In this document: one piece after another, positions 1 to 32,000 of the stretch | Position numbering within the stretch: position 1 is the first letter of the stretch | Layout: each line of letters starts with the position of its first letter | Source of the DNA: Candidatus Pacearchaeota archaeon | GTDB lineage: Archaea; Nanobdellota; Nanobdellia; Pacearchaeales; UBA284 | Length of the DNA stretch: 32,000 nt | Reading direction: 5' to 3' | Assembly (NCBI GenBank): GCA_026016245.1 | Contig: CP061211.1 | Coordinates: 30,001-62,000 of the forward strand | Notes under the pieces: model-generated | What the model saw: only the letters and a program-made list of their open reading frames with translations | Databases searched by the model: none | What the model was told of the DNA's origin: nothing | Translations under genes and position numbers: made by a program

Positions 1-1
1 A

Positions 2-1681
2 ACCCAACAAGCAGATTATATTTCAAATGATACTAGCGTTGCTTCTGTTTCAGCACTCGGCTTAGTTACTGGAATTGGAGATGGGACAGGAAAAATAACT
101 GCAGAATACACACATTCTGAGGTCACAAAAGAAGACTCTAGTATTGTTAATGTCAGATATTTTGAAGATGATTATATTAGATATATTAATCTGGCTTTAA
201 ATAAATATGAAATTGAAATAAATGAAGAAACAAGTTATGAAGTTAAGGCTTATTGGTCTAATGGTCTGACAACTGATATAACTTCTGAATCAGATGTTCA
301 GAGTTTAAATCCAAATGTTGCTTCTGTAAATCAAAATACTCATAGAGTTAAGGGAGAGGATGAAGGAATAGCCATCATAAATGCTAGCTATATTCATAAT
401 AATCTTCCTTATGGAGATGAAAAATTTATAATTGTTACTGGAGAAGCAGTTGGAGAATATAATCTTTCAGTTGACACATGTGGAGATACATCTATTCCAC
501 CAGATGGAGATTGTGAAGATTTTATTAATGTGAAAGGTGAAATAACTGTTAATCAAGAATCTTGGGGCATTGCACCACAAGAAAGATTCCCACTTCCTTC
601 AGATAATTATAGAGTTTCTTTTGGTCCTCTTCAGGATTGGTATGAACCTGGGGAGATGTCAGTATTTTTGCCTCCAAATGTTTCTTTGATGGGTATTTAT
701 ACTAAAGAGCCTGTGGAGTATGCTCTAATAATTGTCCAAGCTAAAGATGAACAGACAGGACAATTTATCAATGCTTTAATTAACTTATATCTTGAAGATG
801 ATCTTGTTAATTCTACTATAAATGATGTGAGATATAATTATTCAGAGACATATCCTATTGAATTCACAGCTGAATTTGAAGACCAAAGTGGTTACATTAC
901 ACCATCTAATTTAACAATAACAATTTATGGAAATGGAATTTATTTCTTTACAGTTTATTATGAAAAAGAAGCAGTTGGAGAATGTTTCTGTGAACCAAAG
1001 CATGTTCCTTGTGGTTTTTGTTATGATTTTTATTCTGAATGTGATGGCCCTCCACAAGGACCTGGACAAATAATTCCTTGTTCACCTGGTTGGATATGTA
1101 ATTATGTGACAGGAAAATGTCAACCAACTTCAACCCAAGATGAGTGTCATGATAATGCTACTACTTGTAATATTATCACTGGTTGTTATTGGGATTATCC
1201 AGACATCCCTCCTCCTTATTGTAAACATTGCCAAACAGAAGGTCCTGAAACATGTTCAGGTTATGATAATCAGGGAACTTGTAATTTAGATCCTTGTGTT
1301 GTCAAGAATGTTGGTTGTCCTTCTGGTGCTAGTGACTGTAGATGTGAATGGGAAACTGATGAATGTATTCTTAAATATCAACAACAAACAAATGGAGATT
1401 TTTGTGAGATAACTTTAAGACAGGGGACTTGTGAAGAAGGTTGCCAAGGAAAAATAAATTATAGATGGCAAAATTATACTTGTGATCCTGGTTCATGTTC
1501 AGAACAAGCTTGCGTGGATTTAACCTATCCTCCCCCAGATTATACAAAATCAGAATGTGTGATTTGTCCGACACCTTTTAGAGAGCTTCCATTTTTTTCA
1601 TGGTGGAATATTTTAGCTGTTGTGTCTGTATTGATAGTGTTTTATATATTCATGCTTAGAAAAAAGAGAATTAATTATTAA
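2..1681 (+). CDS. Surface protein, 5'-truncated by the window edge: two Big_2-type Ig-like domains, a beta-rich spacer, a cysteine-rich stalk and a C-terminal TM anchor
   Basis: Frame 2 is open from base 2, so the ORF-track GTG at 530 is not the true start. Translation of 2-529 gives SNDTSVASVSALGLVTGIGDGTGKITAEY and SLNPNVASVNQNTHRVKGEDEGIAIINASY, the Big_2 signature. From CFCEPKHVPCGFC to SECVICP I count 28 Cys. The C-terminus WWNILAVVSVLIVFYIFMLRKKR is a TM helix plus basic stop-transfer. Confidence 0.8.
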   Translation, partial: TQQADYISNDTSVASVSALGLVTGIGDGTGKITAEYTHSEVTKEDSSIVNVRYFEDDYIRYINLALNKYEIEINEETSYEVKAYWSNGLTTDITSESDVQSLNPNVASVNQNTHRVKGEDEGIAIINASYIHNNLPYGDEKFIIVTGEAVGEYNLSVDTCGDTSIPPDGDCEDFINVKGEITVNQESWGIAPQERFPLPSDNYRVSFGPLQDWYEPGEMSVFLPPNVSLMGIYTKEPVEYALIIVQAKDEQTGQFINALINLYLEDDLVNSTINDVRYNYSETYPIEFTAEFEDQSGYITPSNLTITIYGNGIYFFTVYYEKEAVGECFCEPKHVPCGFCYDFYSECDGPPQGPGQIIPCSPGWICNYVTGKCQPTSTQDECHDNATTCNIITGCYWDYPDIPPPYCKHCQTEGPETCSGYDNQGTCNLDPCVVKNVGCPSGASDCRCEWETDECILKYQQQTNGDFCEITLRQGTCEEGCQGKINYRWQNYTCDPGSCSEQACVDLTYPPPDYTKSECVICPTPFRELPFFSWWNILAVVSVLIVFYIFMLRKKRINY

Positions 1682-1711
1682 ATTATTTTTTCCTGGTAAA
1701 AAAGAGGTGAA

Positions 1712-4390
1712 ATGATAAAAAAAGAAGGAGTGATTTTAGTATTAGTATTTTTTATTTTATGTTGTTCTTTTAGTTCTGCTTCTGTTATTCCTGGAAATCC
1801 TTTTTTTAATTTAAGTCAAGGAAGTTTTGGTCCAGGCCAAGTTCTTGAGGGTTATTTTAACTTTTCTTTGGAAAATGAACCTGGTAATATTATGGTTAGC
1901 GGGCAAGTTGCTGCTGAGATGAAAGAGATGAATCTTCTTGATTTTTTACAAGAAGGAGAAGTAGATTTTAATTGTGATCCTAGTGATTGTGATGTTACTT
2001 ACCAGGCATCGATTCCTTCCCAAACAAAGACAGTAGTTCTTAGTGAAGAAGAGAAGTATTTTGGTTTAGTTGCTTTTGGTACTAATCCCCAGATTTTGAA
2101 CTTAAGTTTTTATCTTACTGGACAAAGCACTGCTAATCCTATTTGTGGTGAATCTCCTTTGAAAATTGATTTGCTTGATGATGGCATTATAGATTATGAA
2201 TATAAAGAGCCAAGTGGAGAATGGTGTTCTGATTTAAGACATAGTAGATGTTATGATCCTTCTATTGCTACTGGTGTTTCTGTTTTAACTTCTACTCCTC
2301 TTTGCCAGAAAATTTCTCTGAATAAGACAGGAAGGTTAGAAGTTGCTGCTGAACTTAAAGTGTATAGTGGTGAACCTTGGGATTATGATATAGAATTTAC
2401 TGTTTATGATTTAGGTGGTAGTTTAATTGGAAACTGCAGTGTTGATTATTTTTATGAATTAGAATATAGTTTTGCAAAATGTTTTATAGGTCCTGAATTT
2501 CTAGGAGAGGAATCAACATTCTTTATTGAAGAAGCAGGTGATTATCTTCTTTGTATCAGGAATAAGGGAACAAGTAGTGCAGAATATTGGATTAAAAAAG
2601 AAACTCAAGAAGAGGTTTGTGGTTTTTATGGAGAGCCGCCTTCACAGACTTATAATGAGGATTATTCTATTTATGTTCATGAAGCTAAATTTAATGCTTT
2701 TACTGAGGAAGTTGTTTTTGATGAGAGCATGCATCTTGGTGATGTTCCTTTAATGACTTATGTCCAGAATTATATTAATTCAGAATATGGAGGTAATTGT
2801 ACTGGATTTAGTGGTTGTATTATTCCTATAAAATTTATTTCATCAGCTAGCCAGACTTTGACATTGAGTGATATCAACTTCAAATATCACCCACAAGGCA
2901 CTTCTCCAACTTATAATAATTATTTTTATGATTTGATTGTTGAGTGGCCTAAAATTGATATGGATATACAGACAGTTCCATTCTCTATTCTTAATCTTAG
3001 TGCGCCTGAACAGCCAGGTTTCCAGATGGTTTTAGCTAAGATTGGAATAGCTTCGAGAAGTCTTGGTTTTGATGTTGCAGAAGTCCCAACAATCCAAAGT
3101 GTTAGTCCTCTTATTGTAATTCCAGGAAAGCTAACAGAATTTAGGACTGTTGCTACTGCTCCAGCTGGCAAACAGATTATTCAATATAGATGGGATTTTG
3201 GTGATGGTTCAGGAGAGCAAATGACAGCTGGGCCTAATATAACACATACATACAGCCAGATAAAAACATATATTTTAACTGTCAAGGCTCAAGATACTTC
3301 TGGTTTGGTTGGTTCAAGAACTTTTACTATTACCAGCAATATAACCCGCGAACTTTTGAATACTACAATACAGAATTTAAGAATAAGATTGGATAATTTT
3401 GCTTCTCAGTACAATAATATTGAATATTGGTACAGAGATATGATTGGAGTGAATGTTACAATAATAAGCACAACCCTTGATGTTTTAGAATCTCAATTAG
3501 CTACAGCAACCCAAACACAGCTTCTTGATATTAAAAATGAACTTGATGCTTTGAATGTTCCAATATCTATAAATGATACTTTGGTTTTGAGAGATTCTCC
3601 TTATATTCCAAATTTAAATGAAATAGATCCAAGTTATGTTAGTGATATGACAGGAGAGGATTATGATTCAAATCTCAAAACAGAATATCAGAATGCTGTG
3701 GCTTTATGGCAGCAGGATAATGTTAATTTGAGATTAGGAGGAGAGGCAAAAGCTTTATTTTATGAAGATAGAATAGAAGATAAGATTACAGTTGTTAATA
3801 TAAAAGTTGATCCTCTTGTTGGTATTTCTAATGCTTATGTTATTTTCTCCTTGCCTTATGGTGTTAGTTACAATGATGTCAGATTACTGCATGATGCATA
3901 TGAAGTAAGTGATTTAAATGATGCTATTGGCTTTGTCTATACTGGCTTAAGTGGCTTGGAAACAATTAGTATAACATTGCCAGGCAAGGTTGATTTTTCA
4001 GATATTAATTTTTATATCTCACCTTCTCTTCAGGAAGTACAAGTAGGAGTACAACCTCTGACAGAGCCACCAAAGAAACCACCCTATCTTCTAGCAATAT
4101 TTTTAATAATTGTTATTGCGATAGTTGTCCTTATTATCTTATGGTTTATATGGAAAGGCTCTGGGAAAAGAGAGAAAAAGAAGCTGTTCAAGAATCCTAT
4201 GGATCTTTATCATATTACTAATTTTATTTCTAACAATCAAGCTGCTGGAGTTCCAAAAAACAAGATAATAGAGAGGCTGAAAAAAGCTGGTTGGTCAAAA
4301 AAACAAATAGATCATGCTTTTAAACAAATTGGAAAACAGAAACCAATTTTTACACCTTCAGTGAAAAGAAGACCCACAAGAAGAATTTAA
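1712..4390 (+). CDS. Secreted, membrane-anchored PKD-domain surface protein with many N-glycosylation sequons and a 78-aa basic cytoplasmic tail
   Basis: GAGGTG at 1704-1709 precedes ATG 1712. Sec-type signal MIKKEGVILVLVFFILCCSFSSASV. PKD signature IQYRWDFGDGSGEQMTAGPNITHTYSQIKTYILTVKAQDTSG. At least 12 N-x-S/T sequons by my count. TM YLLAIFLIIVIAIVVLIILWFIW, then a K/R-rich tail containing GVPKNKIIERLKKAGWSKKQIDHAFKQI. Confidence 0.85.
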   Translation: MIKKEGVILVLVFFILCCSFSSASVIPGNPFFNLSQGSFGPGQVLEGYFNFSLENEPGNIMVSGQVAAEMKEMNLLDFLQEGEVDFNCDPSDCDVTYQASIPSQTKTVVLSEEEKYFGLVAFGTNPQILNLSFYLTGQSTANPICGESPLKIDLLDDGIIDYEYKEPSGEWCSDLRHSRCYDPSIATGVSVLTSTPLCQKISLNKTGRLEVAAELKVYSGEPWDYDIEFTVYDLGGSLIGNCSVDYFYELEYSFAKCFIGPEFLGEESTFFIEEAGDYLLCIRNKGTSSAEYWIKKETQEEVCGFYGEPPSQTYNEDYSIYVHEAKFNAFTEEVVFDESMHLGDVPLMTYVQNYINSEYGGNCTGFSGCIIPIKFISSASQTLTLSDINFKYHPQGTSPTYNNYFYDLIVEWPKIDMDIQTVPFSILNLSAPEQPGFQMVLAKIGIASRSLGFDVAEVPTIQSVSPLIVIPGKLTEFRTVATAPAGKQIIQYRWDFGDGSGEQMTAGPNITHTYSQIKTYILTVKAQDTSGLVGSRTFTITSNITRELLNTTIQNLRIRLDNFASQYNNIEYWYRDMIGVNVTIISTTLDVLESQLATATQTQLLDIKNELDALNVPISINDTLVLRDSPYIPNLNEIDPSYVSDMTGEDYDSNLKTEYQNAVALWQQDNVNLRLGGEAKALFYEDRIEDKITVVNIKVDPLVGISNAYVIFSLPYGVSYNDVRLLHDAYEVSDLNDAIGFVYTGLSGLETISITLPGKVDFSDINFYISPSLQEVQVGVQPLTEPPKKPPYLLAIFLIIVIAIVVLIILWFIWKGSGKREKKKLFKNPMDLYHITNFISNNQAAGVPKNKIIERLKKAGWSKKQIDHAFKQIGKQKPIFTPSVKRRPTRRI
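3107..3337 (+). other. PKD domain-coding segment inside the 1712-4390 CDS
   Basis: PLIVIPGKLTEFRTVATAPAGKQIIQYRWDFGDGSGEQMTAGPNITHTYSQIKTYILTVKAQDTSGLVGSRTFTITS carries the canonical WDFGDG...H.Y...G.Y.V.L.V.D pattern. Confidence 0.8.
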
Positions 4391-4395
4391 TTTTA

Positions 4396-6660
4396 TTAAG
4401 AAGGTTTAGGAGCTGGAGGCAAAGGTTTTGGTTTTCTTACTGGTTTTATTGGCATTGGTTTTGGCTTTATAGGTCTGGCTATTGGTTTTGCAGGCATTCT
4501 TACTGGCCTTGCTGGAGCTCTTCCTGGTGGCATTCTTCTTACAGGCCTAGATGGCATCATTCCAGGAAACTCCAATTTGGGTTTGGCTGGTTTTGCTTTC
4601 TTCCTTTTTTTAATGGATAGGAATATTAAAACACCTAATCCTAAGACTAAGAAAATGATGAGAGTTGTTAGCCATGGGAACACACTTGGTTTTTTACATT
4701 TCCCTAAACAACATCTGCTTGTATCAGAAGCTTCAACAATTGTTCCGTCACAAGCAAGGCTAGCATTACAGGCAGTTCCTCCTAAAGACGAACATGAACT
4801 TAAACAGCTTCCATCAACACAACATCTCGTAGCCTCACTTGTCTCATACATTGTTCCAGAACAAATCTGTCCAGCTTCACAAGAAACACCAGGACAGGTT
4901 TTTGGAATACATTTCCCTCCTTGGATACAACAAGTTTGTTGGCCACCAGTATTAGCAGCCTCCACTAAAGTTCCGTCTTTACAATCCTCGTCACTAGCAC
5001 AAATCTCACCACCCATTACAGCGCAGGTTTGAGAACCTGTACAAAAACCTGATTCACAGCAATAATTTGTATCAGAAGCAACAATCCATCTGTCTGAAGG
5101 ACATGATTTTCCTTGACTAGGATCACAAATCTCTCCTCCAAGATCAAAACAAGTATCACTTGCTGTTGTGCAAACCCCTTTACAACAATAAGGAGTGTCA
5201 GCTGATACAATGAATGGAATTATATTACCAAGATTATCCAAACATTTCTGTCCAGAGCCGCAAATCTGGCCACCTATCTCATTAATACACATTGATTTAT
5301 CATAAGGTTTACAACATTTCAATCCTGGCTCACAGATATAAGGAACTTCAGTTTCATTGTCAGAACAAGAACTTTTACAAGAACCATATTTATCTTCACA
5401 TGACTGGGCAATATCACAACATTCACGATCTCCAAAACAAGCATAAGGTTGAGATATGCCACCACTATTACTGCAATTGATAACACAACTATATCCATAT
5501 TGCTCACATTCAGAAAGTAATTCTAGAGTCGGCCAAACTCCAAGAAGAATTAAAGCTGTATCACGAACATTATCGCAAGCTGATCCAGAACATTCCCAGC
5601 TTCCATCTTGTTTTTGTTCTTCTAATAATGTTTCTTTTGTCTTTTCAATATCTCCTGCCATGGCTTGGGTCATTAATACAACAAGAGCAGTATCATAATA
5701 TTTGTTAGAAGAACCTTGTCCAAGCCATAATCCATCAGCTCTTTGTAATGCTATTAGTTCTGAAATAAAACTTTGTTTTTTTGTTATTTCATAAAGGAAA
5801 GGTTGAGGCATATATTGCAGATTTTCATCATAATTTATTACAAGGTAAGGCATAAATGTTTTTGCTGTATTTATTTTTCCTTGCTTCATGAATGCATAAG
5901 CTGTCCATAAACTTGCTTCATAATCACATGATCCAAGAGTTGTGATACAAGAAGAATTCAAACCTATAGAAAGAAGTCCCTGAGGGCCAGCTTCTTCATA
6001 CAAGCCAGGAACATACCAATCATTTTCTTTCTTGAATAAAAAATTAGCTATAACACTTTCATTACAACTGACATTGAAAATTTTATCAGAACATTCTGGA
6101 CTAAGACTTAACCAATAATTTTCAGCTATTGTAAAACAAGATCCTGGATTGCCTCCTAATTTGTCTTCTTTATCAATACTAATTTCATAATCAGTATTAT
6201 CATAGAACAAAAGACAGCGGGCAGGAACATTGTTGGTTGTTAATTGCAAATACCAATCAATTCCAGTAGGCATGGCTGTCTTGTTTAATAGCCATTCATT
6301 TGCTTTTTCTGTGTCTTCTCCTATTGCATCAAGGGCAAGTTTTGCAAGAGCTGTATCTTTTGTTTTACAGTTTGGAGAAGGCCAGCATGTCTCATTTTCA
6401 AAGCTCTTGTCAATCAACTTTATTTTTGATGCTTTGGTTTGTGCAAGACTCATTTCATCTCGTAAAACAAGTAATGAGAAAACATGTTGTTCTATATTGA
6501 GATTTTGCCATCTTCCAATAGCTTTATTTTTTAACCAGAGATAAGCTCTTTTAATTTGTATTTTTTCTTGTTCTTGCTGAGCAGAGATTAAAAAAGAGCA
6601 TAAAAAAAGTATTAGAATAAATACTATAAATAATAGAGCAAAGCCTCTTTTCTTATTCAT
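4396..6660 (-). CDS. Surface protein: signal peptide, prenyltransferase/terpene-cyclase-like a/a-toroid repeat domain, seven tandem six-cysteine modules, TM anchor, Pro/Lys/Arg-rich cytoplasmic tail
   Basis: N-terminus MNKKRGFALLFIVFILILFLCSFLISAQQ. Two Q-x-x-DG-x-W repeats (LQRADGLWL, EQKQDGSWE) and repeated [KYR]DTAL helices (KDTALAKLAL, YDTALVVLM, RDTALILLG) typical of prenyltransferase/squalene-cyclase repeats. 42 Cys in aa 385-655 arranged as 7 modules, each with a CC doublet. TM WLTTLIIFLVLGLGVLIFLSI. Tail KPAKPKLEFPGMMPSRPVRRMPPGRAPARPVRMPAKPIARPIKPKPMPIKPVRKPKPLPPAPKPS. Confidence 0.85.
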   Translation of the reverse strand: MNKKRGFALLFIVFILILFLCSFLISAQQEQEKIQIKRAYLWLKNKAIGRWQNLNIEQHVFSLLVLRDEMSLAQTKASKIKLIDKSFENETCWPSPNCKTKDTALAKLALDAIGEDTEKANEWLLNKTAMPTGIDWYLQLTTNNVPARCLLFYDNTDYEISIDKEDKLGGNPGSCFTIAENYWLSLSPECSDKIFNVSCNESVIANFLFKKENDWYVPGLYEEAGPQGLLSIGLNSSCITTLGSCDYEASLWTAYAFMKQGKINTAKTFMPYLVINYDENLQYMPQPFLYEITKKQSFISELIALQRADGLWLGQGSSNKYYDTALVVLMTQAMAGDIEKTKETLLEEQKQDGSWECSGSACDNVRDTALILLGVWPTLELLSECEQYGYSCVINCSNSGGISQPYACFGDRECCDIAQSCEDKYGSCKSSCSDNETEVPYICEPGLKCCKPYDKSMCINEIGGQICGSGQKCLDNLGNIIPFIVSADTPYCCKGVCTTASDTCFDLGGEICDPSQGKSCPSDRWIVASDTNYCCESGFCTGSQTCAVMGGEICASDEDCKDGTLVEAANTGGQQTCCIQGGKCIPKTCPGVSCEAGQICSGTMYETSEATRCCVDGSCLSSCSSLGGTACNASLACDGTIVEASDTSRCCLGKCKKPSVFPWLTTLIIFLVLGLGVLIFLSIKKRKKAKPAKPKLEFPGMMPSRPVRRMPPGRAPARPVRMPAKPIARPIKPKPMPIKPVRKPKPLPPAPKPS
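4696..5508 (-). repeat. Seven tandem protein-level six-Cys modules (about 35-45 aa each) with an invariant CC doublet
   Basis: Examples: CFDLGGEICDPSQGKSCPSDRWIVASDTNYCCESGFCTGSQT, CAVMGGEICASDEDCKDGTLVEAANTGGQQTCCIQGGKCIPKT, CSSLGGTACNASLACDGTIVEASDTSRCCLGKCKKPS. Recurrent GG-x-I/A-C and [AS]-[DN]-T-x(1-5)-CC-x(3-5)-C. Confidence 0.85.
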
Positions 6661-6673
6661 AGTTCTCTAAGCA

Positions 6674-6700
6674 TTTTAATATTTAAAAAACTTTTTAAAT
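6674..6700. promoter_or_regulatory. Back-to-back A/T (TATA-like) boxes in a 45-bp divergent intergenic region
   Basis: TTTTAATATTTAAAAAACTTTTTAAAT. The complement of 6680-6687 reads TTTAAATA about 26 nt from the minus-strand ATG (6660). Plus-strand boxes sit about 26 nt before ATG 6706 and ATG 6721. No SD on either side, so leaderless transcripts are inferred. Confidence 0.4.
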
Positions 6701-6705
6701 GTCAG

Positions 6706-7500
6706 ATGATACTAAGAAATATGGATAGAGATAAAAGAGGACAGGTAACTCTTTTTATTATAATTGCTATTGTTATTGTGGCTGTTGTGATTCTAGCTAT
6801 TGTTCTTGTCCCACAACTTCTTCCTAGAGAAAGAATTCCCCCAACAGTACTTGATCCAGAAGCTTATATTGCTGATTGCGTTAACTTACATTTAGAACCA
6901 TTAGTTGAGGTACTTGCAAGTCAAGGAGGCTATTTGGAAACAGGAAATTGTATTTTTTATGAAGATATCTGCAGGCATTATTTATGTTATACTACTACTC
7001 CTTATATTAATTGCACTAATCAAGAACCTTTACTTAAAGAGCATGTTGAAGAAGAATTAAAAACTAAGCTGCAACAAGAAAATGTGGTTAAAAATTGTAT
7101 TTCTAGTTTTGCTGAAGCTGCAAGAAAACAGAATTGGAATGTTGAAGCATGCTCTGTTCCAAAATTTTCAGTTAATTTGACAGAAGGCAGGATTAATATC
7201 CCTATAGAGTGTGATATAACAATGTCTAAAGGACAGGAAGTTAAAAAATTTGAAGAACTTAATCCTTTTTTAAAATGGCCTTTGTTTGAATTTGTTATAC
7301 TTAGTAAAGAAATTATTAATGAAGAAATAGAAAATTGTGATTTTGATCCCTTAGCTTATATGACTATGCATTATCAGATTGAGATTGAGAAATTTAGAAC
7401 AGGCGATGGAAGTAAGATTTATATACTTCGGGAAAGAGAAACTGGAAAAGAATTTGTATTTGCTGTAAGAAATTGTGTGTTACCAGGAGGGGTATTTTAG
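6706..7500 (+). CDS. Cysteine-rich extracytoplasmic protein with a class III (type IV pilin-like) signal peptide
   Basis: N-terminus M(ILRNM)DRDKRGQVTLFIIIAIVIVAVVILAIVL is a short charged segment, then R-G-Q directly abutting the hydrophobic stretch, as in archaeal prepilin-peptidase substrates. 10 Cys in the mature part. Start could be ATG 6706 or ATG 6721; each has an A/T box about 26 nt upstream. Confidence 0.7.
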   Translation: MILRNMDRDKRGQVTLFIIIAIVIVAVVILAIVLVPQLLPRERIPPTVLDPEAYIADCVNLHLEPLVEVLASQGGYLETGNCIFYEDICRHYLCYTTTPYINCTNQEPLLKEHVEEELKTKLQQENVVKNCISSFAEAARKQNWNVEACSVPKFSVNLTEGRINIPIECDITMSKGQEVKKFEELNPFLKWPLFEFVILSKEIINEEIENCDFDPLAYMTMHYQIEIEKFRTGDGSKIYILRERETGKEFVFAVRNCVLPGGVF

Positions 7501-7501
7501 A

Positions 7502-10500
7502 ATGCCAAACAGGAAAAACAAAGGTGATATGGCAATAGCATTATTCCTTTCATTTTTGGCAGTAATGATGCCAGTGACCTTTACATCATTACAACCAGAA
7601 TTTACAGAAGAAGGAATAAAACAAAATTCTATCATTGAAACTTTCTCAGAAATAGTCTTATTTTTTGATCTAATTCCAAGTGTAGCTGCTTCTGATTATT
7701 TTGGATGCTGTGAAGAAACAAAAAATAAAGCTAAATGTGTTATAACTCTTGAGAATGAATGTAAGGTTAATAAATGGCATAATGGAACAGCTTGTGATAC
7801 TGTATGCCAGATAGGTTGTTGTATAGATAATGAAGGAATGTGTATTAAAAATTCTATAAATACAGATTGTCAACTTGGAACTTTTATTGTTAAGGATCCA
7901 AGTTGTGAACAGAGTCCTTTATGCAAGGAAGGTTGTTGTACAATTGGTTATCAAAAAAGATGGACAACAAATTTAACTTGTGTTAATGTTTATAATGGTG
8001 TTTGGGATAGTGCTGTTCCTGATTGGTTGACTTGTATTAAACAAGCTTATGAAGAACAGCATGGATGTTGTAAAAGTTATGCTGGTTGTGAGTATATTAC
8101 AGGACAAGAATGCCAGGGCAAATCAGGATATTTTTTCTCAAATATGAAGTGCTATGAGAATATTCCTGGCTGCGAGATTTGTCAATTACAGCCTACTGAA
8201 GGAAAATGTATAGAAGGTTTTCCTGATTTATACAAGACAGATAGTTGTGGGAATGTTTATAGTGATGAAATTAAAAAATATTGTACTGGTGGTTTTTGTA
8301 ATCCTGAGACAAATCAATGTGAATCTGGAGATTGTTTTAATATCTACAAAAATTATGTTGGTGGAGAATTTGGGCCTAAAGAATCTTCAGACAAAGCAAA
8401 AAGTGGTGAGGCTTGGTGTGTTTATGATACTCTTAGTGACTTAGGTAATGGAACAGCACCTGTAGGTTCACGACACTGGAGACGTTATTGTTTATATGGG
8501 CAAGAATATAATGAGCCTTGTGCAGATTACAGACAAGAAGTTTGTATGGGTTTTGGAGAAGGAGGGCAAGCAGAATATGCCAACTGTGCTCCAAATGGAT
8601 GGAGACTATGTGCTAATGTTACATCAAAAAATGAATGTAATGAGAATCCTTTCTGTTTCTGGTGGACAGATTTTGGTGAACAACATGAAGACCTAGGTCT
8701 TGGTAGCGGATTGAAAGATGCAATTGATAAAGTAGGTAATGATAAATGGCGTATTTTTGCTGAAGAAAAAATAGAATCTGGAAAAAGTAAAAGAGAGAAA
8801 GGAGACCCACAAATTTGTTTACCTAAAATACCTCCAGGCTATAGTGAACTTAATCAAGAGCTTGGTTGTGTTGGAGCTGGAAGTTCTATGTGTGTTTATG
8901 AAGAAGCTTGGTGGGGTTTAGATACAGAAAATAAAGAATGTCGTGATGATGAATGGCGTATTACATCTGCACACACATGTAGAAGTGTAGGAGATTGTGG
9001 AACTTGGTTTAATTGGGTTGGAGAGCCTATGTCTGGTTTTAGGATCATAGAAGTTGAAGAAGGAGATGTAGAAAGAGAGAAAAAAGAAATAATGATACCA
9101 CAAGCATATACTGATTTTGTTTCAGAACATATTAAAGGAGTAAAGGGAGCTGGTGGCTTAGGCCTCTTGAATATTTTTGCAGCTGCTTTTGTAGTTTGGG
9201 CTGGAGGTTATTTAGGAGTTGCAGTTTTAGATCTAGTTGGTGTAGACGTTTTTTTCAGTGGTGTACCTTGGGCAATGTTTAGTGTCAGTAAAGGATCATT
9301 AACTACAGCAGGTATAGTGGTTGGATGGTCTATTATAGCTACTGGAGTGATCTTAATTTTATGGTCTTTTTGGATTTCACCAGGAGCAAAACAAGGAGCA
9401 ATGCAATCAATTGGTGCTGGCCTTATTTCAGGAGGTGCTGCTGCTTTAGCAGGATTAACTGCTGTTCCTGCTGTACTTGTTGGCATTGTAATTGCTGGAA
9501 TTGCTGCTCTTTTATACTGGTTAGGTTATAGTAAGGAATTTTATTATCAACAATGTAATCCTTCAATGCCTCCTCTTAATGGAAATGACTGTCATCTTTG
9601 TAATGAAGATTCTGAAAGGCCTTGTTCTAAGTATAGATGTGAGAGTCTAGGAGCTGCCTGTTCATATAATGATACTATAACTGTTGGTGGTAAAACATAC
9701 CAGCTTGCAGATTCTGAATGTATAGCAACAATAAATGATGGTGCTCCTCCTTGGATTACTGAAATAGAGGCTTTTGACATGGAAGGAAGGAGTATCTTCA
9801 AAAGAACAGGATTAGGAACAATGCCTACAACCATCAATATTAATATGGGCGGCCAACCTATTCCTGATGGCACGCAACTTGTAATACAAATAAACTTGAA
9901 TGAAAAAGCATTTTGTATGTGGGATATTGAAAGCACAGCCAACATTGGAGAGATGGACTTCCCTTATCAAAGTTCTGTATTGCGGGATGAGCTAAGACAG
10001 CAATTCCTAGTGAAACAGGCTCTGCCACAATATTATGTAAGATGTGCTGATGTTTATGGCAATGCGAACATTGCAGAATACATTTTCAAATTTTCAACTA
10101 CAACAGGACCAGATTTAACACCACCAGTTATTTTAGGTACAGATAGAGATTATAATCCTTATTTTGGATATAGTGTTACTGAGCTTCCTTTATCTATTTA
10201 TATTAGTGAAGATGCTTTTTGTCGTTGGAACCCAGGACAGGACACTGATTATGAATTAATGTCACAAGAAACAGAATGTGAAACAGATATCACACCGACT
10301 GGATGGGAATGTGAAACAACCCTCACTGGCTTGCAGCCAGATATTGCAAATCCTTTCTATATAAGATGTAAAGACAAAAGTCCTCAAGAAAATGTTATGC
10401 CTAGCGGTTACCTTCTTACATTACTTCCTACACCGCCTTTATTAATCACTTCAATTGATCCAACAGATGGTTCTATAATTAAAGGATGCGAAGTTTCTGG

Positions 10501-11005
10501 TGTAGAACTTGAAGTTACAACTGCTGAAGGAGCAGATAATGGAATAGCTACTTGTTATTGGTCTAATGCTGATATTGGCATTGAACAAGGAATGACTAAA
10601 TTTACTGAAACTAATACTGTTATTCATAGACAGAACCTTTCTGCTATGAGCCAGATTGTTTACATCAAATGTCATGATTCTGCTTTAAATATAGCAAATA
10701 ATAGGACAAGCTTTACTGTAATTGTTGATACTTTCCCACCAAAAATAACTCGTCTTTACAAATCTGGTGGAAGTCTTATTTTAAAGACAGATGAGAATGC
10801 TGTTTGTGCATATCACTATAGTGCTGGCAGAAAAATACATAATTGTAATTTTGATCCTAAGGATACTCTCAGAGCAAGAAGGTTTGATACCACAGGAACT
10901 AAAGAACATAGAGTTTATGATGATGGAGAGCCTTGGCATGTAATATGTTATGATGAGTGTGATAATATTGGACAGTGTTTCGTAATATCTTCAATAGAAT
11001 CTTAA
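7502..11005 (+). CDS. Giant (1167 aa) polytopic surface protein: N-terminal anchor/signal, >40-Cys ectodomain with GCC modules, Gly/Ala-rich 4-helix membrane bundle, C-terminal ectodomain with four tandem Ig-like modules
   Basis: ATG 7502 lies 1 nt after the upstream stop, with GGAGGGG at 7487-7493 (preferred over the ORF-track GTG 7475). N-terminus MPNRKNKGDMAIALFLSFLAVMMPV. Modules FGCCEETKNKAKC, IGCCIDNEGMC, EGCCTIGYQ, HGCCKSYAGC. Hydrophobic block LGLLNIFAAAFVVWAGGYLGVAVL / AGIVVGWSIIATGVILILWSFWI / AMQSIGAGLISGGAAALAGLTAV / PAVLVGIVIAGIAALLYWLGY at nt ~9150-9530. Four C-terminal repeats follow. Confidence 0.85.
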   Translation: MPNRKNKGDMAIALFLSFLAVMMPVTFTSLQPEFTEEGIKQNSIIETFSEIVLFFDLIPSVAASDYFGCCEETKNKAKCVITLENECKVNKWHNGTACDTVCQIGCCIDNEGMCIKNSINTDCQLGTFIVKDPSCEQSPLCKEGCCTIGYQKRWTTNLTCVNVYNGVWDSAVPDWLTCIKQAYEEQHGCCKSYAGCEYITGQECQGKSGYFFSNMKCYENIPGCEICQLQPTEGKCIEGFPDLYKTDSCGNVYSDEIKKYCTGGFCNPETNQCESGDCFNIYKNYVGGEFGPKESSDKAKSGEAWCVYDTLSDLGNGTAPVGSRHWRRYCLYGQEYNEPCADYRQEVCMGFGEGGQAEYANCAPNGWRLCANVTSKNECNENPFCFWWTDFGEQHEDLGLGSGLKDAIDKVGNDKWRIFAEEKIESGKSKREKGDPQICLPKIPPGYSELNQELGCVGAGSSMCVYEEAWWGLDTENKECRDDEWRITSAHTCRSVGDCGTWFNWVGEPMSGFRIIEVEEGDVEREKKEIMIPQAYTDFVSEHIKGVKGAGGLGLLNIFAAAFVVWAGGYLGVAVLDLVGVDVFFSGVPWAMFSVSKGSLTTAGIVVGWSIIATGVILILWSFWISPGAKQGAMQSIGAGLISGGAAALAGLTAVPAVLVGIVIAGIAALLYWLGYSKEFYYQQCNPSMPPLNGNDCHLCNEDSERPCSKYRCESLGAACSYNDTITVGGKTYQLADSECIATINDGAPPWITEIEAFDMEGRSIFKRTGLGTMPTTININMGGQPIPDGTQLVIQINLNEKAFCMWDIESTANIGEMDFPYQSSVLRDELRQQFLVKQALPQYYVRCADVYGNANIAEYIFKFSTTTGPDLTPPVILGTDRDYNPYFGYSVTELPLSIYISEDAFCRWNPGQDTDYELMSQETECETDITPTGWECETTLTGLQPDIANPFYIRCKDKSPQENVMPSGYLLTLLPTPPLLITSIDPTDGSIIKGCEVSGVELEVTTAEGADNGIATCYWSNADIGIEQGMTKFTETNTVIHRQNLSAMSQIVYIKCHDSALNIANNRTSFTVIVDTFPPKITRLYKSGGSLILKTDENAVCAYHYSAGRKIHNCNFDPKDTLRARRFDTTGTKEHRVYDDGEPWHVICYDECDNIGQCFVISSIES
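9737..11002 (+). repeat. Four tandem ~92-125-aa beta-sandwich-like modules in the C-terminal ectodomain of the giant protein
   Basis: Each module opens with x-PP-x-I (APPWITEIE, LTPPVILGT, PTPPLLITS, TFPPKITRL). Each carries a paired-Cys signature C-x-[WY] ... [YH]-[VI]-x-C-x-D: AFCMWD...YVRCADVYGN; AFCRWN...YIRCKDKS; ATCYWS...YIKCHDSA; AVCAYH...HVICYDECDN. Confidence 0.75.
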
Positions 11006-11006
11006 A

Positions 11007-11825
11007 ATGAAAATGAAAAAAAGAAAAGCAGGAAAAAAGAAAAATATTTTTGATATTATTGGTATGAGTTTTAGAAAGTGGTGGTATAATTTTATTATTG
11101 TCTTGCCTTTTGTTTTTAATGCTGTTGCTTCTATTATTGGTATTCTTATTTTATTTTTAATCTTTGGTTTGCTTTTTATGGTAATTTTTGGTTTATCTCC
11201 TTTGGGTTTATTAGGAGATTTAGTTCTTTTAGGACAACTAGAAGGAGTAATTCCTGATTTTTCACCAGGAATTCTTATTTATCTTGCTCTTGTTTTCATT
11301 GTGATGATTTTAGTTCTTGAATTAATTAAGGCGTATTTCTATAGTGGTGGGATTGCCATGGCTTCTGAGATAGTTAGAGGAAAGAAAACAAGTTTAAGAG
11401 TTATGGATAAGAATGGATGGAAATTTTTATGGCGTTTTTGGATTATTGAGATTATTATTGCTCTTGGTGTTATTATCTGGTTATTTATTTTCGCACTGCC
11501 TTTTATTTTTACTCAAGACATATCCTTATTATCTATAATGGGTATAAGTGTCATACCTATGATGTTTGTTTATGTATTTTTCATTCTAGTTGAGTATTTT
11601 CTTGTTCTTGAAGATTTAAGTGTGTGGAAATCTTTTGAAAGAGGCATTTCTATAGTAAAAACTAATTATTGGGCAATGCTCGGTTTAGGTGTTTTATTTT
11701 TATTGATGACAGGTCTTGCTAGTTTTATTCCTTGGATTGGTGGTATCGCAAGTTTGATAATTTTTATTCCTTGCCAGACAATTGCTTTTGTTATTTTTGC
11801 TCTTAAGCGTGCATATCGACGGTAA
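11007..11825 (+). CDS. Polytopic integral membrane protein (at least six hydrophobic segments), translationally coupled to the giant protein
   Basis: ATG 11007 is 1 nt after the stop at 11005. Basic N-terminus MKMKKRKAGKKKN, then long hydrophobic segments (IIVLPFVFNAVASIIGILILFLIFGLLFMVIFGL, ILIYLALVFIVMILVLELI, FWIIEIIIALGVIIWLFIFALPFIF, and others). The family is not recognised with confidence. Confidence 0.75.
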   Translation: MKMKKRKAGKKKNIFDIIGMSFRKWWYNFIIVLPFVFNAVASIIGILILFLIFGLLFMVIFGLSPLGLLGDLVLLGQLEGVIPDFSPGILIYLALVFIVMILVLELIKAYFYSGGIAMASEIVRGKKTSLRVMDKNGWKFLWRFWIIEIIIALGVIIWLFIFALPFIFTQDISLLSIMGISVIPMMFVYVFFILVEYFLVLEDLSVWKSFERGISIVKTNYWAMLGLGVLFLLMTGLASFIPWIGGIASLIIFIPCQTIAFVIFALKRAYRR

Positions 11826-11848
11826 ATAACAGATTTAGAACAATAAAG

Positions 11849-11856
11849 TTTATATA
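11849..11856 (+). promoter_or_regulatory. TATA box for the GTPase/DUF2073/DUF2072 operon
   Basis: AAAG-TTTATATA at 11845-11856. The predicted TSS near 11879 leaves a ~22-nt leader carrying AGGAG (11887-11891). Confidence 0.45.
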
Positions 11857-11900
11857 TTCAAACCAGTTGTTCTTTATAATAAAAAAAGGAGAAGAAAGAT

Positions 11901-12542
11901 ATGCCAATAAAAATAATTAAGAATTTTTTCAAAAGAATATTTTATGGCATGTTTGCTACTAAGAAACATGTTAAATTAGGTTTTTATGGGCCTCCTAATA
12001 GTGGTAAGACTACTCTTGCTAACAGACTTTGTAAGGATTGGTTAGGAGAAGAGCTTGGAAAAACAAGCAGAGTTCCTCATGAGACAAGAGAAATACAGAT
12101 AAAGGAGAAAGTTGAGATAGATTTTAATGGAAAAAAGTTGACTTTTAAGCTAGTTGATACTCCTGGTATTGCCACAAGAATAGATTATGAGGATTTCTTG
12201 CATTATGGCATGAAGGTTAGAGAGGCTAAGAAAAGAGCTAAAGAAGCTACAAGAGGTGTTATCGAGGCTATAAAATGGTTAGATGACATGGATGCTGTCA
12301 TTATTGTTCTTGATACAACTAAAAATCCTTACACCCAGGTTAATATTACTATCATAGGAAATCTTGTTGCAAGGAAAATTCCTGTGCTTATAGTAGCTAA
12401 CAAGATAGATTTGAGAGGAGCAAGAGGAAAGATAAAAAAGATAGAGGCTGCATTCCCAGAATATGATGTTGTTGCTATAAGTGCAAAAAAAGGCAAAAAC
12501 ATGGAAGAGTTTTATGAGAATCTCTTTGCTCTTGTAAAATAA
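11901..12542 (+). CDS. Small archaeal GTP-binding protein, first gene of the GTPase/DUF2073/DUF2072 trio (OapA-like)
   Basis: P-loop GPPNSGKTT (G1), DTPG (G3), NKID (G4), SAK (G5). AGGAG at 11887-11891. Followed in operon order by DUF2073- and DUF2072-type genes. Confidence 0.85.
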   Translation: MPIKIIKNFFKRIFYGMFATKKHVKLGFYGPPNSGKTTLANRLCKDWLGEELGKTSRVPHETREIQIKEKVEIDFNGKKLTFKLVDTPGIATRIDYEDFLHYGMKVREAKKRAKEATRGVIEAIKWLDDMDAVIIVLDTTKNPYTQVNITIIGNLVARKIPVLIVANKIDLRGARGKIKKIEAAFPEYDVVAISAKKGKNMEEFYENLFALVK

Positions 12543-12552
12543 GAAGAAAAAA

Positions 12553-12969
12553 ATGGCAAAGAAAAAAATAAAAACAAGGAGAAGCGATAAAGGGATAACA
12601 ATACAATTCATCCCATATTCAGAAATAGCTTATCTCACTAGCTTTAGACGTGTGAAGAAGTTAGTTGATTTAGCTGTCGAGAACAAGATTTTGCTTGTTC
12701 AGGGAAAGCTTGCTCCTGAAGAGGAAGTTGACTTGATTGAGGAAACAATGAAACATATAGTTAAGAGTAAAAAATCAAAGTTTAGAGGAATTGAGTTAGC
12801 TACATTCTCACCGAGATCAAAAGAATTACCTTTTTTTACTTCAATGAAAGAGAAACTTGCAACAAGTTTATTTGGTGATAGAGATGTTATCACAGTTATT
12901 GGTCCTGCTACAATTGTCCGTGAAATTAAAAAAGATCCCACTAAGATACAACTCCTTTTAAGGAAATAA
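12553..12969 (+). CDS. DUF2073-family archaeal protein (OapB-like)
   Basis: ITIQFIPYSEIAYL...ILLVQGKLAPEEEVDLIEETMKHI...FRGIELATF matches my memory of the DUF2073 core (l.peEE..LIe.TM....F.GIE). It lies 10 nt after the GTPase stop. Confidence 0.7.
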   Translation: MAKKKIKTRRSDKGITIQFIPYSEIAYLTSFRRVKKLVDLAVENKILLVQGKLAPEEEVDLIEETMKHIVKSKKSKFRGIELATFSPRSKELPFFTSMKEKLATSLFGDRDVITVIGPATIVREIKKDPTKIQLLLRK

Positions 12970-12987
12970 TAAAAATAATAATTAAAA

Positions 12988-13419
12988 ATGCCTCATCAAT
13001 GTGTTCGCTGCGGAAGAATCTATGATAGTGCTGCTCCTGAAGTTCTAGAAGGCTGTTCTTGCGGTTCTCATTACTTTTTCTTCTTTAAGGATGAAGACTT
13101 GGCTATGCAAAAGGAAACTGAAAAGCTTACTAGAGATGAAAGAGAAGAGATTGTCAAGGATGTTAGTGAAATAGTCGGGCCAGATATAGAGAAGCCAATA
13201 ATCCTTGATTTAGAAAGTATCAGAGTACAGAAACCAGGAAAGTTTGAGATTGATTTGGTTAGAATCTTCAAGAGAAAACCTATTATATACAAGATAGAGG
13301 AAGGAAAGTATATCATAGATCTTGCATCAACTTTCCAGATGAAATTAAAGGAGAAAAAGATTGAAAAGTTAAAAAAGGTTGAAGTTCCAGAACCTAAAGA
13401 ATCTAAAGAAGAGGATTAA
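12988..13419 (+). CDS. DUF2072-family Zn-ribbon protein (OapC-like)
   Basis: MPHQCVRCGRIYDSAAPEVLEGCSCGSHYFFFF is the characteristic MPHxCxxCG...GC.CG..F N-terminal zinc ribbon. It has a K/E-rich C-terminus. Confidence 0.75.
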   Translation: MPHQCVRCGRIYDSAAPEVLEGCSCGSHYFFFFKDEDLAMQKETEKLTRDEREEIVKDVSEIVGPDIEKPIILDLESIRVQKPGKFEIDLVRIFKRKPIIYKIEEGKYIIDLASTFQMKLKEKKIEKLKKVEVPEPKESKEED

Positions 13420-14180
13420 CCCATATAACTTAGCTTTTTCTTTTCTTTCATTGTCTTTGCTTCTCCAAGTCTCATTAACAAACCCTTTAATTTTTCCTCA
13501 ACTTCTTTTGCCTTCTCTAGTAAAGGTTTGTAATCTATAGTCAAGCCAAGATACTTGTCAAGTGCCTGGATTAATTTTGCTGCTGCTTTGTTGTCTGGTA
13601 ATCCTGTATGAGTCTCAACAAAAAAACATGAGAATGAAACATCTTGAGCTTTCATTAGCAAAGCTCCTGTTACACCTATTATTATTCCTTCCTGTAATGG
13701 TTTTATTTTTGCTTCAATTAATGATTTTCTTTTTTCTTTCTTGTTGCTGTAGAAAAAAACATTAGCGTTTTTGATTTCTTCTGCTGATGCTACTCCTTCT
13801 AAACCAACAATTTCCTTTGCATTAATTTCTTTAGCTAGATCTATTATGGCGTCTGCTAAACGCCATTCTAAACCCTCAACTGGCGTTACTGCCTGCACAA
13901 TTATTATATTTGTCTTTTTATCATAGAATATCTCCAAAGGATAGATAACTTCATTCTTGTGAACAGCTGCTATTGGCATTAATTTATCACTAACTATCCT
14001 GCCTATAGGCTTTGCATTTAGATGCTTGATAATATATTCTGTTGCAATAGTTGAAACAAAACCAAAACCAGGAAATCCTTCAACAATGATAGATCTCTGA
14101 GGTTTTTCTTCTGTAAACTCTATTCTTATTGCCCTACTATCTTGTCTTCTAACTTCTTTTTCCTCTATTGGTTTTTCCAT
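13416..14180 (-). CDS. PAC2-family proteasome assembly chaperone (PbaA/PbaB-like)
   Basis: IIVEGFPGFGFVSTIATEYIIKHLNAKPIGRIVSDKLMPIAAVHKNEVIYPLEIFY matches the PAC2 N-terminal core (veGfpG.G.vg.ia...i..l......g.i.s). GAGGT-AAG-ATG SD (complement of 14184-14188). Confidence 0.75.
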   Translation of the reverse strand: MEKPIEEKEVRRQDSRAIRIEFTEEKPQRSIIVEGFPGFGFVSTIATEYIIKHLNAKPIGRIVSDKLMPIAAVHKNEVIYPLEIFYDKKTNIIIVQAVTPVEGLEWRLADAIIDLAKEINAKEIVGLEGVASAEEIKNANVFFYSNKKEKRKSLIEAKIKPLQEGIIIGVTGALLMKAQDVSFSCFFVETHTGLPDNKAAAKLIQALDKYLGLTIDYKPLLEKAKEVEEKLKGLLMRLGEAKTMKEKKKLSYMG

Positions 14181-14216
14181 CTTACCTCTTTTAATAGAAT
14201 GAAAATGGCAGTTACC

Positions 14217-14224
14217 TTTATAAA
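14217..14224. promoter_or_regulatory. Single palindromic TATA box (TTTATAAA) shared by divergent argS and PAC2 genes
   Basis: The box starts 30 nt upstream of argS ATG 14247 (no SD, so leaderless). On the other strand it starts 44 nt upstream of PAC2 ATG 14180, leaving room for a short leader with GAGGT. Confidence 0.5.
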
Positions 14225-14246
14225 CTTTTTCTACTTATTTTAGATT

Positions 14247-15959
14247 ATGAAAGTTTTTGAAGAGAAAATAAAAGGGGCAATAGCAAAAGTTACAAAACTA
14301 AAAAAGAAAGAGATAACTTTGAGAGAACCTTTTGGTACTGCTACTAAATTCGGGGATATTACCTTTCCTTGTTTTGATTTGGCAAAGAAAAAGAAAAAGA
14401 AAAAAAATCCTAAAGAAATAGCAAAAGAAATAGCCAACAAACTGAAAAAGAAACTACCTAATGAGATAGACAAGGTTGAGGCAGTTGGTGGATATATCAA
14501 TTTTTTTATTAGCAAAGATTCTTTTACAAAAAACACAATAGAAAAAATATTGAAAGAAAAAAATAAATATGGTTGTCTTGGACTAAAAGGCAAGGCATTA
14601 ATAGAGCATACAAGTATAAATCCTAATGCAAGCCCTCATGTCGGTAGAGTTAGAAATGCAATAATTGGGGACATTTTATCTAGATTATTAAAATTTCATG
14701 GTTATAAAACAGATATACATTATTATGTTAATGATGTGAGCAAGCAAATGGCCTTACTTATTCTTGGTTCTAAAGGGGATGAGAGTTTTGATGATCTTCT
14801 AAACTTATATGTGTTTATGTCAGATGAAATGAAGAAAAAACCTGAGATAGAAAAAAAGGTTTTTGAAATACTAAGGAAGGTTGAGGATAAGGATAAGGAA
14901 ATAATAGGAAAATTGAACAAGCTTGTAAGGACAGCTATTGAAGGACAGAGTGAAATTTTGAATAAGTTAGGAATTTTTTATGATTCTTTTGATTATGAAT
15001 CTGTTTATTTAGAAAAAGGAAAATTAAAGAAGATTTTAGAGCAGTTAAAGAAGACTAAAAGACTAAAGAAGGATGTTCAGGATAGATATATTCTTGATCA
15101 AAGTGATATGAAGTGGGAATTTGAAAAAGAAATGAAATCTCCAGTATTGGTTTTAACAAGAAGTAATGGTACAGGTCTTTATCCTTTACGTGATATTGCT
15201 TATACAATAGATAAATTGAAGAGTGCGCCTGTGAATATAATTGTTCTAGGAGAAGACCAGAAACTTTATTTCAAACAATTAAGCGCAACACTCGAGCTTT
15301 TAGGTTATAGAGCTCCTAGGGTTGTTCATTATTCTTTTATCTTGCTTAAAACAAAGAAAGGAGCTAAGAAAATGTCTACAAGAAGAGGGGAGGTTATCTT
15401 GTTGAGTGATTTTATCAAGGAAGCAATAAGAAAAGCAAGACAAGAAATTAAAAAAAGAGGCAGGGAAAAAAATGTTGACATAGATACAGTCTCTGAAGCT
15501 ATTGGTATTGGAGCTGTTCGTTATACAATAGCAAAAGTTGAGATGAATAAAGACATAACATTTAACTGGGAAGAAGCTTTGAATTTTGAAGGCAATACTT
15601 CTCCTTACCTACAATACACACATGCAAGGGCTTCTAGTATAATAAAAAAGTTGGGAAAAGAAAAACTAGCAAATCCCTTATTCAACAAAGTTCATGAAAA
15701 AGAGTATGCCTTGGCAAAAGAACTTGGAAAATTCCCAAAAATTGTGTCAGATGCTTTAGAAGGATTAAAACCACATTTGTTATGCAATTATACTTATACT
15801 CTAGCCCATACTTTCAATGATTTCTATGAAAACTGTCCAGTGATTCAAACAGAAGATAAAGAAATCAAGGCAAGAAGGGTGATGTTAGTTCAGACCACAA
15901 TTATTGTTCTTAAGATTGTGCTTAATTTATTAGGGTTACCTGCTCTTGAAGCGATGTAA
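14247..15959 (+). CDS. argS: Arginine--tRNA ligase
   Basis: N-terminal Arg-tRNA-synthetase add-on domain (LAKKKKKKKNPKEIAKEIANKL). HTSINPNASPHVGRVRNAIIGD is the HIGH-region variant. MSTRRGE is the ArgRS equivalent of KMSKS. C-terminal anticodon-binding domain (YLQYTHARASSI ... LGLPALEAM, ending in Met as is typical). Confidence 0.93.
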   Translation: MKVFEEKIKGAIAKVTKLKKKEITLREPFGTATKFGDITFPCFDLAKKKKKKKNPKEIAKEIANKLKKKLPNEIDKVEAVGGYINFFISKDSFTKNTIEKILKEKNKYGCLGLKGKALIEHTSINPNASPHVGRVRNAIIGDILSRLLKFHGYKTDIHYYVNDVSKQMALLILGSKGDESFDDLLNLYVFMSDEMKKKPEIEKKVFEILRKVEDKDKEIIGKLNKLVRTAIEGQSEILNKLGIFYDSFDYESVYLEKGKLKKILEQLKKTKRLKKDVQDRYILDQSDMKWEFEKEMKSPVLVLTRSNGTGLYPLRDIAYTIDKLKSAPVNIIVLGEDQKLYFKQLSATLELLGYRAPRVVHYSFILLKTKKGAKKMSTRRGEVILLSDFIKEAIRKARQEIKKRGREKNVDIDTVSEAIGIGAVRYTIAKVEMNKDITFNWEEALNFEGNTSPYLQYTHARASSIIKKLGKEKLANPLFNKVHEKEYALAKELGKFPKIVSDALEGLKPHLLCNYTYTLAHTFNDFYENCPVIQTEDKEIKARRVMLVQTTIIVLKIVLNLLGLPALEAM

Positions 15960-15961
15960 GA

Positions 15962-15968
15962 TTTTTTT
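15962..15968 (+). terminator. Oligo-T archaeal-type terminator after argS
   Basis: A T7 run begins 3 nt after the argS TAA stop. Confidence 0.45.
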
Positions 15969-16081
15969 CAATGTATTATCTTTAATTTATTTAATTCTTC
16001 TTTTTGGGATATATATCCTACAACATATTCTTTTAAATGCTTTAAAATTTAAAAAGATTTAATCTAAATTAAAGTAGGGGA

Positions 16082-17455
16082 GTGTTTAAAAAAATGAATC
16101 TTGGAAATTATGAGGCAGATAGGATAGGATATCTGAACAAATGCCACGAAACTGCCAAAATGTTATCTTACAGAGATTTAAGATTCTCCGCAGAAAGATT
16201 GGATATAAGGGATTTTGCTACCAGAGCAGGATCAATTCTTGAAGAAAGGAAAAAGTTAGAAGATTTAGTTAAAGAATTTCCAGAATTAGGGTGTTCTGTA
16301 AATGATCTTTTGGCGGAGGCAGAAAAGATGTGTATGGAAAAAAATAATTATATTAATCATGCTCCTTTTGAGTATTCTATACTTATGGAGGTAAAGGAGG
16401 AAAATGGAGACTCTTTAATTGAAGTTACACTTCCTATTTTTCTGAAAAGTAAAAAAAGAATGTTGCAAAAAAAATTAAATAGGGCCTTGCTTGGTGTTTT
16501 AGCTAAGAAAGATACTAATGATATAATCTCTGGAGATAATAAAAATCAATTTGTGAGTTATATTGTAAAATCTAAATCAAATTTAGTCTATGGGAGAGCT
16601 TTAGAAATTGCAGAGGAGTTAAAACAAAGACTAGATAGGCATCTTAAAAAAGAAAACCTGATATTAGAAAATATTTATTTTTTAAATAATGATTCAATTT
16701 CTAATTCAAAAAAGACGGGTGCTCTAGAAGAGAGAATACAAAAAACAGAAAGGGGAGTTGAGCAGGATTCTAGAGAGGAGACAGATGTCATAAAAATCAG
16801 GGGAGGTATGACTCAAAAAGAAATAAGTAGTATCTTAGGCATTAGCCAGTCTCTTTTGAGTAAGGTGACTAAAGAAAAATTCAAATCTCATTTAGTTAAG
16901 GGGCAAGGATATTCAAAAAAAATGTTGGATTATATTATAAAAAAAGCACAAGCTGGGATTTTTACAGAGGTTGAGGCAATGCAGAGAGTTGGTGACAATT
17001 TTGGAGAAATTAAAAGACAATTGAAAAAAGTAACTTATGACGGGACTTTATTTTATATTAAAAAAAGTTTAAGAAAAATTAAACTCAAGTCTGAACATAA
17101 AAAAATAAAACCTAAAGATGGAGATATTATTATTGAATCTGAAATTTCTAAAAAAGAATTCTTATCCCTTTTAGGATACAACCTAAATTATTTAAGTATT
17201 TTAAGAACAAAAAATAAAAAATATATGGAAAATATCCCTGCGTATGAAAAGAATCTTAAGGGTGCAACATTAACCTTTCTAATAACCCATGAACTTTTTG
17301 GAGTTCTAACTGAACATGATGCAATAGAAAAACTTGATGAGGATTTTGAAGAGTTTAAAGATAAGTTTGGGGGCTTAGTCTATAAAGGGCAAAAATATTA
17401 CATCAAAAAGAAAATCCGCCAATTTAAAAAATTAAAAAGAAAATTTAAAAAGTAG
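16082..17455 (+). CDS. Lysine-rich orphan protein with an internally duplicated HTH-containing module (putative nucleic-acid-binding protein)
   Basis: HTH-like MTQKEISSILGISQSLLSKV and its duplicate ISKKEFLSLLGYNLNYLSILR. Each is followed by TE.EA...(V/L).(D/E).F.E.K....(V/L).Y.G..(F/Y)YIKK..R..K.LK. The start may instead be ATG 16094 (MNLGNYE), since 16082 is GTG. Confidence 0.65.
   Translation: MFKKMNLGNYEADRIGYLNKCHETAKMLSYRDLRFSAERLDIRDFATRAGSILEERKKLEDLVKEFPELGCSVNDLLAEAEKMCMEKNNYINHAPFEYSILMEVKEENGDSLIEVTLPIFLKSKKRMLQKKLNRALLGVLAKKDTNDIISGDNKNQFVSYIVKSKSNLVYGRALEIAEELKQRLDRHLKKENLILENIYFLNNDSISNSKKTGALEERIQKTERGVEQDSREETDVIKIRGGMTQKEISSILGISQSLLSKVTKEKFKSHLVKGQGYSKKMLDYIIKKAQAGIFTEVEAMQRVGDNFGEIKRQLKKVTYDGTLFYIKKSLRKIKLKSEHKKIKPKDGDIIIESEISKKEFLSLLGYNLNYLSILRTKNKKYMENIPAYEKNLKGATLTFLITHELFGVLTEHDAIEKLDEDFEEFKDKFGGLVYKGQKYYIKKKIRQFKKLKRKFKK
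16790..17437 (+). repeat. Two ~100-aa tandem copies of an HTH + basic-tail module within the 16082-17455 CDS
   Basis: Copy A is aa ~237-336 and copy B aa ~349-452. Aligned ends: EVEAMQRVGDNFGEIKRQLKKVTYDGTLFYIKKSLRKIKLK versus EHDAIEKLDEDFEEFKDKFGGLVYKGQKYYIKKKIRQFKKLK. Confidence 0.7.
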
Positions 17456-17473
17456 TCTTTTCTCTTATTTAAA

Positions 17474-18742
17474 ATGAACATCTATATTGAAACTTATGGA
17501 TGTAGTGCAAATCAGAGCGATGGAGAGATTATGAAAGGGCTGTTAAGCAGAAGTTTTTCTATTACTGAAAATGAGAAGTTAGCTAATATAATTATTCTGA
17601 ATACATGTATTGTTAAAGGTCCTACATTAAAGAGAATGGAATCAAGAATCAAACATTTTTCTAGGAAAAGATTGATTGTTAGTGGATGTATGCCTGAAGT
17701 TTTGTCTGAAAGAATAAGGAAACTTGCTCCTAAAGCAAGCATGATTAGTACACATCATGTCAAACAGATTGTTAAAGTTGTTAAGAATATTATTGAGGAT
17801 AAGAAAGTTGAATTAATTGGTAAAAAGAAAGAAGTAAAGTTGTGTATGCCCAAAATTCCAAAGAATAAAATTATAGGAATTACTCAATTAAGCAATGGTT
17901 GTCTAGGAAATTGTGCTTATTGCATTGTAAAAAATGTTAAAGGAAATTTGTTTTCATATCCTCAAGATAAGATTTTGAAAGATATTAAGCAGAATTTAAG
18001 AGCTGGATGCAAGGAAATATGGTTAACAAGCCAGGATAATGCTGCTTATGGTTTAGATAATGGAAAAAATGAACTTCCTATATTATTGAAGAAAATATTA
18101 TTTCTAAAGAATAGGTTTTTTATTCGTTTGGGTATGATGAATCCTTCTACTTTATTGCCTGTAGTTAATGAAATTATTGATTGTTATAAAAATAAGAAGA
18201 TGTTTAAGTTTTTACATCTGCCTGTTCAGAGTGGAAGTGATAAAATTTTGAAATTAATGAATAGAGGCTATAGAGTTAAAGATTTTATTAAGATTGTTGA
18301 AAAATTTAAGAGAGAGATTCCTGACCTGACTTTGAGCACAGATATTATTGTTGGTTTTCCTTCTGAGAGTAAAGAGGATTTTGAAAAAACCTTGGCTTTA
18401 GTGAAAAAAATTAAGCCAGATATAATTAATATTAGTAAGTATTGGCCAATGCCTAGAACTTCTGCTTCTGAGATGAAACAGTTGGATGAGAAGGAGAAAA
18501 AGAAAAGGGCTTTTAGATTAATGAAATTGCATCAGAAAATTGCTCTTGAGAAAAATGAGAAGCTTGTTGGAAAGAGAATCAGGATTTTTGTTGATGCTAA
18601 GGGTTTTGATGATACTTGGCTTGCTAGAACAATGAATTATAAGGTTGTAGTGTTAAAGGGAAAAAAATTACTTGGCAGAGTTGTGGATATTGAAATTAGA
18701 AAAGTAACTAGCCATTATCTTATGGGGGTTTTGTTAGAGTAA
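17474..18742 (+). CDS. Archaeal-type MiaB-like radical-SAM methylthiotransferase (MtaB/CDKAL1-like tRNA t6A methylthiotransferase)
   Basis: N-terminal UPF0004 domain IYIETYGCSANQSDGEIMKGLL. Radical-SAM CxxxCxxC (GCLGNCAYCIV). C-terminal TRAM-like domain (GKRIRIFVD...VVDIEIRKVTSHYLMG). Confidence 0.85.
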   Translation: MNIYIETYGCSANQSDGEIMKGLLSRSFSITENEKLANIIILNTCIVKGPTLKRMESRIKHFSRKRLIVSGCMPEVLSERIRKLAPKASMISTHHVKQIVKVVKNIIEDKKVELIGKKKEVKLCMPKIPKNKIIGITQLSNGCLGNCAYCIVKNVKGNLFSYPQDKILKDIKQNLRAGCKEIWLTSQDNAAYGLDNGKNELPILLKKILFLKNRFFIRLGMMNPSTLLPVVNEIIDCYKNKKMFKFLHLPVQSGSDKILKLMNRGYRVKDFIKIVEKFKREIPDLTLSTDIIVGFPSESKEDFEKTLALVKKIKPDIINISKYWPMPRTSASEMKQLDEKEKKKRAFRLMKLHQKIALEKNEKLVGKRIRIFVDAKGFDDTWLARTMNYKVVVLKGKKLLGRVVDIEIRKVTSHYLMGVLLE

Positions 18743-18752
18743 TTTAGTAATA

Positions 18753-18760
18753 TTTATAAA
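18753..18760 (+). promoter_or_regulatory. TATA box (TTTATAAA) for the GNAT/methyltransferase pair
   Basis: It starts 29 nt upstream of ATG 18782, and no SD is present. Confidence 0.5.
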
Positions 18761-18781
18761 TTTCTTAAGCCTTTTTATTTT

Positions 18782-19429
18782 ATGATAATACAACTTCATA
18801 AAGAAGATTTAAAAAGCGTTATGAAATTAGAAAGAAATTCTTGGATTCCTTTTCTACAAGCAGATGAAAAGACTATTCTAAAAAGATTTGATTTAGGGCA
18901 TATTATGCTTGGAGCACAAGAAGATAGTGATTTGGTTGGAATGATATCTTTTTCATATTCTAATTTTTCTCCAGATGATTATCCAAGTTTTCCAAAAACA
19001 TTTAGAGAATTTTCATCACAACCGATTTTAAAAAATTATAATACAGCATTTTGCTATAACTTAGCAATACTTCCTGACAAGAGGGGATATAGGTATGCCT
19101 CCTTACTAATAAGAGCTGGATGGGACAAAGCAAAAAAGGATGGGTGTATGTATGGTGTAGCAGATGGTAGATGTTCTTCATATAATGGAAGCTCTGAATT
19201 TGAGCAAGAACAGATTAAACAGAATACTGAATTTAAAAAAATAATTGATAGGTACTTAAAAGAAGGAATATTTCCTCAACAGAAAGAATTTTTGAAAGAC
19301 CCTACACTTGCGTTTTATCATAGGGTGACAGGTTGTAAATTCTTATGGTTAATCCCTAACTTTTTGCCAGAAGACAAACCTGCGGGAGGATTAAGGGTAA
19401 TATCCTATAAAAATATTTTAGAAAAATAA
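18782..19429 (+). CDS. Probable GNAT-family N-acetyltransferase
   Basis: AFCYNLAILPDKRGYRYASLLIRAGWDKAKKDG resembles GNAT motif A (beta4-R/Q-x-x-G-x-A/G-helix). TTTATAAA at 18753-18760, 29 nt upstream of the ATG, implies a leaderless mRNA. Confidence 0.5.
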   Translation: MIIQLHKEDLKSVMKLERNSWIPFLQADEKTILKRFDLGHIMLGAQEDSDLVGMISFSYSNFSPDDYPSFPKTFREFSSQPILKNYNTAFCYNLAILPDKRGYRYASLLIRAGWDKAKKDGCMYGVADGRCSSYNGSSEFEQEQIKQNTEFKKIIDRYLKEGIFPQQKEFLKDPTLAFYHRVTGCKFLWLIPNFLPEDKPAGGLRVISYKNILEK

Positions 19430-19430
19430 A

Positions 19431-20156
19431 ATGATTTCATTATCTAGAGAATGGATTTCTGTATCTAAAGCAATATATGGTCAAGAATTTATAGATGAAT
19501 TAGCTGAATTTTTAAGACAACAAAAGGTTAAAATAATTCTTGAATGTGGTTGTGGTGGTGGGCATATTCTACATGGTCTTGTAAACAAAGGATTTTATGG
19601 TTTAGGAATTGATTCAAATAAGGAAATGATTAATCATGCATTAAGAAATTATAAGAATCTAAATATAAAATATAAACAAATGAATTGGTTAAATATAGAT
19701 GAATTAAAAGAAAATTTTGATGCAGTTATATGTCGAGGGAATAGCCTGGTTTTTGTGACTAGCTGGGAAAAGAAAAAACAAGATTTTGATCCAAACGTTG
19801 CAAAAGATTGTCTAGTTAAAAGTATAAATAAATTTTTTGAAAAAATTAGAGATGGTGGTTTACTCTATGTGGATACAATTTCTCAAATAGAAATCAATAA
19901 TAATGGTGGGCCAATTGAATTTAAAACAGAAAAAATACAATTAAAAGGAAAAATAGAATACGATTGGAAGAGGAGAATAAGATATATTTATGGTGGTGGT
20001 AAAGTAAATGGGAAAGAATTTTATGGAAGTTCAACTAGTTATTTGATAACACCGAAAGAACTAGAGGATATCATTAAGACTTTTAATCCCTCCGCTATTT
20101 GGACGCCAGAACTAGTGCATGAAAAAGATTATCATGTAATTTGTGCAAGAAAATAA
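19431..20156 (+). CDS. Class I SAM-dependent methyltransferase
   Basis: Motif I KIILECGCGGGHILHGLV, then an acidic post-I loop GLGIDSNKEMI and DAVICRGNSL (motif II/III region). The start is 1 nt after the upstream stop. Confidence 0.8.
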   Translation: MISLSREWISVSKAIYGQEFIDELAEFLRQQKVKIILECGCGGGHILHGLVNKGFYGLGIDSNKEMINHALRNYKNLNIKYKQMNWLNIDELKENFDAVICRGNSLVFVTSWEKKKQDFDPNVAKDCLVKSINKFFEKIRDGGLLYVDTISQIEINNNGGPIEFKTEKIQLKGKIEYDWKRRIRYIYGGGKVNGKEFYGSSTSYLITPKELEDIIKTFNPSAIWTPELVHEKDYHVICARK

Positions 20157-20165
20157 TAATAAAAT

Positions 20166-20212
20166 AAAAAAATAGGAAAAGGAAAAATCCTCTTTCTTCT
20201 ACCTCTTTTTTT
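20166..20212. terminator. Convergent terminator region between the methyltransferase (+) and TrmB-family (-) genes
   Basis: T7 run at 20206-20212 for the plus-strand gene. A7 (20166-20172) and A5 (20183-20187) runs read as oligo-T on the minus strand. Confidence 0.4.
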
Positions 20213-20229
20213 GTTCTCAAGCAGCCTGT

Positions 20230-21048
20230 TTATCTTATTTTTATCTTACTTAGTGGTTTCATTGTTGCCCAACTTGTCTGGAAGATCTGTCCTAGTGCGT
20301 TGGTAAAGAAAGGACTGTTAATCCATATTCCAACATCATAATTTGGATGCACTTCCTCATCATCTAGGATCATAAACATCATCTCTTTGTTGTCCATAAA
20401 TGCAAATCTTGCTTTGAACTTGCCATTTTTGATCTCTGCCACTTTGCTTAGGTCTTTGGCGACTTTGTAGTTCTTTGGGGTTATTGGTGCAGCTATCTGA
20501 ATTTTTACACCTTTTTTCTTCGCTTTTTCCATTGCTGTCTTTAATGATTCAAATTTTCTGTTTAAGCCATCTGCACTTGTCACGATTGTTACATTCTTGC
20601 TGGCATTCCTAATCATCATATCAAGATGATTGTAGATGTTATGCCTTCCTCTTATTGCTCCACTTAAGTCTGTAGGTTCAATGTATTTTATTCCGTTTGT
20701 GTAAAGATTACCTAGTTCAGAAAGAACATCGCTTTCTTTTAACTCATCCAATCTTTTTGATGTTGACTGTGCATTCCTCATAACATTCCTCTTAACTCTC
20801 TCCACTACTTCAGTTGGTTTTAGAGCCACGAACTTAATTGGTTTTCCTAGTTTTAGTACAACAAAACCTTTTTTTTCTAAAGATTCAAGAATGTCATATG
20901 TTCTACTTCTTGGAACACTGCTTATATCACTCAACTCACCTGCTGTGCTTACCCCTCTTGATAACAATGCAGTCCATACTTTTACTTCATAGAGATTCAA
21001 ACCAAAAATCTTCCTAAGTCTGCTTAAAAACTCGTCCTTAACAATCAT
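20230..21048 (-). CDS. TrmB-family transcriptional regulator
   Basis: N-terminal winged HTH LYEVKVWTALLSRGVSTAGELSDISSVPRSRTYDILESLEKKGFV is the characteristic TrmB domain. It has a C-terminal TrmB-type effector-like domain. Confidence 0.85.
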   Translation of the reverse strand: MIVKDEFLSRLRKIFGLNLYEVKVWTALLSRGVSTAGELSDISSVPRSRTYDILESLEKKGFVVLKLGKPIKFVALKPTEVVERVKRNVMRNAQSTSKRLDELKESDVLSELGNLYTNGIKYIEPTDLSGAIRGRHNIYNHLDMMIRNASKNVTIVTSADGLNRKFESLKTAMEKAKKKGVKIQIAAPITPKNYKVAKDLSKVAEIKNGKFKARFAFMDNKEMMFMILDDEEVHPNYDVGIWINSPFFTNALGQIFQTSWATMKPLSKIKIR

Positions 21049-21122
21049 TTTATTTACTTATGTATAGTAAACTTATTGTTCTTAATATAAAGTAGTATTT
21101 AAAGTTTTCTGTGTTAATTCAC

Positions 21123-23972
21123 TTATTTTAAGACGCTGAAAGCTATCTTTATCGTCTGTTTTTTAATTTTAGTTTTATATCCATGTTTTTTCTTTTCTTT
21201 TACCTCTTTTCCTAGTGTAAGTTTTGAAGCATTAACCCTCTCCTTAACAAAACTCTCAAATTTTTTGACATATTCTTGAATTTTTTTCTCGCAATCTATT
21301 GTCAAGGAAATTTTTTGTTCCTTTTTCAAGCCAGCTTTTTTTCTTGCTCCCTGAATAAATCTTGTTATTTCTCTGACATAGCCCTCTGCTTCAAGTTCAG
21401 AAGTAATTTTTGTATCCAGAGTTACTTCTAGAATTTTTTTCTCACCTACTTTTTTCTTTATATTTATTTTTTTAATATTAGTTTGTTTTAGAATTACATT
21501 ATTGAATTGCGGATTTAATTTTTGGTTTGTTTCTACTGTCAAATTTGCAAGAGGCCATCTGATACCCCTAGCTTTTTCAGATCTTGCTGCCAAAGTTTTT
21601 TCAATAATTTCCTGAGCTAAAGCAAAATCTTGTTCAAGCTTGCTATTCATTATTTTTTTATTTTCTTTAGGCCAGGAATGAAGATGAATAGATTCTTCCT
21701 TTAGTTTGAATTTTGTTTTTAATTCCTGATATAGAGATTCTGTTATGAATGGGCAGATTGGAGCAAGAAGTTTTAATAGCTCTGTATAAACATAATATAT
21801 CACACTGAGTGTTTTTTCATTTTTTTCACTTATTTTGTCTCTTACAAATTGGATATACCCCCTACTAAAATCATTAAGCCAGAAGTCTATCAGTGTTTTT
21901 GTTGCAGTGTGTGGATGTAAATTATCTAATTCTTGTGTCATTTTTTTTATTATTGTATTTAATCTTGATAAAATCCACTTATCTTCTATGTTTTCTGTTT
22001 TTAATTGCTGTATTTTATTTGATTCTAAAACAAGCCTACTTATGTTCCAGAAAATATTTAATGCGCGACTGGAATCTTTTGTGCTGTTCCAGCCAAACCA
22101 TAATTCTGCTGTAGGATCTTGCGAGCAGAATACAAGCCTTAAAGGATCTGCCCCAAGTTTTTCAAGAGCTTCCTTAGCCCAGATAGCATTTCCCAAAGAT
22201 TTATGCATTTCTTTTCCTTTTTCATCTTTTAATGTTTCATAACCCATTATTGATTTATAAGGAGTTTTTCCAGTCAAGGTCACAGATGCCCAGAATAATG
22301 CATTAAACCATCCACGGTACTGGCCAGGCATATTTTCACAGATAAAGTCTGGGGGGAACCACTTTTCCCACTCTTTCCGGTTTGTTAGATAACCTATTGT
22401 TGAGAAAGGAACTATGCCGGCATCTAACCAAGCGTCACCAACATCAGGAACTCTTTTCATTTCTCTACCACATTTAGGACATTTTAGAATCACATTATCA
22501 ACCCATGGCCTATGTATTTCTTTTAACTGCTTTATTCCTTTTATTGCTTTCTTTTTTAATTCTTCTAAAGACCCTATAACCTCCAAAAAGTTGCATTTTT
22601 CACATTCCCAGAATGGAAGAGGCAAACCATAATATCTTTTTCTAGAGATCAGCCAATCAGACATAGCATCAAACCAGTCTTCCTGCCTTTTCTTTCCATA
22701 TTCAGGGAACCACTTAATTTTTTTATTCTCTTTTTTTAGTTTCTCTCTAATTTCATCAGCTTTGATATACCACTCATCCACAAGTCTAAAAACAAGTTCC
22801 TCTCCACACCTCCAGCAATGAGGATATCTATGAAAATAAGATTCAATCTTGTAGATAAAACCTCTTTTTTCCATATCTTTTAACACGAGTTTGTTTACTT
22901 CTGAATAAGATTTTCCACTAAAAGCTTGCCAGTTTTCTAGATAAACTCCTGCCTGGTCAAGAGGAGAGACTGCAGGAAGATTTTCTTTTTTTCCTAAATC
23001 ATAATCCTCTGCTCCACAGCCAGGAGCAATGTGAACAATGCCCGTGCCTTCTTCTTCTGATGCAAGCCCCCAGGATAGCACAATGAAAGGTGACTTTGCT
23101 TTTTTTTGTTCAGGTAATTCAGAATAAGGCATTTCATATCTCATTCCTACTAATTCTTTTCCTAGTTTTTCTTCTATAATCTTATAATCTTTTTTAAGAA
23201 TATTCTCTACTTGGCTCTTGACTAGCCAGTATTTTTTCCCTTTATATTCTACTTTAGCATACATTAGGTTAGGATTGACTGCAATAGCAACATTTGCAGG
23301 AACTGTCCAGGGAGTTGTTGTGAATATTAAGAAGTATTTATCTTTCTTGCCTTTCACAGGAAATCTCATGAATAATGCTGTATGTTTAACTTCTTTATAG
23401 CCTGCTGTAACAATATCGTGTTTTGAACTTGCTGTACCACACCTAGGGCACCAAGGGACAGCATCCTTACCTTTATACAGCCAACCTTTCTTGTAATATT
23501 CTTTCAGAAGATGCCAATTATGCAGGTTATTTTCATCAGTATTTGTATAGTAAGAATTATCCCAATCCATCCACTGCCCAAGTCTTATAGAATCCTCTGT
23601 CTGGAGTTTAGCAAATTTTCTTGTTCTAGCCTTGCATCTTTCTGCAAATTTTAAAACTCCAAACTTCTCAATATCCTCTTTTCTCTTGAATCCGAGATCT
23701 TTTTCCTCCTCTCTTTCAATCCAAAGCCCTTGGCAATCAAATCCATTTTGGAATCTTTGGTCATAGCCCTGCATTGCCTTGAATCTCTGGAACAAGTCTT
23801 TGTAAGTTCTACCCCAAGCATGATGCACCCCCATCGGATTATTAGCTGTTATAGGGCCATCTAGAAAAGAAAATCTTTTATTACCTTTATTTTTCTGTCT
23901 AAGTTTTTCAAATATCTTCTTCTCTTTCCAAAACTTCAATATTTGTGGTTCTGTGGATATAGGATTGTACAT
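21123..23972 (-). CDS. ileS: Isoleucine--tRNA ligase
   Basis: FLDGPITANNPMGVHHAWGRTYKD (HIGH region). WCPRCGTA. Editing-domain motif GTGIVHIAPGCGAEDYDLG. DWLISRKRYYGLPLPFW. ENMPGQYRGWFNALFW. KEMHKSLGNAI (KMSKS region). Zn knuckles CWRCGEE and CPKCGRE. A TATA-like TTTAAAAG (complement of 23994-24001) begins 29 nt upstream of the ATG. Confidence 0.88.
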   Translation of the reverse strand: MYNPISTEPQILKFWKEKKIFEKLRQKNKGNKRFSFLDGPITANNPMGVHHAWGRTYKDLFQRFKAMQGYDQRFQNGFDCQGLWIEREEEKDLGFKRKEDIEKFGVLKFAERCKARTRKFAKLQTEDSIRLGQWMDWDNSYYTNTDENNLHNWHLLKEYYKKGWLYKGKDAVPWCPRCGTASSKHDIVTAGYKEVKHTALFMRFPVKGKKDKYFLIFTTTPWTVPANVAIAVNPNLMYAKVEYKGKKYWLVKSQVENILKKDYKIIEEKLGKELVGMRYEMPYSELPEQKKAKSPFIVLSWGLASEEEGTGIVHIAPGCGAEDYDLGKKENLPAVSPLDQAGVYLENWQAFSGKSYSEVNKLVLKDMEKRGFIYKIESYFHRYPHCWRCGEELVFRLVDEWYIKADEIREKLKKENKKIKWFPEYGKKRQEDWFDAMSDWLISRKRYYGLPLPFWECEKCNFLEVIGSLEELKKKAIKGIKQLKEIHRPWVDNVILKCPKCGREMKRVPDVGDAWLDAGIVPFSTIGYLTNRKEWEKWFPPDFICENMPGQYRGWFNALFWASVTLTGKTPYKSIMGYETLKDEKGKEMHKSLGNAIWAKEALEKLGADPLRLVFCSQDPTAELWFGWNSTKDSSRALNIFWNISRLVLESNKIQQLKTENIEDKWILSRLNTIIKKMTQELDNLHPHTATKTLIDFWLNDFSRGYIQFVRDKISEKNEKTLSVIYYVYTELLKLLAPICPFITESLYQELKTKFKLKEESIHLHSWPKENKKIMNSKLEQDFALAQEIIEKTLAARSEKARGIRWPLANLTVETNQKLNPQFNNVILKQTNIKKINIKKKVGEKKILEVTLDTKITSELEAEGYVREITRFIQGARKKAGLKKEQKISLTIDCEKKIQEYVKKFESFVKERVNASKLTLGKEVKEKKKHGYKTKIKKQTIKIAFSVLK

Positions 23973-23993
23973 AATAATTCCATGGTTAAATAT

Positions 23994-24001
23994 CTTTTAA
24001 A
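23994..24001 (-). promoter_or_regulatory. TATA-like box (TTTAAAAG on the minus strand) for ileS
   Basis: It starts 29 nt upstream of the ileS ATG (23972), and no SD is present. Confidence 0.4.
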
Positions 24002-24042
24002 CTTTTTTGTTAATAAAAAGAAAAAGAGAATATAAACATTAT

Positions 24043-24300
24043 TTACATCAATTCCTCATCCTCTTCTTGGCCCCAGTCATCAAATTCTTCTTGCTCTTCC
24101 CCTACTTCATTACCAAATATACTTTCTTCTTTTTTAGCCCAAGGCTTATCTGTTTCTTCAGATTCTTCAAGACTATCTTTTTTTTCCTTAAACCCTTTCT
24201 TTTCAACTTTAGCTACTTTTATTTTTCTCTTACTTGCTTTTGCTTTCTTTATCTTTGTTTTTCTTGCCTTTCTTGCTCTTGTTTTTTTCTTTCTTGGCAT
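24043..24300 (-). CDS. Small (85 aa) charge-bipolar protein: poly-basic N-half, acidic Trp-containing C-half
   Basis: MPRKKKTRARKARKTKIKKAKASKRKIKVAKVEKK ... EESEETDKPWAKKEESIFGNEVGEEQEEFDDWGQEEDEELM. GAGGT-AAG-ATG SD (complement of 24304-24308) and TTTATAAA at 24344-24351 support the minus-strand reading over the F-rich plus-strand mirror ORF. Confidence 0.6.
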   Translation of the reverse strand: MPRKKKTRARKARKTKIKKAKASKRKIKVAKVEKKGFKEKKDSLEESEETDKPWAKKEESIFGNEVGEEQEEFDDWGQEEDEELM

Positions 24301-24343
24301 CTTACCTCTAAGAATTTAACTTAAAAAATAGTGAGAAAAGGTA

Positions 24344-24351
24344 TTTATAAA
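24344..24351 (-). promoter_or_regulatory. TATA box (TTTATAAA) for the 85-aa charge-bipolar protein gene
   Basis: It starts 51 nt upstream of ATG 24300. The leader would carry GAGGT-AAG-ATG. Confidence 0.45.
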
Positions 24352-24436
24352 TTTTACTATGGCTAATTTAATCATTATGAAAAGAAAAAAATAAATAAGT
24401 AAAAATAAATAAAATAAAAATTCAAATTAATTTCCC

Positions 24437-24931
24437 TTAACTTTTAGTGTTAAAAATTTCAGTTGGTGTTAGTAATGAGATCGCTGCTTTATCACTAACA
24501 ATTTCCACTTTAATGATCTTATCTGGATTCTTTAGATCAACTTTCTGTTTGTCCACTACCTCTGTTAACTTGATGATTATGTCTTTAGGATATTTCTGAG
24601 TCACTTTTCTTTTTGCTAGATCCATCTTCCATTTCTCTTCTGGTTTTATTCCTTCTTGTATTTTCTTTATACAATTCTGTATGTCTTCTAGAGATGAACC
24701 GCACCACTCATCAACAGGCCACCAGTAAAAAGTGTATTTGAATTTTGCTTTGTCAATGTTTGACAATGCCTTTATTACTTCTCTAGGATTGTCTGCTTCA
24801 AGCTCTGCTAATCCATCCTCTACTTTTTCTATTTTTAATCCCTTATCTACCTCTTTTGCAATTGCCTCTATTTCTGCTTTTACAGATTCTTCATGTACAG
24901 GATCAAAAGTAACCAATAAATTTGACTCCAT
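24437..24931 (-). CDS. Probable THUMP-domain RNA-binding protein (small archaeal COG1818-like)
   Basis: The N-terminus MESNLLVTFDPVHEESVKAEIEAI and C-terminus KIIKVEIVSDKAAISLLTPTEIF resemble short archaeal THUMP proteins (NLLVT...E..a..Ei ... veI.g..agIs.l). Strong SD GGAGGTG (complement of 24935-24941). Family call is from memory only. Confidence 0.5.
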   Translation of the reverse strand: MESNLLVTFDPVHEESVKAEIEAIAKEVDKGLKIEKVEDGLAELEADNPREVIKALSNIDKAKFKYTFYWWPVDEWCGSSLEDIQNCIKKIQEGIKPEEKWKMDLAKRKVTQKYPKDIIIKLTEVVDKQKVDLKNPDKIIKVEIVSDKAAISLLTPTEIFNTKS

Positions 24932-25030
24932 TTACACCTCCTATTCAGAAAAATAGAGAATGCTATAAATAACTTTCTGTGAGCAAAAGAGGAAATCGTT
25001 GTCACTTAAAAGTAGATAGTGAACGAAAAC

Positions 25031-25038
25031 TTTATAAA
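25031..25038 (+). promoter_or_regulatory. TATA box (TTTATAAA, preceded by GAAAAC BRE-like purines) for the beta-barrel-like gene
   Basis: It starts 29 nt upstream of ATG 25060, and no SD is present. Confidence 0.5.
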
Positions 25039-25059
25039 TACAAAAAGCATTGGAAAAAT

Positions 25060-26349
25060 ATGACATTGGGACTTATACCTCTTATCTTACTTGCTGGTGG
25101 AAATGAACCAGAAGCAACAATTCCTGATACATGTTATGTTTGGGAAGATATAACAAAAAAAGGAACTGTTGTGTGGGTAAAAGGATTCTATGGTTATGCT
25201 TTAGGCGAGAATCGTAAAGAATCTCTTGAAGAGGATTACCCAAGATGGATCAATCCTTTCTTATTAACACATGGATATCCTGCTTTAGATGTAACTTATG
25301 ATCTTATCATAGATTCTGAAAAAGCCATCAAATCAGAACACGATTATCAAAATGGTGTGAAATCCTACACCTTTCCTATGTGTCATGATGCTTTCATAAG
25401 AAGAGTAGTTGAGCCAGTAGAGCAAAAACTCATAGAAGAACCAAAAAAACCAAAAATAAAACAAGATACTACATTTTTGCCACCAGTAGTATTACAAGAC
25501 ACTACTAAAGGACCAGATATTGTTATACAAGACACTATACCAGGACAACCGATTATTGTACAAGATACTATAATATTAGAACCAGAAATATTGTCACTTC
25601 CTGAAGGCCCAAAAGGATTATTCGCGATGGATAAAAATTTTGGAAGTATTGGTGTTTTTTACAGAGATGACAGAGAAAGAGATGAAAAATATTTGGCCAT
25701 GAATCCAAAACTAAATTTCTTTATCCCTCTAGACAAGAATAAAGCAGATATAGGATTAGGAGCTTATGTTTTAAATAATGAGAAGGGTGATGAGAATTTT
25801 ATAGGTAAAGGTCGTGCTGGTATCCACACATCTTATGCAGGTGGTGGTGTTGAGATTTCAAGTGATATTGATGGAAGAGTTGATGTAGGACCTTATGCAG
25901 TTGTTGGAATTCCTCTACAATATGTAACTATTGGTGCAAAAGGAGAAGTAGGTATTAATGCTAATGAAAATATAAAGATGAGGCCTTCACTTGAAGGTTT
26001 TATTTTTTACAGAGCTCCTAGAGATAATTTCAGATTCAAATTGAGTGCGAGAAATGGTGTGGATCTTCTTAAAGGACATTATGTTAACAAAGCTAATCTT
26101 GATTTTATGATAGGCTCTTTACTTTTTGGTTTAGAAGGAAAAACAAACAAGGGAGCAGAGATATGGCCTCATGAAGAAGTGGGAAATGTTATAAAGAGTA
26201 TTGAAGGAAAAGCCTATATTGGCGGAAGATGGAAATTAGACAAAAATACTGGTCTTTATCTAAAAGGCCATGTTTCAGGAAAACATGATAGAGATAGAAC
26301 ATTGAAGGCAGTTGAAGGTGGAATTGAATTAGGTTTAGATTTCTATTAA
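25060..26349 (+). CDS. Protein with an unknown N-terminal domain, four 11-aa QDT linker repeats and a C-terminal ~235-aa outer-membrane beta-barrel-like domain
   Basis: ATG 25060 is preferred over GTG 24979: TTTATAAA at 25031-25038 begins 29 nt upstream, matching the other leaderless genes. The C-terminal region is a series of amphipathic strands separated by short G/D/N/K turns (FRFKLSARNG, SIEGKAYIGGRWKLDKNTGLYLKGHVSGKHD, AVEGGIELGLDFY), ending in an aromatic residue. Confidence 0.7.
   Translation: MTLGLIPLILLAGGNEPEATIPDTCYVWEDITKKGTVVWVKGFYGYALGENRKESLEEDYPRWINPFLLTHGYPALDVTYDLIIDSEKAIKSEHDYQNGVKSYTFPMCHDAFIRRVVEPVEQKLIEEPKKPKIKQDTTFLPPVVLQDTTKGPDIVIQDTIPGQPIIVQDTIILEPEILSLPEGPKGLFAMDKNFGSIGVFYRDDRERDEKYLAMNPKLNFFIPLDKNKADIGLGAYVLNNEKGDENFIGKGRAGIHTSYAGGGVEISSDIDGRVDVGPYAVVGIPLQYVTIGAKGEVGINANENIKMRPSLEGFIFYRAPRDNFRFKLSARNGVDLLKGHYVNKANLDFMIGSLLFGLEGKTNKGAEIWPHEEVGNVIKSIEGKAYIGGRWKLDKNTGLYLKGHVSGKHDRDRTLKAVEGGIELGLDFY
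25462..25593 (+). repeat. Four exact-period 33-nt (11-aa) tandem repeats QDT-x8
   Basis: CAAGA(T/C)ACT starts at 25462, 25495, 25528 and 25561, exactly 33 nt apart. Units: QDTTFLPPVVL / QDTTKGPDIVI / QDTIPGQPIIV / QDTIILEPEIL. Confidence 0.9.
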
Positions 26350-26369
26350 GATTTAGATTAAATTTAAAA

Positions 26370-26375
26370 TTTTTT
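26370..26375 (+). terminator. Oligo-T tract after the beta-barrel-like gene
   Basis: A T6 run lies about 20 nt after the stop at 26349. Confidence 0.3.
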
Positions 26376-26492
26376 AGAATTATTTAGCAGCCATTCTTCT
26401 CTGCTTTCTCTTTCTCTTTTCCCTCTTCATACGTTTTCTCTGCCATTTCCATCTCATCTGTTTCTTTTTTTTCCATCTTCTGCTTGATCTCT

Positions 26493-26762
26493 TCATTTTC
26501 TGAAAGCTTTCTTGAATTCTCTTGCTAATTCAGAATTAATTTTCTGAATCTTGGCAATTGTGTCAGCAAGAATTTTTTTTGAATCTTTTCCAGATGTTTT
26601 TAAAACTAATCGGGGATTTTTAGTTGGGTGTTTTCTACTCCAGGCAGCAACTTCTGTGGCTTTATCTTTCCATAACATACTCCTAAGAAGTTCAGCCATT
26701 GTAAGATTATCTAATTCAATTTCAAGCTCATTCTTTTTGTATTTTATTAACTTGACTTCCAT
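26493..26762 (-). CDS. rpoL: DNA-directed RNA polymerase subunit L (Rpo11)
   Basis: MEVKLIKYKKNELEIELDNLTMAELLRSMLWKDKATEVAAWSRKHPTKNPRLVLKTSGKDSKKILADTIAKI follows the RpoL pattern (..l.ie..ed.Tl.n.LR..L..d..V.fA.y...HP....p.l.ikT.g..p...l..a...). ATG 26762 is preferred; the ORF-track start at 26780 is TTG. Confidence 0.7.
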   Translation of the reverse strand: MEVKLIKYKKNELEIELDNLTMAELLRSMLWKDKATEVAAWSRKHPTKNPRLVLKTSGKDSKKILADTIAKIQKINSELAREFKKAFRK

Positions 26763-26790
26763 CTTTATTATAAAACTCAAGAAATCCTAT

Positions 26791-27426
26791 TTAAATTTTT
26801 TCCTCTTCCCGTATCTCCTTCATTACCTCTTCCCCCACTTCTTCTTTCTCTTCTGCTGGCTTTTCCTCTACTTTCTCTATTTCTTTATCTGTTCTTTTCA
26901 TCCTTTCTAGCAAATCACGAATTCTCGTATGTTTTGTTGTTTCTATATTAAAGTCTATGGTTTCTTCTTTTTTTTCTGCTGGCTCTCCTTTCTCTTCTTT
27001 TTCAAGGTGCTTTATAAATTCTTTTTCATCCAGAACTTTTTCTTTCTCTTTCTTTTCTTCTACCTCAGTTTCTGCCTTTTCTTTTTCTTCTTTCTCTTTA
27101 AGCAATCTTCTTCTTTCTTTCACTTTTTCATATCTCTTTCTAAGATCTTCAAGAGTTACTTTTGATGACGGTTTTTCTAATGGTTTTGGTTTAAATCCAG
27201 ACATTTCTTCTAAAATTTCATGCACAGAACGTCTTGGAATATCTTCTTCCCTAACATCAAGTGGTTTTTTTATTAATATTACAGGATTTGCTATGACACA
27301 TCTCTGACAGATTTTTTTAAGTTTGCCATCTATAACAGCACTAACAAGAACACCCCTATAGCCACATTCCTCACATTCCTCTTCCTTATTAATGTTCATA
27401 GATTTTATGGACTCAAACATAAACAC
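26791..27426 (-). CDS. Zn-ribbon protein with a long Glu/Lys-rich tail (N-terminus resembles the archaeal MBF1 zinc ribbon)
   Basis: CEECGYRGVLVSAVIDGKLKKICQRC has two CxxC pairs 18 aa apart flanking a V-I-D-G strand, like the aMBF1 N-terminal ribbon. No cro/C1-type HTH follows. Instead there is a ~115-aa E/K low-complexity tail (EKEEKEKAETEVEEKKEKEK...). Confidence 0.6.
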   Translation of the reverse strand: MFMFESIKSMNINKEEECEECGYRGVLVSAVIDGKLKKICQRCVIANPVILIKKPLDVREEDIPRRSVHEILEEMSGFKPKPLEKPSSKVTLEDLRKRYEKVKERRRLLKEKEEKEKAETEVEEKKEKEKVLDEKEFIKHLEKEEKGEPAEKKEETIDFNIETTKHTRIRDLLERMKRTDKEIEKVEEKPAEEKEEVGEEVMKEIREEEKI

Positions 27427-27483
27427 AATAATATTTTTAACTTTTAATATCTTACGGTTTTTTATTATAGAGTTACAATTATT

Positions 27484-28545
27484 ATGTTATCCATAATATT
27501 ACCAACAAAAAATGAAGCAACAAATATTAGGAATCTTTTTAATAGAATTTCTAGAATAAAGAAAAAGATTGGAGATTTTGAGATAATCCTTGTTGATAGT
27601 GATAGCAAGGATAACACTATCAAAGTAGCTAAAAATTTTAGTAGAGTTTATAAATTAAAAGTTCAAGTTTTTAATTCTGGTAAGAAGGATTTGAGTAATT
27701 CAGTTCTTGTTGGTTTAAAAAAAGCTAAAGGCAGTATTGTTTGTATAATGGATTCTGATTTGCAGCATCCTCCAGAGATGATCCCTTTAATGATAAAGAC
27801 CTTGAATAGAGAGAATGCTGATATCATAATTGCTTCAAGATTTGTTAAAGGTTCTAAACTTAGATTTGGACCCTGGAGAATCTTTGTTTCAAAGGTTTAT
27901 TGTTTACTTGCACATTTATTTATTCCTAAATCTTTGTATATCAAGGATCCTGCAACTGGCTTCTTTGTTTTCAGAAAAAAAATTCTGAAGAAAGCAAGAT
28001 TAAGGCCTCTGGGTTTCAAAATTCTTCTAGAGATTCTGGCAAGAGCAAAATATGATAAAGTTATTGAGGTTCCTTTTTCATTTAAAGAAAGGAGAGAGGG
28101 AAAGAGCAAATTTAATTTCAAGCAGACTTTTATGGCTTTCAGGCATTTGCTTAGACTTGCCAAAAGTGGAAGAGAACATTATCGTTTCTTGAAATTCTGT
28201 GCTGTTGGAGCTAGTGGAATTGTAGTGAATGAAGGCCTGCTTTGGCTTTTGACAGAGTTCGCTGGCCTATTTTATCTTATATCTGGGGCTATTGCTATTG
28301 AATCTTCTATCTTATCTAATTTTATTTTGAATGATTTATGGACTTTTAGAAAAGAGAGAAAAGGAAAATACTTGAAAAGGCTCTTGAGGTTTAATGTAGC
28401 TAGAATTTTTGCATTGGGTATTAATTTTTCAGTCTTATTGGCTCTAACTTCTTTAGGTGTGCACTATCTTATCTCTAATCTTTTTGGTATTGTTCTGGCT
28501 ACCATGTTTACCTATCTCAGCAGTTTATGGTGGGTTTGGAAATGA
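27484..28545 (+). CDS. GT2 polyprenol-phosphate glycosyltransferase (Dpm1/ArnC-like) fused to a C-terminal GtrA-like membrane domain
   Basis: LSIILPTKNEATNI, ILVDSDSKDNT and IMDSDLQHPPEMIPLM (DxD region) are GT2 dolichol/undecaprenol-phosphate sugar synthase motifs. C-terminal RFLKFCAVGASGIVVNEGLLWLLTE plus three further TM segments form a GtrA-like domain. Confidence 0.85.
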   Translation: MLSIILPTKNEATNIRNLFNRISRIKKKIGDFEIILVDSDSKDNTIKVAKNFSRVYKLKVQVFNSGKKDLSNSVLVGLKKAKGSIVCIMDSDLQHPPEMIPLMIKTLNRENADIIIASRFVKGSKLRFGPWRIFVSKVYCLLAHLFIPKSLYIKDPATGFFVFRKKILKKARLRPLGFKILLEILARAKYDKVIEVPFSFKERREGKSKFNFKQTFMAFRHLLRLAKSGREHYRFLKFCAVGASGIVVNEGLLWLLTEFAGLFYLISGAIAIESSILSNFILNDLWTFRKERKGKYLKRLLRFNVARIFALGINFSVLLALTSLGVHYLISNLFGIVLATMFTYLSSLWWVWK

Positions 28546-29897
28546 AAAAAAATAAGAAAAAAGAATTTATAATTATAGGAATTTTCCTTCTAGTCCTTTT
28601 AATTTTATTTTTAATTCTCAATTGGTTTAGTCCTATGTTATTATGGGATGAGAATGTTTATCTAGGAAATGCAAGAAGTCACATTTCTAATAGTGCATTT
28701 ACAGAGGATTTTAGATTTCCTCTCTTAGAGTATCTTATAGCTTTTGCATGGTTTTTTTCTGGAGAAAGTATTTTTATTGCTCAGCTGATTATTATTCTTT
28801 TTAGTCTTGCATCAGTTTTTTTTCTTTATCTTATAAGCAAAAGATTTTTTTCAGAGAGATTTTCCTTTCTGCTTTGCTTCTTCTTTGCTTTATGCCCTTT
28901 AATTCTTTTTTGGGGTTTTCGTGCTTATGCTGATATTCCTGCAATGTTTTTTGTTATCCTCTCATTTTACTTCTTGTTAAAATCAGAAAAAAATAATAAA
29001 ATTATTTTTCTAGCTTTAGCTGGCTTTGTGGCAGCTCTTGCTTTCTTAACTAGGTTTCCAACTGCTTTATTTGCTTTATCTGCTGGCCTTTACTTTATTT
29101 TCAAAAAAAGATTTAAAGATTTAGGTATTTTTACTCTTTTTTTTATTGTTGCTCTTTTGCCTTGGCTTACATGTAATTATTTGAGTTATGGAAATTTTAT
29201 ATGGGACCTTCAGGAGCAGTATCTTGTGATAAGTAAATGGACTTCTTCTGAGCCTATAATCAAGCAGATAACTAACCTATTTGTCTATATTAATTTTTTA
29301 ATCCCTTTACTATTGCTTCTTGGAATTTATGTTACAATAAGAAAGAATGAAAAATTTAATTTATTAATTTTGATTTATGTTATCTTGTCTTTTATTTATT
29401 ATCTCTTTTTTGTTAGGCTGAAAGATGCTCGTTATTATCTTACATTTTTACCCTTCATTTATCTTATTTCTTTTCAAGGCTTATATTATCTGAAGAAAAA
29501 GAAAATTTTTAGATATGTGTTTATGATTCTGATTATTATTCTGGTTTTAAACACTGTGTTTATTTTTGGTTATTTGGCTGGTAAGAATTATTGTGAAAAA
29601 AATAGCTCAATTACTCAATCTATAAATTATTTAAAAGGTGAAGTAGATGTAGATGATGTTGTGTTGAGTAATGTTTGGCCTTGGTTTGGTTATCATCTTA
29701 ATGTTAAGGTCTTTAGTTTATGGGATAAAAATATTGGGATATTGCTGGAGACGTATGAACCGGTTTATGTTGTTTATTGTGATGGACTGGGCATAGAATA
29801 TGAAAAAGAAATTCTTGATAATTCTACAAATCTGAAATTAGAACAAGTTTTTAGAGGAAGATGTGGAGAGAAAGTTTATATTTATAGAGTAATTTAA
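28542..29897 (+). CDS. GT-C fold glycosyltransferase (PMT/ArnT-like, GT39/GT83 type)
   Basis: About 10+ TM segments. First extracytoplasmic loop has an acidic DE motif (MLLWDENVYLGNARSH). Soluble C-terminal domain. ATG 28542 overlaps the upstream TGA (ATGA); an in-frame ATG at 28527 is an alternative start. Confidence 0.7.
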   Translation: MKKNKKKEFIIIGIFLLVLLILFLILNWFSPMLLWDENVYLGNARSHISNSAFTEDFRFPLLEYLIAFAWFFSGESIFIAQLIIILFSLASVFFLYLISKRFFSERFSFLLCFFFALCPLILFWGFRAYADIPAMFFVILSFYFLLKSEKNNKIIFLALAGFVAALAFLTRFPTALFALSAGLYFIFKKRFKDLGIFTLFFIVALLPWLTCNYLSYGNFIWDLQEQYLVISKWTSSEPIIKQITNLFVYINFLIPLLLLLGIYVTIRKNEKFNLLILIYVILSFIYYLFFVRLKDARYYLTFLPFIYLISFQGLYYLKKKKIFRYVFMILIIILVLNTVFIFGYLAGKNYCEKNSSITQSINYLKGEVDVDDVVLSNVWPWFGYHLNVKVFSLWDKNIGILLETYEPVYVVYCDGLGIEYEKEILDNSTNLKLEQVFRGRCGEKVYIYRVI

Positions 29898-30589
29898 TCA
29901 AGATCTTCAAAAATTTCTTCAAATTCTTCTTTTGGATGGAATCCTATGTAAACCTTGTTATTCATCACAGTGCTAGGTAATGTGTTGATGCTGTAAAGTT
30001 CTTTTAAGCTATTTATTATTCCTAGATCTAAATCACCATCAATAGAATAAACTTTAATTTTTTCATAACCATACTTATCTGATAAATAACTTAAAATATA
30101 ACCTTGTTTTTCTGATTCACCAATATTTTCTTTCTTATTTGAATAAAAGAATAAGATAATAGTATAATCCTCTTCACATTTTTCAATTCTTTTTCTGATA
30201 AGTAGATAATGCTGTATTTGTAATAAGGTATAAGGCTTTTTTAATTCAATAACTCTTTTGTCATTCTTCCCTAACTGATTTTCAAGCATTATTATTCGTG
30301 TTCCTAAATTATCTATTCTCTCTCCTAGTGCATAGAGAAAATAAGTGCCACAAGGATTATATTCTGCCAGGGCATTTTGCAATTCAATATCAAGCATTTC
30401 TAATCTTATGTCTTCCTCTGTTGTTGTTATAGATTTCATCTTACTTGATGTGACTGCTGAACCTATGAGGATGCCTATAATGAAGAACAAAGTAGCTAGG
30501 GCAATTGCTAAGAGATATCTCTCTAAGGATAATCTAGACTTTTTGACTGTTTTTGTTCCCCTCTTTCTCTTTCTTATCTGAATGACCAT
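29894..30589 (-). CDS. N-terminally membrane-anchored thioredoxin-fold-like protein lacking the CXXC active site
   Basis: Basic N-terminus plus TM (YLLAIALATLFFIIGILIGSAV). C-terminal TIILFFYSNKKEN...IKVYSIDGDLDLGIINSLKELYSINTLPSTVMNNKVYIGFHPKEEFEEI follows the thioredoxin/glutaredoxin beta-alpha-beta ... cis-Pro (TLPS) ... beta layout. The position after FFYS has no Cys pair. Confidence 0.45.
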   Translation of the reverse strand: MVIQIRKRKRGTKTVKKSRLSLERYLLAIALATLFFIIGILIGSAVTSSKMKSITTTEEDIRLEMLDIELQNALAEYNPCGTYFLYALGERIDNLGTRIIMLENQLGKNDKRVIELKKPYTLLQIQHYLLIRKRIEKCEEDYTIILFFYSNKKENIGESEKQGYILSYLSDKYGYEKIKVYSIDGDLDLGIINSLKELYSINTLPSTVMNNKVYIGFHPKEEFEEIFEDLD

Positions 30590-30651
30590 CTTATCATCTT
30601 GCTTTTGGAATTTATAAAAATTTATATAGAGAAAAGAATATTTTGGATTTG

Positions 30652-31758
30652 TTAATATTTTACATTAATACCCTTATAACTAAGAATTCTAATTACTGAA
30701 GAATCAATTCTTTTTTCATCAATAATACCATCTTTTACTGCTTTTTCAATGATTTTTATCATATGATAAATATTTTTTATGTTTGGGTCAGTATTAAGAA
30801 TGATATCATTATCAGCTTTGAACAGATCCATATACATCTGATCTTCATTTGTATAATAGTCTCTTAATCCTAACATTCTGATTTCATCTGTGATTATTAA
30901 TCCATCAAACTTATTTCTTAATTCATTTGTCAATTGTTCTGAAACAACAGCTGGCTTTGATTCTGAATTTAAAATTCCTTCTGTGATTACATGTGAAACC
31001 ATAATAGCAGACACATTACTTTTGATACTTTCTTCAAAAGGAAATAAATCATTACTATCTATTTTAACATAAACAACATATTTATGAGGATCTTGAATAG
31101 AAAGTGTTTTTCCTGGATAGTGTTTGGAAGTTGCAATAATGCCATTTAATTGTAGGCCATTAATATAAGCATTAGCTTTTTCTGAAATTTCTTCTGGCGT
31201 GCCAATAAAACTTCTACAATTCCATATTTCATCCTTAAGGTCAACTACTGGAGCAAAATTTATTGTAAATCCTAAGGTTTTAAGTAACTTCCCTTCTTCA
31301 TAACCTACCTGATAGGCTTCTTCTTTAGTTTTAATTTCTTTCAGAGAAGGAAAATGATGGAAGTTTTCAAAAGGATTCCAGCAGCCTTCTAAATCAGTAG
31401 AAATAAATAAAGGGATATAAGCGTCTTTTTGGAAATAATTAATTTTATCAATAAATTCTTGAGCATTACTTTTTGCACCAAGATGAATTCCCCCTATTAA
31501 CATGTTCTGCAAAGCATTTTTATTTTCTTCTTTCCCAGATGTAATGATCATTTGGGCAATTTTTTGTTTCAAGGTTAAGGAATTAAGATATAGGGTATTT
31601 GTGGATTTATCATAAATGACCTTGGTTGGAGGTTGAATTTCAAGGGGTTTATCTTTTTCAAAATTTATAAAAACTAAAATTAGACACAATATTATAAGCA
31701 GAAAAGTTAAAAGAATCCCTATATTGATCTTGCTTATTTTATTTGATTTTGACATCAT
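30652..31758 (-). CDS. Membrane-anchored glycoside hydrolase family 3 N-terminal-domain enzyme (NagZ-like beta-N-acetylhexosaminidase)
   Basis: N-terminal anchor INIGILLTFLLIILCLILVFI. GH3 motifs LKQKIAQMII, ISTDLEG, NFAPVVDL, SKHYPGKTLSIQDPH (KH-x-PG ... D-x-H dyad region) and GLIITDEIRMLG (nucleophile Asp region). Confidence 0.8.
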   Translation of the reverse strand: MMSKSNKISKINIGILLTFLLIILCLILVFINFEKDKPLEIQPPTKVIYDKSTNTLYLNSLTLKQKIAQMIITSGKEENKNALQNMLIGGIHLGAKSNAQEFIDKINYFQKDAYIPLFISTDLEGCWNPFENFHHFPSLKEIKTKEEAYQVGYEEGKLLKTLGFTINFAPVVDLKDEIWNCRSFIGTPEEISEKANAYINGLQLNGIIATSKHYPGKTLSIQDPHKYVVYVKIDSNDLFPFEESIKSNVSAIMVSHVITEGILNSESKPAVVSEQLTNELRNKFDGLIITDEIRMLGLRDYYTNEDQMYMDLFKADNDIILNTDPNIKNIYHMIKIIEKAVKDGIIDEKRIDSSVIRILSYKGINVKY

Positions 31759-31984
31759 AACCTTCTTTTTTGCAATAATTAAAAATTTTGTAATTTATTA
31801 AATAACTATAGTCAGAACTTTCAGAGATATAACAATACAAGTCAAAATTTTCTGAATCTATTTTTTTGCAATTAAGTTGTTTTTGCAATTCATAACAACA
31901 CCTATTTATGTCTGATATCTCACCCAACTCATCAACATTTTGAAAATAACATTTAGGAGAAGACATATCTAAATTATAAATCAT
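31739..31984 (-). CDS. Small (81 aa) Cys/Tyr-rich hypothetical protein
   Basis: AGGAG (complement of ~31989-31993) lies 4 nt upstream of the ATG. 7 Cys (PKCYF, RCCYE, LNCKK, LYCYI, NYCKK). Its 3' end overlaps the GH3 start by about 20 nt. No family recognised. Confidence 0.4.
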   Translation of the reverse strand: MIYNLDMSSPKCYFQNVDELGEISDINRCCYELQKQLNCKKIDSENFDLYCYISESSDYSYLINYKIFNYCKKEGYDVKIK

Positions 31985-32000
31985 ATCTCCTGTAACTGAA

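Follow-up and report, generated by a model that had tools for sequence, protein, structure and literature searches.

A conserved module of cysteine-rich surface proteins in Pacearchaeota and related archaea, with a candidate role in host contact

The island and its products

Six consecutive genes (g1-g6; Table 1) span positions 2-11825 of the window, the 32,000-nt stretch of DNA analyzed here, which derives from a Candidatus Pacearchaeota MAG. Cysteine makes up 4.40% of the residues of the six proteins, as against 1.21% in the other 19 window proteins of at least 100 aa. A first-pass annotation had read the island as a single apparatus of disulfide-rich surface proteins, each with a signal peptide or anchor plus transmembrane (TM) segments and none with a recognizable enzyme core. 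Indeed, a hydropathy scan finds an N-terminal signal or anchor and TM segments in all six proteins, a Pfam profile search detected no enzyme domain in any of them, and domain profile searches assigned none to an S-layer or protease family and revealed no DNA-binding or channel domain. The cysteine counts given for the g1 stalk (28), the g3 module array (42) and g4 (10) are exact, and the first ectodomain of g5, put at more than 40, holds 43. Cysteine totals are even in g2 (12), g3 (52), g4 (10) and g5 (64), leaving out signal-peptide cysteines of g2 and g3; together with hydropathy, this parity places the Cys-rich parts, by prediction, outside the cell, as the annotation had assumed. The description of the six products as surface-exposed, disulfide-rich, non-enzymatic, membrane-tethered proteins is therefore supported. 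The six genes are not, however, one unit: g3, g4 and g5 form a conserved core, and g1, g2 and g6 are accessories.

Table 1. Coordinates of the island genes and of the divergent intergenic region within the window
Feature	Position	Strand	Remarks
g1	2-1681	+	cut by left window edge; gene coordinates checked
g2	1712-4390	+	gene coordinates checked
g3	4396-6660	-	gene coordinates checked
g3/g4 divergent intergenic region	6661-6705	.	45 bp, AT-rich, TTTAATATTTAAAAA
g4	6706-7500	+	NCBI IB618_00180
g5	7502-11005	+	NCBI IB618_00185
g6	11007-11825	+	gene coordinates checked

Core proteins

The g4 protein (264 aa, or 259 aa from the NCBI start) combines a pilin-like N-terminus (K-R-G-Q-V-T-L-F-I-I-I-A) and hydrophobic helix with a Pro-rich linker and a 10-Cys alpha/beta domain. 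Its leader is basic and ends in Arg/Lys-Gly/Ala, followed by Gln and then by the invariant hydrophobic helix, which is the most conserved 20-column stretch of the family; among 55 homologues, residues K5, G7, Q8, T10, F12, I13, I14 and A16 are invariant or nearly so. The class III signal proposed for g4 is thus visible as a class-III-like N-terminus, though curated class III, pilin and archaellin models match neither g4 nor representatives of the four pilin-like families found downstream in relatives (see below), even at E 0.05-0.1. In a search of PDB sequences, the g4 profile touched archaellin N-termini alone, non-significantly (E 0.5). AlphaFold2 predicts a helix at residues 6-33 that a Pro-rich linker of low confidence joins to a distinct globular domain, the latter modelled with confidence (pLDDT 93.8), and a Foldseek search of this model returned no match at E<=1e-3 in PDB or BFVD. 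As modelled, the g4 fold is without a solved structural relative and is not the pilin 'lollipop'.

A GGAGG sequence lies 12 nt upstream of the g5 start codon, which itself is 1 nt past the g4 stop. The 1167-aa product of g5 is a giant membrane protein with an N-terminal anchor helix (residues 7-31). Its 43-Cys head (about residues 65-520, at nt 7694-9061) is built of GCC-type modules; next come four TM helices rich in Gly and Ala (about residues 549-675, at nt 9146-9526), then a 6-Cys knot that is conserved (PCSKYRCESLG, residues 685-720) and, finally, four Ig-like modules that reach residue 1167. The head and the Ig-like modules both face outward. The annotation's count of four Ig-like modules agrees with the AlphaFold2 model, with Foldseek matches to tandem Ig/FnIII arrays and with the fourfold occurrence of the motif [YF]-x-[RK]-C-x-D in this region. 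Clustered at 50% identity, the family numbers no fewer than 2274 clusters (E<=1e-30). In the window's subclade the g5 N-terminus has lost the conserved polar residue. In relatives, g5 is either fused or, often, encoded by two separate N and C genes. Among the small components of the module, Cys counts are uniformly even. The Cys count of split g5 halves is usually odd (N half, 40/59; C half, 35/40), whereas that of the fused form is usually even (32/44; 43 + 21 = 64 in the window), and a disulfide between the two halves is therefore predicted.

In the third core protein, g3 (754 aa), the signal peptide precedes a large domain (about 350 aa) and an array of six to seven modules, each about 40 aa long and with 6 Cys (C-x3-GG-x-C ... 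CC-x4-C); a TM segment (residues 657-686) and a Pro/Lys-rich cytoplasmic tail complete the protein. The large domain had been taken for a toroid repeat, and a weak similarity to squalene-cyclase/prenyltransferase repeats does exist, but it falls below threshold (22.9 bits, cut-off 26.1) and a squalene-cyclase match of any kind occurs in just 2 of 40 family members. The suggestion that g3 and g5 share CC-x-C modules did not hold: the motif occurs six times in g3 and twice in g5, and an HMM of the g3 module finds no match among g5-family proteins even at E<=10. The divergent 45-bp gap between g3 and g4 is as first described (60 bp from the NCBI g4 start codon at 6721) and presumably houses the putative promoters of both genes.

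Accessory proteins

The window holds the C-terminal 559 aa of g1, which a contig of the same organism (L007) lengthens to at least 1069 aa. This part contains two Big_2-like domains and a beta-rich region; residues 328-522 form the Cys-rich stalk, and a TM anchor (residues 528-555 in the hydropathy scan) lies at the C-terminus. The g2 protein (892 aa), whose gene is preceded by the Shine-Dalgarno sequence GAGGTG noted earlier, opens with a signal peptide and an N-terminal domain containing 12 Cys; its PKD domain occupies residues 459-541, and its C-terminal TM segment (residues 787-819) leaves a short cytoplasmic tail. The adhesion folds assigned to these two proteins are confirmed, Big_2 scoring 26-31.7 bits (Pfam cut-off 22.8) and PKD_4 46.5 bits, also above its cut-off; the second Big_2-like domain is backed by a two-stretch match to teneurin-like chains, and collagenase PKD domains match g2 at E about 1e-6. 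Relatives of g1 occur at just 3-4 of 87 loci and those of g2 at 9 of 87, these nine all within the window's own subclade; both are lineage-specific accessory surface proteins. Likewise, g6, which starts 1 nt past the g5 stop, is a sporadic accessory, present within the module at only 3 of 87 loci (the window, L009 and L012); a distant DUF7847/GPDPase_memb gene is carried by L004-L006. Its 272-aa product is the multi-helix membrane protein that had been expected, with about 76% of residues in hydrophobic segments and DUF7847 at 35.3 bits (Pfam cut-off 28.7).

Conservation and operon structure in relatives

Relatives of g4 were found in 273 species genomes of Pacearchaeota, Woesearchaeota and Nanoarchaeota, and homologues proved syntenic across relatives, not scattered. 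A g5-type, head-bearing gene lies directly 3' of g4 in 103 of 120 cases and within two genes in 109, the commonest spacers being 1 nt and a 4-nt overlap; the translational coupling described for g4/g5/g6 in the window, with two 1-nt spacers, is supported. Of the 44 loci with at least 6.5 kb upstream of g4, 40 carry a g3-type gene, which is kept beside g4 in two genome contexts, with PCNA and primase between them or, as in the window, without these. Thus, a module conserved throughout the three lineages is represented in the window by g3, g4 and g5, and g3 is one of its core components. The proposed six-gene unit stands for this part and fails for the rarely found g1, g2 and g6; moreover, the module of most relatives contains four further pilin-like genes.

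These data bear on the possibility that the six genes are independent neighbors, a loose set of adhesins with no common structure or function. The restriction of g1, g2 and g6 to close relatives and the generic nature of PKD, Big_2 and Ig-like folds would agree with it, but for g3-g5 it is contradicted by the g4-g5 coupling, by the retention of g3 in two contexts and by the Cys parity that ties the two halves of g5. For the island as a whole we consider it improbable.

Downstream of g5, most relatives carry four additional pilin-like genes (families of about 163, 316, 174 and 168 aa), then a small regulator gene and the S-layer gene; spacers of 1, -7 and -4 nt link g5 and the four families, at least three of which occur in 23 of the 25 loci whose downstream sequence is long enough. 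In g4 and in each downstream family the N-terminal helix is the top-conserved 20-column stretch (0.71-0.84 vs 0.50-0.64 identity overall), and a [KR]-[GA]-Q-type leader immediately before the helix is kept in the five separate families. The four extra genes are neither in the window nor adjacent to g5 in its subclade. MNT/HEPN pairs are inserted into the operon in some relatives.

Housekeeping genes surround the core: oapABC in the window, and PCNA, primase, tRNA synthetases and the S-layer gene in relatives. Since this synteny is long-range, adjacency is weak evidence except for tightly coupled genes. This applies to a ComEA-like secreted protein (helix-hairpin-helix, HHH_3, E 3.5e-8) encoded a few kb upstream in 20 loci, which, together with the single operon of five pilin-like families, could suggest a short, retractile ComG-like fiber by which an organism unable to make its own nucleotides would draw DNA or other macromolecules to its surface, with g5 as membrane base or receptor. 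However, the ComEA-like gene sits inside the housekeeping synteny block, so its proximity counts for little; it is missing from the window, as are the extra pilin-like genes, no retraction ATPase occurs at the loci examined, and the six proteins contain no DNA-binding or channel domain. Such an uptake pseudopilus appears highly improbable.

The stable chromosomal context over hundreds of species also speaks against viral or mobile-element cargo, such as a provirus-encoded entry or fusion protein. The outline of g5, in which hydrophobic segments rich in Gly and Ala come after a large ectodomain rich in Cys, resembles that of viral fusion glycoproteins, and MNT/HEPN pairs do lie inside some operons. 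Nevertheless, 2.9 million viral contigs contain no relative of g4, phage records no match to g5 and predicted viral proteins no structural match to g4, and no integrase or tRNA gene was found flanking the island. With no viral relatives of g4 or g5 and a stable context, this origin is effectively refuted.

Proposed role of the module

By its looks, the module is pilus-related and without characterized relatives; in the literature searched, we found no described system of the same composition, as the first-pass annotation had stated. Its overall reading is thus upheld for surface-exposed, disulfide-rich, non-enzymatic proteins, and not for a single six-gene unit or for homology between g3 and g5. 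From sequence features, we tentatively propose, at a little short of an even chance, that the module encodes a relative of type IV filaments, a complex that presents the Cys-rich g5 head on the cell surface, with a candidate role in host contact. The conserved N-terminal helix of g4 would assemble like those of type IV (pseudo)pilins, joined in most relatives by g5 itself and by the four further pilin-like proteins. In such an assembly, g4 would bind the Cys-rich head of g5, a single disulfide would tie this head to the Ig-bearing half, and the whole could form a short stalk or tip complex serving adhesion or contact, with the head held level with the S-layer or beyond it. The g3 protein may be co-conserved as a partner in this structure or may act as its ligand-binding component, and g1, g2 and g6 may be lineage-specific additions, the first two adhesin-like and the third a membrane protein.

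The S-layer gene (PF05124, 33.8 bits, cut-off 23.9) that follows the module in 15 of the 16 relatives with enough sequence gives the proposed complex an envelope context; it also points to a different function, that of a housekeeping scaffold: a fixed, membrane-embedded complex anchoring or organizing the S-layer and the space beneath it, in which the N-terminal helices are ordinary anchors packing on the g5 TM helices, with neither filament machinery nor a specific host-contact role. Filament ATPase, platform protein and prepilin peptidase are absent from the window, from the conserved neighbors and from every locus examined, and the g4 fold is not pilin-like. Additionally, the four TM helices would hold g5 in the membrane, which is hard to square with an extending filament, and because the core is widespread, strongly conserved and set amid PCNA, primase, oapABC and tRNA synthetases, a host-specific machine fits no better than a basic envelope one. 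Against a scaffold, five families keep the [KR]-[GA]-Q leader, which plain anchors do not need, the window's subclade retains g3-g4-g5 with no adjoining S-layer gene, and the S-layer anchors known to us are less elaborate than a 43-Cys head with four Ig modules. On balance, a scaffold is unlikely, though with an appreciable chance of being right.

Comparison with known systems

Archaeal type IV filaments and class III signal peptide proteins (Epd, Aap pili, bindosome) have been surveyed (bioRxiv 10.64898/2026.04.22.720090; PMC6393860), and some DPANN pilins are too divergent for standard models (PMC6393860). Like them, the proteins described here have a basic leader of short length, with Gly/Ala at -1 and Gln at +1, and a hydrophobic helix that is conserved. 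In contrast, curated models of pilins, archaellins and class III proteins give no match, the defining core of ATPase, platform and peptidase is missing from the locus, and the g4 model shows a flexible linker rather than a continuous helix packed on a sheet.

The arCOG01314 archaeal secretion or membrane complex is likewise a prediction, with a flavodoxin-like anchored protein, a MoxR ATPase and vWA proteins as its defining members (PMC5898192). It resembles our module in its membrane and secreted proteins, Ig-like domains and S-layer-type proteins, and in being predicted from gene neighborhoods alone, but the window encodes no flavodoxin-like anchored protein, MoxR ATPase or vWA protein. SPEARE proteins are giant Nanohaloarchaeota surface proteins with protease, adhesion and nuclease-type domains. 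Compared by description, they too are very large DPANN surface proteins proposed for host contact, whereas g5 has no enzyme domain and belongs to a different lineage.

Complexes of minor pilins with a large adhesin at the tip are formed by FimU/PilVWX with PilY1 in bacterial type IV pili, and GspH-K form a tip complex in type II secretion. The present module has no sequence or fold similarity to these, and its locus encodes no ATPase or platform protein; g5 has four TM helices, a 43-Cys head and Ig modules in place of a beta-propeller, and g4 is the sole pilin-like gene of the five in the window. Nevertheless, in both kinds of locus a large surface protein (more than 1000 aa) is encoded alongside several small, co-transcribed proteins whose pilin-type N-terminal helices are conserved and among which one far exceeds the rest in size (about 316 aa here), and presentation of an adhesin at the cell surface is presumed in both. 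The working mode of the module may be likened to that of a minor-pilin and large-adhesin tip complex, with homology to none.

A conserved core and its local additions

The first-pass annotation had described six consecutive genes (g1-g6) as a single island of disulfide-rich, membrane-tethered proteins forming a candidate cell-cell contact or host-interaction apparatus. Its physical description proved accurate: an ORF check returned the claimed coordinates of all six genes, the Cys counts were exact on recount, a hydropathy scan found TM segments in all six proteins, each of which also has a signal or anchor at its N terminus, and the 1-nt spacers of g4/g5 and g5/g6, the GAGGTG ahead of g2 and the 45-bp AT-rich gap between g3 and g4 are all present. 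A GGAGG also precedes g5. Cys accounts for 4.40% of residues in the island vs 1.21% in the other 19 window proteins of at least 100 aa, and the totals are even in g2 (12), g3 (52), g4 (10) and g5 (64), leaving out the signal-peptide Cys of g2 and g3, the pattern to be expected of extracellular proteins in which every Cys is disulfide-bonded. g1 continues past the window edge and reaches at least 1069 aa on another contig of the same organism. In NCBI, g4 and g5 carry the locus tags IB618_00180 and IB618_00185 (Candidatus Pacearchaeota MAG with a 710-kb contig), and look-ups gave no exact-sequence record for the window forms of g4 (264 aa) or g5.

The unity of the island did not survive comparison. 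When ORFs were called on 87 loci, the window among them, and searched with HMMs built from the six proteins, g4 was found in 87/87, the g5 head in 82/87, the g5 C-terminal part in 73/87 and the g3 toroid-like domain in 52/87, and g2, g1 and g6 in 9/87, 3-4/87 and 3/87, respectively, so that only g3-g4-g5 are kept together. Where at least 6.5 kb upstream of g4 is available, g3 is found in 40 of 44 loci. A g5-head gene directly follows 103 of 120 g4 genes, most commonly with a 1-nt spacer or a 4-nt overlap. The usual layout consists of a protein with g3-type modules, g3 and a fused primase (all on the opposite strand), then PCNA, g4 and g5, four small genes, a small HTH gene (opposite strand) and an S-layer gene. 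In the window subclade, g3 abuts g4 and oapABC follow g5 or g6. The core thus stays together in two different contexts, and g1, g2 and g6 are local additions. In one other lineage a distant DUF7847-like gene lies inside the operon. Some operons (L002, and similarly L027, L036 and L077) also contain inserted nucleotidyltransferase/HEPN pairs, which separate the g5 halves in some cases and interrupt the series of small pilin-like genes in others.

The g5 homologues come from Pacearchaeota or Nanoarchaeia MAGs throughout, and the family comprises at least 2274 clusters at 50% identity (E<=1e-30, full-library profile search). Relatives of g4 occur in 273 species-representative genomes, the best 80 being nearly all labeled Pacearchaeota, Woesearchaeota or Nanoarchaeota. 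The g4/g5 module was also seen on contigs labeled Dojkabacteria, Patescibacteria, 'bacterium' or Bathyarchaeota (L017, L031, L053, L071, L010); these are probably mis-binned or mislabeled Nanoarchaeia, because several of them also carry archaeal PCNA or primase. A viral origin was rejected, with no relative in IMG/VR or phage records and no structural match of g4 in BFVD at E<=1e-3.

The window itself is archaeal and AT-rich (GC ~32%), and searches revealed no tRNA or Rfam RNA in it. Downstream of the island lie housekeeping genes (OapA-type GTPase, OapB, OapC, PAC2, ArgRS, a MiaB-like radical SAM enzyme, TrmB and IleRS) and glycosylation genes, among them a glycosyltransferase-mannosyltransferase pair that is a candidate for glycosylating the island's surface proteins. 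In most relatives, the module adjoins PCNA and a fused PriS/PriL-like primase in place of oapABC; replication genes thus neighbor the surface module in both arrangements, and a replication origin is perhaps close by.

Coordinates of the island genes and of further features in the window and in loci of relatives (L-numbers)
Feature	Locus	Coordinates	Strand	Remark
g1	window	2-1681	+	accessory
g2	window	1712-4390	+	accessory
g3	window	4396-6660	-	core
g4	window	6706-7500	+	core
g5	window	7502-11005	+	core
g6	window	11007-11825	+	accessory
OapA-type GTPase, OapB, OapC	window	11901-13419		origin-associated proteins, directly 3' of island
ORF	window	16082-17455		one of four of ~210-457 aa, no Pfam match at E<=0.001
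ORF	window	24043-24300	-	85 aa, Lys/acidic-rich, in otherwise empty 460-bp gap
ORF	window	24979-26349		as 16082-17455
ORF	window	26791-27426		as 16082-17455
GT2 glycosyltransferase with GtrA-type membrane domain, beside PMT_2 protein mannosyltransferase	window	27484-29897
ORF	window	29894-30589		as 16082-17455
Nucleotidyltransferase/HEPN pair	L002	16732-17806		inserted in operon
Second, reduced g4-g5 pairing	L008	8903-11774		same organism, sample DRR463595
Secreted ~424-aa protein with g3-type Cys modules	L027	636-1910		also in 36 other loci
Methanococcales-type S-layer protein (PF05124)	L063	17504-19966		after module; also in 18 other loci
Secreted ComEA-like protein (HHH_3)	L065	2757-3425		few kb upstream of g3; also in 19 other loci

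Domains of g3 and of the accessory proteins

The accessory proteins carry recognizable domains. In g1, Pfam Big_2 scores 26 bits vs a cut-off of 22.8 (31.7 bits on the longer copy), with PDB matches to teneurin-like tandem domains, and g2 contains a PKD_4 domain (46.5 bits vs 27) whose PDB matches are to collagenase PKD domains. g6 matches DUF7847 (35.3 bits vs 28.7) and is a polytopic membrane protein, ~76% of its residues lying in hydrophobic segments.

The toroid repeat domain attributed to g3 stands on a squalene-cyclase repeat match that is detectable but misses the curated threshold (SQHop_cyclase_C, 22.9 vs 26.1 bits), is limited to residues 300-365 and recurs in any form in only 2 of 40 family members; the g3 family profile found no match in the PDB. 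Sub-threshold Flp1_like matches in 10 of 40 g3 relatives were disregarded, as they also fall on the C-terminal TM helix. The suggestion that g3 and g5 share CC-x-C modules found no backing, an HMM search returning no match even at E<=10. The secreted ~424-aa protein that adjoins g3 in most relatives is absent from the window, where g1 and g2 take up that side.

g4 and the downstream pilin-like families

The N terminus of g4 reads MILRNMDRDKRG and then QVTLFIIIAIVIVAVVILAIVLV, with a short, basic leader that has [KR]-[GA] at its end and a hydrophobic helix of ~20 residues after it. Among 55 homologues, K5, G7, Q8, T10, F12, I13, I14 and A16 of this N terminus show little or no variation. In relatives, four further small families (~163, 316, 174 and 168 aa) follow g5, each beginning with a basic leader that has [KR]-[GA] at its end; the next residue is usually Gln, and a highly conserved hydrophobic helix specific to the family comes after it. 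In g4 and all four families the best 20-column stretch is this N-terminal helix (identity 0.71-0.84 vs 0.50-0.64 overall). The genes of the relatives' operon overlap or lie 1 nt apart (spacers of 1, -7 and -4 nt), and at least three of the four families are found in 23 of the 25 loci with enough downstream sequence; the ~316-aa family alone matched 1610 clusters in the protein database. In the window, g4 alone accompanies g5, and the four further genes are not adjacent. A second, reduced copy of the g4-g5 pairing in the same organism contains a g4 paralogue (246 aa, IB618_02155) with the identical start KRGQVTLFIIIAIVIVA, a 343-aa secreted protein lacking a family match that begins 1 nt after it, and, upstream, a pilin-like gene (185 aa, divergent) and a secreted, Cys-rich protein of 107 aa.

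The AlphaFold2 model of g4 (pLDDT 93.8) consists of a helix (residues 6-33), a low-confidence Pro-rich linker (34-45) and a separate alpha/beta domain, and lacks the pilin fold, in which a continuous N-terminal helix packs onto a beta-sheet. Foldseek of this model returned nothing at E<=1e-3 in the PDB or BFVD, with no pilin among the PDB hits, and sequence searches of Pfam and NCBIfam gave no pilin, archaellin or class III signal match at E<=0.1; archaellin N-termini in the PDB are reached by the g4 profile at no better than E 0.5. Likewise, representatives of the four downstream families gave no curated pilin, archaellin or class III match at E<=0.05, and no filament ATPase, platform or class III peptidase was found in the window or among the conserved neighbors. 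These features count against a true pilin identity. The main rival reading, which we consider rather unlikely, is a non-filament scaffold of the envelope or S-layer in which the N-terminal helices would be simple anchors. None of the six island proteins matches an S-layer family (PF05123/PF05124). The relatives' gene after the module scores 33.8 bits vs a cut-off of 23.9 for S_layer_C (PF05124); this S-layer protein has a very conserved start (...AAANYPAPFV..VAIVYGTG), and between its gene and the module lies a 117-aa HTH gene of the HVO_A0114 type, encoded on the opposite strand.

Architecture of g5

In the AlphaFold2 model of g5 (pLDDT 76), an anchor helix is followed by a beta-rich, Cys-rich head, four poorly modeled central helices and a C-terminal beta-sandwich array. 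Foldseek of the whole model returned generic tandem Ig/FnIII arrays only, matched by the C-terminal array. The proposal of four Ig-like modules is supported by the motif [YF]-x-[RK]-C-x-D, which is present four times, as expected of homologous modules. The most conserved element of the family is a 6-Cys knot, PCSKYRCESLG, preceding these modules.

Many relatives encode g5 as two genes; a fused and a split copy often stand in tandem, each with its own g4 before it. Split N halves usually have an odd number of Cys (40/59; most commonly 41 or 43), as do split C halves (35/40; most commonly 21), whereas fused forms usually have an even number (32/44; most commonly 62 or 66); the window g5 has 43 + 21 = 64. 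This parity predicts that one disulfide joins the head to the Ig-bearing half, and puts the two halves together on the extracellular side of the membrane, consistent with the central TM helices being even in number. A pilin-like helix with Gln/Glu at ~+5 of the presumed mature protein is also found in the majority of fused g5 proteins and of split C halves; in its place, the split N halves carry ordinary Sec signals.

A putative extracellular display complex

Pfam, NCBIfam and PDB searches, by sequence and by profile, assigned g3, g4 and g5 to no enzyme, S-layer, protease or pilin family and found no relative of g4, g5 or the four related families. The module is undescribed in the literature searched, including surveys of archaeal dark matter, membrane-protein neighborhoods and type IV filament systems. 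One lead from that literature, the arCOG01314 'secretion system', was dropped for its different composition.

We rate the module as belonging with pilin-like surface assemblies. The reading that we tentatively favor, at a little under an even chance, is that of a conserved extracellular complex in which g4 would bind the g5 head and the pilin-type helices would come together as a short stalk, or a structure resembling a tip, that presents this head at the S-layer, working like minor-pilin/adhesin tip complexes without being homologous to them. A ComG-like uptake pseudopilus, which only the ComEA-like gene in the wider syntenic block suggests, seems very improbable; that gene lies a few kb upstream of g3, and its conservation there may point to DNA uptake or be a product of long-range synteny alone. 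Host contact, as the first-pass annotation proposed, is possible, especially via the variable g1 and g2; nothing in the breadth, conservation or housekeeping neighbors of the core marks it as host-specific machinery. An extension of the display-complex reading, speculative and in our judgment unlikely, is that g4, g5 and the four pilin-like proteins constitute an unrecognized envelope organelle specific to Pacearchaeota, Woesearchaeota and Nanoarchaeota. Its fixed stalk of pilin-type helices, anchored by the TM helices of g5, would pass through the S-layer bearing a 43-Cys head locked by disulfides, and would be the general host-contact structure of these episymbionts, with g3 as a partner and g1 and g2 as lineage-specific specificity factors.

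Of the archaea not yet cultured, Pacearchaeota and Woesearchaeota belong to the most abundant, and to our knowledge no mechanism is known by which they build their envelopes or attach to hosts. The module offers a compact set of extracellular protein families, conserved group-wide and tightly linked, that are unannotated and have neither Pfam model nor solved relative; the g5 family alone counts thousands of clusters at 50% identity. Antibodies, cryo-ET, complex prediction and metaproteomics can be directed at them, and the specific predictions are that the leader is cleaved before Gln, that g4 contacts the g5 head and that a disulfide joins the g5 halves.

Comparison with known systems

With type IV pilins and other class III proteins, g4 shares the leader and the conserved helix but differs in its fold and in matching no curated model. 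In minor-pilin/PilY1-type tip complexes, four to five pilin-like genes are co-transcribed with a large non-pilin surface protein, a layout seen in 23 of the 25 loci of relatives with enough downstream sequence but not in the window, where g5 is accompanied by g4 only; g5, which lacks any Pfam, NCBIfam or PDB sequence match, shows no homology to PilY1 or adhesins related to it. Were the pilin-like reading to hold, the range of type IV filament components would come to include a membrane-rooted display complex unlike known pili.

Follow-up and report, generated by a model that had tools for sequence, protein, structure and literature searches.

An alpha/alpha-toroid head on a predicted cystine-module stalk in an unannotated protein family of Pacearchaeota and Woesearchaeota

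The closest described systems are alpha/alpha toroids of the terpenoid-cyclase, prenyltransferase and thioester-domain (TED) superfamily. Class II terpene cyclases are cytoplasmic or monotopic enzymes with a DxDD acid, and in their repeat unit a Qx(2-5)GxW loop joins an outer helix to an inner helix capped by DTA. The cavity of squalene-hopene cyclase is located between its two toroids. Prenyltransferase beta subunits have a 12-helix barrel and a zinc site (Asp, Cys and His ligands), and they are larger than the toroid described here. The TEDs of complement and alpha-2-macroglobulin (A2M), such as C3d, C4d and bacterial A2M TED, are extracellular, carry a CGEQ thioester motif and are set within MG and CUB domains; complement proteins have their toroid inserted into a beta domain. 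Transcobalamin and intrinsic factor are also extracellular, and transcobalamin has an alpha6/alpha6 barrel with a C-terminal beta domain. Finally, many glycosidases are built on (alpha/alpha)6 barrels and have their active site at the mouth where the N-termini of the inner helices meet.

Few uncultivated DPANN archaea are as widespread as Pacearchaeota and Woesearchaeota. To our knowledge, hardly anything is known about their cell surfaces, their means of attachment to partners or the routes by which lipids and other building blocks reach them. The first-pass annotation of the window (the whole 32,000-nucleotide stretch of DNA analysed here) assumed a small symbiotic-type archaeon that depends on others for lipids. 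Both assumptions are supported: archaeal marker genes are found in the window, the nearest relatives of the protein are labelled Pacearchaeota, Woesearchaeota or Nanoarchaeota, and DPANN archaea have been reported to take up lipids from their hosts, with a call from the authors for mechanistic work (PMC11035636).

The gene layout points to a surface protein with a folded head, a cysteine-rich stalk and one membrane anchor. The single 754-aa ORF (Table 1) is predicted to encode a type-I membrane-anchored protein, a divergent member of an unannotated Pace- and Woesearchaeal family. From the N-terminus it has a signal peptide, an ectodomain (aa 28-380), the stalk, one transmembrane (TM) helix and a tail rich in Pro, Lys and Arg; the span originally flagged, 5521-6570, corresponds to aa 31-380. 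Export and tethering by a stalk of Cys modules had been proposed, and the hydropathy and composition of the protein agree with this. Residues 1-30 are hydrophobic (KD 3.29), Ala27 at the predicted signal-peptide cleavage site is invariant across the aligned homologues, and a second hydrophobic window at aa 657-686 (KD 2.73) has a basic cluster on its C-terminal side. These features support export of the N-terminus, with the C-terminal TM helix as the probable anchor and the tail predicted to be cytoplasmic. The last 60 aa contain 20 prolines. Most homologues end in a helix of the form ELxxxLKKLKEMxK, which the tail alignment shows to be missing from the window protein.

Table 1. Features of the toroid gene and its divergent neighbours (positions in the window; slashes mark the break within signal sequences)
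Feature	Position	Strand	Basis
Whole gene	4396..6660	-	ORF listing and homologues
Sec-type signal peptide, aa 1-27 (MNKKRGFALLFIVFILILFLCSFLISA / QQE)	6580..6660	-	hydropathy, invariant Ala27
Toroid N-half, aa 28-135, helices 1-5	6256..6579	-	AF2 DSSP, hhalign, Cys co-variation
Inserted beta-sandwich, aa 136-244	5929..6255	-	AF2 strands, C175/C190 co-variation
Toroid C-half, aa 245-380	5521..5928	-	AF2 helices, squalene-hopene cyclase matches, conservation
Cystine-module stalk, aa 381-656, 42 Cys	4693..5520	-	Cys count and regex modules
Single TM helix (about aa 661-683), then KKRKK stop-transfer	4603..4692	-	hydropathy
Cytoplasmic Pro/Lys/Arg-rich tail and stop codon	4396..4602	-	composition, tail alignment
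264-aa protein, class III (type IV pilin-like) signal DKRG/QVTLFIIIA	6706..7500	+	divergent to toroid gene
1176-aa Cys-rich (65 Cys) polytopic membrane protein	7475..11005	+	start overlaps end of 264-aa gene

The family is large, widely conserved and unannotated, and its fold belongs to a known superfamily. The window protein has 22 homologues with E values from 6e-57 to 8e-14, and at E<=1e-30 there are 636 representative clusters. Members are present in 373 species genomes, nearly all of them labelled Pace-, Woese- or Nanoarchaeota. None of the members found carries a precomputed Pfam domain, and the few source names all read "hypothetical protein". A profile search of 5.8 billion proteins added unnamed or "hypothetical" Pacearchaeota proteins and one squalene-hopene cyclase (E=2e-7), and a search started from the head of P0022, on a distant branch, turned up a single additional relative and did not reach any annotated family. 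No description of the family was found in the literature, and a survey of archaeal dark matter does not mention toroid or prenyltransferase families. The window protein has the signal peptide, toroid with beta insert, signature motif, Cys stalk, TM helix and basic, Pro-rich tail of the family, and it departs from the others in missing the C42/C354 pair and the tail helix.

Six helical hairpins make up the head, an alpha/alpha toroid of the terpenoid-cyclase, prenyltransferase and TED superfamily. The first-pass annotation had assigned it to this fold from [KYR]DTAL helices and two QW motifs, and all of these are found in the translation: KDTAL at 6346-6360, YDTAL at 5683-5697, RDTAL at 5551-5565, QRADGLW at 5725-5745 and QKQDGSW at 5596-5616. 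KDTALAKLAL is an inner helix of the N-terminal half, which also has the C92-C98 loop with the sequence CWPSPNC. The C-terminal half contains, in order, the signature C-D-Y-E-x-S-L-W (CDYEASLW in the window protein, C[DN]YExSLW in the family), PYL, two Qx(2-5)GxW loops and the inner helices YYDTAL and RDTAL. Searched alone, the window protein matches squalene-hopene cyclase in the PDB (E=6e-6) and the Pfam models SQHop_cyclase_C (E=5e-5, 22.9 bits, slightly below the cut-off of 26.1) and SQHop_cyclase_N (E=7.6e-4); the Pfam and PDB matches to squalene-hopene cyclase fall on aa 299-365. A profile of 23 family sequences matches squalene-hopene cyclase 2sqc at E=1e-13 over six repeats, and the squalene-hopene cyclase-type chains 8pak and 8paj, which have about 360 aa, at 1e-8 to 4e-6. 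The repeat is also visible within the family, where hhalign matches the N-half to the C-half (probability 96.8%, E=2.4e-10) and individual hairpins to one another (E=1e-7 to 1e-10).

Structure prediction bears out the toroid assignment. The AF2 model (pLDDT 91.2, pTM 0.88) has about 12 helices, at model residues 2-98 in the N-half and 220-348 in the C-half, together with a beta insert. Foldseek ranks prenyltransferase beta subunits (RabGGTase, GGTase-III) first in the PDB, with a probability of about 1.0 and TM of 0.46-0.52 (chains 6j7x_B, 3hxf_B and 1dce_B, TMq 0.46-0.48, TMt 0.50-0.52), which is the best global superposition of the 12-helix barrel. Class II terpene cyclases (8pak, MstE, drimenyl-PP synthases), the C4 TED and transcobalamin follow. 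The C4 TED match (probability 0.92, TMq 0.41, family HMM E=0.036) agrees with the original statement that complement and A2M TEDs belong to the same fold class, while the transcobalamin match is weak (7qbe_C, probability 0.60, TMq 0.36). Among viral models in BFVD there is no analogue of the head (best probability <=0.66, TM<0.2). Across 170 members, Y247, E248, W252, Y272, Y322, D323, T324, G353 and W355 are each at least 95% conserved. The DTA residues and the Trp of QxxxGxW, which make up the bulk of the conserved residues, are repeat scaffold and are uninformative on function.

The toroid is interrupted by an all-beta insertion of about 110 aa. It lies at aa 136-244, where it separates the outer helix of hairpin 3 (helix 5) from the inner one (helix 6), and was absent from the first-pass account, as were the size of the family and its synteny with the pilin-like and 1176-aa genes. 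In the full model it has 12 strands with pLDDT mostly of 94-97, falling to 84-87 at model residues 181-200, and when modelled by itself it has a pLDDT of 90.4. It contains the conserved cysteines 149, 175, 190, 199 and 238. It has no significant Foldseek neighbour in the PDB (all E>0.07, TM<0.45) and is assigned to no fold family. The best non-significant neighbour is a lipase PLAT-like domain (probability 0.89, TMq 0.37), and the others are generic sandwiches (MmpS5, C2, Ig-V, LecB).

The pattern of cysteine loss suggests that the head is held by about five disulfides. In the 170 members the cysteines of the pairs 42/354, 92/98, 175/190 and 238/245 are lost jointly. Both C92 and C98 are missing in 13 members with one discordant case; only 1 of the 170 members lacks C238 or C245, and it lacks both (none discordant), a weak result that is consistent with a pair. 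Eight of the ten conserved head cysteines therefore fall into four co-varying pairs, and C149 and C199 are paired by elimination. Joint loss fits an extracellular, oxidised domain, and because the protein also has a signal peptide and a type-I anchor, the domain is placed outside the cell. The C42-C354 pair would link helix 1 to the last QW loop and so close the ring; the window protein has W42 and S354 at these positions.

Sequence comparison indicates a constant head on a stalk of variable length. Column identity is 37% in the head and 31% over the whole protein. In the window protein the stalk has 42 cysteines in 282 aa, arranged as two defensin-like six-Cys modules followed by about five modules of the form C..GG..C...C....ASDT..CC..C. 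Regex modules are found at aa 504-540, 546-584 and 623-655, and Defensin_beta_2 gives a sub-threshold Pfam match at aa 420-450. Homologues have fewer or more modules, and long members add only DUF7107, DPY or Ig stalk modules.

The gene neighbourhood suggests a link to other surface proteins. A homologue of the 264-aa pilin-like protein is upstream on the opposite strand at 42 of 84 toroid loci, and the 1176-aa protein has a homologue at 40 of the 84, at 38 of them upstream on the opposite strand. The linkage of the two genes holds for both types of synteny and for the clade of the window itself (L005, L007). The N-terminal motif of the 264-aa protein is kept in the homologous ORFs inspected; the protein has a weak PilA match (E=0.46) and nothing significant in the PDB. 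The 1176-aa protein has TM-like segments at 16-40 and about 556-686 and no match in Pfam or the PDB. An Ig-like type-I partner with a matching membrane-proximal Cys module is encoded in the same direction at 57-68 of the 84 loci and is missing beside the window gene. The toroid gene region is also syntenic with the housekeeping genes for PCNA, primase and Hjc. Since this is a generally conserved gene order, the co-location with the pilin-like and 1176-aa genes could be inherited and need not reflect functional coupling.

The favoured reading, to which we give a probability of about one half, is that the head is a binding module without catalytic activity, carried on a stalk whose length varies, and belongs to a conserved envelope or contact apparatus of DPANN cells. 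The cystine modules would hold the constant head away from the membrane. The putative binding site is at the meeting point of the inner-helix N-termini, as judged from the insertion point and the usual ligand mode of the superfamily, and the insertion point would also place the beta-sandwich on this face, beside the Y247-E248 signature. The apparatus may include the pilin-like protein and the giant Cys-rich membrane protein, and in most relatives also the adjacent Ig-like type-I protein, which carries the membrane-proximal Cys module too. The head is conserved and the gene is nearly universal and located among housekeeping genes, so the ligand is more likely to be generic (a lipid or glycan) or a partner in the cell's own envelope than a host-specific protein. 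The window protein itself may have diverged in function, since three features of the main clade are missing from it: the partner gene, the disulfide that closes the ring, and the tail helix. The position of E248 and D323 at helix N-termini would also be expected of a six-hairpin hydrolase. The family is nearly ubiquitous in these lineages, conserved and modelled with high confidence, and it is therefore a concrete target for expression. Its superfamily is best known for isoprenoid binding, and the family head has lost all of the known chemistry and gained a beta-sandwich.

It is possible but unlikely that the head captures or docks onto isoprenoid lipids, as the first-pass annotation had speculated. 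The toroid with its beta-sandwich cap would then bind host polyprenyl or archaeol-type chains for a lipid-auxotrophic DPANN cell, in line with the reported uptake of host lipids (PMC11035636). Isoprenoid chains are bound by every one of its nearest relatives in sequence and structure (squalene-hopene cyclase, monodomain class II cyclases and prenyltransferase beta subunits), the best neighbours of the insertion, although non-significant, are lipid- or membrane-associated (PLAT-like, MmpS5, C2), and a head that is conserved and not hypervariable fits a generic ligand. However, TEDs and transcobalamin bind non-lipids with this fold, and the insertion's Foldseek matches are weak (TM<0.4, E>0.07). 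The toroid proper is also small (about 250 aa, with helices of 10-13 residues in the AF2 model), and the conserved Trp residues are in the QW scaffold motifs, with no obvious aromatic lining. The more specific proposal, a surface receptor that extracts or docks onto host archaeol, GDGT or polyprenyl-phosphate while the pilin-like and Cys-rich proteins complete a machinery for lipid acquisition and contact, is quite unlikely. If correct, this proposal would provide the first molecular handle on membrane acquisition by lipid-auxotrophic DPANN archaea, and a lipid ligand of any kind would make the question of DPANN lipid supply directly testable.

The head might instead be a structural element of the envelope, with heads that tile or bridge into an S-layer-like stalked canopy and bind no small molecule, although this too appears unlikely. 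The near universality of the family in its lineage, the housekeeping neighbourhood, the head borne on a stalk of variable length, the cytoplasmic tail helix conserved in the main clade and the adjacent type-I partner with a matching membrane-proximal module would all suit such a role. On the other hand, the family-specific polar residues Y247-E248 suggest a defined site, and we know of no S-layer protein with this toroid fold. Even as a structural or adhesive head, a toroid carried by a stalk of cystine modules and linked to a pilin-like gene pair would be an envelope architecture of a new kind.

It is improbable that the head is an extracellular six-hairpin enzyme, such as a glycoside hydrolase or a lyase that attacks envelope glycans of the host or of the cell itself. 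The candidate catalytic residues E248 and D323 are each 95% conserved and adjoin Y247 and Y322, and the protein is predicted to be at the cell surface. However, D323 lies in the DTA N-cap, a structural element of the repeat, and the sequence similarity is specific to the terpene-cyclase QW repeat. No glycoside-hydrolase family appears in the Pfam, NCBIfam or PDB searches or in the top 50 Foldseek matches.

A transcobalamin-like scavenger of a corrinoid or similar cofactor, with the ligand between the toroid and the beta domain, is very unlikely. Transcobalamin is also an extracellular barrel with a beta domain and is among the Foldseek matches, but its TMq is low, there is no sequence similarity, and in the family the beta domain is inserted within the barrel.

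Cyclase, prenyltransferase and thioester chemistry are all unlikely because DxDD, the zinc site and CGEQ are missing across the family. The original remark that neither DxDD nor CGEQ is present holds for the window protein, and CGEQ is found in none of the 170 members; the string DxDD does occur in 13 of the 170, at whatever position, and is not conserved in the profile. Covalent capture by a thioester, which the first-pass annotation had considered, is accordingly extremely unlikely, and so is its variant as a split A2M whose MG-like domains would be encoded by the neighbouring gene. The C4 TED is among the sequence and fold matches, but C.EQ is found in only 8 of the 170 members, the protein itself has no MG or CUB architecture, and in contrast to complement it has its beta domain inserted into the toroid. 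The cysteine of CDYE (Cys i, Glu i+3) was considered as a degenerate thioester and rejected, since C238 and C245 disappear jointly, as disulfide partners would. A split A2M was rejected at the family level: a neighbour at the distant locus L085 has a sub-threshold MG2 match (E=2.2e-5, 25.2 bits, cut-off 32.8), but no other of the 64 partner proteins does, and in the PDB a profile of the partners finds nothing beyond CsuC/PapD-like and designed Ig folds.

An enzymatically active class II terpene cyclase or protein prenyltransferase that was wrongly taken to be extracellular, as the best sequence and fold matches might suggest, can be dismissed as hardly credible, since the family head is a single small toroid broken by a beta-sandwich and not a beta-gamma didomain, it is predicted to be secreted, disulfide-bonded and stalk-anchored, and the conserved cysteines are assigned to pairs. 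In the fourth aligned domain of the profile match to squalene-hopene cyclase, only D323 of YYDTA aligns, with D377 of the cyclase, and a Tyr is at the acid position. No conserved Asp, His or Cys zinc ligands of a prenyltransferase site were found, no position in aa 1-400 has His as a consensus residue in at least 85% of the 170 members, and there is no alpha-subunit context. In the proposed check against Pfam, matches to SQHop_cyclase_C (22.9-24.6 bits, cut-off 26.1) and SQHop_cyclase_N (19.2-20.8 bits, cut-off 26.2) were obtained below the curated gathering cut-offs, as was the NCBIfam model TIGR01507 (22.1, cut-off 431). Prenyltrans (PF00432) has no match at E<=10 in the window protein or at E<=0.1 in 23 members, and the A2M thioester domain (PF07678) has no Pfam match in either set.

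Three ORFs on the plus strand inside the toroid gene (4577-5032, 5456-5698 and 6230-6544) were judged to be spurious, because their translations lack any gene-like feature and the minus-strand frame has hundreds of homologues.

The head of the 754-aa protein (ectodomain residues 28-380) has the toroid fold of the squalene-hopene cyclases and prenyltransferase beta subunits. This fold was proposed in the first-pass annotation, and the cyclase profile match, the internal repeats, and the agreement of AlphaFold2 and Foldseek show that the assignment was right. The fold superfamily itself is already known. With the single sequence, the Pfam families SQHop_cyclase_C and SQHop_cyclase_N scored 22.9 and 19.2 bits against gathering thresholds of 26.1 and 26.2, and solved squalene-hopene cyclases were matched with E=6e-6. 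When 23 trimmed ectodomains were combined into a profile (alignment A2), squalene-hopene cyclase was matched with E=1e-13, and one stretch of the profile aligned to six separate cyclase repeats. The same profile reached 8pak and 8paj, squalene-hopene cyclase-type chains of about 360 aa, as well as ent-CPP synthase and, weakly, the C4 TED. Repeats within the head were also found by hhalign with no database involved. The N-terminal half of the family matches the C-terminal half with a probability of 96.8% (E=2.4e-10), and single hairpins match one another with E=1e-7 to 1e-10. The repeat unit consists of an outer helix, a [Q]x(2-5)GxW loop, and an inner helix capped by DTA. All of the motifs quoted in the first-pass annotation are present in the translation where it had placed them, and on this sequence evidence they are not a chance pattern.

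The AlphaFold2 model built on A2 has a pLDDT of 91.2 and a pTM of 0.88. In model numbering, which is that of the full protein minus 27, five helices occupy 2-98, twelve strands 109-214, and a second helical block 220-348, so that the model has about twelve helices, which make up six hairpins, and an insertion that is all beta. The top Foldseek matches in the PDB are the prenyltransferase beta subunits of RabGGTase and GGTase-III (TMq 0.46-0.48, TMt 0.50-0.52, probability 1.0). They are followed by drimenyl-diphosphate synthases, 8pak_B (a squalene-hopene cyclase chain of about 350 residues), MstE, the C4 TED (TMq 0.41), and transcobalamin. The E-values are modest, about 0.02, and these and the capped query-normalised TM-scores are plausibly due to the insertion, which has no counterpart in the Foldseek targets.

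The insertion, which is absent from the first-pass annotation, is flanked by outer helix 5 and inner helix 6. In the model it is on the side of the barrel where the outer helices loop over to the inner ones and the inner helices have their N-termini. Modelled by itself it has a pLDDT of 90.4, and Foldseek found no significant neighbour for it in the PDB. The best non-significant ones are the pancreatic lipase beta-sandwich (probability 0.89, TMq 0.37), MmpS5, C2, and Ig-V domains, and the insert is treated here as an unclassified beta-sandwich.

The toroid protein is encoded by a single minus-strand ORF. The minus-strand frame has hundreds of homologues, while the overlapping plus-strand ORFs are short, with nothing gene-like in their translations. 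The window is archaeal DNA with a GC content of about 32%, and it includes archaeal genes for OapB/OapC, PAC2, TrmB, and archaeal-type aminoacyl-tRNA synthetases. The closest kin of the protein are in assemblies labelled Pacearchaeota, Woesearchaeota, or Nanoarchaeota, and the top relative is a fragment in a Pacearchaeota MAG with 60% identity.

Positions of genes in the window and of segments and motifs in the toroid protein (motifs from the translation)
Feature	Window position (strand)	Toroid protein residues
383-aa Cys-rich and 892-aa PKD-domain proteins	530-4390 (+)	
Toroid gene	4396-6660 (-)	1-754
Cytoplasmic tail	4396-4602 (-)	
Toroid span in the first-pass annotation	5521-6570 (-)	31-380
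First hydrophobic segment		1-30
KDTAL		101-105
Beta-sandwich insert		136-244
QRADGLW		306-312
YDTAL		322-326
QKQDGSW		349-355
RDTAL		366-370
Second hydrophobic segment		657-686
264-aa protein	6706-7500 (+)	
1176-aa protein	7475-11005 (+)	
OapB and OapC	12553-13419 (+)	
GT2 and PMT_2 genes	27484-29897 (+)	

The protein is an exported, disulfide-stabilised toroid head with an insert, carried on a cystine-module stalk with a one-TM anchor. It has only two hydrophobic segments. The first ends at an invariant Ala of the homologues; with Q/E/D/A as the next residue, this makes a site of the signal-peptidase type. After the second come KKRKK and a tail of 60 aa, 20 of them Pro and 16 Lys/Arg. Between head and anchor are 282 residues with 42 Cys in short modules, three of which fit the strict pattern C..GG..C...C....CC..C, while the rest are looser or defensin-like. 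The signal peptide, Cys stalk, and TM anchor therefore indicate a surface protein that has a type-I anchor and whose distal head is the toroid, and these features bear out the earlier proposal of export and tethering by a Cys-module stalk. Homologues have the same head with fewer or many more stalk modules and reach 1210 aa, and the extra length of the long ones consists only of DUF7107, DPY-like, or Ig-like stalk modules. The family pattern is thus a constant head whose stalk varies in length. The tails of most members (P0001-P0020 in the whole-protein alignment A1) end, after a Pro/Arg-rich stretch, in an amphipathic motif that is approximately E-L-[DE]-[DE]-[TV]-L-[KR]-K-L-K-[ED]-[MI]-[GS]-K, with only a loose likeness to MIT-interacting motifs. 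The window protein keeps the Pro-rich stretch and lacks the terminal helix motif.

Cysteine pairs that are lost together suggest that the head has five disulfides, which fits an exported domain. Among 170 aligned members, Cys 42/354 are jointly absent in 10 and discordant in 1, Cys 92/98 in 13 and 1, Cys 175/190 in 4 and 0, and Cys 238/245 in 1 and 0; the pairing of Cys 149/199 was assigned by elimination. In the window protein, W42 and S354 replace the first of these pairs, and the link between helix 1 and the last QW loop is thereby lost.

The lack of CGEQ, of a conserved DxDD, and of a Zn site makes cyclase, prenyltransferase, and thioester chemistry all very unlikely. CGEQ occurs in 0 of the 170 members. 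DxDD occurs in 13, at positions that were not checked, and is unconserved in the family profile, so the first-pass annotation's failure to see either motif holds for the family. Where the squalene-hopene cyclase repeat has the catalytic DxDDTA, the family has YYDTA, which keeps only the last Asp and has Tyr in the place of the proton donor. The 170 members have no conserved His and no conserved Cys left unpaired, indicating that a prenyltransferase-type Zn site is absent. The CDYE motif has a superficial thioester spacing (Cys at i, Glu at i+3), and it was rejected as a thioester since the one member that lacks its Cys lacks C238 as well. Glu is also unable to form the thioester. The thioester-type module suggested earlier is accordingly not borne out.

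The family is large and appears to be undescribed, as do its architecture (secreted toroid head with internal beta-sandwich, cystine-module stalk, and type-I anchor) and its gene neighbourhood. A word-indexed search found 22 relatives with E-values of 6e-57 to 8e-14, none of which has a precomputed Pfam domain. Their sole name is "hypothetical protein", and database names of family members in general go no further. Literature searches, including an archaeal dark-matter survey, found no description of the family. An exhaustive profile search of representatives gave 2334 matches at E<=1e-3, 926 at <=1e-10, and 636 at <=1e-30. A scan of one genome per species with the family signature C[DN]YEx[ST][LI]W[AS][TAS] gave 373 confirmed loci. 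The 80 that were retrieved come from 80 distinct assemblies, nearly all labelled Pacearchaeota, Woesearchaeota, or Nanoarchaeota; the exceptions are a few generic or Parvarchaeum labels and two short contigs labelled Patescibacteria. These two "Patescibacteria group bacterium" bins (L016 and L063) carry typical family members, and the match coordinates and identity of L016 equal those of a Woesearchaeota locus (L015). They are probably DPANN contigs mis-binned into CPR bins.

Conservation of the head is moderate but uniform. Mean column identity is 37% in the head and 31% in the whole protein, and there is no hypervariable region. In the 170-member alignment the conserved positions include scaffold residues (T103, W93, W123, W136, W312, W355, D323-T324, T368, Q306, Q349, and G353) and, as a second class, the cysteines. 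Family-specific residues are also conserved: Y247-E248-x-x-L-W252 at the start of inner helix 6, directly after the insert, and P271-Y272-L273, N280, P285, F288, and Y322.

The gene neighbourhood is strongly conserved over 84 homologous loci. In the main clade the order is the 1176-aa homologue (-), the 264-aa homologue (-), PCNA (-), a primase-like gene (+), the toroid gene (+), a 335-430-aa type-I protein (+), an MJ0538-family gene (-), and often then Hjc. Many loci end at contig ends, so the counts per 84 loci are lower bounds: 71 for the primase-like gene, 61 for PCNA, 57-68 for the downstream type-I partner, 62 for MJ0538, 42 for the 264-aa homologue, and 40 for the 1176-aa homologue; in about 40 loci the 264/1176 pair lies upstream of the toroid gene. 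Even the distant branch L085, with 23% identity, keeps the core order (primase-like, toroid, co-directional downstream gene, MJ0538, Hjc). This gene order is unusually stable over Pace- and Woesearchaeota (L001-L085), with an LTD or unannotated protein between MJ0538 and Hjc. The primase-like protein has 440-560 aa, a long insertion, and merely faint or weak DNA_primase_S matches. The partner (L001-L004, L008-L085) has a signal peptide, Ig/CARDB-like beta domains, and a TM anchor, and its gene is 1-230 bp from the toroid gene. It has a single copy of the toroid protein's membrane-proximal Cys module, C..LGG..C....C......CCLG.C, and the two proteins may form a complex.

The window falls within a small subclade (L005, L007, L006, and L011; 40-42% identity) in whose neighbourhoods PCNA, primase, and the downstream partner are missing; in the window MJ0538 is undetectable as well. 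The toroid gene is immediately back-to-back with the 264/1176 pair; its tail-to-tail neighbours are genes for a surface protein with PKD domain and for a Cys-rich protein of 383 aa. Since the subclade keeps the pair without PCNA, primase, or partner, the association survives a rearrangement, and no better hint of functional coupling is available. The 264-aa protein carries a signal peptide of class III (type IV pilin-like), DKRG/QVTLFIIIAIVIV. Those of its homologous ORFs that were inspected (25 of about 50 matches) share the motif [KR][GAS]Q[VIL][TS][IL]F[IV]I, and the PilA N-terminal match is weak (E=0.46). In the 1176-aa protein, which has 65 Cys, there are a hydrophobic segment at the N-terminus and a central TM-like cluster at about residues 556-686; the protein has no match in Pfam or the PDB, and the first 26 nt of its gene are shared with the end of the 264-aa gene. 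Two further surface proteins converge on the toroid gene. The 383-aa protein has 28 Cys and a C-terminal TM helix, and the 892-aa PKD-domain protein has a signal peptide, a TM helix, and a cytoplasmic tail that includes IIERLKKAGWSKKQIDHAFKQ. The stop codon of the 892-aa gene is 5 bp from that of the toroid gene. In L005 and L007 both surface proteins have homologues downstream of the toroid gene, and in L006 a match to the 892-aa protein is upstream of it. Window positions 530-11005 thus encode five Cys-rich surface or membrane proteins in a row.

The reading that we prefer, with a probability of about 0.5, is that of a non-catalytic binding head within a conserved envelope or contact apparatus. 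As read from the alignments, the head is without every catalytic or covalent motif of its relatives and is conserved throughout a major DPANN lineage. It would be a binding module, with a lipid, a glycan, or a protein partner as candidates. Its functional face would be the mouth where the N-termini of the inner helices converge, because this is the usual ligand site of the superfamily and the insert and the Y247-E248 signature are located there. Its partners in the apparatus may be the pilin-like protein and the giant Cys-rich protein. The uniform conservation of the head and its housekeeping-gene setting favour a generic ligand or self-partner over a host-specific protein. The family is potentially relevant to DPANN surface biology.

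A purely structural role for the head as a canopy element is unlikely. No more likely is the first-pass suggestion that it binds isoprenoid lipid for scavenging or docking, a striking claim that is still speculation. Isoprenoid chains are ligands of all the nearest relatives, the best neighbours of the insert, none of them significant, are as it happens sandwiches associated with lipids, and DPANN archaea take up host lipids by mechanisms on which further work has been urged (PMC11035636). However, the toroid proper is small, with helices of 10-13 residues, the conserved aromatics are QW scaffold residues, and this fold has non-lipid functions as well. A hydrolase or lyase of the six-hairpin type, for which the conserved E248 and D323 would speak, is more doubtful still, as glycosidase similarity was found nowhere. 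A transcobalamin-like cofactor binder is highly improbable, and a split A2M whose MG domains would be encoded by the neighbouring gene is barely credible, since the sub-threshold MG2 match in the partner of L085 is not borne out by the 64-member partner family.

Other features of the window were also observed. The origin-associated proteins OapB and OapC are encoded side by side, adjoined by a GTPase and PAC2, and a replication origin may be nearby. The cumulative GC skew runs upward to about 20 kb of the window and downward after that. Two surface glycosylation genes are also present: the first encodes a GT2 with a GtrA-like TM domain, similar to dolichol-phosphate-sugar synthases, and the next a PMT_2 family glycosyltransferase. 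There are 8 N-x-S/T sequons in the toroid protein.

Follow-up and report, generated by a model that had tools for sequence, protein, structure and literature searches.

The 1167-aa protein encoded at positions 7502..11005 (+, stop codon included, ORF translation) of the 32-kb window, by which we mean the whole stretch of DNA analysed, is best explained as a surface protein of a Pacearchaeota (DPANN) archaeon, exported from the cell and stabilised by disulfides. Our preferred reading, to which we assign a probability of about 0.55, is that it makes up a tethered head-plus-stalk surface complex serving attachment or envelope structure. The protein belongs to a large family that has no Pfam, NCBIfam or PDB coverage and whose function has never been described. 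No experimentally characterised or annotated relative was found, and the function proposed here is read from architecture and gene context.

GGAGGGG stands just ahead of the start ATG, and a 1-nt gap separates that ATG from the stop of the upstream gene. A Pacearchaeota MAG encodes a protein of the same 1167 aa, with 100% identity (NCBI, IB618_00185), that is annotated as "hypothetical". Checks of the ORF and its sequence confirmed the layout described in the initial annotation, namely an N-terminal anchor, a 43-Cys N-terminal half, a Gly/Ala-rich hydrophobic block, a cluster of cysteines (the Cys knot) and four Ig-like modules. Of the 64 cysteines, 43 fall in residues 69-499 and 21 from residue 685 on; the hydrophobic block has none. 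Nearly all of them are invariant, and the full-length architecture is kept, across 25 aligned homologues down to 24% identity; the features are far beyond chance. The profile search with this family returned 5678 matches at E<=1e-3 and 2271 cluster representatives at E<=1e-30, and most of the best 150 matches are full length. Well over 100 cluster representatives keep this architecture over their full length, so the protein is not an assembly chimera or the product of a frameshift joining two genes, a concern that had been raised at the outset. Relatives are encoded on 147 genome stretches, and all of the 80 loci listed come from Pacearchaeota, Woesearchaeota, Nanoarchaeota or unclassified-archaeon MAGs. 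By these loci the family is lineage-specific, being confined to small symbiotic archaea (Pacearchaeota and Woesearchaeota).

Searches of Pfam-A and NCBIfam with the whole protein gave zero matches at E<=0.1, and HMM searches with the five sub-regions produced no meaningful match at E<=10. Among PDB sequences, neither profile nor single-sequence searches turned up anything beyond marginal matches to influenza B neuraminidase (E~1e-3), which are probably an artefact of the Cys pattern. The initial annotation had left room for clear homology to a known family, such as an S-layer protein or a transporter; no homology to Pfam, NCBIfam, PDB or S-layer families was found.

The export/anchor region (residues 1-63, 7502..7690, +) consists of a basic tip, a hydrophobic helix at residues 10-31, an acidic spacer and the sequence FFDLIPSVAA just before the first GCC. 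Short family members carry at the same place a canonical Sec signal ending in VSA just before CC. A class III (type IV prepilin-like) signal, taken as [KRDE]-[GA] followed by a hydrophobic stretch at the N-terminus and conserved in the family, is not characteristic of these proteins: the FlaFind-like pattern occurs in only 14 of 119 full-length members. The N-terminal ectodomain, or head (residues 64-545, 7691..9136, +), holds 43 Cys and four GCC modules within residues 64-230, in agreement with the four modules and more than 40 Cys claimed previously; GCC occurs exactly four times in the protein, at residues 68, 105, 144 and 188. The conserved core of the head, GE(S/A)WCVYD...VGSRHWR.YC...EPC.DYRQ.(I/V)C, spans residues ~300-348. 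Foldseek searches of the PDB with the head found no structural match (best E-value 1.2).

The most conserved region of the protein is the membrane-proximal Cys knot (residues 679-745, 9536..9736, +; F.C.PW.PP.GG.DC..CN.D...PCSKYRCESLG..C), and the Cys cluster that had been noted in the second ectodomain, CNPSMPPLNGNDCHLCNEDSERPCSKYRCESLGAAC, sits within it at residues 685-720. Four Ig-like modules follow (9737..11002, +; residues 746-868, 869-966, 967-1077 and 1078-1167), with one conserved Cys pair in each (805/848, 907/956, 1018/1057 and 1102/1149). All four repeats are real. The pattern C-x-W...Y-[VI]-x-C-x-D first ascribed to the whole set holds for three of them (CMW805...YVRCAD, CRW907...YIRCKD and CYW1018...YIKCHD), whereas the fourth deviates, with C-x-Y and H-V-x-C-x-D (CAY1102...HVICYD). 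This half has the fold of a tandem array of Ig-like/Fn3-like beta-sandwiches: the AlphaFold2 model of residues 746-1167 is all beta (pLDDT 76-92), and Foldseek against the PDB matched it to Ig/Fn3 arrays (among them PTP-delta Ig1-Fn1, GhpA and complement MG domains) with E-values down to 4e-12 and probability 1.0. For one homologue, P0018, the Pfam models DUF4625 and Y_Y_Y score above cut-off, and Big_3_3 and Big_13 match below it. Past residue 678 the sequence contains no hydrophobic segment and no C-terminal transmembrane helix.

Between the two halves lies the Gly/Ala-rich hydrophobic block (residues 547-678, 9140..9535, +; G 17%, A 16%, V 13%, L 12%), with predicted helices a (557-576), b (600-622), c (629-650) and d (656-675). 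The initial annotation had described a four-helix bundle. AlphaFold2 does draw four helices, yet with pLDDT mostly below 60, and a simple position-independent hydrophobicity rule gives three clear segments (558-576, 605-623 and 657-675) and leaves helix 629-650 marginal. The block is also the least conserved region: its mean pairwise identity is 19%, compared with 29-44% in the ectodomains, save one variable insert in the N-terminal half at 16%. Across the family, the hydrophobic sequence at this position varies from enough for about six helices down to zero. In at least five members that are otherwise intact, nothing hydrophobic separates the two halves, and the block is dispensable within the family. 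What is retained in the family consensus are two glycines (90-93%) and, between helices c and d, a turn made of Pro/Gly (often NP.GW); the block also carries repeated (G/A/S)xxx(G/A/S) motifs. In the AlphaFold2 model a beta-strand (677-689) begins right after helix d. Because of these glycines, the turn and the strand that directly follows, we read the block as two putative helical hairpins that would anchor the middle of the chain. It resembles in this respect SlyB/PCP-type lipoproteins and other Gly-zipper hairpin anchors, which likewise have (G/A/S)xxx(G/A/S) runs, conserved glycines and a Pro/Gly turn between two helices of ~20 residues. It differs from them in that the hairpins stand mid-chain between two ectodomains and in an archaeal cytoplasmic membrane, and Gly-zipper Pfam families gave no HMM match to it at E<=10 although GxxxG-type motifs are present. 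A few relatives, for example P0019, have a single hydrophobic segment of ~25-30 aa at this position, which fits a hairpin poorly. The lack of a positive-inside signal in the loops that the hairpins would turn towards the cytoplasm also counts against this reading.

Both Cys-rich halves almost certainly lie outside the cell, as had been proposed, with the small-residue helices between them. The members without any hydrophobic segment at the block require that the two halves share one compartment. In 23 related loci the N-terminal half stands alone as a gene, whose product has a cleavable Sec signal and is otherwise free of transmembrane segments. The K+R fraction is 0.07-0.10 in both halves, like that of other exported proteins of the window, whereas most cytoplasmic proteins there have 0.16-0.20. 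We therefore propose, on our preferred reading, that the N-terminal signal/anchor would send the protein through Sec and that the 480-aa Cys-rich head would fold outside the cell, its cysteines presumably paired in disulfides. The chain may then dip into the membrane and come back through Gly-zipper-like helical hairpins, of which this protein would have two (a-b and c-d). This would set the conserved Cys knot directly on the outer face of the membrane, with the four Ig-like modules projecting from it.

In the same 23 loci the gene for the N-terminal half is followed by one for the C-terminal half only. The C-half-only paralogues have an N-terminal anchor, often a low-complexity Thr/Pro/Gly-rich linker next, and then Gly-rich helices. 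By this comparison, the 1167-aa protein is two subunits covalently fused; in many Woesearchaeota adjacent genes encode them separately, as a head that is soluble and secreted and a stalk that is anchored in the membrane. Such split pairs (a Rosetta-stone fusion) suggest that the two halves most likely act as one complex. The ectodomains are evenly conserved (apart from the insert mentioned above), which speaks for a structural machine and against a hypervariable adhesin tip.

Directly upstream is g264 (6706..7500, +), a 264-aa gene whose start NCBI places at M6 (259 aa). Its product has an N-terminal K-R-G-Q-V-T-L-F-I-I-I motif and then a hydrophobic helix, followed by an exported domain of ~225 aa with 4 conserved Cys. 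A g264-like gene stands directly upstream of the full-length family gene in 59 of 67 loci, with a 1-nt spacer in the window. Almost without exception, the ~113-123 g264 homologues examined carry the motif K-[KR]-[GAS]-Q-[VI]-T-[IL]-F-[IV]-I (Q13 in 100%, F17 in 96%). This N-terminus resembles a class III (type IV prepilin-like) signal, having a short basic n-region, a [KR]-[GA] cleavage motif, a conserved +1 residue and ~20 hydrophobic residues; we take the motif to be akin to archaeal G|Q (EppA-type) prepilin sites. No Pfam or NCBIfam model matches g264, including the curated models for archaeal pilin N-termini and class III signals; the closest, TIGR04205, met the N-terminus of one homologue at E=0.066, far below its cut-off. 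Among 293 homologues none has a Pfam domain and nearly all are unnamed or "hypothetical", a few carrying the JGI label "YceG". The complex most likely also includes this candidate pilin-like protein. One or several genes for small proteins with a pilin-like N-terminus, adjoining the gene of a non-pilin surface protein of ~1100-1300 aa, recall type IV pilus modules such as bacterial minor pilins with PilY1/PilC. In contrast to PilY1/PilC, the 1167-aa protein has no beta-propeller or vWA domain and has membrane helices of its own. Unlike in type IV pilus modules, no pilus ATPase, platform protein or prepilin peptidase was seen in the 32-kb window or in the flanks and loci examined, and g264 is called pilin-like by its motif.

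The initial annotation had overlooked g264 and had linked the 1167-aa gene to the 272-aa polytopic membrane protein downstream (11007..11825, +). The two genes are indeed separated by a single nucleotide (stop at 11005, next ATG at 11007) and translationally coupled here, and the downstream product does have six hydrophobic segments, matching Pfam DUF7847 (PF25231) with 35.3 bits against a gathering cut-off of 28.7. This gene is, however, present in only 3 of 83 related loci, and by gene order the conserved partner is g264 instead. The divergent gene on the other side (4396..6660, -) encodes a 754-aa Cys-rich surface protein (53 Cys) with five Cys repeats, a C-terminal transmembrane helix, a Pro/Lys tail and a weak terpene-cyclase-like repeat match; it is syntenic with the g264/1167-aa pair in 22-23 loci.

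Three other accounts of the protein were weighed. If only three helices spanned the membrane, the knot and the Ig-like half would be cytoplasmic, as part of a transmembrane receptor or signalling scaffold. The marginal score of 629-650 on the hydrophobicity scale speaks for such a topology, as do Lys-rich stretches after the last helix in many relatives. We consider it very improbable nonetheless: the members without transmembrane segments place both halves in one compartment, the residues past the last helix are mixed K/E and not net basic, and the C-terminal half is acidic with the low K+R of the window's exported proteins, keeps an invariant Cys pair in every Ig-like module and has no cytoplasmic signalling domain recognisable in HMM searches. 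A pore, fusogen or host-membrane insertion device, in which the Gly/Ala-rich helices form a channel or insert like a viral fusion peptide while the ectodomains dock cells, is the direction in which the initial annotation had leaned. Glycine-zipper-type motifs are typical of tightly packed or oligomeric transmembrane helices, and here the (G/A/S)xxx(G/A/S) repeats and the two conserved glycines are in keeping with them. The putative cytoplasmic loops of the block lack a positive-inside signal. Class I fusion peptides have a G/A-rich composition, which the block resembles. DPANN cells, moreover, rely on host contact (PMC8204110). Like class I viral fusion glycoproteins and HAP2/fusexin fusogens, the protein has a Cys-rich outer domain followed by an internal Gly/Ala-rich hydrophobic segment, and the split forms recall a receptor-binding subunit and a membrane subunit. 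Against this, the supposed active part is the least conserved, varies widely in helix content and is dispensable. A fusogen should show either helical heptad repeats after the fusion peptide (class I) or a three-domain class II fold, and in addition a C-terminal transmembrane anchor; in the AlphaFold2 model the region after the block consists mostly of beta-strands and lacks long helices and heptad regions, and the C-terminal anchor is missing. Foldseek searches of PDB and BFVD gave only generic Ig/Fn3 arrays, with no fusion protein among the matches listed, and no relatives were found on viral contigs. We regard this account as improbable; the block looks like an anchor of Gly-zipper hairpins and not like a conserved pore or fusogen core.

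An S-layer-type envelope lattice deserves somewhat more weight, though it too seems unlikely. Head and stalk would then be the two components of a proteinaceous envelope, fused here, and would cover the cell like tiles instead of binding a partner cell. Archaeal S-layers are typically built from Ig-like beta-sandwich arrays, and one such array is present in the C-terminal half; the secreted plus anchored two-gene arrangement of the 23 loci, the wide and even conservation of the family in its lineage and its stable chromosomal position beside replication genes also fit. The nearest parallel is the SlaA canopy and SlaB membrane stalk of Sulfolobales, a secreted and an anchored beta-sandwich subunit encoded, like the split paralogues, by adjacent genes; there as here both are extracellular, and Ig-like beta-sandwich modules rise from the membrane. 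The differences are substantial, however. Neither in sequence nor in fold does the 1167-aa protein match an S-layer family of Pfam, NCBIfam or the PDB. S-layer proteins usually contain few cysteines, whereas this one has 64 Cys in 1167 aa. It would be anchored by Gly-rich hairpins before its beta-domains instead of by a C-terminal helix, its two subunits are fused, and it is nearly always paired with a pilin-like gene. A single genome has two or three paralogous sets, and every set comes with a pilin-like gene; this is unusual for an S-layer.

For the head-plus-stalk complex itself, the role is most likely structural or adhesive, in cell-envelope architecture or in attachment to partner cells. 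A bolder version, which we hold to be a long shot, is that g264, head and stalk form a cell-cell contact apparatus, conserved in Pacearchaeota and Woesearchaeota, whose Gly-zipper hairpins oligomerise to a conduit or enter the partner membrane. If true, this would be an intercellular bridge or uptake device of a new type, limited to this DPANN lineage and with no relation to fusogens, secretion systems or pili known so far.

The Pacearchaeota and Woesearchaeota, uncultured archaea with reduced genomes, are abundant. They have 51 lineage-specific families in a common module, mostly of unknown function, and among the families specific to DPANN lineages many are predicted to sit in the membrane or outside the cell (PMC8204110). 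The present family by itself reveals no new mechanism. It is nevertheless large (thousands of sequence clusters), lineage-specific, conserved over its full length and tied to a pilin-like gene in a pair, and its fused and split forms predict a three-part surface complex of head, stalk and pilin-like subunit. It is therefore a good candidate for cell-surface machinery of Pacearchaeota and Woesearchaeota, and a target for structure work, for antibodies (cryo-ET, FISH) and for a new family definition.

The 1167-residue target protein is encoded on the forward strand at window positions 7502..11005, in archaeal DNA with a GC content of ~32%, and matches the NCBI entry [quoted passage not shown] from end to end at 100% identity; this entry derives from a 710-kb contig. 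All of the sequence elements listed in the initial annotation were found in the target. Cys-rich ectodomains lie on either side of a hydrophobic block (64 Cys, 43 of them in residues 69-499 and 21 from residue 685 on), there are exactly four GCC triplets (residues 68, 105, 144 and 188), the block itself occupies residues 547-678 and is rich in Gly (17%) and Ala (16%), and a Cys cluster is located at residues 685-720. The four repeated modules, each with one Cys pair, are also present, although the pattern given for them (C-x-W and Y-[VI]-x-C-x-D) fails in the fourth, which reads C-A-Y and H-V-I-C-Y-D. The start codon is preceded by a GGAGGGG motif, and the spacer to the next gene is 1 nt, as described.

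A word-indexed search identified 28 homologues, most with 91-99% query coverage and with identity down to 23%; a second search of this kind, seeded with the alignment, gained almost nothing. The full profile search against 1.84 billion cluster representatives returned 5678 matches at E <= 1e-3 and 2271 at E <= 1e-30, and the top 150 consist for the most part of full-length proteins (~1100-1350 residues). Nearly all Cys of both halves are invariant in an alignment of 25 sequences. Because the whole architecture recurs in the homologues and in well over 100 independent cluster representatives, an assembly chimera or frameshift was ruled out. Among species-representative genomes, a single peptide pattern retrieved 147 stretches encoding a relative; every one of the 80 loci listed is labeled Pacearchaeota, Woesearchaeota, Nanoarchaeota or "archaeon". 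One partial homologue on a short contig (8.9 kb) is labeled "Bathyarchaeota", and this contig is probably mis-binned, since its pilin-like neighbor is 65% identical to the pilin-like gene next to the target in the window. No Pfam or NCBIfam model matched the whole target or any of its sub-regions, and no convincing sequence match was found in PDB. The family profile did produce marginal hits to influenza B neuraminidase chains (E ~1e-3 to 8e-3, ~90 positions, target residues ~1004-1093, window ~10511..10780), which we set aside as probably a coincidence of Cys spacing.

The full-length AlphaFold2 model, built from the 25-sequence alignment, has a mean pLDDT of 73.6. It is confident for the C-terminal half (residues 680-1167, pLDDT 76-92), where a long strand (677-689) straight after the last helix leads into a small Cys-knot domain and four all-beta modules. 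The N-terminal half, hereafter the head, consists of beta-hairpin Cys modules modeled at moderate pLDDT, mostly 70-88; modeled alone it scored a poorer 59 and matched nothing in PDB by Foldseek (best E-value 1.2, to FnI-EGF modules). The Foldseek matches listed for the target in PDB are all Ig/Fn3-type arrays, including PTP-delta Ig1-Fn1, the GhpA grappling hook and complement MG domains, with E-values down to 4e-12 over ~460 columns; judging from the length and fold of the match, the modeled region concerned must be the Ig-like C-terminal half. In the C-terminal half of one family member (P0018), the matches to Pfam DUF4625 and Y_Y_Y exceeded the model cut-offs, whereas those to Big_3_3 and Big_13 fell short of them. 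Behind the knot the protein carries an Ig-like stalk.

The membrane topology was judged by comparison across family members. The hydrophobic sequence between the halves ranges from none to about six helices' worth, and its total length is broadly distributed with a mode at 80-120 residues (~four helices), a distribution from which no quantized hairpin numbers can be read. At least five otherwise complete members have no transmembrane segment there (P0022, P0024, P0074, P0140 and, nearly so, P0025), so that both halves must lie in one compartment. Members with a short N-terminus begin with a textbook Sec signal ending in VSA right before CC, and in longer ones, the target included, a transmembrane helix and then a spacer lead to a conserved IPSV(S/A)A ahead of the first GCC. 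In 23 related loci the head (target residues ~50-510, ~43 Cys) is a separate gene, whose product has a cleavable signal and otherwise no hydrophobic segment and is thus predicted to be secreted. Finally, both halves are acidic with a K+R fraction of 0.07-0.10, as are the remaining exported proteins encoded in the window, whereas clearly cytoplasmic ones have 0.16-0.20; a GH3-family protein and orf456, whose location was left unassigned, fall at 0.11-0.14. N-glycosylation sequon counts did not separate exported from cytoplasmic proteins. Together, the five comparative points place both halves outside the cell, in agreement with the initial annotation. Three observations qualify this topology: a simple hydrophobicity scale (Hessa values) gives three clear helices and one marginal Gly-zipper helix (629-650) in the block, a few relatives have a single short hydrophobic segment, and the would-be cytoplasmic loops of the target lack a positive charge bias. 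We consider a receptor with an odd number of helices and a cytoplasmic C-terminal half very improbable.

The model gives the block four helices (557-576, 600-622, 629-650 and 656-675), mostly with pLDDT below 60. An alignment of 185 mid-regions revealed a semi-conserved pattern: Gly reaches 90-93% at two positions, the last two helices are separated by a Pro/Gly turn (often NP.GW), and a K/E-rich stretch then leads to V.F.C of the knot. In our reading this conserved unit is a tight hairpin of helices, of which the target would have two. Mean pairwise identity is lowest in the block (19%), compared with 44% in the knot, 41% in the core of the head and 29-37% in the Ig modules. That the block is the least conserved region, variable in size and dispensable argues for an anchor rather than a conserved pore or fusion element. 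The pore or fusogen core on a helix bundle proposed in the initial annotation is also at odds with a C-terminal half that lacks long helices, a heptad region and a C-terminal transmembrane segment. Among the Foldseek matches listed from PDB and BFVD there is no fold similarity to fusion proteins, and we regard a pore or fusion device as quite unlikely. Viral origin and fusogen homology were rejected: no relatives were found on IMG/VR viral contigs, and the BFVD matches, to phage Fn3/Ig tail proteins, are generic Ig/Fn3 arrays like those from PDB.

The main new information of this analysis is the gene context. The target ATG lies 1 nt past the stop codon of g264, a gene for a 264-residue pilin-like protein (6706..7500, plus strand), and a g264-like gene is directly upstream of 59 of the 67 full-length family genes with enough upstream sequence (83 loci). 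Members of the g264 family (~260 residues) show essentially no variation in their N-terminal motif, K-[KR]-G-Q-V-T-I-F-I-I (Q 100%, F 96%), which has the form of a class III (prepilin-like) signal of archaea cleaved at G|Q; a hydrophobic helix and an exported domain with four conserved Cys follow. Curated pilin models did not match g264, none of its 293 homologues contains a Pfam domain, and the few named ones are annotated as "hypothetical" or, by JGI, as YceG. The latter label ("cell division protein YceG involved in septum cleavage"; P0177 and P0193) has no Pfam support and probably reflects the N-terminal transmembrane helix. The target as a giant pilin was ruled out, its N-terminus having no conserved class III motif. 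Genes for a pilus ATPase, platform or peptidase were not seen in the stretches examined. The downstream 6-TM protein (DUF7847), stressed as coupled in the initial annotation, was rejected as a functional partner, because only 3 of the 83 loci have such a gene.

Most Woesearchaeota loci carry a repeat of the pair, in the order g264, full-length protein, second g264, head-only gene and stalk-only gene. Stalk-only proteins start with an N-terminal anchor, in many cases followed by a low-complexity linker rich in Thr, Pro and Gly, and continue with Gly-rich helices, the knot and Ig modules. The target is thus a Rosetta-stone fusion: what other loci encode as two proteins is one chain here, implying that head and stalk act together. 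In two Woesearchaeota-type loci, HEPN/nucleotidyltransferase-type toxin-antitoxin genes lie between the head-only and stalk-only paralogues (NTP_transf_2 and HEPN, L002 14732..15806; HEPN and HepT-like, L012 11752..13013). In some loci two more small proteins follow the stalk-only gene; in L002 (~167 and 332 residues, 18238..19736) they have pilin-like-looking N-termini (KKAQETVGMSFGMIFSII; KKAIEMGFNWIFAIIAG) and no Pfam match, and the family of ~175 residues recurs in 16 loci.

The Woesearchaeota pair adjoins primase and PCNA genes; the Pacearchaeota pair lies within a run of surface-protein genes adjoining OapABC. In the window this run includes a frame of at least 560 residues that runs off the left edge (2..1681, plus strand; given only as 530..1681 in the ORF listing), with Big_2-like repeats, a C-terminal region rich in Cys and a transmembrane helix at the C-terminus; its C-terminus is 28% identical to the product of a ~1158-residue gene at the same position in locus L001. 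An 892-residue PKD-domain protein (1712..4390, plus strand) shows conserved synteny in the Pacearchaeota loci closest to the window (L001, L003, L004 and L005) and with its neighbors makes up ~11.8 kb of consecutive surface/membrane protein genes. The Cys-rich 754-residue protein of the run, on the minus strand (4396..6660, 53 Cys), has five ~40-residue repeats of the form C..GG..C......C...CC....C, a C-terminal transmembrane helix, a Pro/Lys/Arg-rich tail and weak, below-cut-off matches to squalene-hopene-cyclase/prenyltransferase-like repeats; in 22-23 loci a homologue is found close to the g264-target pair, on the strand opposite to it. Downstream of the target, the cluster of OapA-like GTPase, OapB and OapC genes (11901..13419, plus strand), followed by PAC2 and ArgRS, suggests proximity to a replication origin; a TrmB regulator and class I tRNA synthetases are also encoded in the window. 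Positions 27484..29897 (plus strand) encode a GT2 glycosyltransferase with a fused GtrA/DPMS membrane domain and, after it, a dolichyl-phosphate-mannose protein mannosyltransferase-like PMT_2 protein; these could glycosylate the surface proteins of the window.

The analysis establishes the domain architecture, the family with its fused and split forms, the conserved pairing with g264 and the Ig-like stalk. Beyond this, we propose that head and knot-Ig stalk alike lie outside the cell and contain disulfide bonds, and that Gly-zipper hairpins pin the middle of the chain to the membrane, so that the knot would sit on its outer face. Head and stalk would form one complex, covalently tethered in the target, of which the pilin-like g264 protein would be a part. 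The target works most like the SlaA/SlaB two-component surface assembly, with its secreted canopy and anchored stalk, and it also resembles a minor-pilin-plus-large-adhesin module; it belongs to neither, since homology to both is lacking and their defining machinery was not found in the stretches examined. An S-layer-like lattice, to which the SlaA/SlaB likeness would lend itself, is in our estimate rather unlikely, and we favor a conserved structural or adhesive surface complex, with a probability of about 55%. We rate the target as a cell-surface Ig-array protein whose unusual parts are the mid-chain anchor and the conserved pilin-like partner. An individual description of the family was not found in the literature searched; a metaproteome of Pacearchaeota includes detected "hypothetical proteins" (PMC11537232). 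Pacearchaeota and Woesearchaeota have been reported to share a lineage-specific module of 51 families, mostly of unknown function, and many lineage-specific families of DPANN are membrane-bound or extracellular (Castelle et al. 2021, PMC8204110); the target family fits this class of lineage-specific families.

What the first reader, a model, noticed from the sequence alone, without database searches (positions are those of the whole stretch)
25060..26349. Outer-membrane beta-barrel-like protein encoded in an archaeal context behind an archaeal leaderless promoter
The last ~235 aa form about 10-12 short amphipathic strands with alternating hydrophobic residues, joined by tight G/D/N/K turns. 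Examples: SIGVFYRD, DIGLGAYVLN, FRFKLSAR, ANLDFMIGSLLFGLEG, SIEGKAYIGGRWKLD, GLYLKGHVSG. The chain ends ...AVEGGIELGLDFY, an alternating strand with a terminal aromatic residue, which is the classic bacterial OMP beta-signal. It is preceded by a Pro-rich QDT repeat linker and a ~150-aa unknown domain. The flanking genes (THUMP, rpoL) and the TTTATAAA box 29 nt upstream are archaeal. Transmembrane beta-barrels are not an established feature of archaea. The known archaeal outer membranes (Ignicoccus, Altiarchaeales) have no characterised OMP-type barrels as far as I know. This is therefore either a bacterial acquisition used against or on a bacterial partner, a secreted pore-former, or evidence for a double-membrane envelope.
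Basis: partly seen in the sequence, partly recalled or inferred. Interest (0 to 1): 0.7.

Follow-up and report, generated by a model that had tools for sequence, protein, structure and literature searches.

The report
Porin-like beta-barrel protein in an archaeon
A tiny symbiotic archaeon (Pacearchaeota) carries a native, vertically inherited gene whose product is predicted to fold like a bacterial outer-membrane pore, a protein type not established in Archaea, so it may mark an unknown second membrane or a pore placed in a host cell.

Summary
The ORF is real: 25060-26349 (+), 429 aa, identical to a hypothetical protein of a Candidatus Pacearchaeota MAG on a 710-kb contig. AlphaFold2 predicts residues 193-428 as 14 antiparallel meander strands (pLDDT 80-91). 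The best Foldseek matches in PDB and in a viral library are bacterial outer-membrane barrels (OmpC, OmpG, NanC, TodX, OMPLA, autotransporter beta-domains). Sequence features agree. One strand face is hydrophobic (4/87 residues charged) and the other polar (31/82). The pattern is conserved family-wide, with aromatic girdles and short turns on the terminus side. No sequence homology to any Pfam, NCBIfam or PDB entry was found. An exhaustive search of 1.84 billion proteins found only 10 relatives. The six whose flanks are on record lie in the same THUMP | gene | rpoL slot of related archaeal genomes. Codon usage is native. Bacterial acquisition and chimerism are therefore rejected. The protein evolves much faster than its neighbours behind a nearly invariant promoter element. 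Best reading: an exported porin-like transmembrane barrel, tethered by a Pro/Thr repeat spacer and a small novel N-domain, sitting in a bilayer outside the cytoplasmic membrane. I lean towards the host's membrane, but the cell's own outer membrane is equally open. Barrel closure could not be checked on coordinates, and the signal peptide is atypical.

The parts
24999..25038 (+). Nearly invariant ~40-nt upstream element TTGTCAyTTwwAAGTAGATAnnAAACGAAAGATTTATAAA. The 3' half is a BRE-like purine run plus the TATA box (TTTATAAA, 25031-25038), 29 nt before the ATG, which implies a leaderless transcript. The 5' half (24999-25017) is a gene-specific conserved element, possibly a regulator site.
   Evidence: Alignment of 7 loci. 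It occurs once in the window and once per locus, always just upstream of the gene. The spacing is the same in L001.
25060..26349 (+). Coding sequence, 429 aa plus stop. It is identical to NCBI 'hypothetical protein IB618_00260', Candidatus Pacearchaeota archaeon.
25060..25101 (+). Residues 1-14, MTLGLIPLILLAGG. This short hydrophobic N-terminus resembles a signal peptide, with small residues at -3/-1 before NEPE. It is present in all 10 members but lacks a positively charged n-region.
   Evidence: It contrasts with the typical K/R-containing signal peptides of neighbouring surface proteins. Export is inferred, not shown.
25126..25407 (+). N-terminal small alpha/beta domain (residues 23-116; order beta-beta-alpha-alpha-beta-beta-alpha). 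Cys25 and Cys108 lie at the outer ends of two strands and could form a disulfide. No structural or sequence relative was found.
   Evidence: AF2 pLDDT 70-93. Foldseek against PDB gave a best E of 0.055 and TM <= 0.29. This is the most variable part of the family.
25408..25614 (+). Pro/Thr-rich spacer (residues 117-185) with about four ~11-aa repeats of the form [IV]-[IV]-Q-D-T-[TI]. The DNA tandem repeat lies at 25493-25573. It is predicted disordered, and about 65 residues could span up to roughly 20 nm if extended.
   Evidence: (pLDDT ~32). Analogous repeats occur in the homologues (PVYVPGDTI, KPVYKIVEEES).
25615..25632 (+). Conserved pre-barrel motif G-L-F-x-[LM]-D (residues 186-191, short helix). 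It is the best conserved segment class in the family, and G186 is invariant.
25636..26343 (+). Predicted 14-stranded antiparallel beta-barrel (residues 193-428). The strands are 193-204, 209-224, 227-240, 245-256, 260-268, 274-286, 289-300, 307-318, 324-334, 341-351, 354-362, 382-392, 397-409 and 415-428.
   Evidence: AF2 pLDDT 80-91. Foldseek PDB gave 70 hits at E <= 1e-3, and all 50 listed are outer-membrane barrels. BFVD gave porins and autotransporter beta-domains. The dyad pattern, girdles and loop asymmetry agree.
26146..26202 (+). Long loop between strands 11 and 12 (residues 363-381, NKGAEIWPHEEVGNVIKSI) with two short helices. It is flanked by the family's conserved K-T-N-x-G-x-E-I and S-I-E motifs and is a candidate in-folding constriction or gating loop.
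   Evidence: Its position on the side opposite the termini follows from strand parity. The in-folding is inference.
26302..26346 (+). Last strand and C-terminus, LKAVEGGIELGLDFY. It has a beta-signal-like form (x-G-phi-x-phi-x-aromatic).
   Evidence: The motif is present in all 10 members but is followed by 0 to about 40 extra residues.
26370..26375 (+). T6 run 21 nt after the stop codon, a likely archaeal oligo-T terminator.
   Evidence: Read directly from the sequence.

Best explanation
The gene encodes a lineage-specific archaeal protein with four parts. They are a short signal-like hydrophobic N-terminus, a small novel alpha/beta domain, a disordered Pro/Thr-rich repeat spacer of about 65 residues, and a C-terminal 14-stranded porin-like transmembrane beta-barrel. 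Proposed mechanism: the chain is exported unfolded across the cytoplasmic membrane. The barrel then folds into a lipid bilayer that lies outside that membrane. Its aliphatic face and two aromatic girdles sit in the lipid, and its charged face (K/R/E/D, net slightly positive) lines a water-filled lumen. The termini and short turns stay on the side from which it inserted. Short loops, plus one conserved 19-residue loop that may constrict or gate the pore, lie on the far side. The N-domain and spacer keep the barrel tethered to the archaeon's surface at a distance of up to roughly 20 nm. Which bilayer is used is not shown. I lean towards the membrane of the host cell at the contact site, where the barrel would act as a diffusion pore and anchor feeding a symbiont that lacks ATP synthase and glycolysis. 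The cell's own outer membrane is almost equally possible. Shown: ORF, promoter, synteny, native composition, narrow distribution, amphipathic pattern, and predicted fold with its structural neighbours. Inferred: export, membrane insertion, pore function and choice of membrane. The confidence given is for 'transmembrane barrel in a bilayer outside the cytoplasmic membrane'. The host-membrane sub-reading alone would be about 0.3.
For: 1. Fold. AF2 gives 14 hairpin-connected strands at pLDDT 80-91. Foldseek against PDB gives 70 hits at E <= 1e-3, and all 50 listed are bacterial OM barrels. OmpG and NanC reach a target-normalised TM of 0.49-0.52. Query-normalised TM is 0.33-0.34, which is about 0.6 if rescaled to the 237-residue barrel, my own estimate. 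The viral library gives the same class.
2. Independent sequence features of membrane barrels. One strand face has 4/87 charged residues and the other 31/82, and 0 of 5000 shuffles reach this contrast. The pattern is conserved in the other 9 members. On the hydrophobic face, aromatic residues make up 0.30-0.39 at the strand ends and 0.11 in the middle. Turns on the terminus side are 2-5 residues, and loops on the other side are 4-19. The domain has 14% Gly and an even strand number. The barrel domain is 245-258 aa in nine members, and 294 aa in the member with a long C-terminal tail.
3. Native and vertically inherited. Synteny is identical (IleRS - small K/E protein - THUMP | gene | rpoL - GT2/GtrA - PMT_2, or the part of it the contig covers) in independent assemblies. 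Codon-usage cosine is 0.943 and GC3 is 0.18, as in the neighbours.
4. Extracytoplasmic hints. These are the hydrophobic N-terminus in all members, the Pro/Thr repeat spacer, and much faster evolution than the flanking genes. The protein is 27-41% identical across loci, against 54-84% for RpoL and THUMP, and the N-domain and spacer are the most variable parts.
5. Host dependence of the order. Pacearchaeales genomes are about 739 kb and lack ATPase and glycolysis (bioRxiv 10.64898/2026.05.13.725050).
Against: I could not inspect model coordinates, so closure (pairing of strands 1 and 14), shear number and which face points outward are not verified. The alignment behind the model has only 10 sequences. 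TM-scores to solved barrels are moderate. The N-terminus is an atypical signal peptide: its h-region is about 12 residues and it has no K/R n-region, unlike neighbouring secreted proteins. No dedicated barrel predictor could be run. No insertase (Omp85/BamA-like), periplasmic chaperone or second barrel gene was seen in the 32-kb window or the fetched loci, and the rest of the 710-kb genome could not be scanned. The envelope ultrastructure of Pacearchaeales is unknown. A monomeric barrel with a hydrophobic exterior crossing an aqueous gap or an S-layer without a chaperone is mechanistically awkward. The family is very narrow (10 representatives), so it cannot be a general feature of the order at the level of detectable sequence similarity.
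Confidence: 0.6

Rival explanations
1. Own outer membrane. This Pacearchaeales clade is diderm, and the protein is its porin and tether. The barrel sits in the cell's own outer bilayer. The spacer and N-domain reach back into the intermembrane space and bind a wall or S-layer component, as the OmpM/SlpA and OmpA-type proteins of diderm bacteria do. (This is a sub-variant of the best explanation's general claim; it rivals only the host-membrane lean.)
For: The architecture (N-terminal domain, extended spacer, C-terminal barrel with both termini on the same side) mirrors bacterial OM-wall tethers. The gene is single-copy and fixed among housekeeping genes, with a nearly invariant strong promoter, as expected for a constitutive structural protein. 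Double membranes have been reported in a few archaea, including DPANN-related lineages (PMC8871954 and PMC4243693).
Against: Only one barrel gene was seen and no insertase. The N-domain is the most variable part (17% mean pairwise identity), which is unexpected for a domain binding a conserved internal wall component. The family is confined to a narrow clade. A lipid-scavenging organism would need still more lipid for a second membrane. There are no ultrastructural data.
Confidence: 0.27
2. Autotransporter-like surface display. The barrel is a membrane anchor and export conduit. The spacer threads the lumen and presents the variable N-domain on the far (outer) side as an adhesin.
For: The order passenger-like domain, linker, short helix, barrel resembles type Va autotransporters. 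Autotransporter beta-domains are among the Foldseek hits (9oqa; BFVD hits). The N-domain and spacer evolve fastest, as exposed adhesins do.
Against: The barrel has 14 strands rather than 12. The pre-barrel helix is only about 5 residues, not the ~25-30-residue pore-spanning helix. There is no Pfam Autotransporter hit. The N-domain is small and is not a beta-helix. This reading still needs a second membrane.
Confidence: 0.08
3. Not a membrane protein. The Gly-rich amphipathic beta domain is a secreted wall, sheath or S-layer-associated beta-sheet (or beta-sandwich or amyloid-like) module whose hydrophobic face packs against another sheet or subunit, and AF2 has over-closed it into a barrel.
For: The MSA is shallow at 10 sequences. 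TM-scores are moderate and rmsd is 7-12 A. Closure was not verified. Beta-rich sheath and wall proteins exist in archaea (own knowledge).
Against: Fourteen consecutive nearest-neighbour hairpins with 2-6-residue turns, two aromatic girdles, a charge-free face in every strand and an even strand number are the specific signature of transmembrane barrels. No sandwich, solenoid or jelly-roll fold is among the 50 listed PDB hits.
Confidence: 0.12
4. Bacterial gene in the wrong place, through recent horizontal acquisition from a diderm bacterium or a chimeric or contaminated contig.
For: The fold class is otherwise bacterial or organellar.
Against: There is no bacterial homologue among 1.84 billion representatives and no hit to any Pfam, NCBIfam or PDB sequence for any member. 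The same gene order is found in independent assemblies from different samples. Codon usage and GC are native. The BRE/TATA promoter is archaeal and conserved.
Confidence: 0.02

Closest known systems
Monomeric 14-stranded bacterial outer-membrane channels (OmpG; also 12-stranded NanC and OMPLA)
   Same: Predicted antiparallel meander barrel of 14 strands with short loops, a charged lumen face, aromatic girdles and an aromatic residue near the C-terminus. OmpG and NanC give the highest target-normalised TM-scores, 0.49-0.52. The one long loop lies between strands 11 and 12, the same position as OmpG's gating loop L6 (own knowledge; possibly coincidence).
   Different: No sequence similarity. The host is archaeal. 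It has an extra N-terminal domain and repeat spacer. No BAM machinery is known. The membrane of residence is unknown.
OM-wall tether porins of diderm bacteria (OmpM/SlpA with N-terminal SLH domain and stalk; OmpA in reversed order)
   Same: A two-module logic: a soluble domain on the cis side, an extended connector and a barrel in the outer bilayer.
   Different: There is no SLH or OmpA-C domain. The connector is a disordered Pro/Thr repeat, not a coiled coil. The N-domain is highly variable.
Type Va autotransporters
   Same: An N-terminal domain, a linker and a C-terminal barrel. Autotransporter beta-domains appear among the Foldseek hits.
   Different: 14 strands rather than 12, no long pore helix, no beta-helical passenger and no PF03797 hit.
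FadL/TodX family (14-stranded, N-terminal hatch)
   Same: Same strand number. TodX is among the best Foldseek hits (E 1.1e-4).
   Different: No Toluene_X Pfam hit. There is no evidence that the N-terminal domain plugs the barrel, because it is separated from it by a ~65-residue disordered spacer.
Bacterial porin-type barrels reported to reach another organism's membrane (Chlamydia OmpA to mitochondria, PMC12890168; Neisseria PorB, own knowledge)
   Same: A precedent for a beta-barrel functioning in the membrane of a host.
   Different: Those barrels are first assembled in the producer's own outer membrane by BAM. No producer outer membrane is known here.
Ihomp1 (Imp1227), the pore complex of the Ignicoccus hospitalis outer membrane
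   Same: The only characterised pore of an archaeal outer membrane (Burghardt et al. 2007, cited in PMC4243693).
   Different: It is a small alpha-helical protein forming oligomeric rings (own knowledge), not a beta-barrel, and it is unrelated in sequence.

Membership tests
Bacterial/organellar OMP-type transmembrane beta-barrels (structural class) | Closed antiparallel meander barrel with an even number of strands (8-36) | tested here: inconclusive
   AF2 gives 14 hairpin-connected strands at pLDDT 80-91, and all 50 listed Foldseek PDB hits are closed OM barrels. Coordinates could not be inspected, so closure and shear number are not verified directly.
Bacterial/organellar OMP-type transmembrane beta-barrels (structural class) | Dyad repeat: a lipid-facing hydrophobic face and a polar lumen face | tested here: met
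   4/87 vs 31/82 charged residues, with 0 of 5000 shuffles reaching the contrast. The pattern is conserved in the 9 other members. Which face points outward is inferred.
Bacterial/organellar OMP-type transmembrane beta-barrels (structural class) | Aromatic girdles at both membrane interfaces | tested here: met
   The aromatic fraction on the hydrophobic face is 0.30 and 0.39 at the strand ends and 0.11 in the middle, family-wide.
Bacterial/organellar OMP-type transmembrane beta-barrels (structural class) | Short turns on the terminus side, longer loops on the opposite side | tested here: met
   Turns are 2, 3, 2, 5, 2, 4 residues. Loops are 4, 4, 5, 6, 6, 19, 5 residues.
Bacterial/organellar OMP-type transmembrane beta-barrels (structural class) | C-terminal beta-signal ending in a terminal aromatic residue | tested here: inconclusive
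   The motif x-G-phi-x-phi-x-[F/Y/I] is present in all 10 members. Four end on the aromatic residue, 2 have one extra residue, and the others have 3 to about 40 extra residues.
Bacterial/organellar OMP-type transmembrane beta-barrels (structural class) | Cleavable N-terminal Sec signal peptide | tested here: inconclusive
   A hydrophobic N-terminus of 10-19 residues is present in all members, mostly without a positive n-region. No signal-peptide predictor was available.
Bacterial/organellar OMP-type transmembrane beta-barrels (structural class) | Omp85/BamA-type insertase in the same genome | not testable with these tools
   Only 32 kb of the 710-kb contig, plus short homologous loci, could be read. 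None is present in them.
Bacterial/organellar OMP-type transmembrane beta-barrels (structural class) | Residence in an outer (second) lipid bilayer | not testable with these tools
   This needs cryo-ET or fractionation of uncultivated Pacearchaeales.
Any curated OMP sequence family (Pfam OMP_b-brl, Porin_1/4, Porin_O_P, OmpA_membrane, Toluene_X, Autotransporter; NCBIfam) | Significant HMM match | tested here: not met
   None of the 10 members has a family above threshold. The only OMP-type family among the weak hits is PF24653 Phage_OMP, E = 0.16, in one member. A profile search against PDB sequences gave 0 hits at E <= 10.
Type Va autotransporters | 12-stranded barrel with a long alpha-helix in the pore and a beta-helical passenger | tested here: not met
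   14 strands, a 5-residue pre-barrel helix and a small alpha/beta N-domain.
OmpM/SLH-porins | N-terminal SLH domain and a coiled-coil stalk | tested here: not met
   No SLH Pfam hit, and the spacer is disordered and Pro/Thr-rich.

The most novel reading that the evidence does not exclude
A clade of Pacearchaeales possesses a genuine transmembrane beta-barrel porin that arose independently of all bacterial OMP families and is inserted without Omp85/BAM. It would be the first transmembrane beta-barrel of Archaea. It would imply either a previously unseen archaeal outer membrane in DPANN or a symbiont-made pore planted in the host's membrane as the conduit for metabolite piracy.
Probability: 0.5. 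Interest if true: 0.9.

Novelty: new variant of a known kind. Interest (0 to 1): 0.72.

Why it matters
Transmembrane beta-barrels are regarded as a hallmark of the outer membranes of diderm bacteria, mitochondria and plastids. The few archaeal outer membranes known have no such proteins, and in seven full-text searches I found no report of one in Archaea.

A native, conserved, strongly promoted OMP-like barrel in a host-dependent DPANN lineage would bear on three questions:

- Whether beta-barrel membrane proteins can evolve and assemble without the Omp85 machinery.
- What the envelope of uncultivated Pacearchaeales looks like.
- How DPANN symbionts that lack ATP synthase, glycolysis and lipid synthesis obtain metabolites from their hosts.

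It also provides a concrete, small (245-aa) protein that can be made, refolded and tested.

Tried and rejected
1. Upstream GTG start at 24979, which would add a K/R-rich n-region. Rejected: the homologous locus has an in-frame stop there, and TATA-ATG spacing is conserved at 29 nt.
2. Sequence homology to known families (Pfam, NCBIfam, PDB, by single sequence and by profile). Nothing found.
3. Widening the family. Word-indexed searches with the 10-member profile and with a barrel-only profile returned only known members. The GTDB genome scan gave 2 loci and the JGI metagenome scan gave 1.
4. N-domain function from fold. A separate AF2 model (pLDDT 72.5) had no significant PDB neighbour; the best hits were LAGLIDADG nucleases at E >= 0.055 and TM <= 0.29, taken as noise.
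6. A crude hydrophobic-moment screen of all 115 ORFs in the window and loci. The target ranks first, but the measure discriminates poorly (IleRS ranks second), so I make no claim about other barrels.
7. Rfam scan of the window, to test whether the conserved upstream element is an RNA. No hits.
8. Sigma-70 promoter and rho-independent terminator scans were uninformative for an archaeon.
9. Literature. No paper links Pacearchaeota with porins, or DPANN with OMP-type barrels. The 'barrel-like' docking structure in the Microcaldus cryo-ET study is a 21-nm complex of unknown composition in a different DPANN phylum, so no link can be drawn.
Full report
**1. What is in the sequence**

The finding's coordinates hold an intact ORF: ATG 25060 to TAA 26347-26349, 429 aa. 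The mechanical ORF list extends it upstream to GTG 24979. That extension is not conserved, because the homologous locus L001 has an in-frame TAA immediately before its ATG.

TTTATAAA lies at 25031-25038, 29 nt before the ATG, with identical spacing in L001. This is the geometry of an archaeal TATA box driving a leaderless mRNA. A T6 run at 26370-26375 follows the stop codon.

The neighbours are a THUMP-domain gene (24437-24931, -) and rpoL (26493-26780, -). The rest of the window is unmistakably archaeal: OapB/OapC, PAC2, TrmB, ArgRS and IleRS. The identical protein is on record as hypothetical protein IB618_00260 of a 'Candidatus Pacearchaeota archaeon' MAG, on a 710,724-bp contig. That length is about the median complete genome size reported for Pacearchaeales, 739 kb (bioRxiv 10.64898/2026.05.13.725050).

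**2. Native gene, not contamination or a recent transfer**

GC content is flat across the window. The gene's GC (0.344), GC3 (0.18) and codon usage (cosine 0.943 to the pooled other genes, second highest of 25) are typical of the genome.

An exhaustive HMM search of 1.84 billion cluster representatives found only 10 proteins, all 411-481 aa. For six of them, including the window's own, enough flanking DNA was available. Each of the six lies in the same slot: THUMP-like gene | this gene | rpoL. The longer contigs add IleRS and a small K/E-rich gene on one side, and a GT2/GtrA gene plus a PMT_2 glycosyltransferase on the other. Scans of GTDB genomes and JGI metagenomes added three more loci, labelled Pacearchaeota or 'Woesearchaeota' where named. 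No bacterial relative exists at the level of detectable sequence similarity. Chimerism and bacterial acquisition are therefore rejected.

**3. Anatomy**

- **Residues 1-14.** MTLGLIPLILLAGG is a short hydrophobic N-terminus present in all members.
- **Residues 23-116.** AF2 models a small beta-beta-alpha-alpha-beta-beta-alpha domain (pLDDT 70-93). It has no significant structural neighbour in the PDB.
- **Residues 117-185.** This is a Pro/Thr-rich spacer with roughly four ~11-aa repeats ([IV][IV]QDT[TI]). At the DNA level it is a 33-nt tandem repeat. It is modelled as disordered (pLDDT ~32). Homologues carry analogous repeats.
- **Residues 186-191.** G-L-F-x-[LM]-D is the best conserved segment class.
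- **Residues 193-428.** AF2 predicts 14 long antiparallel strands joined by hairpins, at pLDDT 80-91. One 19-residue loop carrying two short helices lies between strands 11 and 12. The barrel domain is 245-258 aa in nine members, and 294 aa in P0003 because of its long C-terminal tail.

**4. Is it an OMP-type barrel?**

Foldseek of the full model against the PDB gave 70 hits at E <= 1e-3. All 50 listed are bacterial outer-membrane barrels: OmpC, chitoporin, OmpT, TodX, the OprD/Occ family, AlgE, OMPLA, NanC, OmpG and an autotransporter. Target-normalised TM reaches 0.49-0.52 for OmpG and NanC. Query-normalised values of 0.33-0.34 are diluted by the 190 non-barrel residues. The BFVD viral library gave the same class: porin O/P, autotransporter beta-domains and OMP barrels.

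Several sequence features agree with the model.

- Splitting each predicted strand into its two faces gives one face with 4 charged residues of 87 (mostly L, I, V, A, G, F) and one with 31 of 82.
- The alternation exceeds all 5000 within-strand shuffles.
- With faces defined from the window protein only, the other nine members show the same contrast (fraction charged 0.04 vs 0.30, p = 4e-12).
- On the hydrophobic face, aromatic residues concentrate at both strand ends (0.30 and 0.39) and are rare in the middle (0.11), which is the two-girdle pattern.
- Connections on the side of the termini are 2-5 residues. Those on the other side are 4-19.

A 14-stranded barrel is too wide to be filled by the small aliphatic side chains of the hydrophobic face. 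The charged face therefore most plausibly lines a water-filled lumen and the aliphatic face meets lipid. This step is inference.

**5. The 'beta-signal'**

The last strand has the form x-G-phi-x-phi-x-[F/Y/I] in all ten members. P0009 ends K-L-G-V-T-Y-H-F, which is formally identical to the enterobacterial consensus (the consensus is from my own knowledge). The aromatic residue is the very last one in only four members. Two have one extra residue, and the others carry 3 to about 40 more. The motif may reflect structural constraints on a closing strand rather than recognition by an insertase.

**6. Evolutionary behaviour**

Between the same pairs of loci, RpoL is 60-84% identical and THUMP 54-77%, but this protein is only 27-41%. 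In L004 the flanks and IleRS are 77-84% identical, against 36% for the barrel protein. The N-domain and spacer are the most variable parts (17-18% mean pairwise identity). The two strand faces stand at 32%, and the far-side loops at 20-25%.

By contrast, a ~40-nt upstream element is almost invariant across seven loci. It occurs exactly once per locus, always at this gene. A fast-evolving product behind a frozen, consensus-strength promoter suggests an abundant or tightly regulated surface-exposed protein under diversifying pressure.

**7. How it most likely works**

I propose an exported, porin-like transmembrane barrel tethered by its spacer and N-domain. It sits in a lipid bilayer outside the cytoplasmic membrane and forms a charge-lined aqueous channel. 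The conserved loop 363-381, and possibly the GLFxLD segment, act as constriction or latch.

Both termini lie on the same side of the barrel, so the N-domain stays on the side from which the barrel inserted, that is, towards the archaeon. The alternative is that the spacer threads the lumen as in autotransporters.

Which bilayer is used is open. I lean slightly towards the host's membrane at the contact site, for four reasons:

- Only one barrel gene and no insertase are seen.
- The far-side loops are short, which would ease spontaneous insertion.
- The protein diverges rapidly, as interaction proteins do.
- The order depends heavily on its hosts for metabolism.

The alternative, an outer membrane of the cell's own with this protein as porin and tether, fits the architecture and the housekeeping-like genomic fixation about equally well.

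The weakest links are the atypical signal peptide and the absence of any known assembly route. The signal peptide has no K/R n-region, unlike the neighbouring surface proteins.

**8. Comparison with what is known**

The protein works like, and is predicted to look like, small monomeric OM channels such as OmpG, NanC and OMPLA. Its modular logic recalls OmpM/SlpA or OmpA tethers and type Va autotransporters. It is not a member of any of these families. No HMM matches, the strand number and linker differ from autotransporters, and there is no SLH or OmpA-C domain.

The only characterised archaeal outer-membrane pore, Ignicoccus Ihomp1, is a different kind of protein (PMC4243693). Seven full-text literature searches found no report of an OMP-type barrel in DPANN or other archaea. 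Reviews list double membranes only for Ignicoccus, ARMAN and Altiarchaeum.

**9. Verdict**

- **Observation:** confirmed, with corrections: 14 strands, an N-domain of about 100 aa, and an aromatic residue that is not always terminal.
- **Interpretation:** supported as 'OMP-like barrel native to an archaeon'. Bacterial acquisition is rejected. Host-directed pore versus own outer membrane is unresolved.
- **Novelty:** a new sequence family of a known fold class, in a domain of life and an architecture where that class is not established.
- **Interest:** high, limited by the purely computational evidence and the very narrow distribution of the family.

Noticed in passing
window 24999-25017 (and 24964-24976): The 5' half of the conserved upstream element (TTGTCAyTTwwAAGTAGAT) lies beyond the BRE/TATA. 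It is nearly invariant in 7 loci whose proteins are only 23-40% identical, and it occurs once per locus. It may be a regulator binding site; a TrmB-family regulator is encoded at 20230-21048. A second conserved TATAAATAgCTTT probably serves the divergent THUMP gene.
   Followed up: partly
window 27484-29897 (+); same in L001, L006, L009: A GT2 glycosyltransferase with a GtrA/DPMS transmembrane domain (like dolichol-phosphate-sugar synthases) overlaps a PMT_2 (protein O-mannosyltransferase/ArnT-like) gene by 19 nt. The pair is conserved two genes downstream of the barrel gene. It could O-glycosylate the Thr-rich spacer. This is speculative.
   Followed up: no
window 530-11005: A block of four or five large surface proteins with signal peptides and/or C-terminal membrane anchors and very many cysteines. 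They are a 383-aa protein, an 892-aa protein with a PKD domain, a 754-aa protein with weak terpenoid-cyclase-like repeats plus Cys-rich repeats and a Pro/Lys-rich tail, and a 1176-aa protein. This is typical DPANN surface 'dark matter'. None resembles the barrel protein.
   Followed up: partly
window 11901-13419 (+): A GTPase (MMR_HSR1) followed by OapB and OapC looks like an oapABC origin-associated operon, so a replication origin may be close. The locus tag of the barrel gene (00260) also places the window near the start of the contig.
   Followed up: no
window 30652-31758 (-): A glycoside hydrolase family 3 N-terminal domain protein (NagZ/beta-hexosaminidase-like) with an N-terminal membrane anchor, so probably extracellular. 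It may act on bacterial murein or chitin fragments, which bears on what the host or food source is.
   Followed up: no
window 21123-23972 (-) vs L001 407-3292, L009 4114-6903, L004 146-2992: IleRS at the same syntenic position is 81% identical to the window's in L004 but only 42-43% in L001 and L009. The adjacent RpoL and THUMP genes are 54-80% identical in those two loci. This may be an in-place replacement of IleRS by a distant xenologue in some lineages.
   Followed up: partly
window 24043-24300 (-) and 26791-27426 (-): Two Lys/Glu-rich proteins without Pfam hits are conserved in synteny on either side of the THUMP-barrel-rpoL core. One is 85 aa. The other is 211 aa, with an N-terminal CxxC...CxxC zinc-ribbon-like motif.
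   Followed up: no
L008 158-1540: The most distant family member (P0010) is recorded on a 1.7-kb contig whose called gene does not translate to the stored protein. My ORF scan gives 451 aa, against 460 aa on record. Its C-terminal tail (WFLILNFYL) may be an assembly or frameshift artefact.
   Followed up: no
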